Below, in pieces: positions 1 through 59,804 of a stretch of DNA of 59,804 nt. Every line of letters starts with the position of its first letter. Positions within the stretch are counted from its first letter, which is position 1. The notes under the pieces were generated by a model that saw only the letters and a list, made by a program, of their open reading frames with translations, had not been told where the DNA came from and searched no databases. The DNA is from Minisyncoccota bacterium (GTDB taxonomy: Bacteria > Patescibacteriota > Minisyncoccia > Phycocordibacterales > UBA918): contig JALHRC010000006.1 of NCBI GenBank assembly GCA_022841645.1, positions 1 to 59,804 of the forward strand. Reading direction: 5' to 3'. The position numbers and the translations under genes were made by a program.

Positions 1-59
1 TGCCATAACTTCTCAATCATAAAGCGCTCCTCAAAACTTACATGCTTGTACGTGTTCAT
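1..59 (-). mobile_element. 5' end of an IS30-family transposase gene running off the left edge (partial)
   Basis: The reverse strand from 59 reads MNTYKHVSFEERFMIEKLW. This matches the typical IS30 N-terminal HTH start (YKHLxxEERxxIxxL). Only 19 codons are visible. Confidence 0.5.
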
Positions 60-124
60 AGACAACTATCTTAGCTGTCCTACTTCAAAGGTGACGGGAG
101 GGGGGCGGTCCTTGGCTTGTAGGG

Positions 125-484
125 GTGGGGGTACTGATGGACAACACTATCGCAGTCTATCCGGCGAGCAGTTATTCGACCCTGGTGGTAACCTTGCCAC
201 CAGAAGCCAAGGCGCTGGGGCGCGCACTCATGGAAGGGGGTGAAAGCCCTCTTGCCAGCGCCTTCAGGAACTTTTGCTCCAGGGTGAAGTTGGTGCCTGG
301 AATCGGTGGTGGCGATGAATGGGTAGTCATTTTGGGCCACTACATATCGCTTCAGGTGCCGCACGGAGTCTCCTCCTGGGAGACAGCGCAGCTGTTGAAC
401 TGGGTTCGTGGCGAAGTCGAGCTTTTTCAGGCATTGCTCAGTATAGCTGCGCGGTCTCAGGATGGTGCTGGAACATTGCACTGA
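125..484 (+). CDS. hypothetical protein (start may be ATG 137)
   Basis: 119-aa ORF with more protein-like composition than the overlapping antisense ORF 80..481. No recognisable motif. Confidence 0.35.
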   Translation: MGVLMDNTIAVYPASSYSTLVVTLPPEAKALGRALMEGGESPLASAFRNFCSRVKLVPGIGGGDEWVVILGHYISLQVPHGVSSWETAQLLNWVRGEVELFQALLSIAARSQDGAGTLH

Positions 485-501
485 CGTCGATGATCAAGAA
501 G

Positions 502-526
502 AGGGGCGCGCCGTAGGCGCGCCCCT
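502..526. terminator. GC-rich hairpin between convergent ORFs
   Basis: aggggcgcgc/gcgcgcccct 10-bp stem. It is T-rich after the hairpin on the minus strand (tcttcttg), downstream of the 582..1406 gene. Confidence 0.6.
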
Positions 527-581
527 GGGAAGGAGGGCTCTGCCACATGGGATGGGCAGGGCATTTTTCATTTCTATTTTT

Positions 582-1406
582 TTATGAGGCTGGGCCTTTG
601 GTGGCGTGGTGGAAGTAGTTGTGGTCGGAAAAGATATCGTCGCCAAGGTGTGCTCCGTGCGCTACCGCAAAGCTGCCACGCTGGGTGACTATTTCAAGAA
701 AGCGACGATCCCGCAGCCCCGAACTACCTTGCACCACAGCACTGCTACCATCAGGTACGTTGCGAAGCTGGGGAGTGTACGGCAGTGTGCCAAAGCGTGT
801 TACCACCGACGAGGCGCCGGCGAGGTCGCGCTCGGTAAGGGTGGTTTTGCAGTTGCCAAAGTTATCAATGTGCCAAATGGCTTGGGGAAGTGCTGGGCTA
901 TTCTCGAGGGAGTAGGTGTCGCTCGGTACACGATGGCCCTCTACAAGAAAGGCAGCCACTCGCGGGGTAAAGTCGAAGCTGCGGAATTGGGTGGTAGGAA
1001 GCTCTGCTGCGGCCACGGCGTCGATGAACTCAGCCTTCAACATTGCCTCCGCGCTACTATGAGTATCAAGAAGCTCAATCGTTTCGGCCAGACCAAGCGT
1101 TTTAATGGCACTGAGGGTATAGCCGTCGACCGAGGCGACGACGAGCGTGCGGTGGTAGTAAAAGAAGCCAAAGGGCGTGCCGTTCTCCCACTTGGTGGTG
1201 TGGCCACCGCGGGGTGCGACATTAACCAAGACCACGCCCTCACGGCCTTCGGTGGCGTCCAGAACGTCAATCAGTTGTACTCCTGCTTCGAGGTCGGAAT
1301 CAACACCGATAAAAACTGGTGAGACCGGCAGGAGGGAAGCCAGGCGACTTTCCTGGCGGCCACGGGCGTTTTCGTCACGGCAGTCATTGATGATGGTGGC
1401 AAACAT
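582..1406 (-). CDS. divergent SAM hydroxide adenosyltransferase-like protein (DUF62 / fluorinase-chlorinase superfamily)
   Basis: 274 aa. The IDNFGN, FRSFDFTPR and RFLEIV...G...LGD blocks parallel DUF62 motifs. The N-terminal TDFG and DPGVG motifs are replaced (INDCRD, APRGG). Confidence 0.55.
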   Translation of the reverse strand: MFATIINDCRDENARGRQESRLASLLPVSPVFIGVDSDLEAGVQLIDVLDATEGREGVVLVNVAPRGGHTTKWENGTPFGFFYYHRTLVVASVDGYTLSAIKTLGLAETIELLDTHSSAEAMLKAEFIDAVAAAELPTTQFRSFDFTPRVAAFLVEGHRVPSDTYSLENSPALPQAIWHIDNFGNCKTTLTERDLAGASSVVTRFGTLPYTPQLRNVPDGSSAVVQGSSGLRDRRFLEIVTQRGSFAVAHGAHLGDDIFSDHNYFHHATKGPAS

Positions 1407-1571
1407 GAGTGAGAGAAGTTAGAAAATCATCTGGCAGGTAAATGAGGCCGGAGGTAGATACGACAAGCCCCCTTGGCTGAAGGGGGTTCTCATCGTGTGA
1501 TGGGAAATAGCGAGGAATACCTGTATTTCCACATAGCGTATTACCTCCGCTACCCCCTCAGTATATACCGC

Positions 1572-1614
1572 AGAAAAAAGAAACGAAAAGCGCAGCGGTG
1601 GATAGCCGCTGCGC
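1572..1614 (-). terminator. intrinsic terminator of hup
   Basis: gcgcagcgg/ccgctgcgc stem at 1590-1614, followed on the minus strand by a long T-rich run. Confidence 0.8.
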
Positions 1615-1635
1615 CTTCGTACTCGTGGATAACAA

Positions 1636-1908
1636 TTACTTTACTGCATCCTTGAGTGCCTTGGCAGCGCGGAACTTTGGTACGCGCATAGCGGGTACGG
1701 TTACCGTCTCGCCAGTACGTGGGTTGCGCGCTTCGCGCTTGGCACGCTGCTTAGCTTCGAAAATACCGAAACCGGCAATCGAGACCGATGAGCCATCCTT
1801 CATAGCTGCCTCAATGCAACCAAACATGGTGTCAACAGCTCGCTCTGCTTCGGCCTTGGTTGAACCAAGTGCCTCGTGCACTTTGCTGATGATGTCTGCT
1901 TTATTCAT
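1636..1908 (-). CDS. hup: DNA-binding protein HU
   Basis: 90 aa. MNKADIISKV...GFGIFE...ARNPRTGE..V...RVPKF is the HU/IHF signature. Confidence 0.95.
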   Translation of the reverse strand: MNKADIISKVHEALGSTKAEAERAVDTMFGCIEAAMKDGSSVSIAGFGIFEAKQRAKREARNPRTGETVTVPAMRVPKFRAAKALKDAVK

Positions 1909-2253
1909 AGTGTGCGGAATTGTTTACGCTCGATTAAATGTGTGTGAGTGCATGACTCATGCACCGTGCCGAATTGAATTGGCTTACGAACATTATATAG
2001 CACCATGTTTTGCCCGCAATGACTTCCATGTCCCCAAATGTGTGTTAGAGTGCGCCGCCAAAAGCCGCGAGTAACTGCGTTACGGGTCCTGCTTCGTCGT
2101 TTTGTCGTAACAAAAGTACGCCGCCACTCCTCGTCTTCCCGTGCCTTGTTCCTCATCGACTTTTGGTGGCGCACTGCATAACTATCTTTTATGTGTATTT
2201 TTGAGGAGGTAGCGTGTGACCTTAACGTCAGTGAGTGATTATGCTACGCTACC

Positions 2254-2820
2254 ATGCATATGCAAAAAATCGGTGTGATGGGTGCGCGTGGTAGTTTTTC
2301 CGAAATGGCAGGAGAGCGGTACATCGCCAAGCACGGCGTGGAGGCAGAAATTGTGCCACTTATTAGCGCTGAAAACGTACTGACGGCTCTCGAAGCCGGC
2401 GACATCGACTGTGGTATCTTCCCGATTGAAAACAGCAACGGTGGCATTGTGATCGAAGCGGTGCACGCCATGGCCAAGCACCGTTTCGCCATCGAAGAAA
2501 TGTTTGAGCTCGATGTCCATCATATGCTGCTCGTAAAGCCTGGTGTGACCGCTTCGCACGTTGAAACGGTAGCCAGCCACGACCAAGCGCTGAAGCAGTG
2601 TCGTATGTACTTAAAGCGCACCTGGCCACAGGCCGAGCTCATGCCGTACGCCGACACCGCCAAAGCGGCGGCCGATGTCGCAAACGGCACCTTGCCCGAC
2701 ACCACGGCCGCGATCGCTCCACGGAGTGCCGCTGCCCTCTATGGTCTCGATATCCTCGAAGAATCTATCCAGGACCTTAAGTTTAACTACACGGTGTTTA
2801 TTGCTGCGAAGCGGGCATAA
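2254..2820 (+). CDS. pheA: prephenate dehydratase catalytic domain protein (no ACT domain)
   Basis: 188 aa. It has the GARGSFSE, FPIENSNGG and NYTVF motifs of the PDT domain, and the ORF ends right after the PDT domain. Confidence 0.8.
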   Translation: MHMQKIGVMGARGSFSEMAGERYIAKHGVEAEIVPLISAENVLTALEAGDIDCGIFPIENSNGGIVIEAVHAMAKHRFAIEEMFELDVHHMLLVKPGVTASHVETVASHDQALKQCRMYLKRTWPQAELMPYADTAKAAADVANGTLPDTTAAIAPRSAAALYGLDILEESIQDLKFNYTVFIAAKRA

Positions 2821-2867
2821 ATAATCGTAGCAGGTCGACGTCCAGTTATTTGTGCTACAATCGGCCT

Positions 2868-3461
2868 ATGTCTAGGCGAATGTTGGTGGTGTTGGGAATT
2901 CTGGCGGTCGTCTTATTGGTTGTTGGCTTAACGTCCACATGGCGTTATGTAGTTTATGTTGTACGGTATCCCTTCCTGCCACATCTACAGGTTATTGTTG
3001 AAGACACCACATGGGAAATGGGTGACTGGGGGAAGAGCCAAAAATGTACCGACGAAGCGTCTACTAGTCCCTGCATAAAAGTTAAAGTGTCAGAAGAAAA
3101 TGGAAAATTGCGCATTGAATGGGATACGGACAATCCGATGCCAGGGTCAACAATTGATCTAACTCTCATCCATGCCCCGGGTGGAAGTGTTGTAGCGATT
3201 GCTGATAAGTTAAATACTTCTGGAAACATCTTATGGGCGGTACCGAAGACTCGCTTGGTATGTTCTTCACCAGCCCTCGATGTTTGTGGCCCCCGAGTCC
3301 CTGCGCCAATTAAGTTTGGAGATTATAGGGTGGCTGTAAGTCTTTTGCCGCATAATTATTACCCCACCTCGTTTGCCGAACCGAATTGTCCAGAAGGAAC
3401 TTATTGTGGGTATATTCACCACACCCGCAGCCACAGTTTTCGTGTATTTACGATGCCGTAA
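2868..3461 (+). CDS. membrane-anchored Cys-rich hypothetical protein
   Basis: N-terminal TM helix (MLVVLGILAVVLLVVGL) followed by a Cys-containing ectodomain. ATG at 2868 was chosen within ORF 2850..3461. Confidence 0.55.
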   Translation: MSRRMLVVLGILAVVLLVVGLTSTWRYVVYVVRYPFLPHLQVIVEDTTWEMGDWGKSQKCTDEASTSPCIKVKVSEENGKLRIEWDTDNPMPGSTIDLTLIHAPGGSVVAIADKLNTSGNILWAVPKTRLVCSSPALDVCGPRVPAPIKFGDYRVAVSLLPHNYYPTSFAEPNCPEGTYCGYIHHTRSHSFRVFTMP

Positions 3462-4991
3462 TTACCGTGCGTAACTGATCACCCGGGTCTCACGAATAAC
3501 GTGGACTTTGATTTCTCCTGGGTAGCGGAGCTTGGCCTCGATGGTGTCGGCGATGGTTTTGGCCAGAGCGTGCGTCTCGATGTCGGTCATGGTTTCGGGA
3601 TTAACGAGCACACGTACTTCACGGCCAGCGGCGATGGCGAAGGCTTTGTCGACACCCTTCAGTGCCGTCGCGATGCCTTCGAGGTCGGAGAGGCGCTTTA
3701 CATAGTTTTCAAGCGAATCGCGCCGCGCCCCTGGGCGAGCCCCTGAAAGAGCGTCGGCCACCTGCACAATGATCGATTCAGGTGTTTCGTACGGATACTC
3801 TTCGTGGTGAGCGCGCATAGCGAGGATGACCGCGTCACTGACGTTGTACTTCTTTAAGATACGGATACCGATCTCGACGTGGGTACCAGCCACTTCGTGA
3901 CTCACCGTCTTGCCGATATCATGAAGGAGGGCACCAGCGCGGGCAATTGCCACGTCAGCACCCACCTCCTCAGCAATGATGGCGGCGATATGCGCCATTT
4001 CGACAGAGTGCCAGAGCACGTTTTGGCCGTAGCTGGTGCGGAAGTGGAGACGACCGAGGATCGCGAGGAGATCGGGATGGAGGTTGGGTACCCCAGCGTC
4101 GTAGGCGGCCTTTTCACCCATTTTGCGCACGGTAGCGGCCACTTCCTTGCGGGCGGTATCGACACACTCCTCGATTTTCGCTGGCTGGATGCGACCATCT
4201 TTAAGAAGGGCTTCGAGGGCGACGCGCGCTATCTCGCGACGAATCGGGTCAAATGAAGAAAGCACAATGTAGCCGGGTGTTTCGTCCACGAGCACATCGA
4301 CGCCGGTAGCGTGTTCAAAGGCGCGCACATTGCGTCCCTCGCGGCCAATCACTTTGCCCTTAAGGTCGTCAGAAGGAATTTCCACGTGCGAGGTCATCAC
4401 GTTGGTGGGCATGTTGTTGCCGACCCGGTGAATGGCAGCGAGGAGGAGGTTTTGTGCGCGGTCTTCGTATTGCTCAGCTCCAAAGCGCTCGAGTTTCCCA
4501 ATACGAGCTTGCAAATCTTCCGCATACTCCGCCTCCATTTTAGTGACCACGCGGGCGTAGGCTTCTTCGCGTGAGAGACCAGCCACCTCTTCAAGCTTTT
4601 CTTCAATCTCTCCCTTGCGTTCATCAAGGCGCTCTTTGATAGTTTTTATCTCTGTCACTTTTGCTTGGAGTGACTCACGCTGTGAATCGAGGTCGATTTG
4701 GCGTGCATCCAAAAGCTCCTCACGTTTTTGGAGGTGTCGTTCCTTTTCGGTAAGGCGGTCTTCGGTGGCGGTTTTCTGTGCGGTGGTGGTGCGCTCGAGC
4801 TCGTCGGCTTTGGCCTCGGCCTTCTCTAGGACGGCGCGGGCTTTGTCTTCGGCCTCCAGGAGCTTGGTTTTGATGTCGAGCTCCAGGGAGGTTTTTTTGG
4901 CGAGGGCAAGGAGGTAGCGGGCGTAGTAGCCAACGATAGCTCCTATAATGAGCGCCACCCCGAGCGAGAGCCAGGGAAAGGGTGGTGGCAT
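3462..4991 (-). CDS. rny: ribonuclease Y
   Basis: 509 aa. It has an N-terminal TM helix, a coiled coil, a KH motif (VIGREGRNVRAFE) and an HD domain (LLHDIGK). Confidence 0.95.
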   Translation of the reverse strand: MPPPFPWLSLGVALIIGAIVGYYARYLLALAKKTSLELDIKTKLLEAEDKARAVLEKAEAKADELERTTTAQKTATEDRLTEKERHLQKREELLDARQIDLDSQRESLQAKVTEIKTIKERLDERKGEIEEKLEEVAGLSREEAYARVVTKMEAEYAEDLQARIGKLERFGAEQYEDRAQNLLLAAIHRVGNNMPTNVMTSHVEIPSDDLKGKVIGREGRNVRAFEHATGVDVLVDETPGYIVLSSFDPIRREIARVALEALLKDGRIQPAKIEECVDTARKEVAATVRKMGEKAAYDAGVPNLHPDLLAILGRLHFRTSYGQNVLWHSVEMAHIAAIIAEEVGADVAIARAGALLHDIGKTVSHEVAGTHVEIGIRILKKYNVSDAVILAMRAHHEEYPYETPESIIVQVADALSGARPGARRDSLENYVKRLSDLEGIATALKGVDKAFAIAAGREVRVLVNPETMTDIETHALAKTIADTIEAKLRYPGEIKVHVIRETRVISYAR

Positions 4992-5115
4992 GGTCTTCAG
5001 TTAGATCACTAAAAATCGGTGGCTGTCGGTCGCGGACGGAAACGGTATCGGCAACAGTTGTTCGTACGATACCAGAACTATGTCACTGGGACAACTGTTC
5101 ACTTTCTAAAGTTAA

Positions 5116-5544
5116 TTAGTTGAGGCCACGATACTCAAGATAATAGCGGGTTTGTGCCGAACGGTAGAGACGACTACCTTCAGCATCTGCCAGGACATAG
5201 CTTATAAGTACTGCCAAACGGGCTTCAAATTGATCTTCGTTACGGTAGAGGTCACCCAAGAGATCGTCGTAAGCTGCTGGGTCAGAGTCAAATTCTGGTC
5301 GGAATTGGTGAAACATACCGTCTTGTCCGCGAAAGTAACCAACCACGTTTACCATAGAAGTTAGGCGTGGCAGCGCCTCGGCCACGTAGGTAGGCGTTTT
5401 ATTTGCATGAGTCTCAACCCAATTAAGTTCTCGATCAACCAAGTACAAGTAGTGAGCTACCATGGTGGCGTACTCGGTTACGTTTTTTGTTGGCATAAGA
5501 GAAATCTTCATATCCCAAAGGTGTCTCCGACAATTATATCGCAC
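5116..5544 (-). CDS. hypothetical protein
   Basis: 142-aa ORF between rny and clpP with no recognisable motif. The start is uncertain (internal Met codons). Confidence 0.45.
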   Translation of the reverse strand: MRYNCRRHLWDMKISLMPTKNVTEYATMVAHYLYLVDRELNWVETHANKTPTYVAEALPRLTSMVNVVGYFRGQDGMFHQFRPEFDSDPAAYDDLLGDLYRNEDQFEARLAVLISYVLADAEGSRLYRSAQTRYYLEYRGLN

Positions 5545-5638
5545 TTCACTTCAACCTGAAGACTGGTCCGTTCCTGTTCCAATAAAATCCATCAGCACAA
5601 AAAAGATGAAATATGCTGCGCACTGCTGGATTTTGTTT

Positions 5639-6241
5639 CTAGTATACTTTATCAACAATTCCGTACGCCTTAGCCTCCTCTGCATCCATGAAGAAGTCGC
5701 GGTCCACGTCTTGTTCAACCTTCTGAAGCCTTTGGCCGGTCGCTTTGGCGAGCATTTTATTGAGGCGATCGCGGGTTTTGAGGATGTGCTTGGCGGTAAT
5801 ATCAATGTCGCTGGCTTGGCCGTAGGCGCCGCCGGAAGGCTGGTGGATCATTACCTCGGCATTCGGAAGGGCAAAACGCTTGCCCTTGGCGCCCTGGGAA
5901 AGGATCAGTGAACCCATCGAGGCAGCCATACCTACCACCACCGTCGCAATGTCAGGCTTCACGTGGTGCATGGTGTCGATGATCGAAAGACCAGCCGTGA
6001 CGCTGCCGCCGGGAGAATTCAGGTAGAGGTAGATGTCTTTCTTGGGGTCTTCTGATTCGAGAAAAAGCAGCTGAGCGACCACCAGATTGGCCATATGGTC
6101 TTCAATGCCGCCGGTAATAAAGATAATGCGCTCTTTAAGGAGGCGTGAGTAAATGTCGTAGGCACGCTCACCCATTTGGGTCTTTTCGATGACCATGGGG
6201 ACAAGGGTGCCTTCAATTGGAGTCATTTCAGGGTGTTTCAT
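5639..6241 (-). CDS. clpP: ATP-dependent Clp protease proteolytic subunit
   Basis: 200 aa. It has the GMAASMGS (Ser) and MIHQPSGG (His) catalytic motifs. Confidence 0.97.
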
Positions 6242-6342
6242 AGGAAAATAAGTTAAGTGCCGGCAACCGTGGCAGGAGTGAGGCCATGCTAGCAGATTGC
6301 CACTAAAATAAAAAGGCGCCGCGGGAAAGAAAGGATGTTAAA

Positions 6343-6374
6343 GGGGCCGGCAGCGCGCAAGCGCTGCCGGCCCC
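6343..6374 (-). terminator. intrinsic terminator of ORF 6390..6785
   Basis: ggggccggcagcgc/gcgctgccggcccc 14-bp stem with a gcaa loop. A T-rich tract follows on the minus strand. Confidence 0.75.
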
Positions 6375-6389
6375 CCATCATTCCCTGTC

Positions 6390-6785
6390 TCACGGATGCC
6401 GAAATACCAGCACAACCAACTGCCGACCGTGCTGGAGAAGGTGCCGGTAGCCAATGAGCTGGTCGAGAGTTCGATCTGGCATTTCGACAACCGTGCCAAG
6501 CGGCCACGTCTGCGGGTCGACCAGCGTTAGCTGTGGGTGACCGTTTGGGATCTGAGGCAGGATGGTCGTCTTCCCCTGAAGTTCCGACCATGCCCTTTCT
6601 TCTGCTCCCTTGTCGTAGAAGATCAAGTGGCGGCCCGCCTCACCGGCTGAGGTAGTACCGCCGGGTACGCGCATTATGGGGAGACCCACCATAACGACCT
6701 GTTTCGGCAGCAAGATCGGTGTGTAGGGTTGCCACGGTTGGCCGAGGCGCTCTGTCCGGGTCATAACGCACTGGGCAACGATCAT
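6390..6785 (-). CDS. orphan hypothetical protein inserted between tig and clpP
   Basis: 131-aa ORF on the same strand as tig and clpP, with its own terminator. No recognisable motif. Confidence 0.45.
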   Translation of the reverse strand: MIVAQCVMTRTERLGQPWQPYTPILLPKQVVMVGLPIMRVPGGTTSAGEAGRHLIFYDKGAEERAWSELQGKTTILPQIPNGHPQLTLVDPQTWPLGTVVEMPDRTLDQLIGYRHLLQHGRQLVVLVFRHP

Positions 6786-6950
6786 AGGTGCGACTTTCCT
6801 GGCTGTGGGGTTTATGAACGTCCGCCATTACCCTACTACAGACACTAAAAAAGTGAAATGGTTCTCGCAGCGAACTCTAAAAATACAAAACCCCTTTCCC
6901 GAAGTTCTCACTTGTAGCAACAATTTGGAAAAGGAGCAAACGGTGAGGTG

Positions 6951-6988
6951 TTAAAAGTAAAAGGGCGGCACGTGCAAGCGAGCCGCCC
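6951..6988 (-). terminator. intrinsic terminator downstream of tig
   Basis: gggcggc..gccgccc stem at 6963-6988, followed on the minus strand by ttttacttttaa. Confidence 0.7.
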
Positions 6989-7029
6989 GCCCACCTTACA
7001 GGGCCTGGAACCCTTTTTGGGTGAGAAAA

Positions 7030-7047
7030 TAGTACGATTGATCGTAT
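7030..7047. repeat. degenerate copy of the 20-bp palindrome TAGTACGATCGATCGTACTA
   Basis: tagtacgattgatcgtat differs at two positions from the perfect copies at 23307 and 30053. Confidence 0.6.
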
Positions 7048-7055
7048 GGAATAAA

Positions 7056-7093
7056 GCCGCACAAAATCCCCCGCCAGAGGGATTTTGTGCGGC
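7056..7093. other. 15-bp-stem hairpin
   Basis: gccgcacaaaatccc (7056-7070) pairs with gggattttgtgcggc (7079-7093). Confidence 0.7.
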
Positions 7094-7120
7094 TATTGCC
7101 AGCGTTCGGTGAACGAGGAT

Positions 7121-7223
7121 AGAAGCTTTAGATGCGCGGCGGCAAGGAGGAGAAACAGGAGACGTACGCAGTTGTACGATGACTGTTTTGACGACGCAGC
7201 CAACAAAGCAGATAAGGCTTTTA
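7121..7223 (-). repeat. copy A of a ~100-nt dispersed structured repeat (overlaps the tig stop codon)
   Basis: It shares the 13-mer ATCTGCTTTGTTG (complement at 7201-7213) and flanking similarity with copies at 21118-21236 and 25549-25650. Confidence 0.7.
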
Positions 7224-8351
7224 TACTTGTTCGAGGTGCTTCATCACCGCCTCGTTCGTCAGTACCGACGCCACGTAGAGCCGTACCCGGCGCTCATCGG
7301 CGTCTTTGTACCGCTCCATCAGGCCCTCTACCTGCTCGGTGAGTTCATTGGTATCTGGCGAAATGTTCTCCTTCTTCGCAATTTCATTGAGAACAAGCTG
7401 GAGCTTGGCACGTTTTTCAGCCGCGGGTGTCCATTCTTTCTTCAAATCGTCCTTGGTTTTCTTGATATGGGCGAGGTAGTCGTCCATCTTAAGGTCGGCC
7501 CGCGTGAGGTCCTCTTCCATCTGGCCAAACATCTGCGAAATTTCTGCCTCAATGAGTACCTCCGGGAGGTCAATCACGGTGGCGTCAATGATAGCGTCGG
7601 TAATAGCGGCGCGGTGAGCAGCGGCCATTTCACGGGTCTTTTCTATGGTGAGGTGCTCGCGCAGTTTAGCTTTAAAGTCAGCTACATCAGCAAACTGGCC
7701 TGGCTGGCCAAGTGAACGAGCCAGTTCATCAGACAGCTCCGGGAGAAGCAGTTTTGTCTCGTCGCCCTCTGGAGCTTCGACAGTTTCCGGAGTGGGGAGG
7801 TCGCCTGCCTCAGCGCTTTCTTTCGCTGCGGCTTTGGCTTGAAGGCGGTCCCAGGCCGCTTTGCGGCGCAGAATGTCCTCTACTTGTTTAGCAAATTCTT
7901 CTTCCGTCACTGCAGCGTCTTTCTTCTCCCCATTCTTCACTTTCGCGATGCTGTGATAGTCGGGCAGGGTGAAGGTAGGGAGAATAGCCACCGTAATAGA
8001 AAGACCGACGGGGTTCCCGGGGGCGAGCTTTGTAAGCTCAATCTTGGGCTGTCCGACGGCATCGAGGGCAAAGTCATGGAGGAGGTGGTGGTAGATGTGC
8101 GTGACTGCGCGCTCAGCCATTTCACCAAGCAGGGCCATTTCGCCAATGTGCTTTACAAGCATGGCCTCAGGTACGTGGCCCTTGCGGAAGCCGTCGATGC
8201 TCACTTGTTCACCAAGGGTTTTAAGTGCCCCCTTACGCTCCATTTCTACCTCAGCAAAGGGGATTTCACCCGTAAGCTTCACCTGTGACCGGGGAAGTGT
8301 TTCGAGCGTGAAAGCGGCTTTGACATCGAACGTATGTGTATGGTCGTGCAT
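7221..8351 (-). CDS. tig: trigger factor, short form lacking the FKBP/PPIase domain
   Basis: 376 aa. The N-terminal ribosome-binding domain (GFRKGHVP) and C-terminal arm domain are recognisable, and a low-complexity linker replaces the PPIase segment. Confidence 0.9.
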   Translation of the reverse strand: MHDHTHTFDVKAAFTLETLPRSQVKLTGEIPFAEVEMERKGALKTLGEQVSIDGFRKGHVPEAMLVKHIGEMALLGEMAERAVTHIYHHLLHDFALDAVGQPKIELTKLAPGNPVGLSITVAILPTFTLPDYHSIAKVKNGEKKDAAVTEEEFAKQVEDILRRKAAWDRLQAKAAAKESAEAGDLPTPETVEAPEGDETKLLLPELSDELARSLGQPGQFADVADFKAKLREHLTIEKTREMAAAHRAAITDAIIDATVIDLPEVLIEAEISQMFGQMEEDLTRADLKMDDYLAHIKKTKDDLKKEWTPAAEKRAKLQLVLNEIAKKENISPDTNELTEQVEGLMERYKDADERRVRLYVASVLTNEAVMKHLEQV

Positions 8352-8414
8352 GCAACTATTGTTATGTTTGCGCTAGTGTACGCATGGACGGCTAAAAAGC
8401 AACCGGCGTTAAAG

Positions 8415-8454
8415 GAAAGCGCCCCGACTGCCATCTGGCAGTCGGGGCGCTTTC
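8415..8454 (-). terminator. intrinsic terminator of ORF 8472..8888
   Basis: gaaagcgccccgactgcca pairs with tggcagtcggggcgctttc, a long perfect stem. Confidence 0.75.
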
Positions 8455-8471
8455 TCAATCGGGGTACCTTT

Positions 8472-8888
8472 TTATGACTGCGGTGCACCGGCCTCAATCT
8501 CGGCATCAATGGCGTTAATTTCGGTGGAGAGGGAATCGAGGGACGTACTCTCGACATCCGCCTTAATGGCGGGGAGCTCGTTTGAGCTACTTACCGCTTC
8601 AAAGGCTTCCATTTGCGCCTCGGCAGTAGTGCTTTCTGGCTCGTTGTTTTCTTCAGCTGTGGGACGCACGGGGTCAGACACGACGATGGGTCTATCAAGT
8701 GTCGCTTTGTACCACAGATAGAGACCGCCCAAAAGGAGCGCTAATACGAGACAAAGCAGGGCGATAATAAGACCAAAGCCATGGCCACGTAGAGAAGTGC
8801 TATTACTCGAAAGGCTTGCTGGCGCGGTGGGTACCTTCATGGCTTCACCGTCAAACTGAGGGTCGTTCGGGGTTTTACTATCGTTCAT
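8472..8888 (-). CDS. single-pass membrane protein, hypothetical
   Basis: 138 aa with a central TM helix (FGLIIALLCLVLALLLGGLYLW) and an acidic Ser/Thr-rich tail. Confidence 0.6.
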   Translation of the reverse strand: MNDSKTPNDPQFDGEAMKVPTAPASLSSNSTSLRGHGFGLIIALLCLVLALLLGGLYLWYKATLDRPIVVSDPVRPTAEENNEPESTTAEAQMEAFEAVSSSNELPAIKADVESTSLDSLSTEINAIDAEIEAGAPQS

Positions 8889-8896
8889 AGTTGTAA

Positions 8897-9517
8897 TTAA
8901 TTAGCCGTCTCGCTCGATGAAGCCCTGATAATCGCGGGAGTTGGTGCTGGCATGAGAGTCATTTCGGCAGCGGCCACACTCTTGCGCAAGCTTTGATCTA
9001 CCTGTCGTAGGGTGTCATGGATACCACTATAAAGTCCACGCAGATTTCGCCACTCACGGAGCACGTCTGTGGCACTTACGGTGGCGGCCACCCGGGCGTC
9101 GATATCACTTTGCATCAAACGTACTGTCGCGAGGGTGCTAGTAGCGGTTTCTAGATGGATGCGGGCTGGAGTAACATTGCGCCCCTCGTTCCCTAGAATG
9201 GCGAGCCGTACTTCAAGGCGGCCAATAATCTGATCGTAGCGCGCCACGACCCGATCAAAACGCGTACTCATGTTGGCGGCCAAGTTAGTGACACGGGCCT
9301 GGCGGCGTTCGTCGAGACTGAACGGTTCGAGGTAGCTCGGCATCGCTGTGTCAGGGCCACTCGCGGGCGGGGGAATGAGCGTGAAGGCTGGTGGTGTGGA
9401 GGTGCTGATATTCTGTGGGTCGGCATCTTGGGCGTCAGCCAAAAATGGCAACAAGCAAAGAACGGCACCTATAGTAGCTATAGAGAGATCGACAGTAGGG
9501 TGTAATCGAATCAACAT
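8897..9517 (-). CDS. secreted hypothetical protein
   Basis: 206 aa with a signal-peptide-like N-terminus (IATIGAVLCLLPFLADA), followed by a helical region. Confidence 0.6.
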   Translation of the reverse strand: MLIRLHPTVDLSIATIGAVLCLLPFLADAQDADPQNISTSTPPAFTLIPPPASGPDTAMPSYLEPFSLDERRQARVTNLAANMSTRFDRVVARYDQIIGRLEVRLAILGNEGRNVTPARIHLETATSTLATVRLMQSDIDARVAATVSATDVLREWRNLRGLYSGIHDTLRQVDQSLRKSVAAAEMTLMPAPTPAIIRASSSETAN

Positions 9518-9571
9518 AGAAAAACACTTAGTCTAATAAGCACGGTGCGGCACACCGACGGTTAGACATAG

Positions 9572-9608
9572 TATAGCCCCGCCGCAGCGAAGCTGCGGCG
9601 GGGCTATA
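9572..9608 (-). terminator. intrinsic terminator of ppa
   Basis: tatagccccgccgcagc pairs with gctgcggcggggctata, a 17-bp stem with a gaa loop. Confidence 0.8.
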
Positions 9609-9631
9609 CACAACAAGCGCTTAGATTCTTT

Positions 9632-10159
9632 CTACGCCGTGGCGCGATCCTCGGTGTACATTGTACGGCTACGTTCAAAGGCGGCCATGGCTTCGGCTTT
9701 GTTCTTAAAGCCGTGCACGGTTACGACTTTATTTTGTAGTTTTTTGTAGGTGTCGTAGAAGTGTTCGATTTCTTTGAGGGTGTGCTTGTTGAGATCGGGG
9801 AGGTCAACCACCTCATTCCAGCGTGGGTCATCAATAGGTACAGCGATGATTTTAGCGTCACTATCACCTGAATCAGTCATTTCCATGACGGCGACCGGTC
9901 GCACGCGCACAAGAATACCGGGGAGGAGAGGGTAGGTGGTAAGGATCACCACGTCGAGTGCGTCACCGTCGTCCCACAGTGTCTGTGGCACAAAGCCATA
10001 GTCAAAAGGGAAATCTTGGGCCGTATGAGCCACGCGGTCGAGCGCAATGATACCCGTCTCTTTGTCGATCTCGTACTTATTCTTTGAGCCTTTGTTAATT
10101 TCAACAATAACGTTCATGGCCTCGGCACTGCCGGCTGGCACATCATGGAGTAGGTTCAT
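9632..10159 (-). CDS. ppa: inorganic pyrophosphatase
   Basis: 175 aa. It has the KNKYEID and DGDALDVV family I PPase motifs. Confidence 0.95.
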   Translation of the reverse strand: MNLLHDVPAGSAEAMNVIVEINKGSKNKYEIDKETGIIALDRVAHTAQDFPFDYGFVPQTLWDDGDALDVVILTTYPLLPGILVRVRPVAVMEMTDSGDSDAKIIAVPIDDPRWNEVVDLPDLNKHTLKEIEHFYDTYKKLQNKVVTVHGFKNKAEAMAAFERSRTMYTEDRATA

Positions 10160-10182
10160 GGTGAAAAGAGATTAACGACTAT

Positions 10183-11604
10183 TTAAGCTGCTTTCTCCTC
10201 AGCACTGTCGGCAGCGGCTTCCTCGGCCACGAGTGCTTCCGCTTCCTCCGGGGTGTCGACTTCGTCGAATTCCTCGTCGTTGGGGTTTACGCCACGATCA
10301 CCAGTTGCCTCGTCTTCTTCTGGAAGACCTGGGCTCGTAGTGGTAGCGTCATTACTTTCGAGGGTGTCGGTGTCGTCACCAAGGGAAACAGCGTCGGTAG
10401 GATTGGTGTCCACTTCGCCAGCGGCGGTAGCTTCAGCTACCGCTTCACCGGTCTGGGCGGAGACGATATCGATCTTCCATCCAGTCAGCTTGGCCGCCAA
10501 GCGTACATTTTGGCCACCGCGACCGATCGCCAGTGACTGCTGCTCGGGGAGCACTTCCGCCATCGCGTGACCGCGTTCGTGCAGTTCCGGATTTGGCTCG
10601 GAAACGACAGTAACTTTAAGTACCTGAGCTGGAGAGAGGGCATCTTCGATAAAGAGGGCAGGGGTAGGTGACCACTCGATAATGTCGATCTTTTCGCCGC
10701 CGAGTTCACTCATCACGGTTGAGACGCGTACCCCGCGTTGTCCCACGAGTGAGCCCACGGGGTCGATGTGGGTGTCATTGGCGGTCACGGCGATCTTAGA
10801 ACGGCCGCCAGCCTCACGCGCGATTGCCTTCACTGCAACTGCACCCGACTGTAGTTCAGGAGCTTCGATAGCAAAGAGGGCTGCGAGAAAGTCGGGGTGG
10901 GCACGCGAGAGCTTGAGGAAAATACCACGCGGGGTTTCTTCGACGGCCATGAGAAGAGCGCGAACGCGCTCACCGGGGCGGTAGCGTTCGCCTGGGATCT
11001 GCTCTTCGTAGGGCATGATGGCAGTGACGCGGCCGAGGTCGACGTAGAGGTTGCCGCGTTCAAAACGCTGCACGTGGCCGATGATGACATCGCCCGCCTT
11101 CTGGCCAAATTCAGCCAGGGCCGACTCCTTTTCCGCCTCGCGGATTTTCTGGACGATCACCTGCTTGGCCGTCTGCGCGGCGATGCGGCCGAACTCGTCT
11201 TTGGGTTCGAGCGGGAACACCAGCTCCTCACCCGGCTGTACGTCTTTCTTGATCATGCGGGCGGTGCCGATCATAATGTGCTTCTCGTCATCAAAGCGCA
11301 CCCGAGTGTCGACTTCGGCGACGTCGTCGGGGGTGGCGCTCGCCATCTCCTCACTGCCTTCATCGTCGCCCGTTTCGGGTTTCAACATACTTTCGTCGAC
11401 GACAATCTTTATCTGATTGAAAACCGCTGCGCCAGTTCCGAGGTCAAAGCTTGCGGTGATAATCTGCCCGCGCTTACCGAACTCTTTTTTGTACGCAGTG
11501 GCGAGTGCTTGCGCAATCGCGTCGATCATCTTTTCCTTAGCGATGCCGCGCTCCTCTTCCAGTTCCTGGAGAACAGCATTCATGGCTTTCAGGTCGAACA
11601 TCAT
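10183..11604 (-). CDS. nusA: transcription termination/antitermination factor NusA with acidic C-terminal tail
   Basis: 473 aa with the N-terminal domain, S1 and two KH domains (GxxG: GQRGVR, GRGGQN), followed by an Asp/Glu-rich tail. Confidence 0.95.
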   Translation of the reverse strand: MMFDLKAMNAVLQELEEERGIAKEKMIDAIAQALATAYKKEFGKRGQIITASFDLGTGAAVFNQIKIVVDESMLKPETGDDEGSEEMASATPDDVAEVDTRVRFDDEKHIMIGTARMIKKDVQPGEELVFPLEPKDEFGRIAAQTAKQVIVQKIREAEKESALAEFGQKAGDVIIGHVQRFERGNLYVDLGRVTAIMPYEEQIPGERYRPGERVRALLMAVEETPRGIFLKLSRAHPDFLAALFAIEAPELQSGAVAVKAIAREAGGRSKIAVTANDTHIDPVGSLVGQRGVRVSTVMSELGGEKIDIIEWSPTPALFIEDALSPAQVLKVTVVSEPNPELHERGHAMAEVLPEQQSLAIGRGGQNVRLAAKLTGWKIDIVSAQTGEAVAEATAAGEVDTNPTDAVSLGDDTDTLESNDATTTSPGLPEEDEATGDRGVNPNDEEFDEVDTPEEAEALVAEEAAADSAEEKAA

Positions 11605-11724
11605 AGAATATAAATATAGTGATTAATGTGGTCGTTATAGCTAACAGGGCACCCCTCCCTACGAAAGAAGGCCCGGCGCACGCCGAGCCATCTGTAGTCC
11701 CACTCATACTAGGTGATGGGACAC

Positions 11725-11766
11725 AAAAAGTCAAAACAAAAGGGCGGGGACCTGCGGTCCCCGCCC
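11725..11766 (-). terminator. intrinsic terminator of ORF 11771..12682
   Basis: gggcggggacc/ggtccccgccc stem at 11742-11766, followed on the minus strand by ttttgttttgac. Confidence 0.85.
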
Positions 11767-11770
11767 GAGC

Positions 11771-12682
11771 TCACCTCCTCTCGTTGATATGCATGGAGTC
11801 GGGCCAGTACTGCCAGGCTTCTGCCTCGAGCTCAAGTACGGCACGAGCTAGAGCTTGGTCACGCTTTGCAATTCTTTTTGCGACCTCAAAAAGTTTGCCA
11901 AGCTTGATGCGAGAAGTGCCAAATAAATGGTCACCACACTGGTAGCGCCAGTAAACTCCGTATTCGGTACGAACCCCCTCAAACTTCACTTTGGCTAATA
12001 GTTCCCTGAGCGTAGCCATTTCACGTTCCAGCATTGCTTTGTATGAAGGGAGGTTGTCTCGCACCGCCTGCGTTCGTCGTCGACGGGATACCCCGAGCAA
12101 AGTAGCGGCTGCATCGTATGCGTCGGCATCACTTTTGATGACACCCAAAGCAGACCCAACCGAAAGTTGCAAAAGGATGGCCCTAAGTTCCCGGTTCGAA
12201 ATGCCTAATTCAGTATAGCTGAAGCCTTCTTGAAGATTACCGATGACCGCTAAGAAGCCAGTATTTAGACGCCGTAGTTGCTCTACGTAATATGCGCCAT
12301 CTCTCAAAGGGATTTCATGCAACATCGCCACTTCCCGCTTGAATTCGTTCAGACGCTCTGCCCGCGCTCGACGGGACTGATACACACTTTTGTCCTCAGC
12401 GTGATCAAGGTTCAAGAGGCGGCATAACACCCTCAGGCGCGAGAGGGCAGCCCGCAGCCCGTAAATTGTTGTTGCTTCGTTTCGCAACACTTCTCTCCAG
12501 AAGAGTACCTCAATTTCGTGTGTACGTTGCAAAAGAGCGCCGACTTTGTTGGCCGCTCTACGGTACTGCTTCACGAGCTCTGGGTTATTGTTGAAGAACG
12601 CCTCATCGATGCTCATAGCACCAGAACGCCACCGCTCCCCGTGCCACACACTCGGGAATCGTTTCTCCTTGGTAAGCAGCAT
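11771..12682 (-). CDS. orphan all-helical hypothetical protein (303 aa)
   Basis: Long ORF with a canonical SD (AGGAG, 7-nt spacer) and its own terminator. No recognisable motif. Confidence 0.7.
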   Translation of the reverse strand: MLLTKEKRFPSVWHGERWRSGAMSIDEAFFNNNPELVKQYRRAANKVGALLQRTHEIEVLFWREVLRNEATTIYGLRAALSRLRVLCRLLNLDHAEDKSVYQSRRARAERLNEFKREVAMLHEIPLRDGAYYVEQLRRLNTGFLAVIGNLQEGFSYTELGISNRELRAILLQLSVGSALGVIKSDADAYDAAATLLGVSRRRRTQAVRDNLPSYKAMLEREMATLRELLAKVKFEGVRTEYGVYWRYQCGDHLFGTSRIKLGKLFEVAKRIAKRDQALARAVLELEAEAWQYWPDSMHINERR

Positions 12683-12819
12683 GTCTCGTCTCCTGTTGGT
12701 GTGATACGTCTAATTAAACTTTACCATAAAAGTACTATAAGTAAATAGTACGTATGACAAAAAAGTATACAAAGAAGCTTTACAAAATAATGTTTTGTGA
12801 TATTTTGTAATAAGTAAGT

Positions 12820-13581
12820 ATGACAAGTAAATCGGAACTAGCCCACTCCCTAACTCAACTCGGCCTTGCCGAACGTGATGCCAGTGTTTATTTGTTTCTC
12901 CTTGAACGCGGGACGCCCTGGGCGCCGTCGAAGATTGCGCAGGCCCTTAGTCTGCCGCGCCAATACGTCCATCTTTCTCTGCAGCGCCTACTAGATTTGG
13001 TGCTCCTTGAAGAAGTACCGTCTGGAGTACGGCGCAAATATCGTGCGCTGCCGCCTTCATATGTCACCCGCATGGCGCGTGAGCGGCTTATTATGGCGGA
13101 ACGGACGGCCGTGGAGCTCGAAAAAATCTCAGGAATTGGCGCCACCCAAGACGCAGAAATTTATCGTGGCACACGGCAAATACTCGACTTTGAGGATCGA
13201 CTGGTCGACGGGTTACCGACTGACTGTGAGCAGTGGGGCATTGGTGGTGGTTTAGAAGCATTTCTCAACTTCTTTGGTGATAATTACGTACCCATCTCAC
13301 GGCGGGCGAATGAGAAACGATTGGTGACCTACTACATTGCGGCGCCTTGCGAGGTGGAAGGATTATCGGGAATGGTAAAAGGGGTGTTTGGTGAGCGCTT
13401 TAAAATCCGTGTCTTGCCCACCTTGCCAAAAACGCTAGTACAGACCGCTATTCGTTTTGACACGGTCACCCTTTACACGTTCGGCACGCCCCCGCTTGTA
13501 TACTTCCTTAAGTCACCGACCGTCGCCGCCGACTACAAAAAGTTTTTTATGATGCTGTGGGACATGGCAACGCCGTTGTAG
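12820..13581 (+). CDS. TrmB-family (winged-helix) transcriptional regulator-like protein
   Basis: 253 aa. The N-terminal LTQLGLAERDASVYLFLLERG..APSKIAQALSLPRQYVHLSLQRL resembles the TrmB HTH. Confidence 0.6.
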   Translation: MTSKSELAHSLTQLGLAERDASVYLFLLERGTPWAPSKIAQALSLPRQYVHLSLQRLLDLVLLEEVPSGVRRKYRALPPSYVTRMARERLIMAERTAVELEKISGIGATQDAEIYRGTRQILDFEDRLVDGLPTDCEQWGIGGGLEAFLNFFGDNYVPISRRANEKRLVTYYIAAPCEVEGLSGMVKGVFGERFKIRVLPTLPKTLVQTAIRFDTVTLYTFGTPPLVYFLKSPTVAADYKKFFMMLWDMATPL

Positions 13582-13643
13582 GTGGGAGTACTTGCCTCGA
13601 TCTACCCCAAGTGATACACTTTTGATACACCCGTCGTGTACCT

Positions 13644-13868
13644 ATGGCTACTACTAAAAACAGACTCAATATAAGCCTCTCGCCCGAATTGGACGCAGCG
13701 CTAGCGCTCAGTGCCAAGCGGGCGACGGTACCACGCGCTACCAAGGCGGCAGAATTGCTGCGTCTGGCCCTCGATATTGAAGAAGACATTATGCTCGATG
13801 TACTCGCTACTTCACGTGAGACCGAGAAAAAAGCGAAGTACGTTGACCACGACGCTGCCTGGAGCTAA
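13644..13868 (+). CDS. ribbon-helix-helix antitoxin
   Basis: 74 aa. RLNISLSPELDAAL is an RHH strand-helix start, and the gene lies immediately upstream of a RelE-like toxin. Confidence 0.75.
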   Translation: MATTKNRLNISLSPELDAALALSAKRATVPRATKAAELLRLALDIEEDIMLDVLATSRETEKKAKYVDHDAAWS

Positions 13869-13874
13869 ATAGCT

Positions 13875-14153
13875 ATGTATCACTTGGTCTACCACCTGCG
13901 AGTAGTCAGTGATGATATTCCGAGGCTTCCCAAGCGCTGGAAGGAGATTATTAAGGAAGCAATTTCGACCAAACTCCAGAAGGAGCCACTCTTGTTTGGT
14001 GCACCACTACGCTCGTCCTTAAAAGGCTTTCGCAAATTACGTGTTGGTGATTACCGTGTTGTGTTTTCAATACATGAGAACGAAGTACGAGTTCTTGCCA
14101 TTGCCCACCGTCGTGACGTGTACGAAAAAGTGATGAAGAAGCGTTACCAATAA
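13875..14153 (+). CDS. RelE/ParE-family toxin
   Basis: 92 aa. LKGFRKLRVGDYRVVFSIHENEVRVLAIAHRRDVY is typical of RelE/StbE. Confidence 0.85.
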   Translation: MYHLVYHLRVVSDDIPRLPKRWKEIIKEAISTKLQKEPLLFGAPLRSSLKGFRKLRVGDYRVVFSIHENEVRVLAIAHRRDVYEKVMKKRYQ

Positions 14154-14321
14154 GATTTCGTACTTTTTGCTACTGTATGAATTAAAACTGAGTTGGAGAG
14201 GTCGATTTGCATTAAAGCTGTGGGCAGCGTTGCGCTCATTTGGGTACGCAGAGTGATACAATGCACATATAAGTGACGTGTGCGTTTCTGCACGCGTCGC
14301 GTGTGTGATCTTTCTTGTACC

Positions 14322-16073
14322 GTGCGTATTTTAGATGAACAGCTCAAGCGTTTTATCCTAGACGCCAACCTTCTTACCAAGGCCGATTTGGCTTCGGCCG
14401 AGAAAATTGCCAAGGAAGAAGGGCGCACGCTCGCAGAGGCGCTGATTGCTCAGGGACACATGACAGAGGACGACATGCGGCGAGTAGAGTCCTACGTGAT
14501 GGGGATTCCGTTTGTTTCGCTCAAAAACATCAAGGTTGATTTTGAGATCCTTTCACTCATCCCGGAGCCCGTGGCGCGCACGCACAACATCATTGCGTAC
14601 AAAAAGACGGCCGATACGCTCGAAGTGGCCATGCTCGACACCGCCGATCTACCGGCCATCGACTTTGTAAAGAAAAAGGTGGGACTCAAGATTCTGCCGC
14701 GGCTTACCGACACCGACTCGATGCGAGCAGCCCTGCGGCAGTACCAAAAGACGCTGAAAGACGAGTTTGGCGACCTCATCATGAAGGACGCCTCAGCACT
14801 GAAAGTAATTGGCGGCGATGAGAAAGAAGAGATGAGTGAAGGTGATTTGAAGAAAATGGCGGAAGATCTGCCGGTTGTACGTATTGTGGATACGCTCCTG
14901 CGTCACGCCATCATCCAAGGCGCGTCCGACATCCATATCGAGCCGGCTGAGGAAGAAGTGATCGTACGCTACCGCATTGACGGTATTTTAAACGACGCGA
15001 TGAAGCTGCCGAAGCATGTTTCGGGAACGATTGTGGCGCGGCTTAAGGTGCTTTCGAATCTCAAGCTGGACCAAAAGCGGCTGCCACAGGATGGTCGCTT
15101 TAAGATGGAAATGGACGGCCAGAAGGTATCCTTCCGTGTGTCGATGCTACCGGTCTTTTACGGCGAGAAGGTGGTGATGCGTCTTCTACGCGAGAGTCGC
15201 GCGGGCTTTTCCCTCGAAGGCATTGGCTTCCATGGTTCTACCCTCGAACGCATCCACCGCGCGACCCGTTCGACGACCGGCATCGTACTGGTGACTGGCC
15301 CGACTGGTTCGGGTAAATCTACCTCGCTCTACACCATCCTCGACCTCCTTAACACTCCAGAAGTGAACATTTCCACCATTGAAGATCCGATTGAATACCA
15401 AATGCAGCGAGTAAATCAAAGCCAAGTAAAACCAGAGATCGGCTTCACTTTCGCTGCCGGACTGCGGGCCCTTATGCGTCAAGATCCCGACATCATTATG
15501 GTAGGGGAAATCCGCGACGAAGAAACGGCGAGCCTCGCGATCAACGCGGCACTGACTGGTCACCTAGTACTCGCGACGCTCCACACCAACTCGGCCTCGG
15601 GTACCGTGGCGCGTCTTATCGACATGGGTGCAGAGGCCTTTCTCCTCGTTTCCACTCTGCGCGTGGCGGTGGGGCAGCGGCTCGTACGCAAACTTTCCGA
15701 TGATAAACAGCCGTACATTCTCACCAAGGCCGAACGTGACGATTTGGCTGTCCACGCTAATCTCGATTTCGTTTTGGAAACCCTCAAGGAAGAGAAAGTG
15801 ATTAAAGAGAACGCTACCTGGAACGACATCACCTTTTACCATCCAAAGGAAAACGGCGATAGCGAAGATGGTTACAAGGGCCGCATGGGTATTCACGAAG
15901 TGCTCGCCATTACTCCGACCATCAAAGAAATGGTGCTGCAGCGCAAAACGAGCGACGAGATCGAGGCACAAGCGCGTAAGGAGGGAATGCTCACGATGCT
16001 TGAAGACGGTATTTATAAAGCGGCGAAAGGACTCACGAGCGTCGAAGAGGTGCTACGCGTTATTAATGAATAG
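14322..16073 (+). CDS. pilB: type IV pilus assembly ATPase PilB/GspE
   Basis: It has Walker A GPTGSGKST, a GspE N-terminal domain and Asp/His boxes. The start is uncertain (GTG at 14322 or GTG at 14280). Confidence 0.93.
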   Translation: MRILDEQLKRFILDANLLTKADLASAEKIAKEEGRTLAEALIAQGHMTEDDMRRVESYVMGIPFVSLKNIKVDFEILSLIPEPVARTHNIIAYKKTADTLEVAMLDTADLPAIDFVKKKVGLKILPRLTDTDSMRAALRQYQKTLKDEFGDLIMKDASALKVIGGDEKEEMSEGDLKKMAEDLPVVRIVDTLLRHAIIQGASDIHIEPAEEEVIVRYRIDGILNDAMKLPKHVSGTIVARLKVLSNLKLDQKRLPQDGRFKMEMDGQKVSFRVSMLPVFYGEKVVMRLLRESRAGFSLEGIGFHGSTLERIHRATRSTTGIVLVTGPTGSGKSTSLYTILDLLNTPEVNISTIEDPIEYQMQRVNQSQVKPEIGFTFAAGLRALMRQDPDIIMVGEIRDEETASLAINAALTGHLVLATLHTNSASGTVARLIDMGAEAFLLVSTLRVAVGQRLVRKLSDDKQPYILTKAERDDLAVHANLDFVLETLKEEKVIKENATWNDITFYHPKENGDSEDGYKGRMGIHEVLAITPTIKEMVLQRKTSDEIEAQARKEGMLTMLEDGIYKAAKGLTSVEEVLRVINE

Positions 16074-16075
16074 TC

Positions 16076-17305
16076 ATGGCTACGTTTACTTACAGCGGCG
16101 AGGATCGGGAGGGGCAGCCGGTCACCGAGACCATTGAAGCGGCTGATCGTTTTGCGGTGTATACTGTCGCCCGCCAAAATGGTCACACCGTTGCTTCCAT
16201 TAAAGAAGCCGGTGGGCTCATGAGCGGACGCTTTTCAATGGAGCGTATCAACGCCTTTCTAAGCCGCGTCAAAGACGACGAGATCGTGATGATTACGCGA
16301 AACCTAGGTTCAATGATTACTGCTGGCCTTACGGTGAGTCGCGCGCTTTCGGTGATCGAACGCCAGAGCAAGAACCCGCGCCTCAAGCTCATTATTAAAG
16401 AGTTGATTGCCGGTATTAACAAAGGTGAGCAGTTCCACGAAGGGTTACGCAAGTTTCCGGGGGTATTTTCAAATCTCTATGTCGCGATGGTGAAGGCAGG
16501 TGAAGAGGGTGGTAATTTGGCGGAAGCGCTTTCTACCCTGGCGCTGCAGATCGAGCGGGCGAACAATCTTAAAAAAAAGATTAAGGGGGCAATGATCTAC
16601 CCGTCTATCGTTATCATCGTGATGGTGGTGATTGCTATTTTGATGATGATCTTTGTGATGCCACAGATCATTGCCGTATTCGAAGGCGGCAAGATGGAGC
16701 TCCCCGCCACCACCAAGTTTCTTATTTGGCTCACCAACTTTATGAACGATTATACGTTGCTGGTAATCGGGGGGCTCATCAGTATCGTGGTTGCAATCGG
16801 GTATTTCTTTAAACGCCCGCTCGGCAGACGCATTATGTCGTTTGTGGTGGTTCGTCTTCCGATTATTGGCACCATGGCCAAGGAGACTAACTCTGCGCGC
16901 ACGGCTCGCACGCTCTCCTCGCTCCTCCGCTCGGGGGTAGACGTCATTCAATCGCTCGAGATCACCGAAGAGGTGGTACAAAACTTCTACTACAAACGCA
17001 TCGTGCGCGCCGCTCGCGATACGGTCGAGAAGGGAGCGCCGCTGTCGGAGAGGTTTATTGCCGAAAGTAAACTCTATCCCATCTTGGTGGGCGAGATGAT
17101 TCTGGTGGGCGAAGAAACCGGGCAGATTTCGGGCATGCTGGGCGAGTTAGCTACCTTTTACGAAAATGAAGTGGAGCGCAAGACAAAAGACCTTTCCACT
17201 ATTATCGAACCACTCCTTATGGTGGTGATTGGCACGGGGGTGGGTTTCTTCGCTCTGGCGCTGATTGCTCCTATCTACTCTATCTCCGACGGCATGTCGG
17301 GATAA
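16076..17305 (+). CDS. pilC: type IV pilus platform protein PilC/GspF
   Basis: 409 aa with a duplicated GspF domain and three TM segments. Confidence 0.93.
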   Translation: MATFTYSGEDREGQPVTETIEAADRFAVYTVARQNGHTVASIKEAGGLMSGRFSMERINAFLSRVKDDEIVMITRNLGSMITAGLTVSRALSVIERQSKNPRLKLIIKELIAGINKGEQFHEGLRKFPGVFSNLYVAMVKAGEEGGNLAEALSTLALQIERANNLKKKIKGAMIYPSIVIIVMVVIAILMMIFVMPQIIAVFEGGKMELPATTKFLIWLTNFMNDYTLLVIGGLISIVVAIGYFFKRPLGRRIMSFVVVRLPIIGTMAKETNSARTARTLSSLLRSGVDVIQSLEITEEVVQNFYYKRIVRAARDTVEKGAPLSERFIAESKLYPILVGEMILVGEETGQISGMLGELATFYENEVERKTKDLSTIIEPLLMVVIGTGVGFFALALIAPIYSISDGMSG

Positions 17306-17309
17306 TTCT

Positions 17310-19052
17310 ATGCAGTTTTCCCCTCGCGCTGCCCGTGGCTTCTCACTGATAGAAGTGGTAATCGTCTCGGCGGTACTACTACTCTTTTTTGGAGGCTTGT
17401 TCGTGCTGGTGGAATATGTATTTAAACTGAGCACTAACGCGCGCGCGCGGCTTAGTGCCCTTTCGCTTGCCAATGAGCGGATGGAGTATATTCGCTCACT
17501 TACCTACGATGCGGTGGGAACGGTGGCTGGTATTCCAGCTGGAAACATTCCGCAAAATCGTACTCGGACGTTTAATGGCTATCTTTTCAACGAGCGTGTA
17601 CTTATCCAGTACGTGGACGACGACGCTGACGGACTCGGAGCTGCGGATAGTAACAGTATTCTGGCCGACTATAAGCAAGTAAAGGTTGAGTACTCGTGGA
17701 ATGTTACAGGAGCAACGACGTCAATTACACTCATTTCTAATATTGTACCGCGCTCGATCGAAACAACGGTCGGTGGCGGCACTATTCGGGTAAACGTGCT
17801 TGACGCGACAGTGTCGCCTGTCCCGAGCGCGTCCGTGCGGCTCCTCAATACCAGCGGCACCACCACGATTGATGTAACGCGGCAAACGGATGTCACAGGG
17901 ACGGCTCTTTTTGCTGGTGCGCCGGCGGGTTCTAACTACGAAATTTTTGTTTCAAAAGCTGGTTACTCGAGCGATCAGACACACATCGCAACAACTAGTA
18001 ATCCTAACCCGACCACACAGCCGATTTCTGTACTGGAAGCTGACGTTTCGACGATGAGTTTTCAAATTGATCAGCTAAGCAATATTAATCTCAGTCTCTA
18101 TTCGTCATTGGTAGAAAACTACATCAGTGAATCCTTCGTTAGTGCGGCCAGTATTGCTAGTTCCTCTAATCTCGCACCAGTGACTGGAGAGCTGGCACTG
18201 GCAGATGCTGGGGGTGGTCTCTACGTCACGTCCGGATTTGCGTTTACTCCCTCGCTGACGGCGTCAACTATGGAGCGTTGGGAGGTTGTATCATTAGGGC
18301 GTGTGCTACCGCCTGGGACGACACTGCGTACCCAACTATACACAGGCACCTCAACATTTGCCCTTATTCCCGATACTGATTTACCAGGAAACTCCACAGG
18401 ATTTACCGACCGCCTCATTCCGCTTACGACACTTGATCCGGTAGCGTACCCAGCGCTCGTGATCGGCTTTACCTTAGAGACGACGGACTCTAGTGTCACG
18501 CCACGGCTGACGGATGCGACAGTTCTCTTTCGAGAAAGTGCGACTCTGCGCTCGGGTGCAACTGTATCGTGGCGGGGAACGAAAAGCATCGGCACCGACC
18601 TTGGTGGGCTACCGATCTATAAACATCAATTTAGCGGCGTGACCAATGCGTCGGGCGAAGCCACATTTACTGACCGTGAGTGGGATAGTTACAGCGCTAC
18701 GATTACCGGTTCTACGATTACCCGCGCCTGTCCGGGGCACCCGGTCCCGTTACCACCTGGTACGACGCTGCCCGTCACGTTGGTCGCTACACCGGTCTTC
18801 ACCAATAGTCTGCGTATCAATGTAGTCGACCCTTCGGGCGTGCCGATCCCTGGCGCCGCCCTGCGCCTCTCGCGTACTGGCTACCTTAGTCAACGTACCG
18901 CTGACTCGTGTGGTTCCGTATTCTTTACGAGCATGGCTACTGAAAGTGATTACGTACTTGAGGTGACTGCTGGTGGTTTTACCACCTACAACCTCAGCGA
19001 TCTCACTATTTCTGGACCAATTGCCAGCACCGTAACACTCGTGCCGTTATGA
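17310..19052 (+). CDS. giant prepilin-type pseudopilin with two carboxypeptidase-regulatory-like (prealbumin-fold) segments
   Basis: It has a class III signal, RG/FSLIEVVIV, with Glu at +5. Segments IRVNVLDATVSPVPSASVRL...YEIFVSKAGY and LRINVVDPSGVPIPGAALRL...YVLEVTAGGF are present. Confidence 0.8.
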   Translation: MQFSPRAARGFSLIEVVIVSAVLLLFFGGLFVLVEYVFKLSTNARARLSALSLANERMEYIRSLTYDAVGTVAGIPAGNIPQNRTRTFNGYLFNERVLIQYVDDDADGLGAADSNSILADYKQVKVEYSWNVTGATTSITLISNIVPRSIETTVGGGTIRVNVLDATVSPVPSASVRLLNTSGTTTIDVTRQTDVTGTALFAGAPAGSNYEIFVSKAGYSSDQTHIATTSNPNPTTQPISVLEADVSTMSFQIDQLSNINLSLYSSLVENYISESFVSAASIASSSNLAPVTGELALADAGGGLYVTSGFAFTPSLTASTMERWEVVSLGRVLPPGTTLRTQLYTGTSTFALIPDTDLPGNSTGFTDRLIPLTTLDPVAYPALVIGFTLETTDSSVTPRLTDATVLFRESATLRSGATVSWRGTKSIGTDLGGLPIYKHQFSGVTNASGEATFTDREWDSYSATITGSTITRACPGHPVPLPPGTTLPVTLVATPVFTNSLRINVVDPSGVPIPGAALRLSRTGYLSQRTADSCGSVFFTSMATESDYVLEVTAGGFTTYNLSDLTISGPIASTVTLVPL

Positions 19053-19657
19053 GATACCCCTCCTCCCACCGTCACGGGATGACGCTTGTTGAAGTAATAG
19101 TGGTAATCGCGATCACCACCGTTTTGATGCTATCGATTACGAGTACGATTGCTATGTTGTATCAAACAAACGCCTACACGATTGCCCAGGCCGGGGAAGT
19201 GGACACTGCCCGACGCGGTTTGGCCACCTGGGTGCAAGACACGCGCGAAATGCTTCCCTCCGCTGAAGGCACCTGGCCCATGGTCATCATGGAACCCCAC
19301 CGCATGGCGTTTTACAGCGATGTTGATCGTGACCAGGTAATTGAACTGGTCATTTACCAGTTAGCAACGACAACTCTCTATAAATACACCTACGACCCAT
19401 CAGCCACCTCCTCGTACTCGACGTCTACTCCAAACGTCACTCTCATATTATCTGAATACGTACAAAATCTCATCCAAGCCTCAACAACCTTCCGCTACTT
19501 TGACACTGCGGGTAATGAGTTATCGACCGGTGATTTGCTCACCGATGTGCGATATGCAGAAATGTCGCTTATTGTGAATATTGATCCGATTCGCTCACCC
19601 GGAGAGTTTCTGCTGCGAGGCAGCGCCGCTCCGCGCAACTTAAAAGATAACCTCTAG
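19049..19657 (+). CDS. prepilin-type minor pilin
   Basis: It has an HG/MTLVEVIVV cleavage-methylation motif with Glu+5. Its start overlaps the preceding stop (ATGA). Confidence 0.8.
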   Translation: MRYPSSHRHGMTLVEVIVVIAITTVLMLSITSTIAMLYQTNAYTIAQAGEVDTARRGLATWVQDTREMLPSAEGTWPMVIMEPHRMAFYSDVDRDQVIELVIYQLATTTLYKYTYDPSATSSYSTSTPNVTLILSEYVQNLIQASTTFRYFDTAGNELSTGDLLTDVRYAEMSLIVNIDPIRSPGEFLLRGSAAPRNLKDNL

Positions 19658-19660
19658 TCT

Positions 19661-21121
19661 ATGTCTACTTCACCTATGAGTGTTACTGCTACGACCGGCT
19701 ATCTCCTCGTCCTCGTCTTGGTGTTTGGGTCGGTCTTGTTTGTCATTCTTTCGGCAACGCTAGGGTATGCCGTGGGGCAGAGCCAGGTGATTACGGCGCG
19801 TCTTGAGATCCAGCGCGCGACTGACATTGCTGAGGCAGGCCTCAATTACTACCGTTGGTATTTGGCTCACTTCCCTAACGACACCACCGAAGGCACGGGT
19901 CTTCCTGGACCGTACGTACATGAATACTTTGATCCTGAGGGGGGAGCGATTGGAGAGTTTTCACTTTCTGTATCGAGCAGCACCTATTGTGGTGACGTAG
20001 CCTCGATTGAAGTGGAATCAACTGGGCACACGTATGCGAAACCTGAGTTTAGGCGTACCGTAAGTGCCCGCTACGTGCGCCCAACCGTGGCCGAGTATGC
20101 CTACATCATCAATTCAAATGTGTGGGCCGGTCCGTCGCGGACAATTATTGGCCCCTACCACACCAACGGTGGTGTACGCATGGACGGTTTCAATCTTTCG
20201 ACAGTGAGTAGCGGCCAAACTACCTGGAATTGCAACTCATCTTTCGGGTGCACTGTCGCTAGTACCACCCCTGGTGTCTTTACCACGACGGCCAATGCCA
20301 ACCAGGCTCTCTTTACCTTCCCGTCAGCACCGATAAACTTCACTGACCTTGTAATTGACTTATCGCAGATGCAGCAGCGAGCACAAAATGCTGGTGGCCT
20401 CTATTTTGGTCCCTCGGGTTCCTATGGATATCGTGTGACATTCAACAATAACGGGACGATTACGGTGCGACGCGTCACTGGCGCAACTCAAGTGTGGGGG
20501 CTCACCACCGCAGGTGTATGGGCGCAAGAGCGCCCGGTGATTTCCAATACGGCAAATGTTGGTACGTATACCATCCCGGCCGCTTGCCCGCTCATTTTTG
20601 TGGAAGATCAAGTGTGGCTCGACGGTGTGGTCAGTCAAAAGGTGTCGATTGCGGCGGCCGATAACGATACGCCAGGAGTGAGCCGCAGCATTATCTTAAA
20701 TGGCAATATTACGTACTCGACGTCGAGTGCTGGCCTTTTGGCGATTGCACAGCAGGACATGCTCCTTGGACTCAGTGTACCCAATGACATGACACTGAAC
20801 GGAATCTTTATTGCTCAAACGGGCCGCTATGGACGCAATCACTACTGCACGAATTCTGCGCCACTTGGCTATTGTAATAATACTACCTACTATCTACCTT
20901 CTGGCCTATCCTCGTATCGCTTCCGCAACTCGCTCACCCTTACTGGCACCATTGTGAGTAATGGTCGGGTGGGTGACCAATGGGTTTCGGGTAGTGTACC
21001 GATATCAGGATTCCTAAATCGTTACAACTCGTATGACCGTAACTTGGTAGAAAGTCCACCGCCTTTAGTGCCGAAGACGTCCGATGTATACGTTTTTCGT
21101 GATTGGCGCGAAGCCAACTAG
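19661..21121 (+). CDS. PilX-like pilus-associated protein
   Basis: 486 aa with an N-terminal hydrophobic helix and then ...ARLEIQRATDIAEAGLNY, like the PilX N-terminal domain. It is the last gene of the pilin operon. Confidence 0.6.
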   Translation: MSTSPMSVTATTGYLLVLVLVFGSVLFVILSATLGYAVGQSQVITARLEIQRATDIAEAGLNYYRWYLAHFPNDTTEGTGLPGPYVHEYFDPEGGAIGEFSLSVSSSTYCGDVASIEVESTGHTYAKPEFRRTVSARYVRPTVAEYAYIINSNVWAGPSRTIIGPYHTNGGVRMDGFNLSTVSSGQTTWNCNSSFGCTVASTTPGVFTTTANANQALFTFPSAPINFTDLVIDLSQMQQRAQNAGGLYFGPSGSYGYRVTFNNNGTITVRRVTGATQVWGLTTAGVWAQERPVISNTANVGTYTIPAACPLIFVEDQVWLDGVVSQKVSIAAADNDTPGVSRSIILNGNITYSTSSAGLLAIAQQDMLLGLSVPNDMTLNGIFIAQTGRYGRNHYCTNSAPLGYCNNTTYYLPSGLSSYRFRNSLTLTGTIVSNGRVGDQWVSGSVPISGFLNRYNSYDRNLVESPPPLVPKTSDVYVFRDWREAN

Positions 21122-21236
21122 CCCAAAAGTGCCCCATCTGCTTTGTTGCTTTCCTCATAAAAACTCTCACCGTACAGAAAGTACGACTCGAATTTTTATT
21201 CAGTCGCGCCTCGCATCTGGGGCACTTTTGGGCTAG
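21118..21236 (+). repeat. copy C of the dispersed structured repeat; 19-bp perfect terminal inverted repeats
   Basis: ctagcccaaaagtgcccca (21118-21136) pairs with tggggcacttttgggctag (21218-21236). The core 13-mer ATCTGCTTTGTTG lies at 21136-21148. The element overlaps the TAG stop of the preceding gene. Confidence 0.8.
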
Positions 21237-21330
21237 TTGAAAACTGAGGGGCAGCTGCATCTGTGAGCAGCCTAGTACCCTTTGCTACGTTGCACTATTG
21301 CGCTTTTCGGCCATGGTACGATAGTCGCGT

Positions 21331-22092
21331 ATGTCATCCCATCACCCACTTGTCATTGGTAACTGGAAAATGAACCCAGCGACCAGTGCGGAAGCTAAAG
21401 CCCTGTTTCTCGCGGTACGAAAAAAGGTGAAGCGCGACGCACCGGTGTCGGTTGTAGTGGCGCCACCGTTTCCATTTATTCCCGACCTCTCGCGACTCTC
21501 ACCAGGAGGTCGACTACCGCTCGCAGCACAGGACGTTTTCTATGAGGATGCTGGTGCCTATACCGGTGAAGTATCGGGCTCCATGCTGGCCTCACTCGGG
21601 GTAAGCTACGTCATCATCGGTCACTCTGAGCGCCGCGCTCTGGGGGAGACCGATGCCCAGGTCAACAAAAAAATCCTCGCCTGTCTGCGCCGCAAACTCA
21701 CCGCGGTCGTGTGCATTGGCGAGCGAGAACGTGATCTGCGCGGGGACTTCTTTTCGGTAGTGGAGGGGCAGTTGCGAGCACTCTGTACCGGTCTCTCCGC
21801 TCGCCAACTTGCGGCTGTGGTGATCGCCTACGAGCCCATTTGGGCGATCGGTACTGGCAAGACAGCCACTCCCGAGGACGTCAAAGAAATGCAACTCTTT
21901 ATTACGAGTGTGCTCGTGAAGCTCTATGATCGGGCGCTCGGCAAGCGGATGCGCATTATTTACGGTGGCTCAGTGAAGCCAGATAATGCCGCCGCTCTCC
22001 ACGAAGCTGGTGGCATGCAGGGATTTCTTGTCGGAGGTGCGAGCCTCAAAGCCGACGATTTTGGCGCGATTATTACTTCAGTTATTTCATAA
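21331..22092 (+). CDS. tpiA: triosephosphate isomerase
   Basis: It has the NWKMN, IIGHSERR and YEPIWAIGTG motifs. Confidence 0.97.
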   Translation: MSSHHPLVIGNWKMNPATSAEAKALFLAVRKKVKRDAPVSVVVAPPFPFIPDLSRLSPGGRLPLAAQDVFYEDAGAYTGEVSGSMLASLGVSYVIIGHSERRALGETDAQVNKKILACLRRKLTAVVCIGERERDLRGDFFSVVEGQLRALCTGLSARQLAAVVIAYEPIWAIGTGKTATPEDVKEMQLFITSVLVKLYDRALGKRMRIIYGGSVKPDNAAALHEAGGMQGFLVGGASLKADDFGAIITSVIS

Positions 22093-22094
22093 GC

Positions 22095-23225
22095 ATGCAG
22101 CTCCGCTCTATCGCTGACGCCGGGGATCTTAGAGGAAAGTACGTCATTGTTCGCTCGTCGTTCAACATTCCACTCGGTGACGATGGAAAGCCACGCAACC
22201 TCTTTCGCCTCTTGCGCGCTCTTCCGACCCTTGAGTATTTAAAAAAAGCCGGTGCGCGCACCATCATCATTTCGCACATTGGTCGGAAGCCCGAGGAAAC
22301 CCTACGACCGATCTACGAGGCGCTTAAGGAGCGTCTTTCCCTTACCTGGGGTGGGCTAATTACCGCGCCCGAGTTTAGTGCACTGCGCGAGGGCATGCAG
22401 GACGGTGACATTTTGCTCGCAGAAAACTTGCGCCAAGACCCGCGCGAAGAAGAGAACGATGACACCCTCTCTGCACACATTGCTGCCCTCGGTGAACTGT
22501 TTGTGAACGATGGCTTTGCTGAAGCGCACCGGGCGCATGCTTCAACCGTGGGAGTGGCAAGGCTTCTCCCTGCCTATGCTGGCCTCACGTTAGCAGAAGA
22601 AGTGGCAGAACTTGAGAAGGCCATGACCCCGCAGCACCCGTCGCTGTTTCTTCTTGGTGGTGCCAAGTTTGAAACCAAAATGCCGCTTGTTGAAAAGTAT
22701 CTCGCTTCGTATGACCGACTATTTATCGGTGGTGCACTCCTTCATGACCTGATGAAGGGTCGCGGTCTTGAGGTAGGGGAGTCACTCGTCTCCGATGTGT
22801 CACTTGTTGGGGCATCGTTTCTTGAAAGCGCAAAAATCATCTGGCCAATTGATGTCGTGGTGGATGCGGGCGACGGTGCGCATACGGTGCGACCGCTTGA
22901 AGGTGTAGCGTCGACCGACCGTATTATGGACGCTGGCCCCGAGACGATCGCGCAATTAGCACAGGAGATTGCTGGCGCCAAGACCGTGCTCTGGAACGGG
23001 CCGTTTGGCAACTATGAAGCCGGCTTTGTCGAGGCGACGGAAAGCGCGGCACGAGCACTGGCCGCGTCGGAGGCGTTCTCGATCGTGGGCGGGGGCGACA
23101 CCGTCGCAGCGATCGAAAAACTTGGCCTCAATGACGACTTCGGTTTTATCTCGATCGGCGGCGGCGCCATGCTCGAGTTTCTGGAAAAGGGCAGTACTGA
23201 GGCTATCGATTTGTTGCGCGCCTAA
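22095..23225 (+). CDS. pgk: phosphoglycerate kinase
   Basis: 376 aa with a typical PGK N-terminal RxDFNVP-like block (RSSFNIPL) and C-terminal GGGDT. Confidence 0.95.
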   Translation: MQLRSIADAGDLRGKYVIVRSSFNIPLGDDGKPRNLFRLLRALPTLEYLKKAGARTIIISHIGRKPEETLRPIYEALKERLSLTWGGLITAPEFSALREGMQDGDILLAENLRQDPREEENDDTLSAHIAALGELFVNDGFAEAHRAHASTVGVARLLPAYAGLTLAEEVAELEKAMTPQHPSLFLLGGAKFETKMPLVEKYLASYDRLFIGGALLHDLMKGRGLEVGESLVSDVSLVGASFLESAKIIWPIDVVVDAGDGAHTVRPLEGVASTDRIMDAGPETIAQLAQEIAGAKTVLWNGPFGNYEAGFVEATESAARALAASEAFSIVGGGDTVAAIEKLGLNDDFGFISIGGGAMLEFLEKGSTEAIDLLRA

Positions 23226-23246
23226 CTTACGAGTTAGACAGTTAAG

Positions 23247-23286
23247 GAAAAACAGGCGGCGAGGCAAAGCCCCGCCGCCTGTTTTT
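23247..23286 (+). terminator. intrinsic terminator of pgk
   Basis: caggcggcg pairs with cgccgcctg, followed by ttttt. Confidence 0.85.
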
Positions 23287-23306
23287 CTATCTGCCTCGCA
23301 TTCAAG

Positions 23307-23326
23307 TAGTACGATCGATCGTACTA
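23307..23326. repeat. perfect 20-bp palindrome TAGTACGATCGATCGTACTA (copy 1)
   Basis: Self-complementary 20-mer between the convergent pgk and HIT genes. It is identical to 30053-30072. Confidence 0.9.
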
Positions 23327-23399
23327 TTTATTATTAACTTAAATCCTACACCAAACCCTTCGGTTAACCGAAGGGTTTGGTGAGCAACGGGCTAATTGT

Positions 23400-23801
23400 C
23401 TACGCACGAAGTTTTTCAGCGGTAGCAGCGAGGTCTTCGGCACTTACCTCGGTGCGGTGCGGAGAAGTAAACGCCTGGTCGTCCTGGTAGCGGGGTACCA
23501 CATGCAGGTGGGCGTGAAAGACTTCTTGTCCGGCAGCAGCGCCGTTATTCATAATAAGATTAACTCCTTCAGCTCCCAGCGTAGTTTCAAGGCGCTTTGC
23601 TATCAGGCTACCCACCTTCATCATCTGGGCGAGCGTATCGCCGGGGGCGTCAAAGGCGTTTACAAATGGTTGCTTGGGAACGATGAGGGCGTGCCCGAGA
23701 TGCACCGGCTTAATATCAAGAAACGCCACTACCATCTCGTCTTCGTAAATAATGTGTGCCGGGATTTCCCGGGCAATAATTTTCTCAAAAATCGTGCCCA
23801 T
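23400..23801 (-). CDS. HIT-family nucleotide hydrolase
   Basis: 133 aa with the histidine triad HAHLHVVPR. Confidence 0.93.
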   Translation of the reverse strand: MGTIFEKIIAREIPAHIIYEDEMVVAFLDIKPVHLGHALIVPKQPFVNAFDAPGDTLAQMMKVGSLIAKRLETTLGAEGVNLIMNNGAAAGQEVFHAHLHVVPRYQDDQAFTSPHRTEVSAEDLAATAEKLRA

Positions 23802-23845
23802 ATCGTTAGGTTATTTATTTGCATGGTACCATAGTGCCTACTCCT

Positions 23846-25525
23846 ATGTCTGCCCCGCTTTCACCCCTTCTCTCCACGCTCTTAGAACAACGTGGTCTCA
23901 CCGATGGGGAAGCGATCGAGCGATTTTTACACCCCAGTTTTGACGAGCATTTGCACGACCCACTCCTCCTTCACGACATGAAGAAGGCGGTCGCCCGTAT
24001 CGCGCAGGCACTAGAAAACAACGAGCGCATTGGCATCTTTAGTGATTACGACTGCGACGGTATCCCTGGCGCCGTCGTACTCCACGACTTTTTTACCGCT
24101 CTCTCCTACAGTAATTTTGAAAACTACATCCCCCATCGACACTTTGAGGGCTTTGGTCTTTCAACGATTGCAGTCGATGCGCTCCATAAAAACGGCGTGA
24201 CGCTTATTGTGACCATCGATTGCGGTACCACCGATGTGGAAGCAGTAGCTCACGCGCGCTCGCTCGGGATCGACGTCATTATCACCGACCACCACGAGCC
24301 AGGGGTAACCCTGCCGGAGGCAGTGGCGATCATAAACCCAAAACTTGGTGACTACCCCTTCCGCGAATTGTGCGGCAGCGCCGTCGTGTTTAAGCTCGTG
24401 CAAGCGATGATGGGAGAGGGGAAGGCGACGCTGCCTCCCGGACAAGAGCGTTGGCTGCTTGATATGGTGGGAGTCGCGACGATCGCTGACATGGTGCCGC
24501 TCGTGGGAGAGAACCGTGTGTTCGCGCACTATGGACTTCTCGTCCTGCGCAAGTCACGTCGGCCTGGACTCCAGAAACTCCTGCGCCAGCAAAAACTACA
24601 ACAGCACCTCCTCACCGAAGACGATATTGGTTTCTCCATCGGTCCCCGCATCAACGCCGCCTCGCGCATGGGCGAGCCCAAGGAGGCCTTTTACATGCTC
24701 TCAGAGAGTGATCCCGTGGAAGCTGCAAGACATGTCGATCACTTGGAGGAACTCAATGGCAAGCGTAAAACGGCGGTCGCGCTGATTACGCGCGAGATGC
24801 ACGAACGAATAAAACTCCATACCGAAGAACTCCCGCCGGTGTTGGTATTCGGCTCGCCCGACTGGCGGCCTGCCTTGGTGGGACTCGCGGCCAACAAACT
24901 AGCTGAAGAGTATGCACGACCGGTATTTCTGTGGGGACGGGATGGCAATGACGTGTACAAGGGCTCGGCGCGTTCCGGCGGGCACGTCAGTGTGGTGCGT
25001 CTTATGGAGGCAGCCGCCGCATTGTTTCTCGAGTACGGAGGGCATCACGCGTCGGGTGGTTTTTCCGTACGTGATGAACATATTTTTACCCTCAGCGACG
25101 AACTCAATCGTCACTTCAAGGCCCTCGGTGAAGCAGCGGTCGTGGTAGAAGAGCGCGTGCCCGACGCACTTTTGTCGCTGGATGAGGTCAATGACACCCT
25201 TATCGAAACACTTCGCCGACTCTCCCCCTTTGGTGCCGGTAACGAGAAACCCCTGTTTTCTTTTTCTAAGGTAGTACCGGAGAAGGTAGAAGTTTTCGGG
25301 AAGGCCAAAGAGCATCTTAAGGTGGTATTGCCGCGAACGCGCGGTACGCTCGAAGCGATTGCTTTTTTTGCAGGCGAGGGAAGTTTTACGGTACGCCCCC
25401 AAGTGGGCGTACCGCTTACCCTCCTCGCGCACGTCGAAGAATCGTTTTTTATGAATCGGCGGCAGGTGCGTTTGCGCATTGTTGATATTTTGCCGACAAA
25501 TAGTGTTGGTGGTGCATTAGGGTAG
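23846..25525 (+). CDS. recJ: single-stranded-DNA-specific exonuclease RecJ
   Basis: It has DHH motifs (DYDCDG, ITDHHEP) and the DHHA1 motif GGHHASGGF. ATG at 23846 was chosen within ORF 23819..25525. Confidence 0.93.
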   Translation: MSAPLSPLLSTLLEQRGLTDGEAIERFLHPSFDEHLHDPLLLHDMKKAVARIAQALENNERIGIFSDYDCDGIPGAVVLHDFFTALSYSNFENYIPHRHFEGFGLSTIAVDALHKNGVTLIVTIDCGTTDVEAVAHARSLGIDVIITDHHEPGVTLPEAVAIINPKLGDYPFRELCGSAVVFKLVQAMMGEGKATLPPGQERWLLDMVGVATIADMVPLVGENRVFAHYGLLVLRKSRRPGLQKLLRQQKLQQHLLTEDDIGFSIGPRINAASRMGEPKEAFYMLSESDPVEAARHVDHLEELNGKRKTAVALITREMHERIKLHTEELPPVLVFGSPDWRPALVGLAANKLAEEYARPVFLWGRDGNDVYKGSARSGGHVSVVRLMEAAAALFLEYGGHHASGGFSVRDEHIFTLSDELNRHFKALGEAAVVVEERVPDALLSLDEVNDTLIETLRRLSPFGAGNEKPLFSFSKVVPEKVEVFGKAKEHLKVVLPRTRGTLEAIAFFAGEGSFTVRPQVGVPLTLLAHVEESFFMNRRQVRLRIVDILPTNSVGGALG

Positions 25526-25548
25526 CTCGTGGTACCTTACAGCATGAA

Positions 25549-25650
25549 GAAAGCCCGAGCTGCGCGGCGGCGAGGAGTAAAAGCATGAGGTGTGCTGCTT
25601 GCACAGTGAATGTTTTTACGACGAAGACAACAAAGCAGATGGGGCTTAAA
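25549..25650 (-). repeat. copy B of the dispersed structured repeat
   Basis: The complement of the 13-mer lies at 25628-25640. The terminal arms aagccc and gggctt pair. It aligns with copies A and C. Confidence 0.7.
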
Positions 25651-25664
25651 ACGTGTTTTAAATT

Positions 25665-26084
25665 ATGGAAAAAGTAATTATTTATACGGACGGTGGAGCC
25701 CGTGGCAATCCTGGGCCGGCGGCGATCGGCGTCTACATCACCGACGCAGCCGGGGGTGTTATTAAAGAGCACAAGCAGGCCATCGGTAACGCAACTAATA
25801 ATTACGCCGAGTATCAGGCGGTGATTGTTGCGCTCGACATCCTGCGCCAGCTCTACGGTGAAGAAACGCCCCGCATGGAATTTGAGCTACGCCTTGATAG
25901 TGAGCTGGTAAAAAAGCAGATTACCGGCGAATACCGGGTGAAAGAGCCGAGCCTCATGCCACTTTATATGGCGATTCACAACCAGCGCATTGATGATTTT
26001 CCCCATCTCACCCTTACCCACGTGCGTCGCGAATTTAATAAGGAAGCCGACCGCCTGGTGAATGAAGCCCTTGACGGGAAGTAA
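25665..26084 (+). CDS. rnhA: ribonuclease HI
   Basis: 139 aa with TDGGARGNPGPAAIG and NNYAEYQA motifs. Confidence 0.93.
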   Translation: MEKVIIYTDGGARGNPGPAAIGVYITDAAGGVIKEHKQAIGNATNNYAEYQAVIVALDILRQLYGEETPRMEFELRLDSELVKKQITGEYRVKEPSLMPLYMAIHNQRIDDFPHLTLTHVRREFNKEADRLVNEALDGK

Positions 26085-26116
26085 GGTTGGTTGGTAACCT
26101 TTGACTCGTCCTTGCA

Positions 26117-26392
26117 TTGTGCGGGACTAAAGGGGGATGGGTCTTGCTCACAAAAGCTTCAACGGGTGCGCTGATCAATGCGCATCGTCAGCTCGATGCC
26201 AGCGGCCGCGGCGACACGGCACGGCTTCTCGGCCAGTACTGGACGAAAGCTGAAATCAAGGATGAGCTTTTTGCTCGCGCGAGCGCGGGCCAGGTGGAAG
26301 CCCTTACCTACGCAAAGGAGCGAGAATGGGAGCTCCCGCGCATGCCGTTCATTCTTCATGCGGAGATGGCAGCAGTATCGGCCTCTGCGTAG
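26117..26392 (+). CDS. possible small hypothetical protein
   Basis: 91-aa ORF, partly protein-like (LLGQYWTKAEIKDELFARASAGQVEALTYAKEREWE). It has no SD and its start is uncertain. Confidence 0.3.
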   Translation: MCGTKGGWVLLTKASTGALINAHRQLDASGRGDTARLLGQYWTKAEIKDELFARASAGQVEALTYAKEREWELPRMPFILHAEMAAVSASA

Positions 26393-26754
26393 TTCACAAG
26401 ACGGGGGCGAGCAATTCGGCTCGCCCCGCGACGGGTCGCCTTCACCGGCGATCTTTTCATTTGCGCAGGGTAGGTAGTTGACGGGGGGGTGGCAAGCCGG
26501 TACTGTAAAAGTGTCCGGCACGACCTTACTGCACGCCGTGCGCCAGGAGGTGTGACTGGACACCTGCAACTTTTTTGGAGAGCACGACATGCGTCGTCTC
26601 CCCCGCCGTGGGTTCCACCATCAGATCAGGGAGATCCGACCGCCACCTGACCGAAAACGATTACTCGGGCAATGACGCCCCGGTCTTGCTCGTGATGGGA
26701 AGCAAGTAACCAACGGGGTGCACCCCATCAGGCGACCACGAATGGTCGCACCTA

Positions 26755-26799
26755 GCCGAGGACGCGCTCTCTGCGCGGCCTCGGCCTTCTTCTTTTTGT
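26755..26799 (+). terminator. intrinsic terminator just upstream of comEC
   Basis: gccgagg.cgcgc pairs with gcgcg.cctcggc (12 bp), followed by cttcttctttttgt. Confidence 0.75.
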
Positions 26800-26810
26800 A
26801 TACTTACTCT

Positions 26811-28463
26811 ATGCCTATGCTTCTCTATGCTGGCATAGTGGCCTTTGGTGCGGGGGTGGCACTGCGCACCCTCGTTTCTGTGCCACTCTCACTGCTTGGT
26901 CTTCTCCTTGTTATTGCGACCGCAGTGGCTCTCATCGCGTGGCGCTATGGTGGTAGTACCCCGCTACTTTTGGTGTGCGTGGTGGTATGTTCACTGGTAG
27001 CTGGCATTGCCCGCACCGAACTTTCCTGGCGGGCGGTGGGTGACTCTTCACTTGCCAGTATGGTGGGAAGCGAAGTGGTACTTGAAGGTGTAGTGGCGCG
27101 CGAACCCCAGCTACGAGAGCGGTCACTCCATCTCTACCTGCGTACCGCTGATGGGGATCTCTTGCTTGTGACCACCGATCGCTACGAGGCGGTCGCCTAT
27201 GGCGACCGCCTGCGCACCACTGGCGCACTCACTGTCCCCGAATCATTTGAAACCGAACTCGGACGCACTTTCAACTATCCTGGCTACTTGCTCGCGCGCG
27301 GCGTCGAGTATCGTCTGAGTTACCCCGAACTCCAGGTACTGGAGCAGGGTCAAGGAAATATATTTCTCGCCCGTCTCTACGGGGCCAAGCAGCGTTTTGT
27401 GATGGCGCTTGGTGCGGTACTTCCCGAGCCAGCTTTTGGTCTTGGGGTCGGGCTACTCCTTGGGGTAAAGCAAGCGCTGGGTGAAGAACTGGAACGAGTG
27501 TTTCGCGTCACTGGTCTCACCCACATCGTCGTGCTCTCAGGCTACAACCTGTCGCTCGTGGTCGCGTTTGTGAGTTTTGTGCTGTCGTTTTTTCTGCGGC
27601 CACGGGCGCGTCTGATCGTTGGGCTCTTTGCTATTCTCGGATTTGCACTCATGGTCGGCCTTTCGGCGACAGTGCTGCGCGCCAGTCTCATGGCCGCCCT
27701 GGCTCTCATAGCGAGCACGTTTGGTCGGCAGTATTTGGTGATGCGCGCACTTCTCCTCTCAGCTGCGGCGATGCTCATGTGGAACCCGTTTCTCCTCCTC
27801 TACGACATCGGCTTTCAATTTTCGTTTATGGCAACGCTCGGTCTCATACTGGTGGCGCCACAACTAGAGACTGCCTTCACTCAAGGCAAGTTCATTTACA
27901 AATTACGCGAACTGCTAATTGCCACCGTGGCGGCGCAGGTGGCAGTGTTGCCGCTCCTTCTCTATCACATCGGTGAGATCTCGCTCGTGTCGGTGGTAGT
28001 TAATGTGCTGGTTTTGCCCATGGTACCAGTAGCGATGGGACTCACGTTTGCTACCGGTGTGCTGGCGCTCCTCTCACCTCCGCTCGCCACCTTGCTCGCC
28101 TACCCGACGACGCTCGTGCTTTCGTACGTCACGGGTATGGCCAGCGCTTGGGCCAGCCTCTCGTTTGCGGCGCTTCCGGTGCCCACGTTTTCTTTTGCCT
28201 GGGTGACAGTGGCGTACGCGCTGCTCTGGTACGGCTGTTACCGCGCTGGGTACTTTGCACCGGTCACCGCTCATGTGGTATCGCCTATGGGGCGTGAGAG
28301 AGATGCTTCCGAGGTGACTGCGACCGCCGACTGGACGATTGAGGAGGAATTGTTCGTAAAAGAGCAGCTAGCTAAAAAGGTCGCAGCCGGGCCCTCTTTA
28401 GAGGACCCGGCTGCGACCTTGAGCCAGCAGAACAAAAATGATCTACCCAGCTTCTTTCGTTAG
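26811..28463 (+). CDS. comEC: ComEC/Rec2 DNA-uptake channel (DUF4131 + Competence domains, no MBL domain)
   Basis: It has multiple TM helices and the competence-domain motif GLTHIVVLSGYNLSLV. ATG at 26811 (MPMLLYAG) was chosen. Confidence 0.88.
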   Translation: MPMLLYAGIVAFGAGVALRTLVSVPLSLLGLLLVIATAVALIAWRYGGSTPLLLVCVVVCSLVAGIARTELSWRAVGDSSLASMVGSEVVLEGVVAREPQLRERSLHLYLRTADGDLLLVTTDRYEAVAYGDRLRTTGALTVPESFETELGRTFNYPGYLLARGVEYRLSYPELQVLEQGQGNIFLARLYGAKQRFVMALGAVLPEPAFGLGVGLLLGVKQALGEELERVFRVTGLTHIVVLSGYNLSLVVAFVSFVLSFFLRPRARLIVGLFAILGFALMVGLSATVLRASLMAALALIASTFGRQYLVMRALLLSAAAMLMWNPFLLLYDIGFQFSFMATLGLILVAPQLETAFTQGKFIYKLRELLIATVAAQVAVLPLLLYHIGEISLVSVVVNVLVLPMVPVAMGLTFATGVLALLSPPLATLLAYPTTLVLSYVTGMASAWASLSFAALPVPTFSFAWVTVAYALLWYGCYRAGYFAPVTAHVVSPMGRERDASEVTATADWTIEEELFVKEQLAKKVAAGPSLEDPAATLSQQNKNDLPSFFR

Positions 28464-28464
28464 T

Positions 28465-29040
28465 TTATAAGCGAGCCGCGACGACCTCCCAGTTGAGGTT
28501 ATTGAAAAATGCCGTGACATACTCCTTCTTCTTGCTTGGTGGGTAGTCGCGCATGTACGAGTGCTCCCACATATCGAGGGCGAGGACAATATCGAGGTCG
28601 GCCAGTTGCCCCAGGTGCTGCTCGTCCACCCACGCGGTGACCAGCTGGTCGGTATGGGGATCATGATAGAGCATAGCCCAGCCGACACCACGGGTCATCG
28701 CAATGCGGGTAAAGTGCTCGAGGAAGCCTTCAAGGCTTCGCCAGGTAGCGACGATTTTTTCTTGCAGTGGTCCCGGAGGGAGGGGTCGGCCGCCACCCTC
28801 AAGCTGTGCAAAGTAGTACTCGTGGTTGCGCATACCCCCAAACTCAAACCCGAGGCGCCGCTGCATCTCCGAGATGGCGTAGCTATTGCTCGCGAGATCA
28901 TGTTCGTAGGCTTCGATTTTTTCGTGAATGAGATTGACGTGCTTTACGTATCCTTCATAGAGGCCTAGGTGTTCCTTAATGGTCTCTTCCGAAATACCGT
29001 CCAGAGTCGGAATCTCAAACGATAGTGGTTCGTATTTCAT
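28465..29040 (-). CDS. Fe/Mn superoxide dismutase
   Basis: It has the C-terminal DMWEHSYMRDY metal-ligand motif. ATG at 29040 (MKYEPLSFEIP) was chosen. Confidence 0.9.
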   Translation of the reverse strand: MKYEPLSFEIPTLDGISEETIKEHLGLYEGYVKHVNLIHEKIEAYEHDLASNSYAISEMQRRLGFEFGGMRNHEYYFAQLEGGGRPLPPGPLQEKIVATWRSLEGFLEHFTRIAMTRGVGWAMLYHDPHTDQLVTAWVDEQHLGQLADLDIVLALDMWEHSYMRDYPPSKKKEYVTAFFNNLNWEVVAARL

Positions 29041-29120
29041 AATCAGGATGGCTAGTGAGTAACTTCTCTTCATTTTAACACGTATGCTAAACATCGTCCC
29101 GGCTGCGCTATACTTTTTTT

Positions 29121-30035
29121 ATGAATGAGAGTGTACTGCGATTGAGGCTACTGGCGCTCGGGGTGATGGCGGTGGTGACACTCCTCCTGTGGCTACCTCT
29201 CGTGGGCGCTGCGGTAGTAGGGAGTAGCGCAACCGCGCTCCTTGGTATTGGTGGAGTAAGTAAAAACAGTAACGAACTCCACGTCGCTTTTCTTGATGTG
29301 GGACAAGGGGATGCCATTTTTATTGAAACACCCGACGGGGTGCAGGTGCTGATTGACGGCGGGCCCGATGGCAGTGTGGTGCGCGAAATTACTGAGGTCA
29401 TAGCAGTCGGCGATCGTACGATCGATCTCCTCATCGGCACTCATCCCGACAAGGACCATGTGGCGGGCCTCACTGACATCCTGGCACGCTACGAGGTGGC
29501 AGAAGTGCTACGTACGGAAAATGTAAACGATACAGCAGCGTCGGAAGCTTTTGACACTGCTGTGGAGAGCGAGGGTGCAAAAGTGACCTACGCTCGTTCG
29601 GGCCAGGTGTGGCGACTCGGGGCCTCTACCACCCTGACCATTCTCTCGCCCATAAGTGACCCGGCACCTTGGGAGAGTAATGCTTCGTCCATCGTGGCGC
29701 TCTTGCGTTATGGCACAACCGAGTTTCTTCTTACCGGTGACGCGCCGGAGGGAACAGAGCAGTATCTCGTGGATCAGTACGGAAGTAGTCTAAAGAGCGA
29801 GGTGCTGAAGCTTGGGCACCACGGCTCCCGCACCTCCTCGAGTGAAGATTTTTTGCGGGTGGTAGAACCTCAGTATGCGGTCGTTTCGGCAGGCAAGGAC
29901 AACGATTACGGGCATCCGCATCCCGAAGTGGTGGAGCGCGTAGAGAACGTCGGTGCGCAGCTCCTTAGTACGGCCGAAGCCGGAACGATTATATTTATAA
30001 GTGACGGGAAAGTGGTTCGAGCGATAACTAACTGA
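29121..30035 (+). CDS. membrane-anchored metallo-beta-lactamase protein (ComEC C-terminal nuclease-domain homolog)
   Basis: It has FLDVGQGDAIFIE, THPDKDHVAGL, LKLGHHGS and YGHPH motifs, and an N-terminal TM helix. Confidence 0.88.
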   Translation: MNESVLRLRLLALGVMAVVTLLLWLPLVGAAVVGSSATALLGIGGVSKNSNELHVAFLDVGQGDAIFIETPDGVQVLIDGGPDGSVVREITEVIAVGDRTIDLLIGTHPDKDHVAGLTDILARYEVAEVLRTENVNDTAASEAFDTAVESEGAKVTYARSGQVWRLGASTTLTILSPISDPAPWESNASSIVALLRYGTTEFLLTGDAPEGTEQYLVDQYGSSLKSEVLKLGHHGSRTSSSEDFLRVVEPQYAVVSAGKDNDYGHPHPEVVERVENVGAQLLSTAEAGTIIFISDGKVVRAITN

Positions 30036-30052
30036 AGCTCTGGGCTCACGTG

Positions 30053-30072
30053 TAGTACGATCGATCGTACTA
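30053..30072. repeat. perfect 20-bp palindrome TAGTACGATCGATCGTACTA (copy 2)
   Basis: Identical to 23307-23326. It lies between the convergent MBL gene and rpmB. Confidence 0.9.
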
Positions 30073-30087
30073 GGTAATTCAGGCCAC

Positions 30088-30129
30088 AAAAACAGCACCG
30101 CGGGGCAGGGGCCCCGCGGTGCTGTTTTT
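30088..30129. terminator. bidirectional intrinsic terminator
   Basis: aaaaacagcaccgcgggg pairs with ccccgcggtgctgttttt, with A and T runs on both sides. Confidence 0.85.
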
Positions 30130-30133
30130 GTGC

Positions 30134-30376
30134 TTAGATCAGTCCAGCCGTCTTGAGGGTCTGGTAGGCGCCGTTTTTGGCGATGGTGCGGAGGCCCTTA
30201 GTCGAAACGGTGAGGGTAATGCTCTTACCAAGCTCGGGTACAAAAATACGCTTCTTCTGGAGGTTGGGGCTGCGTCGTACCTTGCCACACGGATTAAACT
30301 GCGTCGCACGAGTGCGGTTGCTGTAGCGGCCACCCACTTGGGTGCTCTTGCCGGTGATGTCGCATTGCTTAGCCAT
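30134..30376 (-). CDS. rpmB: 50S ribosomal protein L28
   Basis: MAKQCDITGK...NRTR...NLQKKR is the L28 signature. ATG at 30376 was chosen. Confidence 0.9.
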   Translation of the reverse strand: MAKQCDITGKSTQVGGRYSNRTRATQFNPCGKVRRSPNLQKKRIFVPELGKSITLTVSTKGLRTIAKNGAYQTLKTAGLI

Positions 30377-30412
30377 AGGTAAATTAGGTCGCGCCATACT
30401 ACCAGTCATCGC

Positions 30413-31099
30413 TTGCTATTGCAAGCGATTCTCCGTACCATGGCAGTACCTATGGAACTGCTCTTCATCGCGCAAATTGTCGCCCTTATCATGTCAATCG
30501 TCATTCACGAGATGGCACACGGTCATGCTGCCAATCTCTTGGGCGATCCAACTGCTCGCCTACAAGGTCGTTTGTCCGCCAATCCTTTGGTCCACCTCGA
30601 CCCTCTGATGTCGGTAATTGTCCCGGGACTCCTGATTGCAAGCGGTTCCCCGATTCTCTTTGGTGCCGCGAAGCCCGTCCCCTACAACCCATACAATTTT
30701 CGCAACCAGAAGTGGGGAGAGGCGATTGTAGCGGTAGCGGGGCCAGTCGCGAACCTTGTCATTGCGGTGGTGTTTGCGGCACTGATTGGTGCTTCCCAAG
30801 TGCTGGGCCTCTCGCCTACCTTTGTCACCTTAGCGGCTCAGATCGTCGTTATGAATATTTTCTTGGCGCTCTTTAACCTGGTGCCTATTCCGCCGCTTGA
30901 TGGCTCAAAGATCCTGCCCCGCCTTTTGCCGCTTTCGCTGGCCCTACGCTATGACTCTCTGCGGCGCGTGATGGAACGCAATGTCATGCTGGCCTTTGGT
31001 GTTGTGATTATTGTCTTTGTGTTTGTGCTGGGAGGCCCGCTCAGTGCCGTCACCAACTTCTTGGCGGAGGCGCTCATTAGCTTGTTTTGGTTTTCTTAG
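30413..31099 (+). CDS. M50-family (site-2 protease-like) membrane metalloprotease
   Basis: It has HEMAHG zinc motif in a TM helix and an NLVPIPPLDG second motif. Confidence 0.85.
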   Translation: MLLQAILRTMAVPMELLFIAQIVALIMSIVIHEMAHGHAANLLGDPTARLQGRLSANPLVHLDPLMSVIVPGLLIASGSPILFGAAKPVPYNPYNFRNQKWGEAIVAVAGPVANLVIAVVFAALIGASQVLGLSPTFVTLAAQIVVMNIFLALFNLVPIPPLDGSKILPRLLPLSLALRYDSLRRVMERNVMLAFGVVIIVFVFVLGGPLSAVTNFLAEALISLFWFS

Positions 31100-31187
31100 A
31101 AAAGAGGGCTGCGAGCGTCCGTGACCACTAGCTCTATAACAAGCTTGCAAAAAAACAAGCCTGTAGTATGCTACGCGGGCTACAAAT

Positions 31188-31601
31188 ATGGCCACCATTC
31201 AACAGTTGACCCGCAAAAAGCGCCGCGATCCGGTGCGCAAGAGCAAGACCGAAGTCTTGCACTGGGGTTTTAATAAAATCGAAAACCACCCCAACAAGTA
31301 CCACTCACCCTTCAAGCGTGGTGTGTGTACCCGTGTGACCACCAAGACTCCTCGTAAGCCAAACTCAGCTATCCGCAAGATTGCTCGTGTCCGTCTTAGT
31401 AACGGCAAGGAAATTACTGCCTACATCCCGGGTATTGGCCACAACCTCCAGGAGCACTCGGTAGTACTGGTACGCGGTGGACGCGTGAAGGACATCGGTG
31501 TCCAGTACACCATCGTCCGTGGTAAGTACGACGCAACGGGCGTTTCTGCTCGTCGCATGGGTCGTTCACGGTACGGCGCCAAAAAGCCTAAGTCGAAATA
31601 G
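31188..31601 (+). CDS. rpsL: 30S ribosomal protein S12
   Basis: It has the [31 protein letters not shown] signature. Confidence 0.97.
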
Positions 31602-31830
31602 GAAGACCACACGCCTCACGTGGCGTGTGCCCTGAAGTGTTCACGGGTCATTCGACCGGTGAGCGCTTGCGGACACGCGATACACAATAGTCTATATTCG
31701 CTACAGATACCGAGTGCCAGAACAATTGTTCGGGGCATTATGCGAAGAATGAGCGCCCAAGCGCCTTTCTCTTAATCGATGTACGACCGAGCGCGGCTGC
31801 GTAATTAACTACGTAATTAATTCAATAACT

Positions 31831-32304
31831 ATGCGTCGACCAATTAAGAAGCGACCGGTGGTAAGTCCAGATGTGCAGTACGGATCAGTCGATGTAGAAC
31901 GTCTCATTAACTATGTGATGCTCCGTGGCCAGAAGGAAACCGCCCGCAAGATTGTCTACAGTGCCTTTGAGGAAATGAAGAATGCTGGGAAGGAAGCGGC
32001 CGATCCACTGGAGGTCTTTATGACTGCGATGCGAAACGCTGGCCCCCTCATGGAAGTACGTAGTCGCCGCGTCGGTGGCGCAAACTACCAGGTGCCGCGC
32101 GAAGTACGCCCCGAGCGCCGCGTGGCGCTTGCACTCCGTTGGATCATCGGGGCTGCCCGTGGTCAGAAGGGTGTGCCGATGCACAAAGCCCTCGCGCAGG
32201 AGCTGATGCTCGCTGCTAAGGAAGAAGGCAACGCCGTGAAGAAGCGTGAGGATGTGCACAAGATGGCGGAGGCTAATCGTGCCTTTGCCCACTTTGCTTG
32301 GTAG
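31831..32304 (+). CDS. rpsG: 30S ribosomal protein S7
   Basis: 157 aa. It has [11 protein letters not shown] and a C-terminal [10 protein letters not shown]. Confidence 0.97.
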
Positions 32305-32340
32305 TCGTGATTTTGAACGAATTGCTTCGTTGAACTACGA

Positions 32341-32386
32341 AAAAAGACCCTCCCTGGACCCATCAAGTCCCGGTCGGGTCTTTTTT
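32341..32386 (+). terminator. intrinsic terminator directly after rpsG
   Basis: aaaaagaccc pairs with gggtcttttt, with a T-run. Confidence 0.8.
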
Positions 32387-32486
32387 CTTGTTCGCCTCGC
32401 ACTTCATTTCAAAATCGCAACTACCACTGGTGTGTAGCTACGTTTTTCCGCTAGCGCCACGCCTAGCATTCAATTTGTGAAAGTTT

Positions 32487-32520
32487 CAGAAAAACAGACC
32501 CAATTGGGTCTGTTTTTCTG
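32487..32520. terminator. bidirectional terminator
   Basis: cagaaaaacagaccc-aatt-gggtctgtttttctg. Confidence 0.85.
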
Positions 32521-32524
32521 TTAG

Positions 32525-32779
32525 TTAATAGAGCTGGCTGTGTGAGCCAATCCTAATGAACGACAGAAGATCTCTGGTGCGTAGAAATTGTGCCCGATAA
32601 TCTCCTGTCACGTTGATAGTTTCAATCGGGTAGTCAGCACCTGTAAGAGTATGGAGTTGTAGAAGCGGGTGGGTAGGCGTAGTAAGCAATAACTGCAACC
32701 GCTCATTAAATTTAGCCTGAATTTTCTTCGGAAGCTTTTTATACTGCTTTAAAAATTCTTTCCTAAATTCAACTTCCAT
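32525..32779 (-). CDS. RelE/YafQ-type mRNA interferase toxin
   Basis: 84 aa. It has HPLLQLHTLTGADYP...GDYRAQF.....IRIGSHSQLY. Confidence 0.85.
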   Translation of the reverse strand: MEVEFRKEFLKQYKKLPKKIQAKFNERLQLLLTTPTHPLLQLHTLTGADYPIETINVTGDYRAQFLRTRDLLSFIRIGSHSQLY

Positions 32780-32793
32780 GAGATAGTGCCTAA

Positions 32794-33066
32794 CTATTTA
32801 TTAAGCCAAGCAATCGCGTCGGTGGCATTTGAAAATCGCGGAGACATATTTCGGCCAGTTCGAACTTCCCTGATGCAGCGATTTATTTCCTTAATTATTT
32901 CAGGTCGAAGCTCTGGCTCGCGACTAACGCTGAATTCACCAGTTGCAATAAAAGCTTTTAGGTGGGCATTCACGATAGTCGATAGGGGAATGCCCAGGTG
33001 CTTCGCTAGGGCCTGCGCCTTCTCTTTCACTTCCTTGTCAGTTTTGACGTTGAGTACAGTTTTCAT
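32794..33066 (-). CDS. DinJ/RelB-family antitoxin
   Basis: MKTVLNVKTDKEVKEKAQALAKHLGIPLSTIVNAHL is typical of DinJ. ATG at 33066 was chosen. Confidence 0.8.
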   Translation of the reverse strand: MKTVLNVKTDKEVKEKAQALAKHLGIPLSTIVNAHLKAFIATGEFSVSREPELRPEIIKEINRCIREVRTGRNMSPRFSNATDAIAWLNK

Positions 33067-33151
33067 ACTTATAACCATTGTATACACAACAGTTACTATC
33101 GTCAACACGAGCTAGGTTGGATGGGACGGAGGGTATGGTGAGCCTACAGTT

Positions 33152-33502
33152 CTACAAACTCGCGCCGTCGAATTCGGTGACCTTGACCGAGGAGAAATCG
33201 AAGTCCTCGAGGCAATTGAGGTTGATCATCGTCATGTAGTTGCCCTTGCCATCCTGGCCATGGCCGTACGACTGAACACCGCAAGTTTTGCAGAAGGTAT
33301 GGTCGATGTGGTGTTTATTAAAGTGGTAGGTCGTCTGGGCGTCGGCTCCCCGGAGAAGAGTAAAAGCTGAGTCTGGAGCAAAGGCGAGCAAGAACCCTTT
33401 CCGTCTACAGTGCGAACAATTACACCGCATGCCCTCGGTAAACTCCCCCTCCACCGTGTACGCTACTGCTCCGCAGTGACAACTGCCTGTATATGTTTTC
33501 AT
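33152..33502 (-). CDS. GFA/CENP-V family protein (glutathione-dependent formaldehyde-activating-like)
   Basis: 116 aa with CHCG, CNCSHC and CKTCG zinc motifs. Confidence 0.88.
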   Translation of the reverse strand: MKTYTGSCHCGAVAYTVEGEFTEGMRCNCSHCRRKGFLLAFAPDSAFTLLRGADAQTTYHFNKHHIDHTFCKTCGVQSYGHGQDGKGNYMTMINLNCLEDFDFSSVKVTEFDGASL

Positions 33503-33597
33503 ATGCGCTATGGTACCAGATACTCTCGACTTTGTGAGGAGAGTCTTTTCCCGGGCCTGTATGCACCGTGCTAAAATGACACTATTATTCTAGTTAT

Positions 33598-33945
33598 GTG
33601 TCGCGCATGAATGAGTCATTTGGGGGTACAAGATTAACTGCTTCGGAAGAGGGGCAGCGTTCAGAAAAAATTACTGCTGGTGAAAAACTAGCTTTAGCCT
33701 TGGATGAAGTTCGAGAGACGCTACTCGACCGCCTTGGTTTTACCGACATGGAAGAAGCCCGTCAGCATCCAATTAAAGTGTTAGCTGAACTTGAACGTAT
33801 GACCCAAGAATTCAATAGCGTAGAAGATGGTTCTATGTATTATCAAGCGGAAGCAGCATCACAAGTCCGCTCTATTTTTGAAAGAGCTTTGGCATATGAA
33901 GGTGAGCTGCAGAAATATCCTCAAGCGGCCGCTATCCTTCATTAA
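33598..33945 (+). CDS. hypothetical protein (start possibly ATG 33607)
   Basis: 115-aa helical, acidic ORF with no motif. Confidence 0.5.
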   Translation: MSRMNESFGGTRLTASEEGQRSEKITAGEKLALALDEVRETLLDRLGFTDMEEARQHPIKVLAELERMTQEFNSVEDGSMYYQAEAASQVRSIFERALAYEGELQKYPQAAAILH

Positions 33946-33974
33946 AAACTACTCTCGGTTTTTTGTTCTTTCCC

Positions 33975-35024
33975 ATGTCATCTATCGATTTTGATACAGA
34001 AATAAAACACCACCTCGCCGTCCTCCTCACCCTACGTCGTCCGAACGGTGTCTTTACCGCTGCGCCAATGGAGACCTGGTACGGCAAAGCCTGGTTGCGT
34101 GACATCTACTTCACCACACTGGCCTTTCTCGAGACCGGCGACATGGAAGTGACCAAGTCTGCCGCGAAGGCCCTCCTCTCGGTATTTGTAAAACACAAAG
34201 ACAAAATCAATTGGGCGGTCGAGCACAAGCCCCACGCTGCCTGGCAGTACATCCACGCGCGTTTTCACCCCGAGACGTTTGAAGAATATTGGGAAGAGTG
34301 GGGTAACAGTCAAAATGACGCCGTGGGTGAAGTGCTCAACCTGCTCTCTGAGCTAGAACTCATGGGACAGAGCGTGGTAGAAACCGACGACGAGCGAGCG
34401 ATGGTCCAAACTATCGTCGATTATCTCGTGCGCCTCGAGTACTGGCACGACGCCGATAACGGCATTTGGGAAGAAGCCATGGAAGTGCACGCCTCATCGA
34501 TTGGTTCAGTGGTGGCCGCACTCAAGAAAGCCGCGCAACTCCCGTGGATTACGGTGCCATCGCAGGCAATCGAGGAGGGTGAGAAGGCATTGCGGCGCCT
34601 CCTCCCTCGAGAGTCGGAGAGCAAATTTTGTGACTTGGCACTTCTCTCACTCATTTACCCCTTCAACATTACGACCGAGGAGGAAACGCTCGCGATTTTG
34701 CGTAACGTGGAGTATCACCTCGTAAAAGACAAAGGGCTGCTGCGTTACAAAAACGACCGCTATTTTAATGCTAACCAAGACGGCTGGAGCGAAGAAGCTG
34801 AATGGTGCTTTGGCCTTTCCTGGCTCGCCATCATCTACGCACAGCGCGGTGAAAAGGAAAAAGCTCACTACTATATGCGTCGCGCCAAGGGTACCGTTAC
34901 TCCGGACGGCCTCGTGCCAGAGCTCTACTATTCCCACACCGATACTTGGAACGCTCACACCCCCTTAGGCTGGGCGGTAAGTATGTATGTGGTGGCCCTC
35001 GAGAAGGTACGTCAGCTTACTTAG
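33975..35024 (+). CDS. glycoside hydrolase family 15-like (glucoamylase-type alpha/alpha barrel only)
   Basis: It has AWLRDIYF, SQNDAVGEVL and NGIWEE motifs. About 350 aa, with no starch-binding or N-terminal domain. Confidence 0.7.
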   Translation: MSSIDFDTEIKHHLAVLLTLRRPNGVFTAAPMETWYGKAWLRDIYFTTLAFLETGDMEVTKSAAKALLSVFVKHKDKINWAVEHKPHAAWQYIHARFHPETFEEYWEEWGNSQNDAVGEVLNLLSELELMGQSVVETDDERAMVQTIVDYLVRLEYWHDADNGIWEEAMEVHASSIGSVVAALKKAAQLPWITVPSQAIEEGEKALRRLLPRESESKFCDLALLSLIYPFNITTEEETLAILRNVEYHLVKDKGLLRYKNDRYFNANQDGWSEEAEWCFGLSWLAIIYAQRGEKEKAHYYMRRAKGTVTPDGLVPELYYSHTDTWNAHTPLGWAVSMYVVALEKVRQLT

Positions 35025-35047
35025 GACAGATTTGTTATACTAGAGGG

Positions 35048-35629
35048 ATGAAATACGCAATTTTTATTCTACTCGTTGTTGCGATTGGCGCTGGTTTTGC
35101 AAGTACCCTCCTTGTTAACCCAGCACCCGCTACACCGCCAGTTGAAGAAGGGGTCATGTGCACCCTGGACGCCATGATGTGTCCTGATGGATCATATGTA
35201 GGAAGGAGCGGTCCGAATTGCGAGTTTGTCTGCCCACCAGCACCAGTGGTGCCAGAGGATGTGCAAGCGCACATTGATGCCAAGACAGACCTGATCACCC
35301 TCGCAAGTCCTGTCCCCGGCGCGTTTGTTACGTCTCCCCTTACCCTCACAGGGCAGGCTCGGGGGAATTGGTTTTTTGAAGCATCGTTTCCGATTACTCT
35401 GGTTAACTGGGACGGGTTAATTATTGCCGAGAGCTATGCCACTGCCGAGGGTGACTGGATGACCGAAGATTTTGTGCCGTTCTCCGCCACGATCGAGTTC
35501 GAGAACCCTTACCCGCCAGGTGGCCCCGATTTTATGAAGCGCGGAGCCGTCATTTTGCAGAAGGATAATCCATCAGGGCTTCCCGAGTATGATGATGCAG
35601 TCGAGATCCCCGTTTTGTTTGCACAATGA
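35048..35629 (+). CDS. secreted protein with Gmad2-like immunoglobulin-like domain
   Basis: It has a signal or TM segment and a Cys-rich linker. SPLTLTGQARGNWFFEASFPITLVNWDG...FVPFSATIEF resembles Gmad2. Confidence 0.55.
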   Translation: MKYAIFILLVVAIGAGFASTLLVNPAPATPPVEEGVMCTLDAMMCPDGSYVGRSGPNCEFVCPPAPVVPEDVQAHIDAKTDLITLASPVPGAFVTSPLTLTGQARGNWFFEASFPITLVNWDGLIIAESYATAEGDWMTEDFVPFSATIEFENPYPPGGPDFMKRGAVILQKDNPSGLPEYDDAVEIPVLFAQ

Positions 35630-35649
35630 TGTAATTGTACGTGAACTCT

Positions 35650-35922
35650 ATGCACGAGACTGATCCAGTAGAAAGAATTGAAACCATGGTGCGGGGCCTC
35701 AGCAACCAAGCGGAACGCTATACCAAGCCGGCCCGTAAGCGCTACCCACTGCTCTTTGCGTTTCTTTTCACCTTTAGCGCCGCCGCCATTTTTCAGGGGT
35801 TTGAAATTTTTGCTAACCAGGTGCCGTTTTTCCAGGAGCATCCACTCGGCCTCATGGCAGGTGGCATTCTTCTATTGCTTTTCACCGGCAGTCTCTATAA
35901 GGCGTTACATAAGCCTGACTAA
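35650..35922 (+). CDS. small two-TM membrane protein, hypothetical
   Basis: It has two hydrophobic helices (LLFAFLFTFSAAAIF, LMAGGILLLLFTG). Confidence 0.45.
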   Translation: MHETDPVERIETMVRGLSNQAERYTKPARKRYPLLFAFLFTFSAAAIFQGFEIFANQVPFFQEHPLGLMAGGILLLLFTGSLYKALHKPD

Positions 35923-36226
35923 GTGTGCATACCCTGCTGTTTGTGTGGGATGGTGAGTTATATACTAGAAGTACCCGAAGGTAATTATGATATCCATGAG
36001 CACTACCGCTTAAAAAACTGCTGACGATTATTTAGTTAAGAAATTTGTCTATGGCCAAAGGACGCGATATGCGTAAAGAGAAGAAGAAGCCAAAGAAAGA
36101 TAAGGGTAAATAAGGAGGCCGCAGGCCGACTATATTTCCCTTATGCAGGCGCCTCGCTACTTTTGAGCATCAAAGCGACAAAAGTAGCGGCGGCGAGCTG
36201 CTAAGTTGGGAAAGTAAGCGAAGACA

Positions 36227-36259
36227 AAAAGCGGGCGGGCCTTGGGTCCGCCCGCTTTT
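36227..36259 (+). terminator. intrinsic terminator
   Basis: gcgggcgg pairs with ccgcccgc, followed by tttt. Confidence 0.8.
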
Positions 36260-36299
36260 GCTATGGAATGAGTGCGGTAAGTAGTGTACAGTAGCGCGC

Positions 36300-37790
36300 A
36301 TGTCACGCGCTGAAGGAATTATTGTGTTCAAGGACGTATCGTACGAATACGATGCCACTCGTCCGGTGCTGCGGGGGGCAAATTTTGTAGTGCGTCGTGG
36401 CGCCAAGCTTACCTTGATGGGCCAAAACGGGGCCGGCAAAAGTACTATTTTTGCGCTTATCACGGGGACGCTGCGACCCGAGGCGGGTGCCATCAATCTT
36501 GAGCCCCGTACCTCGATTGCTATCTCGCGCCAAATCATCCCCCGTGACGAACTACCACTGACGGTTCGTGATTTTTTCCTACGCTCGTTTTCAGAAAAAA
36601 AGTACGACATTGACCCACGTATCGACGAGGTGCTCGAGATTGTGAATCTCGCTCCGGCTGAAAAAATGCGCGACGCGTTTAAGGAGCGCATCATTGGCAG
36701 TTTCTCTGGTGGTCAGCAGGCGCGTCTTCTCTTAGCGCAGGCACTCATCCAAAATCCCGACGTCCTGTTGCTTGACGAGCCCACTAATAATCTCGACCAC
36801 GCTGGTATCGCCCACCTCACGGACTTTATCAAGGAGTACCGCAAGACGGTGTTGGTAATTTCCCACGACGCCGAGTTCCTCAACGCGTTTACTGACGGCG
36901 TCCTCTACCTTAATGTGCAAAATCGCCAGGTCGAGCAGTACACCGGGACGTACCACGACGTAGTTGCGGACATTGCGGCTCGTGTCGAGAAAGAGCGTCG
37001 GCAAAATGCGCAGCTGGAGAAGGAGATTCAGGCGAATAAGGACAAGGTAAACTACTTTTCAAATAAAGGCGGCAAGATGCGCCTTGTCGCGAAGCGTATG
37101 CGTGACGAAATTGAAGAGGCTGAAGAAAACAAAGTGGACGTGCGCCGGGAAGACAAAACCATTCGGCCATTTACCATCGAGCCACACGCCGATATTCCGC
37201 TGGAGGTCGTGCGCCTTACGTCGGTACAGGTCATTAGAGACCATACACCGAAAGAGGCGGAGGTGAATCTGGTCCTCAAACGTGGGATGCACCTCCAGAT
37301 AGTGGGACCGAACGGTATTGGCAAAACTACCCTTCTTGAAAAGCTGGCTTCTGGTCACGCTAAGGGTGAGCATATTGCTCCCGGGGTAACGATCGGCTAC
37401 TACCGTCAGGATTTTTCTAATCTTGATTTTGACCTCACGGTGTCCGAGGCGCTCATGCAGTCGATGTCACGCAAGATCGAAGAGGAGATGCGCTCTATCG
37501 CAGCGGGCTTCCTGCTGTTTGGGGATGTGATGAAAAATAAAGTGGGTAATCTCTCGGAAGGGCAGAAGGCGCTCCTCGCCTTTTGTAAACTTTCTATGGA
37601 ACGACCAGGCCTCCTCATTCTCGACGAGCCCACCAACCACGTAAACTTTCGTCACATTCCCGTGATTGCGAAAGCACTTTATGACTATAAGGGTGCCATG
37701 ATCTTGGTTTCGCACGTGCCCGAATTTGTGGCCCAGATTCGCATCGACGATACGCTCGACCTCGCCAAACTCACACCGAAAAAGAAATAA
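36300..37790 (+). CDS. ABC-F family ATPase (two ABC cassettes, no TM domain)
   Basis: It has Walker A GQNGAGKST and GPNGIGKTT, and signatures FSGGQQARL and LSEGQKALL. Confidence 0.93.
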   Translation: MSRAEGIIVFKDVSYEYDATRPVLRGANFVVRRGAKLTLMGQNGAGKSTIFALITGTLRPEAGAINLEPRTSIAISRQIIPRDELPLTVRDFFLRSFSEKKYDIDPRIDEVLEIVNLAPAEKMRDAFKERIIGSFSGGQQARLLLAQALIQNPDVLLLDEPTNNLDHAGIAHLTDFIKEYRKTVLVISHDAEFLNAFTDGVLYLNVQNRQVEQYTGTYHDVVADIAARVEKERRQNAQLEKEIQANKDKVNYFSNKGGKMRLVAKRMRDEIEEAEENKVDVRREDKTIRPFTIEPHADIPLEVVRLTSVQVIRDHTPKEAEVNLVLKRGMHLQIVGPNGIGKTTLLEKLASGHAKGEHIAPGVTIGYYRQDFSNLDFDLTVSEALMQSMSRKIEEEMRSIAAGFLLFGDVMKNKVGNLSEGQKALLAFCKLSMERPGLLILDEPTNHVNFRHIPVIAKALYDYKGAMILVSHVPEFVAQIRIDDTLDLAKLTPKKK

Positions 37791-37832
37791 AGAACACACC
37801 GCTCGCTGGTTTTGCCAGCGAGCGGTGTGTTC
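37791..37832. terminator. bidirectional terminator, 19-bp perfect stem
   Basis: agaacacaccgctcgctgg-tttg-ccagcgagcggtgtgttct. Confidence 0.85.
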
Positions 37833-37843
37833 TTCCGTGTCTT

Positions 37844-38566
37844 CTATAAACTGTCCAGAATAATGCTAAGGTCAGCGATTGAAACCCGACCGTCACTGTT
37901 TACGTCCCCGCTCAGGTCGCCGGTGATCATGTGTTGCATCAAAATACTGACATCGGCGATCGACTGTTTGCCGTCATCGTTTAAATCGATCGGTGTCTCT
38001 TTTGGTGAAATAACCACATCTGCAGTAGGACTCGTAATGGGCGTGGCCGGTGCTACGTCAGCGGTGATAGTAAAAATTGCTTCGATGGGGGTGGCAAGGG
38101 GAGCATCGGTACCCAGGCCGTCGTGCTGGAGAATCTGCGCACTTATAATCTCGACGCTACTCTCGCCTGGTCCCTTACTGCGGAAGGTGATAGTGATGAG
38201 ACTACCTTCGCCCGTAAAGCCACCAGGCCGCGTGCTCCCACCAGCAAAGGTGACGGTCCCGTCACCATTTTCATACCACGGCGTTTCAGCCCACAGGTCG
38301 GCAATTGAGTTGTTGTAGTCGATGCTCGCGACCTCGAGTCGTTCGGGGTTGAAGGTCACCGTTCCGGCGAAGGCATTAACAGGAATCGGCGAGATTACTA
38401 TCACGTCCACAATTATTTCACCGCCCTCAGTACTGACTGCGCGGTCAGGAGAGATAGCCATGCTGGCTCGCTCACCGTCGTCGACCTGCAACATGTAACT
38501 GCCAAGCCCAATAAAGGCGGCAATGACACCTGCAATAAGTAACCGACTGCCCGGAATGGCGAACAT
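37844..38566 (-). CDS. membrane-anchored cohesin-domain protein with C-terminal dockerin-like repeats
   Basis: An N-terminal TM helix is followed by a cohesin-like beta domain (FAGTVTFNPERLEV...GEGSLITITFRSKGPG). The tandem Ca-binding repeats are DLNDDGKQSIADV and DVNSDGRVSIADL. Confidence 0.65.
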   Translation of the reverse strand: MFAIPGSRLLIAGVIAAFIGLGSYMLQVDDGERASMAISPDRAVSTEGGEIIVDVIVISPIPVNAFAGTVTFNPERLEVASIDYNNSIADLWAETPWYENGDGTVTFAGGSTRPGGFTGEGSLITITFRSKGPGESSVEIISAQILQHDGLGTDAPLATPIEAIFTITADVAPATPITSPTADVVISPKETPIDLNDDGKQSIADVSILMQHMITGDLSGDVNSDGRVSIADLSIILDSL

Positions 38567-38643
38567 ACATCTATTATACTACACCGTTGTTTAGTGGAGG
38601 TGTAAATAAACGTACAAAGAAGTACTGCCGTAAACGTCAATTT

Positions 38644-39357
38644 TTAATTCGTGTGAATGGGGGTGATTTTGCGGCGTACAACGAGAGTGACTACGAGCGT
38701 GATGAGGAATAGTACGACTGAGGCCACGAGGCTGTAGGGATTAATAGCACTCATGGTGAAGCCGTCGCGCAGGAGGGTGGGTACGTCAATTGCTGCACCG
38801 AGCGCGGTGAGCGTGGCGACACCGGGAAGAATCCCCAGCGCTGTAGCGGCCATAAACGGACGAACGCGCATCTTAAGGAGTCCCGCACTTAGATTCACCA
38901 CATCAAACGGAAAGTAGGCAAGGCGCATAAAGAGCATGGTGAGAAATGGCTCGCGATGGAGTGGTAGAGCAAAGCGCGTAATAAAGCCGGGTAATTCGTT
39001 CACGGTAAGGTAGCGGCCGGTCCAGTACACGAGCGCGGCTGAGAGCATGGCGCCGATAAGCGTGTAGAAGTACCCCAGCCAAAAACCAAACAAGGCACCA
39101 GCGAGAATGGTAAAGATGGTGCTCGGCAAAAATAAGTAGGGCTGGATGAGGTACAGCGCGATGTAGAGTAAGGGGGCGAGCGTGTGTGTAGAAAGAAAAT
39201 CTGAAATGGACTCAAATAATTCCACCAATGTGAGGCCGCTTCGATAAGCAATAAAGTAGAGGGCGCCAATGACGGCGAGCCACGTGAGGGCGGCACCATA
39301 CTTAATAGTAGAGAGAAGCGGCAGGCGTAGTCGAGTAGGAGAGGAGAAATTTCGCAT
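38644..39357 (-). CDS. DedA / TVP38-TMEM64 family membrane protein
   Basis: 237 aa, polytopic, with SNARE-associated-like topology and GxxxG-rich helices. Confidence 0.6.
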   Translation of the reverse strand: MRNFSSPTRLRLPLLSTIKYGAALTWLAVIGALYFIAYRSGLTLVELFESISDFLSTHTLAPLLYIALYLIQPYLFLPSTIFTILAGALFGFWLGYFYTLIGAMLSAALVYWTGRYLTVNELPGFITRFALPLHREPFLTMLFMRLAYFPFDVVNLSAGLLKMRVRPFMAATALGILPGVATLTALGAAIDVPTLLRDGFTMSAINPYSLVASVVLFLITLVVTLVVRRKITPIHTN

Positions 39358-39443
39358 AGCTCCACTCTACCGCAACGACTGTTGGCGTGGTAGAGCGGGC
39401 TATGGCATAGACGCTCCCCACTCGAGTGCGTACACTAGTAGCT

Positions 39444-40844
39444 ATGTCAGTTACTCCTACAATATCTATCCCGCCCACAGCCATTGTGATACTTGGCGGC
39501 ACGGGCAATTTGGCCGAGACCAAGCTACTGCCAGCGCTGTTTGATCTCTATATGCGGGGTGCTCTCCCGTCGTTTTTTATGATCGTGGGCGTCTCACGCA
39601 AGGCGTGGGGTGACGTTGATTATCAACGTTACGTGACAGAAGCAGTGTCGCTCGCCCGACCGCATGCTTCTACCCGCAGCGTTACGGCGTTTGCCTCTCT
39701 TGCTCGTTTCAGACGCGGGGATTTTGATGACGCGCTCACCTACGCCGCGCTCGGGGAGGCTCTTTCTGAGATCGATCACCTCCTTGGTATGTGCACCAAC
39801 ACGCTTTTTTACTTGGCCGTGCCACCACTGTTTTACAGCACCATTTTTGCAGAGCTCTCTGCCTCCGGTCTCATGGACCGTTGTAAGGGAACTACCTGGT
39901 CGCGCCTTCTTGTAGAAAAACCGTTTGGTCGGGATCTCGAAACGGCCATCGCACTCGAGGCGCAACTGCGCGAACAGTTTTCGGATGAACAGGTATACCG
40001 CATCGACCACTACCTCGCTAAAGACGCGATTGAAAATATTCTGGCGCTGCGTTTTGGTAATCAGGTGCTCGCCGACTCATGGCGTAAAGGGGGAGTGGCT
40101 ACACTTTCCATCCGACTTCTCGAACACAAGGACGTCTCAACCCGCGGCTCTTTTTACGACGGCATTGGCGCCTTGCGTGATGTGGGGCAAAACCACCTTC
40201 TCCAAATGCTCGCGCTCCTGACTATGCCACCTACCGACGTGCGTGATGTGGAGGCTATGCGCGCGGCGCGAGCAGAGATTATCGAGGCGCTTGCGCCCCC
40301 GACACATTTTGTACGGGGGCAATATGATGGCTACCGTGATACTGAAGGAGTATCACCCGATTCAGCAACTGAAACGTACTTCAAGCTGACGACCAGCCTG
40401 TCTACGCCCGAGTGGAGTGGTGTACCGATCACTTTAGAGGCAGGCAAGGCACTCGGTGAAGCACGGGCGGATGCGGTCGTGCGGTTTGCTGGAGGGCAGC
40501 AGTGTCATTGTGGTGTTGAAGGTACCGCTCACACGCACGACAACGAGCTCACTATCACTATTGCACCCGAGCAGCGCATCACCCTTCGGTTGTGGGTAAA
40601 GCGACCTGGGTTTGACTATGTACTAGAGCCGCGTGATCTGGAGCTGGTTCACCAGAGTGCCACCGATCGTTCGTCCCCTGAAGCCTATGAGCGAGTACTC
40701 TATGATTGTATTTTGGGCGATCAAACACGTTTTGTGAGTGCGCGCGAGGTAACAGCCGCTTGGCGTTTTATCACGCCACTGCTTGCAACAGCCACACCAC
40801 CCCTCGTCTACACCCCTGGTAGTAGTGGTCCAAAGGCCGCATAA
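39444..40844 (+). CDS. zwf: glucose-6-phosphate 1-dehydrogenase
   Basis: It has ILGGTGNLA and RIDHYLAKD motifs. ATG at 39444 was chosen (GTG at 39426 is possible). Confidence 0.93.
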   Translation: MSVTPTISIPPTAIVILGGTGNLAETKLLPALFDLYMRGALPSFFMIVGVSRKAWGDVDYQRYVTEAVSLARPHASTRSVTAFASLARFRRGDFDDALTYAALGEALSEIDHLLGMCTNTLFYLAVPPLFYSTIFAELSASGLMDRCKGTTWSRLLVEKPFGRDLETAIALEAQLREQFSDEQVYRIDHYLAKDAIENILALRFGNQVLADSWRKGGVATLSIRLLEHKDVSTRGSFYDGIGALRDVGQNHLLQMLALLTMPPTDVRDVEAMRAARAEIIEALAPPTHFVRGQYDGYRDTEGVSPDSATETYFKLTTSLSTPEWSGVPITLEAGKALGEARADAVVRFAGGQQCHCGVEGTAHTHDNELTITIAPEQRITLRLWVKRPGFDYVLEPRDLELVHQSATDRSSPEAYERVLYDCILGDQTRFVSAREVTAAWRFITPLLATATPPLVYTPGSSGPKAA

Positions 40845-40851
40845 TAGAGAC

Positions 40852-41781
40852 ATGAAGCACACAACAATTGGGTTTGTGGGGCTCGGACGGATGGGTCTCA
40901 ACATGGCAGCGCGTCTTATCGACACCGGAGTGACGGTGGTTGGGGTGGATGAGAGTCTCACGGCGCAAGCCGCCGCGCAGGACGGTGGTGTGCACGTGGT
41001 GTCCGATCTTTCAGTGCTCATCGCTCGTTTACCGGCACCGAAAGTGGTATGGCTCATGGTGCCGAGTCGCTATGTCGACGACGTGCTCGAGGGCCTCACG
41101 GCGCAACTTTCTGCGGGTGACATTGTGATTGATGGGGGTAACAGTTTTTATGAGGATACCCTGCGCCGCTATAAAGAATTAGGGAAGCATGGCATTCGTT
41201 TTCTCGACGTGGGCACCTCAGGTGGCGTCGCCGGTGCGCGCGAAGGAGCAGCGCTCATGGTAGGCGGTGAGAAGGAAACGGTGGCCGAGGTAGAGTCGCT
41301 GTTTCTCGCCTTGGCAGCGAAAGACGGCTACGCGCACGTCGGTGGTCCTGGCGCCGGACACTTTGTAAAAATGGTTCACAATGGTATTGAGTACGGCATG
41401 ATGGGGGCTTTGGCGGAGGGGATGACCGTTTTGCATACCCATACGTCGCAGTTTGATCTCAGCCTTGAAGCAGTGTTGCGCCCCTACGAACACGAAAGCA
41501 TTATTGCTGGAAAGTTGGTCTCGTGGTTGCGGCAAGCGTACGACGAAAAACAGCTCGATCAGATTGCTGGTGAGGTACCTCGTGGCGAAACGGAAAGTGA
41601 GATGGAGCATCTCTCAAGTCTTGGTGACATGCCGGTCCTTGAGGCAGCACTTGCGCAGCGGCAACAAAGTCGCGAGGATCCCTCGTATACGGGCAAGGTA
41701 ATTGCCGCCCTGCGTAATCAATTTGGCGGACACAAAGTTATCTATTCGGAAACCAATGAAGATAGTAACGGACAAGAATAA
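40852..41781 (+). CDS. gnd: 6-phosphogluconate dehydrogenase, short decarboxylating form
   Basis: It has a GLGRMGLNMA Rossmann motif. About 310 aa, YqeC-like length. Confidence 0.88.
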   Translation: MKHTTIGFVGLGRMGLNMAARLIDTGVTVVGVDESLTAQAAAQDGGVHVVSDLSVLIARLPAPKVVWLMVPSRYVDDVLEGLTAQLSAGDIVIDGGNSFYEDTLRRYKELGKHGIRFLDVGTSGGVAGAREGAALMVGGEKETVAEVESLFLALAAKDGYAHVGGPGAGHFVKMVHNGIEYGMMGALAEGMTVLHTHTSQFDLSLEAVLRPYEHESIIAGKLVSWLRQAYDEKQLDQIAGEVPRGETESEMEHLSSLGDMPVLEAALAQRQQSREDPSYTGKVIAALRNQFGGHKVIYSETNEDSNGQE

Positions 41782-42454
41782 TCCGGCCGCACGGGCGGGT
41801 GAGCTCCTCTCGGACGCTCTCAATGCGGGCGGGGCAGAACCCACGTTACTCCTTCTCGCGGGTGGTTCGGCATTGGCCCTGTTGTCGTATGTGAAGGGCT
41901 CCGCACTACCCTCGCGTTTTACGGTCGGTATGCTCGATGAGCGTTATAGCACTGACACGAAAGTAAATAACTATGCGCAGCTTATGGAGAGCGCGTTTTA
42001 TGCTACCGCGGCGGCGGCCAGTGCAACGTTTATAGATTCCCGCTCACGTCTTAGTGAGCCGGCCGCCGCCGTGGCCTCGCGCCTTCACGACGCTCTTACT
42101 GCCTGGCGCCGTGGCAATCCCACTGGCCGGGTCATCGCCACCTTGGGCATGGGTCCCGACGGCCACACCGCTGGTATCTTCCCTGGCTTTGTAACAGTAC
42201 TTAGCAAGCGTGGTCAGTGGGTGGAGGCGTACGAAGTCCCTAAAGATATACACGAATACACGACCCGCATTACCGTCACCCCGCATTTCCTTACGACCGA
42301 GGTGAACCACGCCGTCGCCTATGTAGTAGGAAAAGACAAACATTCCGTACTCGCCACGCTTACTGCACATCCTCCCGACCCCGAGCTCCTTCCGGCTGCG
42401 CTGTGGTATCAAATACCAAACGTCACTATCGTCACCGATCTATTGCTATCGTAA
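41756..42454 (+). CDS. pgl: 6-phosphogluconolactonase
   Basis: It has a GMGPDGHTAGIFPG motif. It overlaps the gnd 3' end by 26 nt. Confidence 0.85.
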   Translation: MKIVTDKNNPAARAGELLSDALNAGGAEPTLLLLAGGSALALLSYVKGSALPSRFTVGMLDERYSTDTKVNNYAQLMESAFYATAAAASATFIDSRSRLSEPAAAVASRLHDALTAWRRGNPTGRVIATLGMGPDGHTAGIFPGFVTVLSKRGQWVEAYEVPKDIHEYTTRITVTPHFLTTEVNHAVAYVVGKDKHSVLATLTAHPPDPELLPAALWYQIPNVTIVTDLLLS

Positions 42455-42612
42455 TGGCCGTTCTGCGTATTGCCGTTTTGGGGTAATTACCGTATAGTAC
42501 TCGCGTTTTGCCGCGATTTATTTTTGCGGTTTTCTTTTCTACGAGCGCGTGAGCGACGGTGTAAAAGAAGGTGTACAAACAATTACTTCATTAAATACGT
42601 AGTTATATAGTT

Positions 42613-44781
42613 ATGGCCCGAGAGTTTCCCCTAGAGCGTTTGCGCAACTTTGGTATCGTCGCCCACGTCGATGCCGGCAAGACCACGACCTCAGAGCGTG
42701 TGCTTTTCTATACTGGTATGAGCCACAAGATCGGTGAGGTGCATGATGGCGCCACCGTGACCGACTGGATGGAGCAGGAGCGCGAGCGCGGCATCACCAT
42801 CACTGCCGCAGCGATTTCGTGTAACTGGTCAAAGACCGAAGTGGTGGACCGCAAGGACAAGTCGCAGATGTACACCTTCAACATCATCGACACGCCAGGT
42901 CACATCGACTTTACCGCCGAAGTGAAGCGTTCGATGCGTGTGCTCGACGGCGCGGTTGTCGTATTCGACTCAGTGGCGGGCGTTGAACCACAATCCGAAA
43001 CCAACTGGGGCTACGCTGACGAAGCGAAAGTGCCACGTATTTGTTTCATTAATAAGATGGACCGTCTGGGGGCGGACTTTGAAAAGTCGTATAAGAGCAT
43101 CTTGGAGCGTCTCTCCAAGAAAGCCGTGCGGGTGCAGCTCCCGTGGGGTGGGGAAGAGAACTTTAAGGGTGTGATCGACCTCGTGAAAATGAAGGCCTAC
43201 ACCTTCACTGGAGAAATGGGTACGCTTATTACCGAAGTGGAGATTCCTGACGAACTCCGAGCGGACGCCGAGAAGTACCACGCCGAACTCGTTGAAAAAG
43301 TGGTGGAGCACGACGACACGCTCATGGAAGCTTTCCTTGGCGGTGAAATGCCAACGCTCGAAGATCTCAAGAAGACGCTCCGCAAGGCGGTGCTCGCCAA
43401 CCAACTCTTCCCTGTCTTTACCGGCTCAGCGCTCAAGAACATTGGCGTGCAGCTCGTCCTTGACGGTGTGGTGGACTATTTGCCCGCGCCGACCGACCTC
43501 GCTGACGTAAAAGGTACCAACCCTGATTCTGGTGAGGAGGAAACTCGCAAGCACTCAGATGATGAGCCACTTTCGGCGCTGGCTTTCAAGGTGCAAGACG
43601 ACAAGTTTGGCCAATTAGCTTTCTTCCGCGTGTACTCCGGTACGGTAAAGGCTGGCAGCTACATCCTTAATGCTACTACCGGCAACAAAGAACGAGTGGG
43701 TCGAATTGTACGCCTTTTGGCTGATAAACGAACAGAGGTTGAAGAGGTGTATGCTGGTGAAATTGCCGCCGGCGTTGGTTTTAAGGAGGTAAAAACTTCG
43801 CACACCCTGTGTGATGAGGCAAAGCCTATCGTGCTAGAGCAGATCGTGTTCCCTAATCCCGTGGTCGCGATGCGTGTTGAGCCAAAAACGAGGAATGACC
43901 AGGAGAAAATGGGTATGGCGCTTAAGCGACTCGCGGACGAAGACCCGACCTTTAAAGTCTCGACGGACGATGAAACCATGGAGACCATCATTGCTGGTAT
44001 GGGTGAGCTTCACCTCGAAATCCTCGTGGACCGTATGAAGCGCGAGTTCGGTGTGGAGGCCAACGTTGGTGCGCCACAGGTAGCCTACCGCGAAACGATT
44101 CAGCGTGAAGCGGAAGCGGACTACAAGTACGCCAAGCAGTCGGGTGGTCGTGGTCAATATGGTCACGTCAAGATCAAGATTCGTCCGATGCAACCTTTGC
44201 CAGAAGGTGAGACCGTGCCTAAGAATACTACTCGTGACGATCACTACGAGTTTGTGAACTCAATCAAGGGTGGTGCTATTCCAAACGAATATATTCCAGC
44301 TGTGATGAAGGGGTGTAAGGAGGCGATGGCGCGCGGTTTTGTGGCCGGCTACAAGATGGAGGATGTTACCGTCGAACTCTACGATGGTTCCTTCCACGAT
44401 GTGGACTCTTCAGAAATTGCCTTCAAGCTCGCAGCAATTTATGCCTTTAAGGAGGCGGCAGCCAAGGCGGGAGCAGTACTCCTTGAGCCAATTATGAAGA
44501 TCGAAGTGCGTACTCCGGAACAGTTTATGGGTGACATCAACGGTAACATTTCGAGTAAGCGTGGCCAGGTGATTGGTATGGGTGAGATCGGCGAGAAAAA
44601 GGTCATTACTGCTACGGTGCCGCTGAAAGAAATGTTTGGATATACCACGTCACTACGAGGTATGACTCAGGGTCGCGCCAGCATGACCATGACCTTCGAT
44701 CACTACGAGGTCGTACCGCCAAACGTGGCTGCTGATATCCGTAAGGCGAGAGGCGTAAAAGACGTTGAAGAGGAGGCCTAA
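42613..44781 (+). CDS. fusA: elongation factor G
   Basis: 722 aa with [17 protein letters not shown] and all five EF-G domains. Confidence 0.98.
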
Positions 44782-44859
44782 GCCGACGTATGTCTTTTGC
44801 GGATCTTGTGAGCTATCTTTGTGAGCGAAGCGAAACAAAGTAGCCACAAGGTGTACTGG

Positions 44860-45068
44860 CCGCTGTAAGCGGTGAAGGATGTGGAAGAAGAAGCCTAAGT
44901 AGGCTTCGCCCATATCCGGCAAGACCTTTTGAGCTCGTTTGCCCGAAGGGGAAAACGAGCCAGAAGGCTAAAATAATCTGGGAGATTATTTTAGAAGGTT
45001 GACAGCTACTTTGAAAAAGTAGCGACAACCTGAACAGCGTCTGTAAGACGGACAGCTTCTGTAAGAAG
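44860..45068 (+). other. array of seven short hairpins (candidate structured RNA / 3' UTR)
   Basis: Stems lie at 44860-72, 44890-907, 44933-60, 44968-94, 45005-23, 45038-50 and 45056-68. Three have the identical loop TGTAA and two have a GAA loop. Confidence 0.6.
44872..44898 (+). repeat. pseudo-copy 2 of the fusA 3' end (VKDVEEEA-stop)
   Basis: gtg aag gat gtg gaa gaa gaa gcc taa compares with fusA 44755-44781, gta aaa gac gtt gaa gag gag gcc taa. All six differences are synonymous third positions. Confidence 0.85.
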
Positions 45069-45092
45069 AAAGACGTTGAGGAAGAAGCCTAA
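45069..45092 (+). repeat. pseudo-copy 3 of the fusA 3' end (KDVEEEA-stop)
   Basis: aaa gac gtt gag gaa gaa gcc taa has three differences from fusA, all synonymous third positions. Confidence 0.85.
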
Positions 45093-45116
45093 ATCAGCTT
45101 TCAGCAGTGGACTAGT

Positions 45117-45152
45117 AAACAGCGGGCGGCCCCTTGGGGCCGCCCGCTGTTT
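45117..45152 (+). terminator. intrinsic terminator closing the fusA unit
   Basis: aaacagcgggcggcccc pairs with ggggccgcccgctgttt. Confidence 0.8.
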
Positions 45153-46039
45153 ACGAGCCCCACCACCACACCCGCGTGGTCTCTACCGCGCGGGTGTGGT
45201 GATCATAAAACAAGTGCCGGCGGTGGCCAGATCTTCTACTGGCAAACTACCCCCGATCCTGTGCTCTTGGTACAGGGTAGTTTACAATTAGCCCACCATC
45301 TCTTAGACTTTAGGCTAGTGACGAAAACGTTCAGGAGGGAAAATGTTTAAGCCGTTTCCGTGTCACATTACCCCCCCCAAGAGTTCATGGAGGAGCGTAA
45401 TAAAGCGCGAAACATCGCGCTTGGCTGGACGCTCCGTGAAAGGCGCGGCCTTTTGGCGGTGTGGCCGGAGCTCAGTTACGCCCTGATTCTTCTACAGAGG
45501 GCTATCGTGAGGTGGTGTAGATGAATAAAAACGACCCCTCGAAGCAGCGAGCATTTCTGGCGGGACTCAGAAGAGCTGCCAGCAAGCTCGTGGCTAGGTG
45601 CCAACAAAATCCGAGATTCGCAAGGCTGCTGCTCAAGAGCCTTGCGCCGAAAGAGCCAAGAAAGCTACGATGGCGAAAGAAATGAATAGCGGTCGGCAGG
45701 TTCCCCTAGAAGCAGGGAGCCTGCCGGCCGCTCTAATGTTTGACTCCCATCTTCCATCCACAAACGTATCCTTGCATGGTCTGTGTGGCCCTGAATTATC
45801 TGTGTCCTCTAGAGCAAGCGACAGCTTGCATTTGCTGGCTGCTTTCTGTACTATTCCCACACCGTCACGTCTCCCCCAGTGGGTGGTCTCGTGAAGGAGC
45901 GACCATAATTGCTCTTTTACACGCTGGAGTGTGAAGTCTTCGCGCGCCTGTTCTCGCGCCGCGGCGACTCTACACTCACCACGTTATTCGTGGGAGGCTG
46001 TGAACGGTACTTATTTACCCTTAGTAGCAGTCTTTTAGT

Positions 46040-47239
46040 ATGACTACATTTGATCGCAGCAAGCCGCACGTCAACGTCGGTACTATTGGCCACGTCGACC
46101 ACGGCAAGACCACCCTCACCGCCGCCATCCTTAACACGCTCAACAAGCGTGGTAATGGGTACAACGCGAGCGTGAAGGGCGTCGAGGATATCGACAAAGC
46201 TCCAGAAGAGAAGGCCCGCGGTATTACTATCTCGCTCTCACACTCTGAGTACGAGACGCCAAACCGTCACTACGCGCACATCGATGCGCCCGGTCACGCC
46301 GACTACATTAAGAACATGATCACGGGTGCGGCGCAGATGGACGGCGCGGTACTTGTGGTGGCTGCGACCGACGGTGCAATGCCACAGACGCGTGAGCACG
46401 TACTTTTAGCGAAGCAAGTTGGTGTACCAAAGATCATCGTCTTCCTCAATAAGGTAGATATGGTGCCTGAACACGAACGGGAAGACATGATTGGCCTTGT
46501 GGAGGAAGAACTCCGTGAACTCCTTACCAAGAATGGTTTTGATGGTGCTAGCGCTCCAGTTATTAAGGGCTCGGGCCTTAAGGCACTCGAGGATCCCTCT
46601 TCTGAGTGGGGCAACAAGATCATCGAGCTCGTTGATGCGATGGACACGTACTTCCCGATGCCAGTACGTGATCTCGATAAGCCATTCCTGATGCCGATTG
46701 AAGACATCTTCTCAATTGAAGGTCGCGGTACGGTGGTAACTGGACGCGTAGAGCGCGGCGCGGTAAAGGTTGGTGAAGAAGTAGAAATCGTTGGTATCAA
46801 GCCAACTGCTGCTACTACTGTTACTGGTGTGGAAATGTTCAACAAGCAGCTCGATGCTGCCCAGGCTGGTGACAACGCTGGTATTCTCCTCCGTGGTGCC
46901 AAGAAGGAAGACGTGCATCGTGGCCAGGTACTCGCTAAGAAGGGTAGTGTTACCCCGCACACCGATTTTGAAGCTGAGGTCTACGTTCTCTCGAAAGAGG
47001 AAGGTGGTCGCCACACCCCATTCTTTACGGGCTACAAACCACAGTTCTACATCCGTACGACCGACGTAACGGGTGAGGTAACCCTCGCTGACGGTGTCGA
47101 GATGGTAATGCCAGGCGACACCGCGAAGTTTAAGGTGAAGCTCGTAGCGCCAGTTGCGCTCGAAGACCAGCAGAACTTTGCTATCCGCGAGGGTGGCAAG
47201 ACGGTGGGGGCGGGTGTGGTTACCAAGGTTGTGGCGTAA
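46040..47239 (+). CDS. tuf: elongation factor Tu
   Basis: 399 aa with GHVDHGKTT and DAPGHADY. Confidence 0.98.
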
Positions 47240-47267
47240 GCGGCTAGCCGCCGATTAATTACCAATC

Positions 47268-47618
47268 ATGGCCACTGATTCCGCAAAGAAGGAAGCCAAG
47301 GCGCCAGGCGAGATTGGCAAACTGCGCATTCGAGTGCGTGCCTATGAGCACAAAATCCTCGATGCGTCAGTAAAGCAAATCATCGATACGGCCGCCCGCT
47401 TCGATGTGAAGGCAGTGGGACCCATTCCACTTCCCACCGAGATCAAGAAATACACGGTCAATCGCTCGACCTTCGTGCACAAAGATGCGCGAGAACAGTT
47501 CGAGATGCGTATGCACAAGCGAGTGATAGACATTCTGAATCCCGGACCAAAGATCATTGAAGCGCTCACGAATCTCTCACTGCCATCCGGCGTGAACGTG
47601 GACGTGAAGATGATGTAA
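47268..47618 (+). CDS. rpsJ: 30S ribosomal protein S10
   Basis: 116 aa. LRIRVRAYEHKILD...PLPT....YTVNRS.FVHKD is the S10 signature, with a short N-terminal extension. Confidence 0.96.
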   Translation: MATDSAKKEAKAPGEIGKLRIRVRAYEHKILDASVKQIIDTAARFDVKAVGPIPLPTEIKKYTVNRSTFVHKDAREQFEMRMHKRVIDILNPGPKIIEALTNLSLPSGVNVDVKMM

Positions 47619-47625
47619 ACCAACA

Positions 47626-47677
47626 GCCCGACATACCAAAACACCCCTACCAAGGGGTGTTTTGGTATGTCGGGCTT
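47626..47677 (+). terminator. 23-bp perfect-stem hairpin directly after rpsJ
   Basis: agcccgacataccaaaacacccc (47626-48) pairs with ggggtgttttggtatgtcgggct (47655-77). Only a short T tract follows. Confidence 0.65.
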
Positions 47678-47741
47678 TACATAAATTCCTTGATAGTTTA
47701 CGTTACATCCGAAAGCACCTTCACAGAGCAGGAGAACTACC

Positions 47742-48155
47742 ATGCCAACGCTCACATTGAACCTGGAAGTAGATGAGGAGCTTCCCCGCCTTCAAGCGTT
47801 ACAATTTGTCAGGGATCCGGTGCGAAAACGACGCGTCGGTACTCGTGTACCACTCGTCGGGGCTGGATTACTCGGGCCACTTAAACTAACTGATCACGTT
47901 AGGGCACATTTGGAAACGGTGCTCGAGGCCATGAATAGATGGTCGCCGGAAGCTGCGCCAACAAAAATACTCGACTCTATTCTAGCGAATGGAAATAGAC
48001 CAATAGATGGGGTTATCCAAGGGTATGCCGTAGATCATTTGCGGGAAGAGCTCAATAGGGCCCTGCCTGAAGTGGGGCTTCGTTTCTCACTTCCACACCA
48101 CGGGCATAAAACCCAGTTGTGGGTTCGAGAGGTTAAAAGGTCGAAAAGAGGCTAG
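47742..48155 (+). CDS. orphan hypothetical protein inserted between rpsJ and rplC
   Basis: 137-aa ORF with a canonical SD (AGGAG, 7-nt spacer). It uses AGA, AGG, ATA and CTA codons. No motif. Confidence 0.6.
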   Translation: MPTLTLNLEVDEELPRLQALQFVRDPVRKRRVGTRVPLVGAGLLGPLKLTDHVRAHLETVLEAMNRWSPEAAPTKILDSILANGNRPIDGVIQGYAVDHLREELNRALPEVGLRFSLPHHGHKTQLWVREVKRSKRG

Positions 48156-48377
48156 TTGCTACCGCTATTTTGTACAGGGGCTATGTGCGATCAAGGGTGT
48201 CTTCGGATACACTTCGTGACAATACGCTGGTGGGGGATAACCCATGTGATACGCTTTTTGCAGAGCATCCCGTTTCCTCTGCGTCTAGCGTTGCGAGATT
48301 GATCGCATGTACGGGCTAATACCGCTCATATGGTCTTCGGATCAAAGCCAATTGGCGCCAGCCTCTGCCCACCCCTT

Positions 48378-48412
48378 TGGGTCCAGCTATACTACGCTGG
48401 ACCCCTTTTCTT
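48378..48412 (+). terminator. intrinsic terminator
   Basis: gggtccagc-tatactac-gctggaccc followed by cttttctttat. Confidence 0.8.
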
Positions 48413-48540
48413 TATCTAACCGAGGGCCACTTGCCCTTTTTTAAATATCGTGTAGAGTTGCGGGCAACGTATATAAGACCTACGTCCCCCCAAAAAATAT
48501 GAGGCTAATTACCTCGGGGAACCAATGGGCAGATGCACTT

Positions 48541-48582
48541 CCGCGGCTTCGTGGGGCACTGTCCCTGGGCCGCGGTTTTGTG
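48541..48582 (+). promoter_or_regulatory. attenuator-like hairpin + T-run in the rplC leader
   Basis: ccgcggc (48541-47) pairs with gccgcgg (48569-75), followed by ttttgtgt. It lies 113 nt upstream of the rplC ATG. Confidence 0.5.
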
Positions 48583-48612
48583 TACACACATTTATTTCCT
48601 ATAAGCAGCTAT

Positions 48613-48698
48613 TCATCCCGTTAGAAGTATTTCTATCTGGATGAGGTAACCAGCACCACGATTAGTATGATTATCAATAATAACTTCTAACGGGATGA
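48613..48698 (+). promoter_or_regulatory. 16-bp perfect long-range stem sequestering the rplC start codon
   Basis: tcatcccgttagaagt (48613-28) is the exact reverse complement of acttctaacgggatga (48683-98), which contains the ATG at 48695. Confidence 0.55.
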
Positions 48699-49297
48699 AA
48701 TTCGTTCTCGGAACTAAAGAGCGCATGACCCAAGTGTTTTTGGGCGACGGCCGGGCCTTTGCTGGTACGGTGTTGCGGGTTGCCCCCCACACGGTCGCGC
48801 AGGTGAAGACAGACGAGAAGGACGGCTACGTGGCGGCCCAGGTCGTGACCAGTCCTCAGAAAGAGGCGCGCGTAGCTAAAGCACAGCGGGTAGCTCATGG
48901 TGGCGCTTTTAAGGTGGCGCGTGAAATCGCGGGATCAGATCTCGAGAAGGGCGCTACCTTCGACGTATCGGTCTTTGCGCCCGGAGACACCATTAGTGTC
49001 ACGGCGATCAGCAAGGGTAAGGGCTTTCAGGGTGTGGTAAAGCGACACGGCTTTAAGGGCGGTCGTCGCAGTCACGGTCAGAAGCACTCGGAGCGTGAAC
49101 CAGGTTCGATCGGTGGCGGTGGCCGCGCTGGTGGTCGCGTCATTAAAGGCATGCGCATGGCTGGCCGCATGGGCGGTGACACCATTACCGTTAAGAACCT
49201 CAAGGTACTGCAGGTGAATGTGGCGGAAAACCTCCTCCTCGTTTCCGGTGCCGTACCAGGGCGACGCGGTACCTTAGTCGAGGTGCGTAGCATCTAA
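48695..49297 (+). CDS. rplC: 50S ribosomal protein L3
   Basis: 200 aa. It has GKGFQGVVKRHGF.G and other L3 motifs. Confidence 0.97.
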   Translation: MKFVLGTKERMTQVFLGDGRAFAGTVLRVAPHTVAQVKTDEKDGYVAAQVVTSPQKEARVAKAQRVAHGGAFKVAREIAGSDLEKGATFDVSVFAPGDTISVTAISKGKGFQGVVKRHGFKGGRRSHGQKHSEREPGSIGGGGRAGGRVIKGMRMAGRMGGDTITVKNLKVLQVNVAENLLLVSGAVPGRRGTLVEVRSI

Positions 49298-49313
49298 TTT
49301 TATTTAGCAACAT

Positions 49314-50009
49314 ATGGATGCAAAAATTTACACACACGAAGGCGCACAGAAGGGGAGTATCACACTTCCGGAAGCGCTCTTTGGTGTCGCTTGGAATAAT
49401 GATGTGGTACATGAAGTGGTGGTCGGTATGCAAGGCAATGCCCGCGCTGGTACTGCGCACACCCAGACGCGCGGTGAAGTACGCGGTGGTGGTAAAAAGC
49501 CGTGGAAGCAAAAGGGTACTGGCCGTGCTCGGCACGGTTCAAGCCGCAGCCCGATTTGGGTTGGTGGTGGTATTGCCCACGGTCCACGGAGCGACAAGGA
49601 CTACAGCGTAAAGATCAACCGCAAGGTGAAGGCTAAGGCACTCGCCATTGTCCTCTCAAAGAAGCTTAGCGACAACGAAGTACTCTTTGTCGAGTCGCTC
49701 CCTATGGGTGCTCCGAAGACCAAGGAAGGCAAGGTGGTCATGGCTGCGCTCGCGAAGGGCAGTGAGAACGCCGCTCTGGTCGGGAAGCGCAAGAATGCCG
49801 CACTCATCCTCCTGCCATCACGCAGCGAAGCGGTGGAGCTTTCGTTCCGCAACTTCGGCAACTACGAGGTGATGCAGGCCAAGGATGTGAGTCCGGTTGA
49901 TCTCCTCACTTATAAGTACGTGGTAGTGGCCGAGCCAGCCGCCGCACTTTCCATCTTGGAAAAGCGTGTGGCCGTACTCGCTCCAAAGGCCGCAGCTAAG
50001 AACAACTAG
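49314..50009 (+). CDS. rplD: 50S ribosomal protein L4
   Basis: 231 aa. It has KPWKQKGTGRARHGS.RSP.W.GGG.AHGP. Confidence 0.97.
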   Translation: MDAKIYTHEGAQKGSITLPEALFGVAWNNDVVHEVVVGMQGNARAGTAHTQTRGEVRGGGKKPWKQKGTGRARHGSSRSPIWVGGGIAHGPRSDKDYSVKINRKVKAKALAIVLSKKLSDNEVLFVESLPMGAPKTKEGKVVMAALAKGSENAALVGKRKNAALILLPSRSEAVELSFRNFGNYEVMQAKDVSPVDLLTYKYVVVAEPAAALSILEKRVAVLAPKAAAKNN

Positions 50010-50010
50010 T

Positions 50011-50370
50011 ATGGGACTCTTTACACGAAAAAAGAACGACGCAACCACCGGAGGGAGCACACGTGCTACAACGGCGCGCGTTACCGACCGCGATCTCTCG
50101 GGTGTCCTCATGCGTCCACTCATCACTGAAAAGGCGGTGGGTCAGAGTACGCAGGGAGTGTACGTCTTTGTGGTGCGTCCGTCGGCTACCAAGTTCGATG
50201 TGCGTGACGCGATCGTGAAGCACTACGGCGTAACGCCAGCGAAGGTGCGGGTAGTAAATCGCGCCCCGGCCGAGCGTCTAGCCGGTGCTCGTGGCCGCAT
50301 GAAAAAAGTGCCAGGACAGAAGAAGGCGTACGTACAGCTGAAAAAGGGCGATAGTATTAACCTCGTCTAA
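50011..50370 (+). CDS. rplW: 50S ribosomal protein L23
   Basis: ATG at 50011. It has PLITEKA....VYVF.V....K.D.....Y.V.P..V. Confidence 0.93.
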   Translation: MGLFTRKKNDATTGGSTRATTARVTDRDLSGVLMRPLITEKAVGQSTQGVYVFVVRPSATKFDVRDAIVKHYGVTPAKVRVVNRAPAERLAGARGRMKKVPGQKKAYVQLKKGDSINLV

Positions 50371-50386
50371 AGCGTAACAGCCTCGT

Positions 50387-51250
50387 ATGAAATTCTATAA
50401 ACCAACCTCAGCCGGCCGTCGTGATGGCTCGGTGATTGAGTACAAAAAGAAACTAACGTCGACCAAGAGTGAGCCCCACAAGCGTCTTGCCCATGGCAAG
50501 CGTTCGACGGGTGGACGCAACAACCAGGGACGTACCACGAACTTCTACCGCGGCGGTGGCGAAAAGCGCCTCTATCGTGAGGTGGACTTCCGCTACGACA
50601 AGAAGGGTGTGCCAGCGCGTGTCGAGACCATCGAGTACGATCCTAACCGTTCTGGTTTTATCGCGCTTGTGCTCTACCGTGATGGTGAGCGTCGCTACGT
50701 GCTCGCTCCCCAGGGCCTTAATAAGGGTGACGAGATGTTGACCGCCGAAGATGCCAAGCCAAAAATTGGTAATCGTCTCCCGCTCTCAGCGATCCCCGTT
50801 GGTGCCTTTGTGTACAACGTGGAGGTGAAGCCAGGGAAGGGCGCCCAGCTCGCCCGCAGCGCCGGCAACTACGCAGAAGTAGTAGCACACGACGGTGCCT
50901 ACACTCTCGTGAAGCTCCCTTCGACCGAAATCCGCAAGGTTCTCGGCACCGCCTGGGCTTCGATCGGAGCAGTCAGTAACGAAGAGTACCGCCTCGTTGA
51001 TCTTGGTAAGGCCGGTCGTGCCCGTGGCCGTGGACAGCGCCCAAAGAACCGTGGTTCTGCTCGTAACGCGGTTGACCACCCACACGGTGGTGGTGAAGGC
51101 CGCAGCCCGCGTGGTCACCGTCGTCAGCGCACTCGCCAGGGTCGCCCGACTGGTAAGGGCCAGAAGACACGTTCGCCAAAGAAGTACTCAAATCCATTTA
51201 TCGTCGAACGCCGCAAGCCGGGTCGCCTCATGCGAAACGGCGGGAAGTAG
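50387..51250 (+). CDS. rplB: 50S ribosomal protein L2
   Basis: 287 aa. It has RNAVDHPHGGGEGR. Confidence 0.98.
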   Translation: MKFYKPTSAGRRDGSVIEYKKKLTSTKSEPHKRLAHGKRSTGGRNNQGRTTNFYRGGGEKRLYREVDFRYDKKGVPARVETIEYDPNRSGFIALVLYRDGERRYVLAPQGLNKGDEMLTAEDAKPKIGNRLPLSAIPVGAFVYNVEVKPGKGAQLARSAGNYAEVVAHDGAYTLVKLPSTEIRKVLGTAWASIGAVSNEEYRLVDLGKAGRARGRGQRPKNRGSARNAVDHPHGGGEGRSPRGHRRQRTRQGRPTGKGQKTRSPKKYSNPFIVERRKPGRLMRNGGK

Positions 51251-51270
51251 GAAGGGGAGAACGAAGGACA

Positions 51271-51315
51271 AAAAGCAAGCAGCGCGGCCCCTTGGGGGCC
51301 GCGCTGCTTGCTTTT
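51271..51315 (+). terminator. strong intrinsic terminator directly after rplB (inside the canonical S10 operon)
   Basis: aaaagcaagcagcgcggcccc pairs with ggggccgcgctgcttgctttt, a 17-bp GC-rich stem plus a T-run. Confidence 0.85.
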
Positions 51316-51497
51316 AGTATTATATTATGTTATAATAAGAACGTACGTCAACCCTAACCAGGGAGGTGACCATGTGTAAACGAATAGGATAATCCTTATT
51401 TGAATTACACGCACCCAGATCTTTCTAAGCTCGACTTCGTCGAGGAGGATGGGGTGCGAACGCAACCCATACTTCCAATGACACGAAGGAGAGTCCA

Positions 51498-52466
51498 ATG
51501 ACCTACAACCAGCCGACGGCTCGCCCGCTTCCCGCCACGCTCCCGGAGTACATCCTCGTCGAGGTGTATCTCTCCGAGTACCGTGGACGGGAACAGTGGG
51601 TCGCCGAGTATCGCCTCGCCTACAACGGCAAGGCGAGCGACTACCTCAAGGTGGTCGTGAACTTCCGGCGTCACCAGCGGCCGAGCGAGGGTTTGTGGTG
51701 GGTGAAGCCCACCACCATGGCCCCGCATCTGTGGTTGGTCTTTGCCGAAGCCTACGCCGAGGCGTCTGACTATCGTGCACCGCCCCCGGTGCGGACTGGC
51801 GATGAGCTCGTGTTGCTGTGGGGCGGTAACGAAAATCAGCGTGTCGCGCACCGCGATGGCTGGACCTTCCGCTTCGGTTCGGTGTGCCCGCTTCTTTTCG
51901 ATGATGAGTTGTGGCGGGTGCAGGTCGAGCGAATCGACCCGAGCCGCGGTTACATCACCGTGTCGTCTCTCGGGCCTGATCCTCGGGCAGTGGAGCAGCT
52001 GACGCGGCCGATCGGCTACGTCGGCATCTACTCGCTTGACGGTGAGCTCCTCGTTGAGGGGAATGTCTGCTACTCCCACTTCGAAGGAGGGGCGGGAAGG
52101 GTGGATGGCGAGTCAGAACTTGGGCGTCCGTTCCAGGTCAAGGTCGAGTATATGCGGCGGCATAACAACCGCCTCATTGGATCGGTCCTTATCTTGAAGG
52201 ACTTCCAGTCCGAGGCTCGTCTCGCCGCCGAACTGGTGCTCATCGAAGGGCCGCCCGTGCCCTTCGCCTCGAATGATTCGGTGGTGAGTTCTGCATCTAT
52301 GCGGACCATCTCGAAGCCACCGTTCGAGGTGGAAGACAGTGACGACCGTGACCACTACGACGACGACATCGTCCGCCGTGAAGAGATCGAGAACTCCGAA
52401 CGGCCGGAGGTCGACTACGACCCCGAGGACGTCGAGCGCTACATCTACGGCGCCGACGAAGACTAA
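51498..52466 (+). CDS. orphan protein with acidic C-terminal tail, inserted between rplB and rpsS
   Basis: 322-aa ORF with an SD (AAGGAGAG) and very GC3-rich codons (25 of the first 30). The tail is EDSDDRDHYDDD...YDPEDVERYIYGADED. No motif recognised. Confidence 0.7.
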   Translation: MTYNQPTARPLPATLPEYILVEVYLSEYRGREQWVAEYRLAYNGKASDYLKVVVNFRRHQRPSEGLWWVKPTTMAPHLWLVFAEAYAEASDYRAPPPVRTGDELVLLWGGNENQRVAHRDGWTFRFGSVCPLLFDDELWRVQVERIDPSRGYITVSSLGPDPRAVEQLTRPIGYVGIYSLDGELLVEGNVCYSHFEGGAGRVDGESELGRPFQVKVEYMRRHNNRLIGSVLILKDFQSEARLAAELVLIEGPPVPFASNDSVVSSASMRTISKPPFEVEDSDDRDHYDDDIVRREEIENSERPEVDYDPEDVERYIYGADED

Positions 52467-52502
52467 GACTAGGGCCTGAGCATGCCCGACTACTACTGCT
52501 CA

Positions 52503-52538
52503 CGCCGGACACCCACGTGGTGCTCCGGCGGTTTTTTT
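52503..52538 (+). terminator. intrinsic terminator
   Basis: cgccgga pairs with tccggcg, followed by seven T. Confidence 0.8.
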
Positions 52539-52539
52539 A

Positions 52540-52584
52540 AGGTACTGCATTAAATACGTATTTAATGCAGTACCTGCTTTTTTT
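52540..52584. terminator. 36-bp perfect palindrome followed by T-run (second tandem terminator)
   Basis: aggtactgcattaaatacgtatttaatgcagtacct (52540-75) is followed by gcttttttt. Confidence 0.75.
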
Positions 52585-52727
52585 GTGTAATTTTGCATAC
52601 TTATTATCTTGTGCTACATTTTCCTTATGCACGTTCGTGCTTCATTCATTAAGACCATTACCAAGAAAATCCGCCTCGGCGGTGCACTTGCGTGATGGTA
52701 CAGTGACGAGACGGACGACGACACGCA

Positions 52728-52757
52728 TGAAAGCCCCGCCACGATAGTGGCGGGGCT
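52728..52757 (+). terminator. hairpin immediately upstream of the SD of ORF 52788
   Basis: aaagccccgccac-gata-gtggcggggcttt followed by ccgttcttc. Confidence 0.55.
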
Positions 52758-52787
52758 TTCCGTTCTTCAAATCAGGGAGGAAGTGAG

Positions 52788-53240
52788 ATGGATGGTTCCG
52801 ATTATCCGCAATCACCACACGACTGGAGCCTGGCTCGCACTGCGACCGAGCGGCCAGTGTTGCTAAGGCTTGCGCGCCACCCCGACCGAGGAGTGCGGCT
52901 CGGCTTACTACACAACATCCTTGTCGACCCGCCGTGGGCCGACGCCATAGCGCGGCTTGAACTGAAGTCGGCGGGGAACGAACTGCCGCTTGTGCGTCGC
53001 GAGGTGGCGCGCAGCCGCCGCGTGTCGCCCGAGCTCCTCTGCGAGGTGGCGCTGTGCGGCGAGTGGGAGGTGTGGGCGATCGTACTCCATAACCCCGAAT
53101 GTCCGCACACCGTGCTCGAGATTATCGTCTCGTTTACGAGCGCCGACGCTGCGGTAGTGCGTGAATATGCGTACCTTGTCTCGCGTGCTAAGGAGATCAT
53201 CAAGGAACGCGCGAAGGCTGCACCAAGCCGCGCCCCCTAG
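52788..53240 (+). CDS. HEAT/leucine-rich-variant-like repeat protein (tentative)
   Basis: 150 aa with an SD (GGGAGG). It has repeated helical units (LLRLARHPDRGVRLGLLHN; VRREVARSRRVSPELLCEVA; VWAIVLHNPECPHTVLEII). It is GC3-rich. Confidence 0.6.
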   Translation: MDGSDYPQSPHDWSLARTATERPVLLRLARHPDRGVRLGLLHNILVDPPWADAIARLELKSAGNELPLVRREVARSRRVSPELLCEVALCGEWEVWAIVLHNPECPHTVLEIIVSFTSADAAVVREYAYLVSRAKEIIKERAKAAPSRAP

Positions 53241-53251
53241 GGGGCGCGGCT
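53226..53251 (+). terminator. hairpin with the ORF stop codon in its loop
   Basis: agccgcgcccc-ctag-ggggcgcggct. Confidence 0.55.
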
Positions 53252-53283
53252 AAACTGTTTTGAGTTCGCTGCATCACCATCTC

Positions 53284-53303
53284 TTACTATCATGCATGAT
53301 AGT
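53284..53303. repeat. 20-bp perfect palindrome
   Basis: tactatcatgcatgatagta. Confidence 0.85.
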
Positions 53304-53363
53304 AGTAGTTCGTCATCGGGTAAAAAATCTTTTCTCTGCATGCTTGCATCGGGTTTGTTCGCT

Positions 53364-53403
53364 CATAGTCGACCGTTATCATATATGATAACGGTCGACT
53401 ATG
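53364..53403. repeat. 40-bp perfect palindrome
   Basis: catagtcgaccgttatcatatatgataacggtcgactatg was checked base by base. It lies just downstream of the minus-strand ORF 53435..53746. Confidence 0.9.
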
Positions 53404-53434
53404 GTTGGGTGAAGTTTTAATAGATCACTGCGCG

Positions 53435-53746
53435 TTATTGACCGGGTTTTCGCTCACGGGCGGCGAAGGTGAAGTGACTCAGTCGCTTGGCTTGTTTAAG
53501 AGCGGTAAAAGTTGCCCTTGCGTCATCTGTGGTATGTACCGCCACCTTCTGTACCTCTTGGCCGGAGATAATCAGTTCCATCCCAGCGGTGGTATAGACG
53601 GCCGTGACGTGACGTTTACTGGCGTTCCGCTTACCGTCGATAATCCCCGGCGCGATCATTTTGATACCAGAAAGTTTATACAACTCTGCCACCACCTCTT
53701 TGGCAGTGTCGGTGAGGGTGCTGTGCGATCGGCCACGGTATTTCAT
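53435..53746 (-). CDS. hypothetical protein encoded antisense to the ribosomal cluster
   Basis: 103-aa ORF with more protein-like composition than the overlapping + ORF 53405..53755. No confident motif. Confidence 0.5.
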   Translation of the reverse strand: MKYRGRSHSTLTDTAKEVVAELYKLSGIKMIAPGIIDGKRNASKRHVTAVYTTAGMELIISGQEVQKVAVHTTDDARATFTALKQAKRLSHFTFAARERKPGQ

Positions 53747-53783
53747 GGCTTTTAATTGTAACGCCTGCTGGCCATCCCAGCGG

Positions 53784-53812
53784 TTGACACCCTCTTTAAT
53801 TTCTATTAGTAT
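53784..53812 (+). promoter_or_regulatory. sigma-70-like promoter for the rpsS...rplE unit
   Basis: TTGACA (53784-89), a 17-nt spacer, then TAGTAT (53807-12). It lies 169 nt upstream of rpsS. Confidence 0.5.
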
Positions 53813-53980
53813 TGCCGCGTTCCAATCCCCGTGTCGGGTCCATAGCTATGGGCCCGCTCCAGAGAGAAGTAGTAAGTAGAAGCGTGTGGGAACCTCTTAT
53901 AAGAAAGGCCGTTACCTTTTTTTGCGAGAGGTCCTCACCTCACCACCTCACTAAGGTGGATTTATACGTAAGTTAAAGGC

Positions 53981-54331
53981 ATGTCACGATCACTCTATAA
54001 AGGACCGTACGTGGATGAGCGTTTGCTCAAAAAGATCGCCGGTAAGAAACCCGGAGAGAGTGGTGTCATCAAGACCTGGTCGCGCGACGCAATGATCGCA
54101 CCGGAAATGGTTGGCTTCACCTTCGGCGTACACAACGGCAAGACGCACCTCGAAGTAATGATTATGGAAGAAATGGTAGGACACCGCCTCGGCGAGTTTT
54201 CTCCCACCAAGAAATTCCATCGTCACGGCGGTAAGATGCAGAAGGAACTTGAACAGAAGAAGCAGGAAGCTGAAATCGCCGCCGCCAAGGCTTCGAAAGC
54301 TGCTCCCGCCGCTCCCGCCAAGAAGAAGTAA
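53981..54331 (+). CDS. rpsS: 30S ribosomal protein S19 with Lys/Ala-rich C-terminal extension
   Basis: [12 protein letters not shown]...GHRLGEF.PT is the S19 signature. Confidence 0.97.
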
Positions 54332-54340
54332 TCCTCACCT

Positions 54341-54661
54341 ATGAAAGCACTACTTAAAAACTACCGTCAGTCACCGCGCAAAGTGCGCCTCTTGGCTGAC
54401 TTGGTACGTGGAAAAAAGGTGAAGGATGCACTGGCGACACTTCAGTTTGTTGAAAAGCGCGCCGCGTCGCCGTTTGCAAAAGTTATTGCAGCTGCGGTAG
54501 CGAGTGCCAAACAAGCCGGCAAGGACGAGACGAAGCTTAAAATTGCCAAGGTAACGGTTGATAAGGGTGTAGTGCAAAAGCGCTACATGCCGCGTGCCCG
54601 TGGCTCGGCTTCGAGGATTAATAAGCGCAGCAGCCACATCGTGGTTCTGCTCGGCGAATAA
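54341..54661 (+). CDS. rplV: 50S ribosomal protein L22
   Basis: 106 aa. It has RQSPRKVRLLADLVRGK. Confidence 0.95.
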   Translation: MKALLKNYRQSPRKVRLLADLVRGKKVKDALATLQFVEKRAASPFAKVIAAAVASAKQAGKDETKLKIAKVTVDKGVVQKRYMPRARGSASRINKRSSHIVVLLGE

Positions 54662-54668
54662 TCTCCCT

Positions 54669-55436
54669 ATGACACACGTTGCTCATCCATACGTCCAACG
54701 CCTCGGCATCAATCGTGATTGGCGCAGCCGTTGGTTTACCGCTGACCCAAAGAAGTTCCGCGAGTATCTGCGTACCGACGCCGCTGTGCGCAAGCATCTA
54801 GAAAAGAAGCTGCGCGCTATGTCGGTCGACGCACTCGAAATCGAACGCAACCAAAAAGAGATGCGGATCATTATCAAAACTGCTCGCCCAGGTCTCGTGA
54901 TCGGTCGCAGTGGTGAAGGCGCTACTGCGCTCAAGAAGGAGCTCGACCTCATGCTACGCAAGATGAAGCTCTCCTCGAAGCCAGAAATCAAACTCGATAT
55001 CGAAGAAGTGCGTTCGCCAGAATCGAGTGCCCGCATCGTCGGTCTCATGATCGCTGATGGCCTTGAAAAGCGTCTCACCTTCCGTCGCGTGATGAAGCAG
55101 ACGATCGAGAAGGTGATGGCCAACCGCGACGTGGCGGGAGTGCGCATCATTCTCTCGGGTCGCCTTGGTGGCGCTGACATGTCACGCAGTGAGGAGCTTA
55201 AGAAGGGACGGATTCCGCTCCAGACCCTGCGTGCTGATATCGACTTCGCGCGCGTGACGGCCCACCTCCCCTATGGTGCCATTGGTATCAAGGTGTGGAT
55301 CTACCGCGGTGAAGTCTTTGCCGACCGCAAGGCTGGTGCTGCTCGCCCAGAGGCTCCCTCTAATCGTGGCGACCGCAGTGAGGCCCCTCGCGACCGCGCA
55401 CCACGTGCTCCTCGTAGCAACCGGCCGCTTAAGTAA
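54669..55436 (+). CDS. rpsC: 30S ribosomal protein S3
   Basis: ATG at 54669. It has HPYVQRLGI...W.SRWF and a KH domain. Confidence 0.96.
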   Translation: MTHVAHPYVQRLGINRDWRSRWFTADPKKFREYLRTDAAVRKHLEKKLRAMSVDALEIERNQKEMRIIIKTARPGLVIGRSGEGATALKKELDLMLRKMKLSSKPEIKLDIEEVRSPESSARIVGLMIADGLEKRLTFRRVMKQTIEKVMANRDVAGVRIILSGRLGGADMSRSEELKKGRIPLQTLRADIDFARVTAHLPYGAIGIKVWIYRGEVFADRKAGAARPEAPSNRGDRSEAPRDRAPRAPRSNRPLK

Positions 55437-55442
55437 CTGCTT

Positions 55443-55877
55443 ATGTTATTCCCGAAAAAAGTAAAACACCGTAAGTGGCAGGTTGGCCGCAAGAGTGACG
55501 CGAAGCGTGTCGCTCCAGAAACGCGCGGCATCACCGTAGCGTTCGGTTCGTACGGCCTTAAGGCGACGTCTGAATCGCGCGTCCGCTCCAATCAAATCGA
55601 AGCGGCTCGTCGTGTTATTTCACGTACCCTCGGCAAGAGTGGTAAGGTGTGGATTCGTATCTTCCCCGACAAACCAATTACCAAGAAAGCAGCGGAAACA
55701 CCGATGGGTAAGGGTAAGGGTGATCCCGACCACTTCGTCTTTGAAGTGCGCCCGGGCCGGATCCTCTTTGAGATCGAAGGTGTGACCGAGGCGGTAGCTC
55801 GCGAAGCCTTTCGCAAAGCTACCAAGAAGCTCCCTTTACAAGCTAAGTTCGTGACGCGCGAGGAGACTCGTGTCTAA
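55443..55877 (+). CDS. rplP: 50S ribosomal protein L16
   Basis: 144 aa. It has [11 protein letters not shown] and RMGKGKG-like (PMGKGKG). Confidence 0.97.
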
Positions 55878-56082
55878 TCAATCCGTTATGGCAAAGAAAG
55901 TTTCTCTCTCTGATAAGAGCGACCAGGACTTGCAGACTGCGGTCAGTGAGGCTCGTGAGGTCATTCGTGCCGAGCGCTTCAAGGACAAACAGTCCCGCAA
56001 GGCTGGTACCATCCGTGGTGCCAAGCTTGAGGTGGCCCGCGCGCTTACCGAACTGTCTCGCCGTAAGGTAACCGCCAAGTAA
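55870..56082 (+). CDS. rpmC: 50S ribosomal protein L29
   Basis: 70 aa in a conserved position between rplP and rpsQ. The start is GTG 55870 or ATG 55888. Confidence 0.9.
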
Positions 56083-56083
56083 T

Positions 56084-56338
56084 ATGACTACGACAACAAC
56101 AACTGTGAAGCGTCGTGTGCTCCGTGGCCGAGTGGTGTCTACCAAAATGAAAGACACCATCACTGTGGCGGTGGAGCGTTACGTCGAGCACCCAAAGTAC
56201 AAGAAGTTTATTCGTCGCACGAAGAAGTTTCTCGTGCACGACGCTGGCAACACTGCCAAGGAAGGGGAGATCGTCGACATTCGCGAGACCCGGCCAATGA
56301 GTCGTCGCAAGCATTTCGAGCTCGTTAAAACTGCCTAG
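56084..56338 (+). CDS. rpsQ: 30S ribosomal protein S17
   Basis: 84 aa. It has GRVVS.KM.DTI.V.VER...HP.Y.K. Confidence 0.96.
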   Translation: MTTTTTTVKRRVLRGRVVSTKMKDTITVAVERYVEHPKYKKFIRRTKKFLVHDAGNTAKEGEIVDIRETRPMSRRKHFELVKTA

Positions 56339-56340
56339 GT

Positions 56341-56712
56341 ATGATCCAGACACAAACAATTGTGAAGATCACCGACAACACCGGCGCCAAAGTTGGCCGG
56401 GTGTTCAAGATTCTCGGCGGCTCAAAGAAGCGCTATGCGGAAATTGGCGAGATGGTGGTGCTTTCGGTGCAGACTGCCGAGCCTCGCAAGGCAGTGAAGA
56501 AGAAGGACGTTGTGTACGGTGTGATTGTGCGTCAGCGCAAGCCCTTCCGTCGCAAGGATGGTTCGTACGTGAGCTTCGACGACAACGCTGTGGTCTTGGT
56601 GGACAAGGTGAAGAAGGAGCCTCGCGCTAACCGCGTGTTCGGCCCGATCCCGCGTGAGCTCGCTGAAGCTGGTTATCAGAAAATCGTCAACCTCGCTCCC
56701 GAGGTCGTCTAA
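56341..56712 (+). CDS. rplN: 50S ribosomal protein L14
   Basis: 123 aa. It has MIQ.QT...DN.GAK. Confidence 0.97.
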   Translation: MIQTQTIVKITDNTGAKVGRVFKILGGSKKRYAEIGEMVVLSVQTAEPRKAVKKKDVVYGVIVRQRKPFRRKDGSYVSFDDNAVVLVDKVKKEPRANRVFGPIPRELAEAGYQKIVNLAPEVV

Positions 56713-56724
56713 TACTCATCGCCT

Positions 56725-57036
56725 ATGAAAATCAAAAAAGGAGATACGGTCGTGGTGCGTACGGGTAAGGATAAGGGCAAGACCGGCACGGTGAGCCTGA
56801 CGCTTTCGGCCACTCACCAAGTTGTGGTCGAGGGAGTGAATATGGTAAAGCGCCACCGCGGCAGCCGCCGCAGCCGCAGTCAGGGACAGATCATCGATAA
56901 ACCGATGCCGATCAGTGTCTCCAATGTGGCACTCACCGAAGGTGGCAAGGCGGTACGCGTAGGCTACCAGTTTGAAGGGGAGGGTGAAAAGCGAAAGAAG
57001 GTACGCGTTGCTCGCCCGAGTGGTAAAAAGATCTAA
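56725..57036 (+). CDS. rplX: 50S ribosomal protein L24
   Basis: 103 aa. It has a KIKKGDTV.V..GKDKGKTG KOW motif. Confidence 0.96.
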   Translation: MKIKKGDTVVVRTGKDKGKTGTVSLTLSATHQVVVEGVNMVKRHRGSRRSRSQGQIIDKPMPISVSNVALTEGGKAVRVGYQFEGEGEKRKKVRVARPSGKKI

Positions 57037-57047
57037 GCGATTTATTT

Positions 57048-57590
57048 ATGGAAACTATCAACACAAAGATCACATCTGCCTACACTGCTCTCAAGGGTAC
57101 CTTCGGCTACAAAAACCGCATGCAGGCCCCTCGTGTACAGAAGGTGGTGATCTCAGTCGGCACTGGGCGCGAAAAGGACAAGCAAAAGATTGCGCTCATC
57201 CAAAACCGCCTCGCGCGCATCACTGGCCAAAAGCCAGCACGTCGTCCGGCCAAGCAGTCGATCGCTTCATTCAAGCTCCGTCAGGGTGAAATCATCGGCT
57301 ACCAGGTGACCCTTCGCGGCAAGCGCATGGAGCACTTCCTCGAGAAGCTCATCAACCTAGCACTCCCACAAACCCGCGACTTCCAAGGTCTCAAGACCTC
57401 ATCGATCGACGGTATGGGCAACTACACCATTGGTGTGAAAGAGCACAGTATCTTTCCTGAGTGTGGTGAAGAAGAGCTCAAGGATGTGTTTGGTCTCGCC
57501 ATCACGATTGTGACTAGCGCTAAGAGCAAGAAAGAGGCTGAGGCATTTCTACGCCATATTGGCTTACCGCTGCAGAAAGAGAGCAAATAA
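57048..57590 (+). CDS. rplE: 50S ribosomal protein L5
   Basis: 180 aa. It has FGYKN.MQAPRV.KVV...G and RDF.G. Confidence 0.97.
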   Translation: METINTKITSAYTALKGTFGYKNRMQAPRVQKVVISVGTGREKDKQKIALIQNRLARITGQKPARRPAKQSIASFKLRQGEIIGYQVTLRGKRMEHFLEKLINLALPQTRDFQGLKTSSIDGMGNYTIGVKEHSIFPECGEEELKDVFGLAITIVTSAKSKKEAEAFLRHIGLPLQKESK

Positions 57591-57626
57591 TTTTGCTCAT
57601 CGGCTGATGAAAGAGTGATGTAGAGG

Positions 57627-57660
57627 AAGAAAACCCGCTAGTGATGGCGGGTTTTCTTTC
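57627..57660 (+). terminator. intrinsic terminator directly after rplE
   Basis: gaagaaaacccgc pairs with gcgggttttcttc (13 bp). Confidence 0.8.
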
Positions 57661-57770
57661 ATATGCACCGCTACTTTACATAATCGGTGAGAGGTGTAGG
57701 CTTTTCTCGGGCTCGTTTTTTGTAACCGCAACCGCAAAGGCCGACGTCTGTCGGCAAGGGGATACACCTC

Positions 57771-58490
57771 ATGATGCTGGAAGAGCGAGTGGAAGAGCGA
57801 CTCGTGACGGCGCTCGACTTTCCAACGCCTGCGAGCTGCATCGCTTTTTTCGAACTGGAAGGAAAACTGATTTCACCAGGTGCTTTCGACCCTTTCCGGC
57901 GCGGGAAACCACTGGTCGACTTTGGTTCACGCAGCCTCGTCTCGAGTGGTCTCCTGGCAGGGGAGATGTACGTGCGCTACTGCGCCCTAGAGAAGGTCAG
58001 TGCGCAGAGTGCCCTGCGCTCGCTCGCCCTCAACCTCGATCATAGCCCCGGCTTGGTGGCGCTCGTCCTCGAACTCTGCTATCTCACTCATCGGCGCTCA
58101 CCCCACCTGCTCACCGGCGGAGAGTTGCGGCGTCTCTATGCCGACATCTACCTCAGCAACTTCGCGAACCTGCGCATGGCCATGTACGATACGTGGGGTA
58201 TGCCACCACCGCAGTTTCGTTGGCGGTCGTCCGGGAAATGGATGGCTATGGGTAGCCGTACGGCGTGGCGGAAGCGGCTGGGGCACGATGTGCTCATCAG
58301 TCCATTCACACAACGGCGGCGTAGTAGTCGGCAGTTTGCGCCGTTTCGAGATCGGCAGGGATGGCTCGAGTTGGGTGGAGTGCGTGGCCAGGGACCCGGA
58401 GCGGATCTCTACTTTCGCCTCACCTCAGGCGACACCGCTTTCTATCGCGGATTCCCCAGCCGCGCGGCGTATCTTCCGGAAACGGAGTGA
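57771..58490 (+). CDS. orphan hypothetical protein where rpsN/rpsH would be expected
   Basis: 239-aa ORF, Arg/Trp-rich in its C-terminal half, with no motif. The alternative-frame ORF 58000..58506 looks less coding-like. Confidence 0.5.
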   Translation: MMLEERVEERLVTALDFPTPASCIAFFELEGKLISPGAFDPFRRGKPLVDFGSRSLVSSGLLAGEMYVRYCALEKVSAQSALRSLALNLDHSPGLVALVLELCYLTHRRSPHLLTGGELRRLYADIYLSNFANLRMAMYDTWGMPPPQFRWRSSGKWMAMGSRTAWRKRLGHDVLISPFTQRRRSSRQFAPFRDRQGWLELGGVRGQGPGADLYFRLTSGDTAFYRGFPSRAAYLPETE

Positions 58491-58511
58491 GCAGAAGGAG
58501 GGATGAACATC

Positions 58512-58545
58512 AACGCCGGTCAGACCTTCAGGTCTGACCGGCGTT
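58512..58545 (+). terminator. intrinsic terminator-like hairpin
   Basis: aacgccggtcagacc-ttca-ggtctgaccggcgtt. Confidence 0.7.
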
Positions 58546-58555
58546 CCTACTTGCT

Positions 58556-59011
58556 ATGTTCGATATTTTGGTACAGCATTCATCGTGTATGACAATCTTG
58601 TATTCAAATAATAAGGCTGACCTAGAAGGCAAAATTATAAGTGATTTCTTTCACGGGTGGCCGAAGCCCCCGAGTACAGAGGTGCTTATAAAGAGTATTG
58701 AAAGCGCGGATTTTATAGTGCTAGCTATCGATACTGATACTCAGCAATTAGTGGGATATATCACCGCCATCTCAGATAACGTTCTGTCAGCGTACATCCC
58801 CTTTCTTGAAGTTATTCCGGCGTATCAAAAGCAGGGGATTGGTCATGAGCTGGTACGGCGTATGCTGGAGCAACTCGAGCACCTCTACATGATTGATCTT
58901 GTGTGTGACAAAGAGTTGGCCGGCTTCTACGCAGATGCGGGCCTCGTGTCAGGGCACGCAATGATCAAGAGAAATTACGCTAATCAGGCTGGGGTGGACT
59001 TAGGGACTTGA
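58556..59011 (+). CDS. GNAT-family N-acetyltransferase
   Basis: It has motif A, YQKQGIGHELVRRML. Codons are AT-rich (GC3 in 11 of the first 30). The start may be ATG 58589. Confidence 0.8.
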   Translation: MFDILVQHSSCMTILYSNNKADLEGKIISDFFHGWPKPPSTEVLIKSIESADFIVLAIDTDTQQLVGYITAISDNVLSAYIPFLEVIPAYQKQGIGHELVRRMLEQLEHLYMIDLVCDKELAGFYADAGLVSGHAMIKRNYANQAGVDLGT

Positions 59012-59086
59012 AACAAGGCCACGTTTATTTGCACAATAGAGTAATATATGTTATGATATACACGTAGCTCTTTCAAAAATCACGCA

Positions 59087-59140
59087 GTTTGCCATAGCGG
59101 AAAGTGTCTTATTTTTAGGTCATTCTCCGCTATGGCAAAC
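59087..59140. other. 15-bp perfect inverted repeat upstream of ORF 59149
   Basis: gtttgccatagcgga (59087-101) pairs with tccgctatggcaaac (59126-140). Confidence 0.7.
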
Positions 59141-59148
59141 CCACAGAG

Positions 59149-59757
59149 GTGGTCAGGCCCGCTGGCAAGACAAAGGAACACCCCGTGAAGAACGGAAACA
59201 CCCTTCCTGTCGGCCTATTCGCTAACTTTGCGGCGATGGTCATGAAGGCATTGCCTCGCGACCTCCCGCCCGCAACTGCCCAATACTGGGCACTGAATGG
59301 TGAAGTGTTGACTGTGGTGCTGACGAAGGCACTGAGGACCACGCCGCTTGACCGTGTCATCGACTGCGATGCCGACCCCTTCGTTCCCGACGGCTGCAGG
59401 GTCGAAGAGCACAAGCAGGGCGGACAGTTCACCTTCGACCGGTCGCAAATCGAGTTCTATCTCGATGACGGCCAGAAGAATGGGAAGTACATCATGGGCG
59501 ACAAGCTCCGTGAGCGGCTGGCCGACAAGCCGTGCCTCAACGCCAACGTCCTCGACTACCTGCTTGCCAATCCACACCTCATTCCCGATGAGTGGAAAGG
59601 CAAGTACATCTACTTCTGGGGGACGACTTACCGCGACTACGATGGCGACCTGTGCGTCCGCTACCTCCACTGGTGCCGCGACAGGTGGGGCTGCGACAGC
59701 AACTTGTTTGCGGACGAATGGGGGCGCGACGGTCCCGCCGCGGTGCGTGCAAGTTGA
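59149..59757 (+). CDS. conserved hypothetical protein with C-terminal IPDEWKGK...FWGTxYRDxDGxLCVRYL motif
   Basis: 202-aa GC3-rich ORF. From memory, the C-terminal block resembles an uncharacterised family recurrent in CPR and other metagenomic genomes. The start is uncertain (GTG 59149 or GTG 59185). Confidence 0.6.
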   Translation: MVRPAGKTKEHPVKNGNTLPVGLFANFAAMVMKALPRDLPPATAQYWALNGEVLTVVLTKALRTTPLDRVIDCDADPFVPDGCRVEEHKQGGQFTFDRSQIEFYLDDGQKNGKYIMGDKLRERLADKPCLNANVLDYLLANPHLIPDEWKGKYIYFWGTTYRDYDGDLCVRYLHWCRDRWGCDSNLFADEWGRDGPAAVRAS

Positions 59758-59782
59758 ATTAGCGTGAGACGTGAGGAGTGGT

Positions 59783-59804
59783 GGCGGGGGCGTACGCCCC
59801 CGCC
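59783..59804 (+). terminator. GC hairpin at the window edge
   Basis: ggcgggggcg pairs with cgcccccgcc. Downstream sequence is not visible. Confidence 0.4.

Follow-up and report, generated by a model that had tools for sequence, protein, structure and literature searches.

Ribosomal-protein genes keep one of the most conserved gene orders in prokaryotes, which commonly serves as an anchor in phylogeny and binning. In the window (the whole stretch of 59,804 nucleotides that was analysed), rplB (uL2; 50387-51250, plus strand), which closes the rplC-D-W-B unit, and rpsS (uS19; 53981-54331, plus strand), which opens the downstream unit from rpsS through rplE, lie 2.7 kb apart, and the question is what this interval is and how it arose. 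It contains three open reading frames, many hairpin terminators and one promoter. An earlier note on this DNA had placed the reading frames at 51498-52466 (ORF1, plus strand, 322 aa), 52788-53240 (ORF2, plus strand, 150 aa) and 53435-53746 (ORF3, minus strand, 103 aa), and these coordinates were confirmed. We consider it very probable that the interval is an ancient, lineage-wide break of the S10 operon in a Paceibacteria/Parcubacteria subclade of the Patescibacteria, composed of a fixed ORF3 and rpsS leader, hot-spot spacers and two independent cargo modules. Three parts would be fixed: a terminator 3' of rplB, the antisense and basic 103-aa ORF3 of the DUF2103 family, and a promoter with a structured leader RNA that restarts transcription at rpsS. 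The spacers on both sides of ORF3 would act as permissive hot spots in which unrelated genes are gained and lost, and the rplB-side spacer of the window would hold the two cargo modules, each with its own promoter, conserved 5' leader, Shine-Dalgarno (SD) site and terminator.

The locus was compared across 80 species-representative Paceibacteria/Parcubacteria genomes. These loci were retrieved through ORF3, and the statement that the operon is always split is valid only for genomes that carry ORF3, clade genomes lacking it being outside the sample. The ORF3 homolog runs antisense; rpsS is divergent upstream of it in 72 of the 80 loci, rplB is convergent downstream in 50, and both genes are present in 46. 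No violation of order or orientation occurs in the 80 loci, and nearly all missing flanks lie at contig or flank limits. The rplB flanking the ORF3 homolog is 68-88% identical and located on the same side in 50 related loci, and six independently fetched metagenome loci share the layout. Gap length among relatives ranges from 891 to 8884 bp, some gaps exceeding 8.8 kb, and the 235 ORFs found in the gaps fall into 159 clusters, 138 of them singletons, with VapBC, PhoH-PIN, YdjM and PG_binding proteins as recurrent cargo. The same conserved flanks enclose different content in related genomes, as is characteristic of a core-flanked hot spot of accessory genes. Cargo is mostly co-directional with neighbouring transcription, both on the rplB side (49/54) and on the rpsS side (39/50). 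Searches with Pfam, NCBIfam and PHROG detected no integrase or transposase, no tRNA is present in the window, and flanking direct repeats were short and at chance level. Natural transformation, together with homologous recombination within the strongly conserved flanks, might account for the exchange of cargo. Natural competence has been described for Patescibacteria, in which ribosomal-protein genes are also over-represented in predicted genomic islands (PMC12455944).

ORF3, which had been described as unrecognisable, matches Pfam family DUF2103 (PF09876) with 29.3 bits against a cut-off of 22.4 (E 8.6e-7, profile positions 7-87 of 98), and the same family is matched by 119 of 120 ORF3 relatives (E ≤ 0.01). 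Fourteen residues are invariant across the 120 relatives. We take the family name to imply a predicted metal-binding site; ORF3 has no cysteine and has two invariant histidines (H8 and H71). Across 43 species, homologs share on average 58% identity with the window protein, a value between those for rplW (54.5%) and rplV (72%). ORF3 is a native, housekeeping-like gene with respect to GC3 (0.592, z -0.1), pI (10.2), conservation and fixed position, and serves as the clade-conserved antisense anchor gene of the interval. An AF2 model (pLDDT 84.9) gave no significant fold match in a Foldseek search against the PDB. We infer that ORF3 acts as an RNA- or ribosome-associated housekeeping factor.

The second fixed element precedes rpsS. 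The rpsS promoter (TTGACA-17-TAGTAT, 53784-53812, plus strand) had been called fresh; promoter and structured leader are conserved clade-wide, and both the promoter and the operon break itself are ancestral. Boxes of the form TTGAC(T/A) -17- (G/C)GTA(T/C)T(C/A)T are found at the same place in 49 loci. The leader RNA (53819-53980, plus strand) starts with the 5' motif GUUCCAAUCC and was folded with RNAalifold on 28 sequences into three hairpins: a variable P1 (53835-53856), a conserved P2 (53887-53937) with apical GGCCGUUACC, and P3 (53943-53959), which is followed by AUUUAUACGUAA. In this structure 99% of cells are paired, compared to 43-69% in slid controls, and 28 cells show double changes. 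A covariance model of the leader yielded a single strong match in each of about 48 loci, and every match lay upstream of rpsS. Such conserved and covarying structure 5' of ribosomal-protein genes is as expected of an autoregulatory leader. An Rfam 15 search over 53813-53980 gave zero matches even at E ≤ 10, and for the three leaders of the interval together no Rfam 15 match reached the gathering cut-off, those at E ≤ 10 being at chance level. The rpsS leader RNA is probably the most novel item of the locus and might function as an autoregulatory operator for a ribosomal protein. Such operators can mimic the rRNA site of their ribosomal protein; the window contains no rRNA.

The view that the region is built of insulated transcription units held, and the terminators, palindromes and rpsS promoter were all found within the interval where they had been located. 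The rplB terminator hairpin (51268-51318, plus strand) has 24-nt arms that are 96% complementary. ORF1 is followed by tandem terminators (52503-52575, plus strand), the first at 52503-52530 with a T-run and the second a perfect 18+18 palindrome at 52540-52575, also with a T-run. The ORF2 terminator (53226-53251, plus strand) is a perfect 13+13 hairpin that overlaps the stop codon. The spacer at which ORF2 and ORF3 converge (53273-53403) contains an imperfect palindrome (53273-53316) and a perfect 20+20 (40-bp) palindrome (53364-53403); in the related locus L007 the two genes are separated by only 23 nt. A window-wide scan listed 19 long hairpins, six of them in this 2.7 kb and the others elsewhere in the window.

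The first cargo gene, ORF1, encodes a protein whose N-domain (about residues 7-90) is conserved. Two more β-barrels are predicted in it, besides a disordered linker and the acidic C-terminal motif EERxNSExPDxD. The extremely acidic tail that had been pointed out is indeed present, with 22 D/E in 48 residues (275-322). Relatives are rare: a search of 5.8 billion proteins found three close ones, and one of 1.84 billion representatives found 18 clusters. Three relatives (P0130, P0132 and P0136) are located outside the ribosomal operon. ORF1 itself occurs exactly in five public contigs, each of only about 1.1 kb and not reaching the junctions. The AF2 model (pLDDT 83.7) is all-β over residues 1-250, with three blocks of five to six strands. 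Foldseek returned weak S1/OB-type matches to RNase II, bS1, K3L and eIF2α with local probabilities of 0.96-1.0, none of which is significant (E ≥ 2.4e-3; whole-query TM ≤ 0.19). No match was obtained in Pfam (including S1 and SSB), NCBIfam and PHROG searches or with the family profile against PDB sequences. ORF1 is predicted to be a protein of several OB/S1-like β-barrels with an acidic C-terminal tail resembling that of SSB, and may bind nucleic acids. Because the Foldseek matches are not significant, the functional assignments of both ORF1 and ORF3 are guesses.

Judged from sequence, the ORF1 promoter consists of a -35 box TTGCTT (51308-51313), which lies inside the 3' arm of the rplB terminator, and a -10 box TATAAT (51331-51336, plus strand); TTGCTTTT of this candidate promoter is conserved in L007. 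The leader that follows (51340-51497, plus strand) contains an SD site (51360-51368), a six-codon mini-ORF (MCKRIG*, 51372-51392) and a CUCGAC/GUCGAG hairpin. Its folding energy is low (MFE -53.3 kcal/mol, z = -4.2), and its DNA is better conserved than the protein in the window, L006, L007, L092, L094 and L100. An alternative pairing of CUCGACUUCGU with ACGAAGGAGAG, predicted on five sequences with few compensatory changes, would mask the ORF1 SD, suggesting that this leader can sequester it.

The second cargo gene, ORF2, has four detected relatives and encodes a helical protein that tentatively belongs to the LRV/HEAT-like repeat proteins. Its matches to Pfam LRV and LRV_2 are all below the cut-off (10.7 bits versus 21.6), and the best E-values among six family members are 0.013-0.019. 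The putative promoter (TTGCAT 52593-52598, TACATT 52615-52620) and leader span 52593-52787 on the plus strand. The leader is predicted to form a three-tier stem with an embedded 22-codon ORF (52627-52695; MHVRASFIKTITKKIRLGGALA). A 14-bp terminator hairpin follows at 52729-52760, immediately 5' of the ORF2 SD, so that the leader would end, attenuator-like, in a terminator. It is conserved in the window, L007, L009, L013 and L100, and RNAalifold predicts 45 pairs, nine of them with compensatory changes; RNA structure alone may explain this conservation. The Rfam search of the cargo leaders gave a weak, sub-threshold match to Thr_leader (24.7 bits). Both cargo genes would be switched on through translation-coupled leaders.

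The GC3 bias that had been noticed by eye in ORF1 and ORF2 was reproduced. With 0.783 (z +2.6, rank 1/62) and 0.727 (z +1.8, rank 4), both genes are outliers among the 62 window genes, the others averaging 0.598 (sd 0.070). Of the hand counts over the first 30 codons, that for ORF1 (25/30) was right and that for rplB was recounted as 17/30 instead of 18. An SD site, defined as at least 5 nt matching AAGGAGGTG upstream of a gene, is found for only 5 of 62 window genes, close to the 4.8% obtained at random positions, which agrees with the claim that native genes largely lack such sites and the two plus-strand genes have them. AAGGAG of ORF1 is the longest match and that of ORF2 is GGAGG inside AGGGAGGAAG. 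The SD sites are kept in ORF1 and ORF2 homologs. GC3 of the ORF1 homologs exceeds that of the ribosomal genes in every host checked; for ORF2 homologs the excess is pronounced in the window and L013 alone. Codon choice specific to these families, instead of a foreign origin, could explain the high GC3. The description as compositionally deviant is adequate for ORF1 and ORF2, which are rare, SD-bearing and not housekeeping genes, and fails for ORF3 with its native GC3.

An ORF1-family protein and ORF2 could form a two-gene functional pair, in which a polymorphic protein with constant N-domain and variable C-terminus and its repeat-protein partner are induced by translation stress and merely housed in the hot spot. 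In 3 of about 7 loci (the window, L007 and L100) an ORF1-family gene lies directly 5' of ORF2 and points in the same direction, even in L100, where similarity to ORF1 is confined to the N-domain and the leader (L102 was left out of the count as its contig ends 34 nt upstream of ORF2). Both families are restricted to one narrow subclade and one spacer, which they share, and both have SD sites and conserved leaders. Against a pair, ORF1 stands without ORF2 in L006 and ORF2 without ORF1 in L009 and L013, no ORF2 gene neighbours the distant ORF1 relatives, and two strong terminators and a separate promoter are situated between the genes. We regard this pairing as possible but rather unlikely.

A bolder interpretation, to which we give little credence, is centred on ORF3. 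This small, basic protein, encoded antisense beside rpsS and about as slow to evolve as a ribosomal protein, would belong to the translation apparatus of Paceibacteria as a new part or regulator. P2 of the leader would be the operator by which either ORF3 or a ribosomal protein encoded downstream controls rpsS to rplE. The most conserved bacterial operon would then have been rebuilt around the new factor, and the cargo genes, with translation-sensing leaders, would be stress-response add-ons that make use of the site. A different role for ORF3, as an RNA-targeting effector in a toxin-antitoxin or defence islet, appears improbable. An effector role in connection with type III CRISPR and Menshen systems has been proposed for DUF2103 and DUF2103-like domains (PMC12065111). 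In L006 and L009 ORF3 is directly preceded by a vapBC pair whose vapC (PIN) stop overlaps the start of ORF3, and VapBC occurs in five further species and PhoH-PIN in four. However, a fixed position and a ribosomal-protein-like evolutionary rate across 80 species are unexpected of an effector, PADLOC was negative for all three ORFs, PHROG gave no more than a weak "toxin" match for ORF3 (E 0.033), and no cas or nsn genes were seen, the neighbours being ribosomal genes and variable cargo. ORF3 stands alone in the window, and VapBC is upstream of it in a minority of loci.

The proposal of the earlier note, that the trio is one self-contained accessory system which entered an intact S10 operon in one piece by horizontal transfer, is in our view highly improbable. 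It is in line with the GC3 and SD deviation of ORF1 and ORF2, the terminators and promoter that bracket the region, and the presence of the trio in the same order in L007. It conflicts with ORF3, which is native in composition and present at the same position and in the same orientation in the 80 related species genomes, the very observation that the note had named as speaking against its proposal. It conflicts as well with the clade-wide rpsS promoter and leader, with the occurrence of ORF1 and ORF2 each without the other and with separate terminators and leaders, and with the lack of PADLOC matches. High-GC Actinobacteria had been suggested as taxa in which to look for the trio, and no actinobacterial or viral relatives turned up in homology searches of the insert genes. 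A chimeric assembly, in which the insert was mis-joined into the ribosomal operon, has nothing specific in its favour and is extremely improbable given the same layout between the same flanks in independent assemblies of other samples (L006, L007, L009, L100 and the 80 GTDB genomes).

An ancient operon break with fixed parts and changing cargo means that the S10 operon of a Patescibacteria subclade would contain a stably kept antisense gene and two hot spots of hypervariable content. This affects MAG annotation and island calling, and the site offers a defined locus for following how accessory genes turn over in bacteria that are ultra-small and naturally competent. ORF3, with its 14 invariant residues and no PDB fold match, is a well-defined target in the search for a lineage-specific translation or RNA factor, and the rpsS leader, with its good covariation, is a candidate new ribosomal-protein regulatory RNA. 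The ORF1 and ORF2 leaders are testable cases of translation-coupled control in a genome region where native genes largely lack SD sites.

Several known systems resemble parts of the locus. ORF1 shares predicted tandem small β-barrels, a disordered linker and an acidic C-terminal motif with OB/S1-fold binders with acidic tails (SSB, bS1, RNase II/R), and its best Foldseek matches are S1-domain proteins, yet with E-values of 2e-3 or worse; it differs from them in having no Pfam S1/SSB match and in the small size of its family. Recurring hPDxxVRLGLLxN and EVAxxxxVSxxLL motifs and weak LRV and LRV_2 matches relate ORF2 to LRV/HEAT helical repeats, although every Pfam match is below the cut-off. 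The cargo leaders are comparable to leaders of the ermC, cat and thrL type: in the ORF1 leader a short SD-led upstream ORF is combined with alternative pairings that would hide the main SD, and in the ORF2 leader a small ORF or stem is followed by a terminator just before the gene. Unlike those, they have no homology to known leaders, and their regulation is a prediction. Compared to other DUF2103 proteins, ORF3 is single-domain, cysteine-free and very basic, and has a fixed place in a ribosomal operon instead of a CRISPR or Menshen context. Like the autoregulatory leaders of ribosomal-protein operons (the E. coli S10 leader with L4, the spc operon with S8, Rfam r-leaders), the rpsS leader is a structured, covarying 5' UTR immediately upstream of a transcription unit for ribosomal proteins, and a terminator-like hairpin follows it; in contrast to them it precedes rpsS, an internal gene in model operons, and has no Rfam match. 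Bacterial pangenomes are known to contain "islets", chromosomal hot spots where accessory genes collect between conserved core genes, and the gap resembles them in its conserved flanks, hypervariable content, toxin-antitoxin genes, many orphans and deviant composition. It differs from these islets in having no integrase, tRNA or att repeats, in its position inside the S10 ribosomal-protein operon, and in being organised around a conserved antisense gene with polarised cargo orientation.

Three genes lie between rplB (50387-51250) and rpsS (53981-54331), exactly where the earlier note had placed them: ORF1 (51498-52466, + strand, 322 aa), ORF2 (52788-53240, + strand, 150 aa) and ORF3 (53435-53746, - strand, 103 aa). 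The hairpins, palindrome and promoter described with them are also present. A hairpin with 24-nt arms is located 3' of rplB, and two more, both with a T-run, 3' of ORF1; a 14-bp terminator hairpin (52729-52760) lies just 5' of the ORF2 Shine-Dalgarno (SD) site, and a perfect 13+13 hairpin overlaps the ORF2 stop codon. The point where ORF2 and ORF3 converge is marked by a perfect 40-bp palindrome (53364-53403) with no clear T-run, and a TTGACA-17-TAGTAT promoter (53784-53812) is found ahead of rpsS. In a window-wide scan long hairpins were also found elsewhere, with 6 of the 19 inside the 2.7-kb interval. In a related metagenome locus (L007), ORF2 and ORF3 are separated by 23 nt, indicating that the palindrome segment is missing there. 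Around the interval, neither flanking direct repeats nor att sites of the mobile-element type were found, and an integrase (profile searches), a tRNA and a bracketing direct repeat are absent. An exact 13-nt direct repeat, CCATCCCAGCGGT, occurs within ORF3 (53578-53590) and abutting the rpsS -35 box (53772-53784); by a rough estimate, about 0.1 such repeats are expected by chance per 3.5 kb. The observation is confirmed, but reading it as a self-contained foreign cassette holds only in part. As accessory genes, ORF1 and ORF2 are rare and unusual in composition, and they form the cargo of an ancient, clade-wide hot spot.

The GC content of the window is about 54%, and composition was scored for 62 window genes. 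ORF1 has the highest GC3 (0.783, z +2.6) and ORF2 ranks fourth (0.727, z +1.8). An SD match of at least 5 nt precedes 5 of the 62 genes, approximately the rate at random positions (4.8%), and ORF1 and ORF2 are among these five, so that both are indeed outliers in GC3 and SD usage. ORF3 has an average GC3 (0.592, z -0.1), and the proposal of a compositionally foreign module therefore does not hold for the set as a whole. In every host checked, the GC3 of the ORF1 relative is higher than that of the host ribosomal genes, and the SD ACGAAGGAGAGT is common to all ORF1 relatives checked. Nothing supported the suggestion that the donor was a high-GC actinobacterium. No actinobacterial relative was identified, and all ORF1 and ORF2 relatives with inspected genomic context are in a Patescibacteria-type setting. 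A search of IMG/VR, made to test for a viral origin, yielded no relatives of either ORF1 or ORF2. We found no description in the literature of SD usage in Patescibacteria.

Searches of Pfam, PHROGs, NCBIfam and PADLOC were performed with all three proteins, which had been called unrecognisable. ORF1 and ORF2 lack above-threshold profile matches, but the description does not fit ORF3, which matches Pfam DUF2103 with 29.3 bits (cut-off 22.4), the only above-threshold match of the three ORFs in these collections. More than 146 relatives of ORF3 were found at 56-80% identity, with Patescibacteria or Paceibacterota as source labels, and DUF2103 was matched by 119 of 120 aligned relatives. The ORF3 homolog is antisense between rplB and rpsS in all six metagenome loci fetched via ORF1 or ORF3 relatives. 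A GTDB scan with one genome per species yielded 80 loci (labelled Nomurabacteria, Kaiserbacteria, Paceibacteria, Parcubacteria and similar), in which the ribosomal genes were placed by tblastn. The rpsS gene is divergent and upstream of the ORF3 homolog in 72 of the 80 loci, rplB is convergent and downstream in 50, and both were found in 46. No exception to the order or strand of rplB, ORF3 and rpsS occurs in the 80 loci, and nearly all of the misses occur where a contig or the flank ends. The distance between rplB and rpsS ranges from 891 to 8884 bp (median 3381 bp), and the smallest intervals hold ORF3 only, with spacers of 64 bp to rplB and about 235 bp to rpsS. ORF3 and the rplB terminator are thus part of a conserved hot-spot framework rather than of a self-contained trio, and the rpsS promoter, considered "fresh" in the earlier note, belongs to this framework as well.

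ORF3 proteins from 43 species show a mean identity of 58% to the window protein, compared to 54.5% for rplW, 72% for rplV, 74% for rplB and 81% for rpsS. The protein is very basic (pI 10.2) and contains 14 invariant residues (R4, G5, H8, L11, T12, T14, G34, I36, T48, G55, G62, Q66, K67, and H71). Its AlphaFold model is a confident α-β4-α-β fold (pLDDT 84.9). A Foldseek search of the PDB gave no significant match (best E 0.05), and the sequence profile of the family gave nothing meaningful against the PDB. Weak Foldseek matches to eL38 and roadblock proteins were set aside as evidence. In the only literature mention found, DUF2103 and a "DUF2103-like" domain are listed as possible effector domains tied to type III CRISPR or Menshen systems (PMC12065111). 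The fixed position of ORF3, its slow evolution and the lack of defence matches argue for a housekeeping gene rather than an effector, and ORF3 is probably such a gene, most likely with an RNA-related role.

The two spacers, from rplB to ORF3 and from ORF3 to rpsS, are highly variable. In the 80 species loci they contain 235 ORFs of at least 60 aa, which fall into 159 clusters, 138 of them singletons. Recurrent cargo on the rplB side consists of secreted proteins and PG_binding_1 proteins. On the rpsS side it includes a YdjM membrane protein (14 loci), VapB and VapC (5 loci), PhoH-PIN (4 loci, mostly on this side) and an amidophosphoribosyltransferase-like protein (3 loci). A MazG protein is found in L007 and further VapBC pairs in L006 and L009, which are related metagenome loci. 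In L006 (1600-2555), L009 (7360-8315) and five GTDB loci (L046, L065, L078, L087 and one other), the vapBC genes, encoding a MazE-type antitoxin and a PIN toxin, share the strand of the ORF3 homolog and lie immediately 5' of it. The vapC stop codon overlaps the ORF3 start in L006 and L009, suggesting that ORF3 may be co-transcribed with vapBC there. Among the ORFs of at least 150 aa, the direction is that of rplB for 49 of 54 on the rplB side and that of ORF3 for 39 of 50 on the rpsS side. Cargo could be exchanged by recombination within the very conserved flanks. Natural competence has been reported for Patescibacteria, and their predicted islands are enriched in ribosomal-protein genes (PMC12455944), which fits such recombination but does not prove it.

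Downstream of the conserved promoter, the rpsS leader RNA (53819-53980, + strand) carries a 5' motif, GUUCCAACCUC, followed by two hairpins, the first variable and the second, P2 (53887-53937), highly conserved and forming the core of the leader. P2 has an 11-bp stem, a 5-bp stem and an apical GGCCGUUACC, and is followed by a short GC hairpin and then AUUUAUACGUAA. In an alignment of 22 sequences, 99% of the cells are paired, compared to 43-69% when the partners are slid. Compensatory changes occur in seven pairs, and 28 double-change cells were observed versus 8.2 ± 2.4 in shuffles, with the observed value reached in 0 of 500 shuffles. A covariance model gave one strong match per locus in about 48 loci, many outside the seed, always on the rpsS strand and, where the contig includes rpsS, upstream of this gene; no strong match was found elsewhere on the rpsS strand in 923 kb. 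Thirteen loci have a shorter leader without P2. No Rfam family matches this leader, which is a candidate new ribosomal-protein leader. Its likeliest role would be autoregulation of the rpsS-to-rplE unit.

The window genome and its relatives have further gaps between rpsJ and rplC, after rplE and between fusA and tuf, which indicates that fragmentation of the ribosomal supercluster is a clade trait. We found no literature description of a split S10 operon in Patescibacteria. The rpsJ/rplC gap (47619-48694) contains an SD-led 137-aa ORF and a hairpin-bearing non-coding stretch of about 540 nt. The region following rplE (57591-59757) holds two ORFs, of 239 aa and of 202 aa (the latter with a GC3 of 0.77), and a GNAT acetyltransferase. 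The fusA/tuf gap measures 1.3 kb (44782-46039), and rpsG and fusA are about 10 kb apart (32305-42612). In relatives, too, the rpsJ/rplC and rplE/rpsH positions are occupied by genes that vary. The window (1-59804, 59.8 kb) contains no tRNA genes and no Rfam families at the gathering threshold. SD matches occur in native genes only at the chance rate. In several first genes a -10-like box (TACAAT, TATACT, TATAAT) ends 6-8 nt 5' of the ATG, for example upstream of 31188, 29121, 38566 (- strand) and 53746 (- strand), suggesting that leaderless mRNAs are widespread. A gene run at 14280-21121 (+ strand) includes a gene (19049-19657) whose product starts with MRYPSSHRHGMTLVEVIVVIAI, on sequence alone resembling a type IV pilin N-terminus. 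Such a pilin would agree with reports of competence and pilus machinery in Patescibacteria.

Five relatives of ORF2 were identified, four by protein search and one by tblastn (L013), all in the rplB-side spacer. The LRV-like character proposed for ORF2 is supported by motifs such as HPDxxVRLGLLxN and by weak LRV and LRV_2 matches, but all of these matches are below threshold (best E 0.013). An ORF1-family gene lies immediately 5' of ORF2 in the window, L007 and L100, and a looser functional link between the two is conceivable on this basis. We consider such a link unlikely; L006 has ORF1 without ORF2, and L009 and L013 have ORF2 without ORF1, showing that the two genes are separable. In L102, where a gene for a 209-aa protein comes after ORF2, only 34 nt of contig precede ORF2, and an ORF1 may lie beyond the contig end.

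Both accessory genes are preceded by conserved leaders. The ORF2 leader of about 190 nt (52593-52787, + strand) is conserved in five loci (the window, L007, L009, L013, and L100). Its promoter, TTGCAT/TACATT, ends 6 nt 5' of a 20-22 codon ORF (MHVR..IKTITKKIR.GG..A; 52627-52695 in the window), which has indels in multiples of three and is probably leaderless. RNAalifold predicted a three-tier stem of 10+9+4 bp including the small ORF, followed by the 14-bp terminator, which ends 10-35 nt 5' of the ORF2 SD. We infer an attenuator-type leader with translation-coupled control, in which the sensor may be the peptide or the RNA fold. A sub-threshold Rfam Thr_leader match (24.7 bits) is a lead only; Rfam gave nothing at the gathering threshold on the leaders and only chance-level matches at E <= 10. 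The ORF1 leader of about 160 nt (51340-51497, + strand) was compared among the window, L006, L007, L092, L094, and L100, and is better conserved than the protein, even in relatives of about 40% identity. It has a strong SD followed by a mini-ORF of 6-8 codons (MCKRIG*, MRERIG*, MCSRLLRS*, MRHTTIRR*). A segment, CUCGACUUCGU, is predicted to form either a local hairpin or a pairing with the ORF1 SD ACGAAGGAGAG, and the fold is unusually stable (z -4.2). The leader may act as a translation-coupled switch masking the SD; since compensatory changes are few, this reading draws mainly on sequence conservation. A second upstream ORF at ATGGGGTGCG was rejected on manual reading, as its frame and stop are not conserved in the aligned leaders. 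The leader pattern had no match in IMG/VR. Four metagenome matches to the DNA pattern, three in GC-rich, apparently coding sequence and one in an unrelated non-coding stretch, had no ORF1-3 relatives nearby and were taken as chance.

Only three close relatives of ORF1 (57-60% identity) were found among 5.8 billion proteins, and a profile search of 1.84 billion representatives gave 18 clusters. A metagenome scan with the ORF1 alignment gave no confirmed relatives, and another alignment, A3, was too divergent for use in locus scans. The close relatives in L006 and L007 sit in the rplB-rpsS gap, and distant relatives are located elsewhere, adjoining Dus (L092) or EF-P (L094), or within a series of hypothetical genes (L095). 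The AlphaFold model (pLDDT 83.7) has three blocks of 5-6 β-strands in residues 1-250, followed by disorder and acidic helices; the acidic tail noted earlier is confirmed, with 22 D/E in the last 48 residues. The top Foldseek matches are S1/OB proteins (RNase II, bS1, RNase R, K3L, and eIF2α) with high local probability and E of at least 2e-3, and nothing was found at E <= 1e-3 in the PDB or BFVD. Family profiles of ORF1 and ORF2 gave nothing meaningful against PDB sequences. As modelled, ORF1 is similar to an OB domain carrying an acidic tail like that of SSB, a likeness that does not establish family membership, and it may bind nucleic acid. The family is characterised by a constant N-domain (about residues 7-90; motifs VVVN and WWVKPT) and a conserved acidic C-terminal motif, EERxNSExPDxD. 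Short members of about 90-160 aa contain the N-domain, and several retain the acidic motif too. A 476-aa protein in L100 (74-1504) has only the N-domain (about 90 aa; hhalign 96%, E 4e-9) and the leader in common with ORF1, indicating that the C-terminal part of the family is variable. With a constant N-domain and a variable C-terminus, the ORF1 family has an architecture like that of polymorphic proteins.
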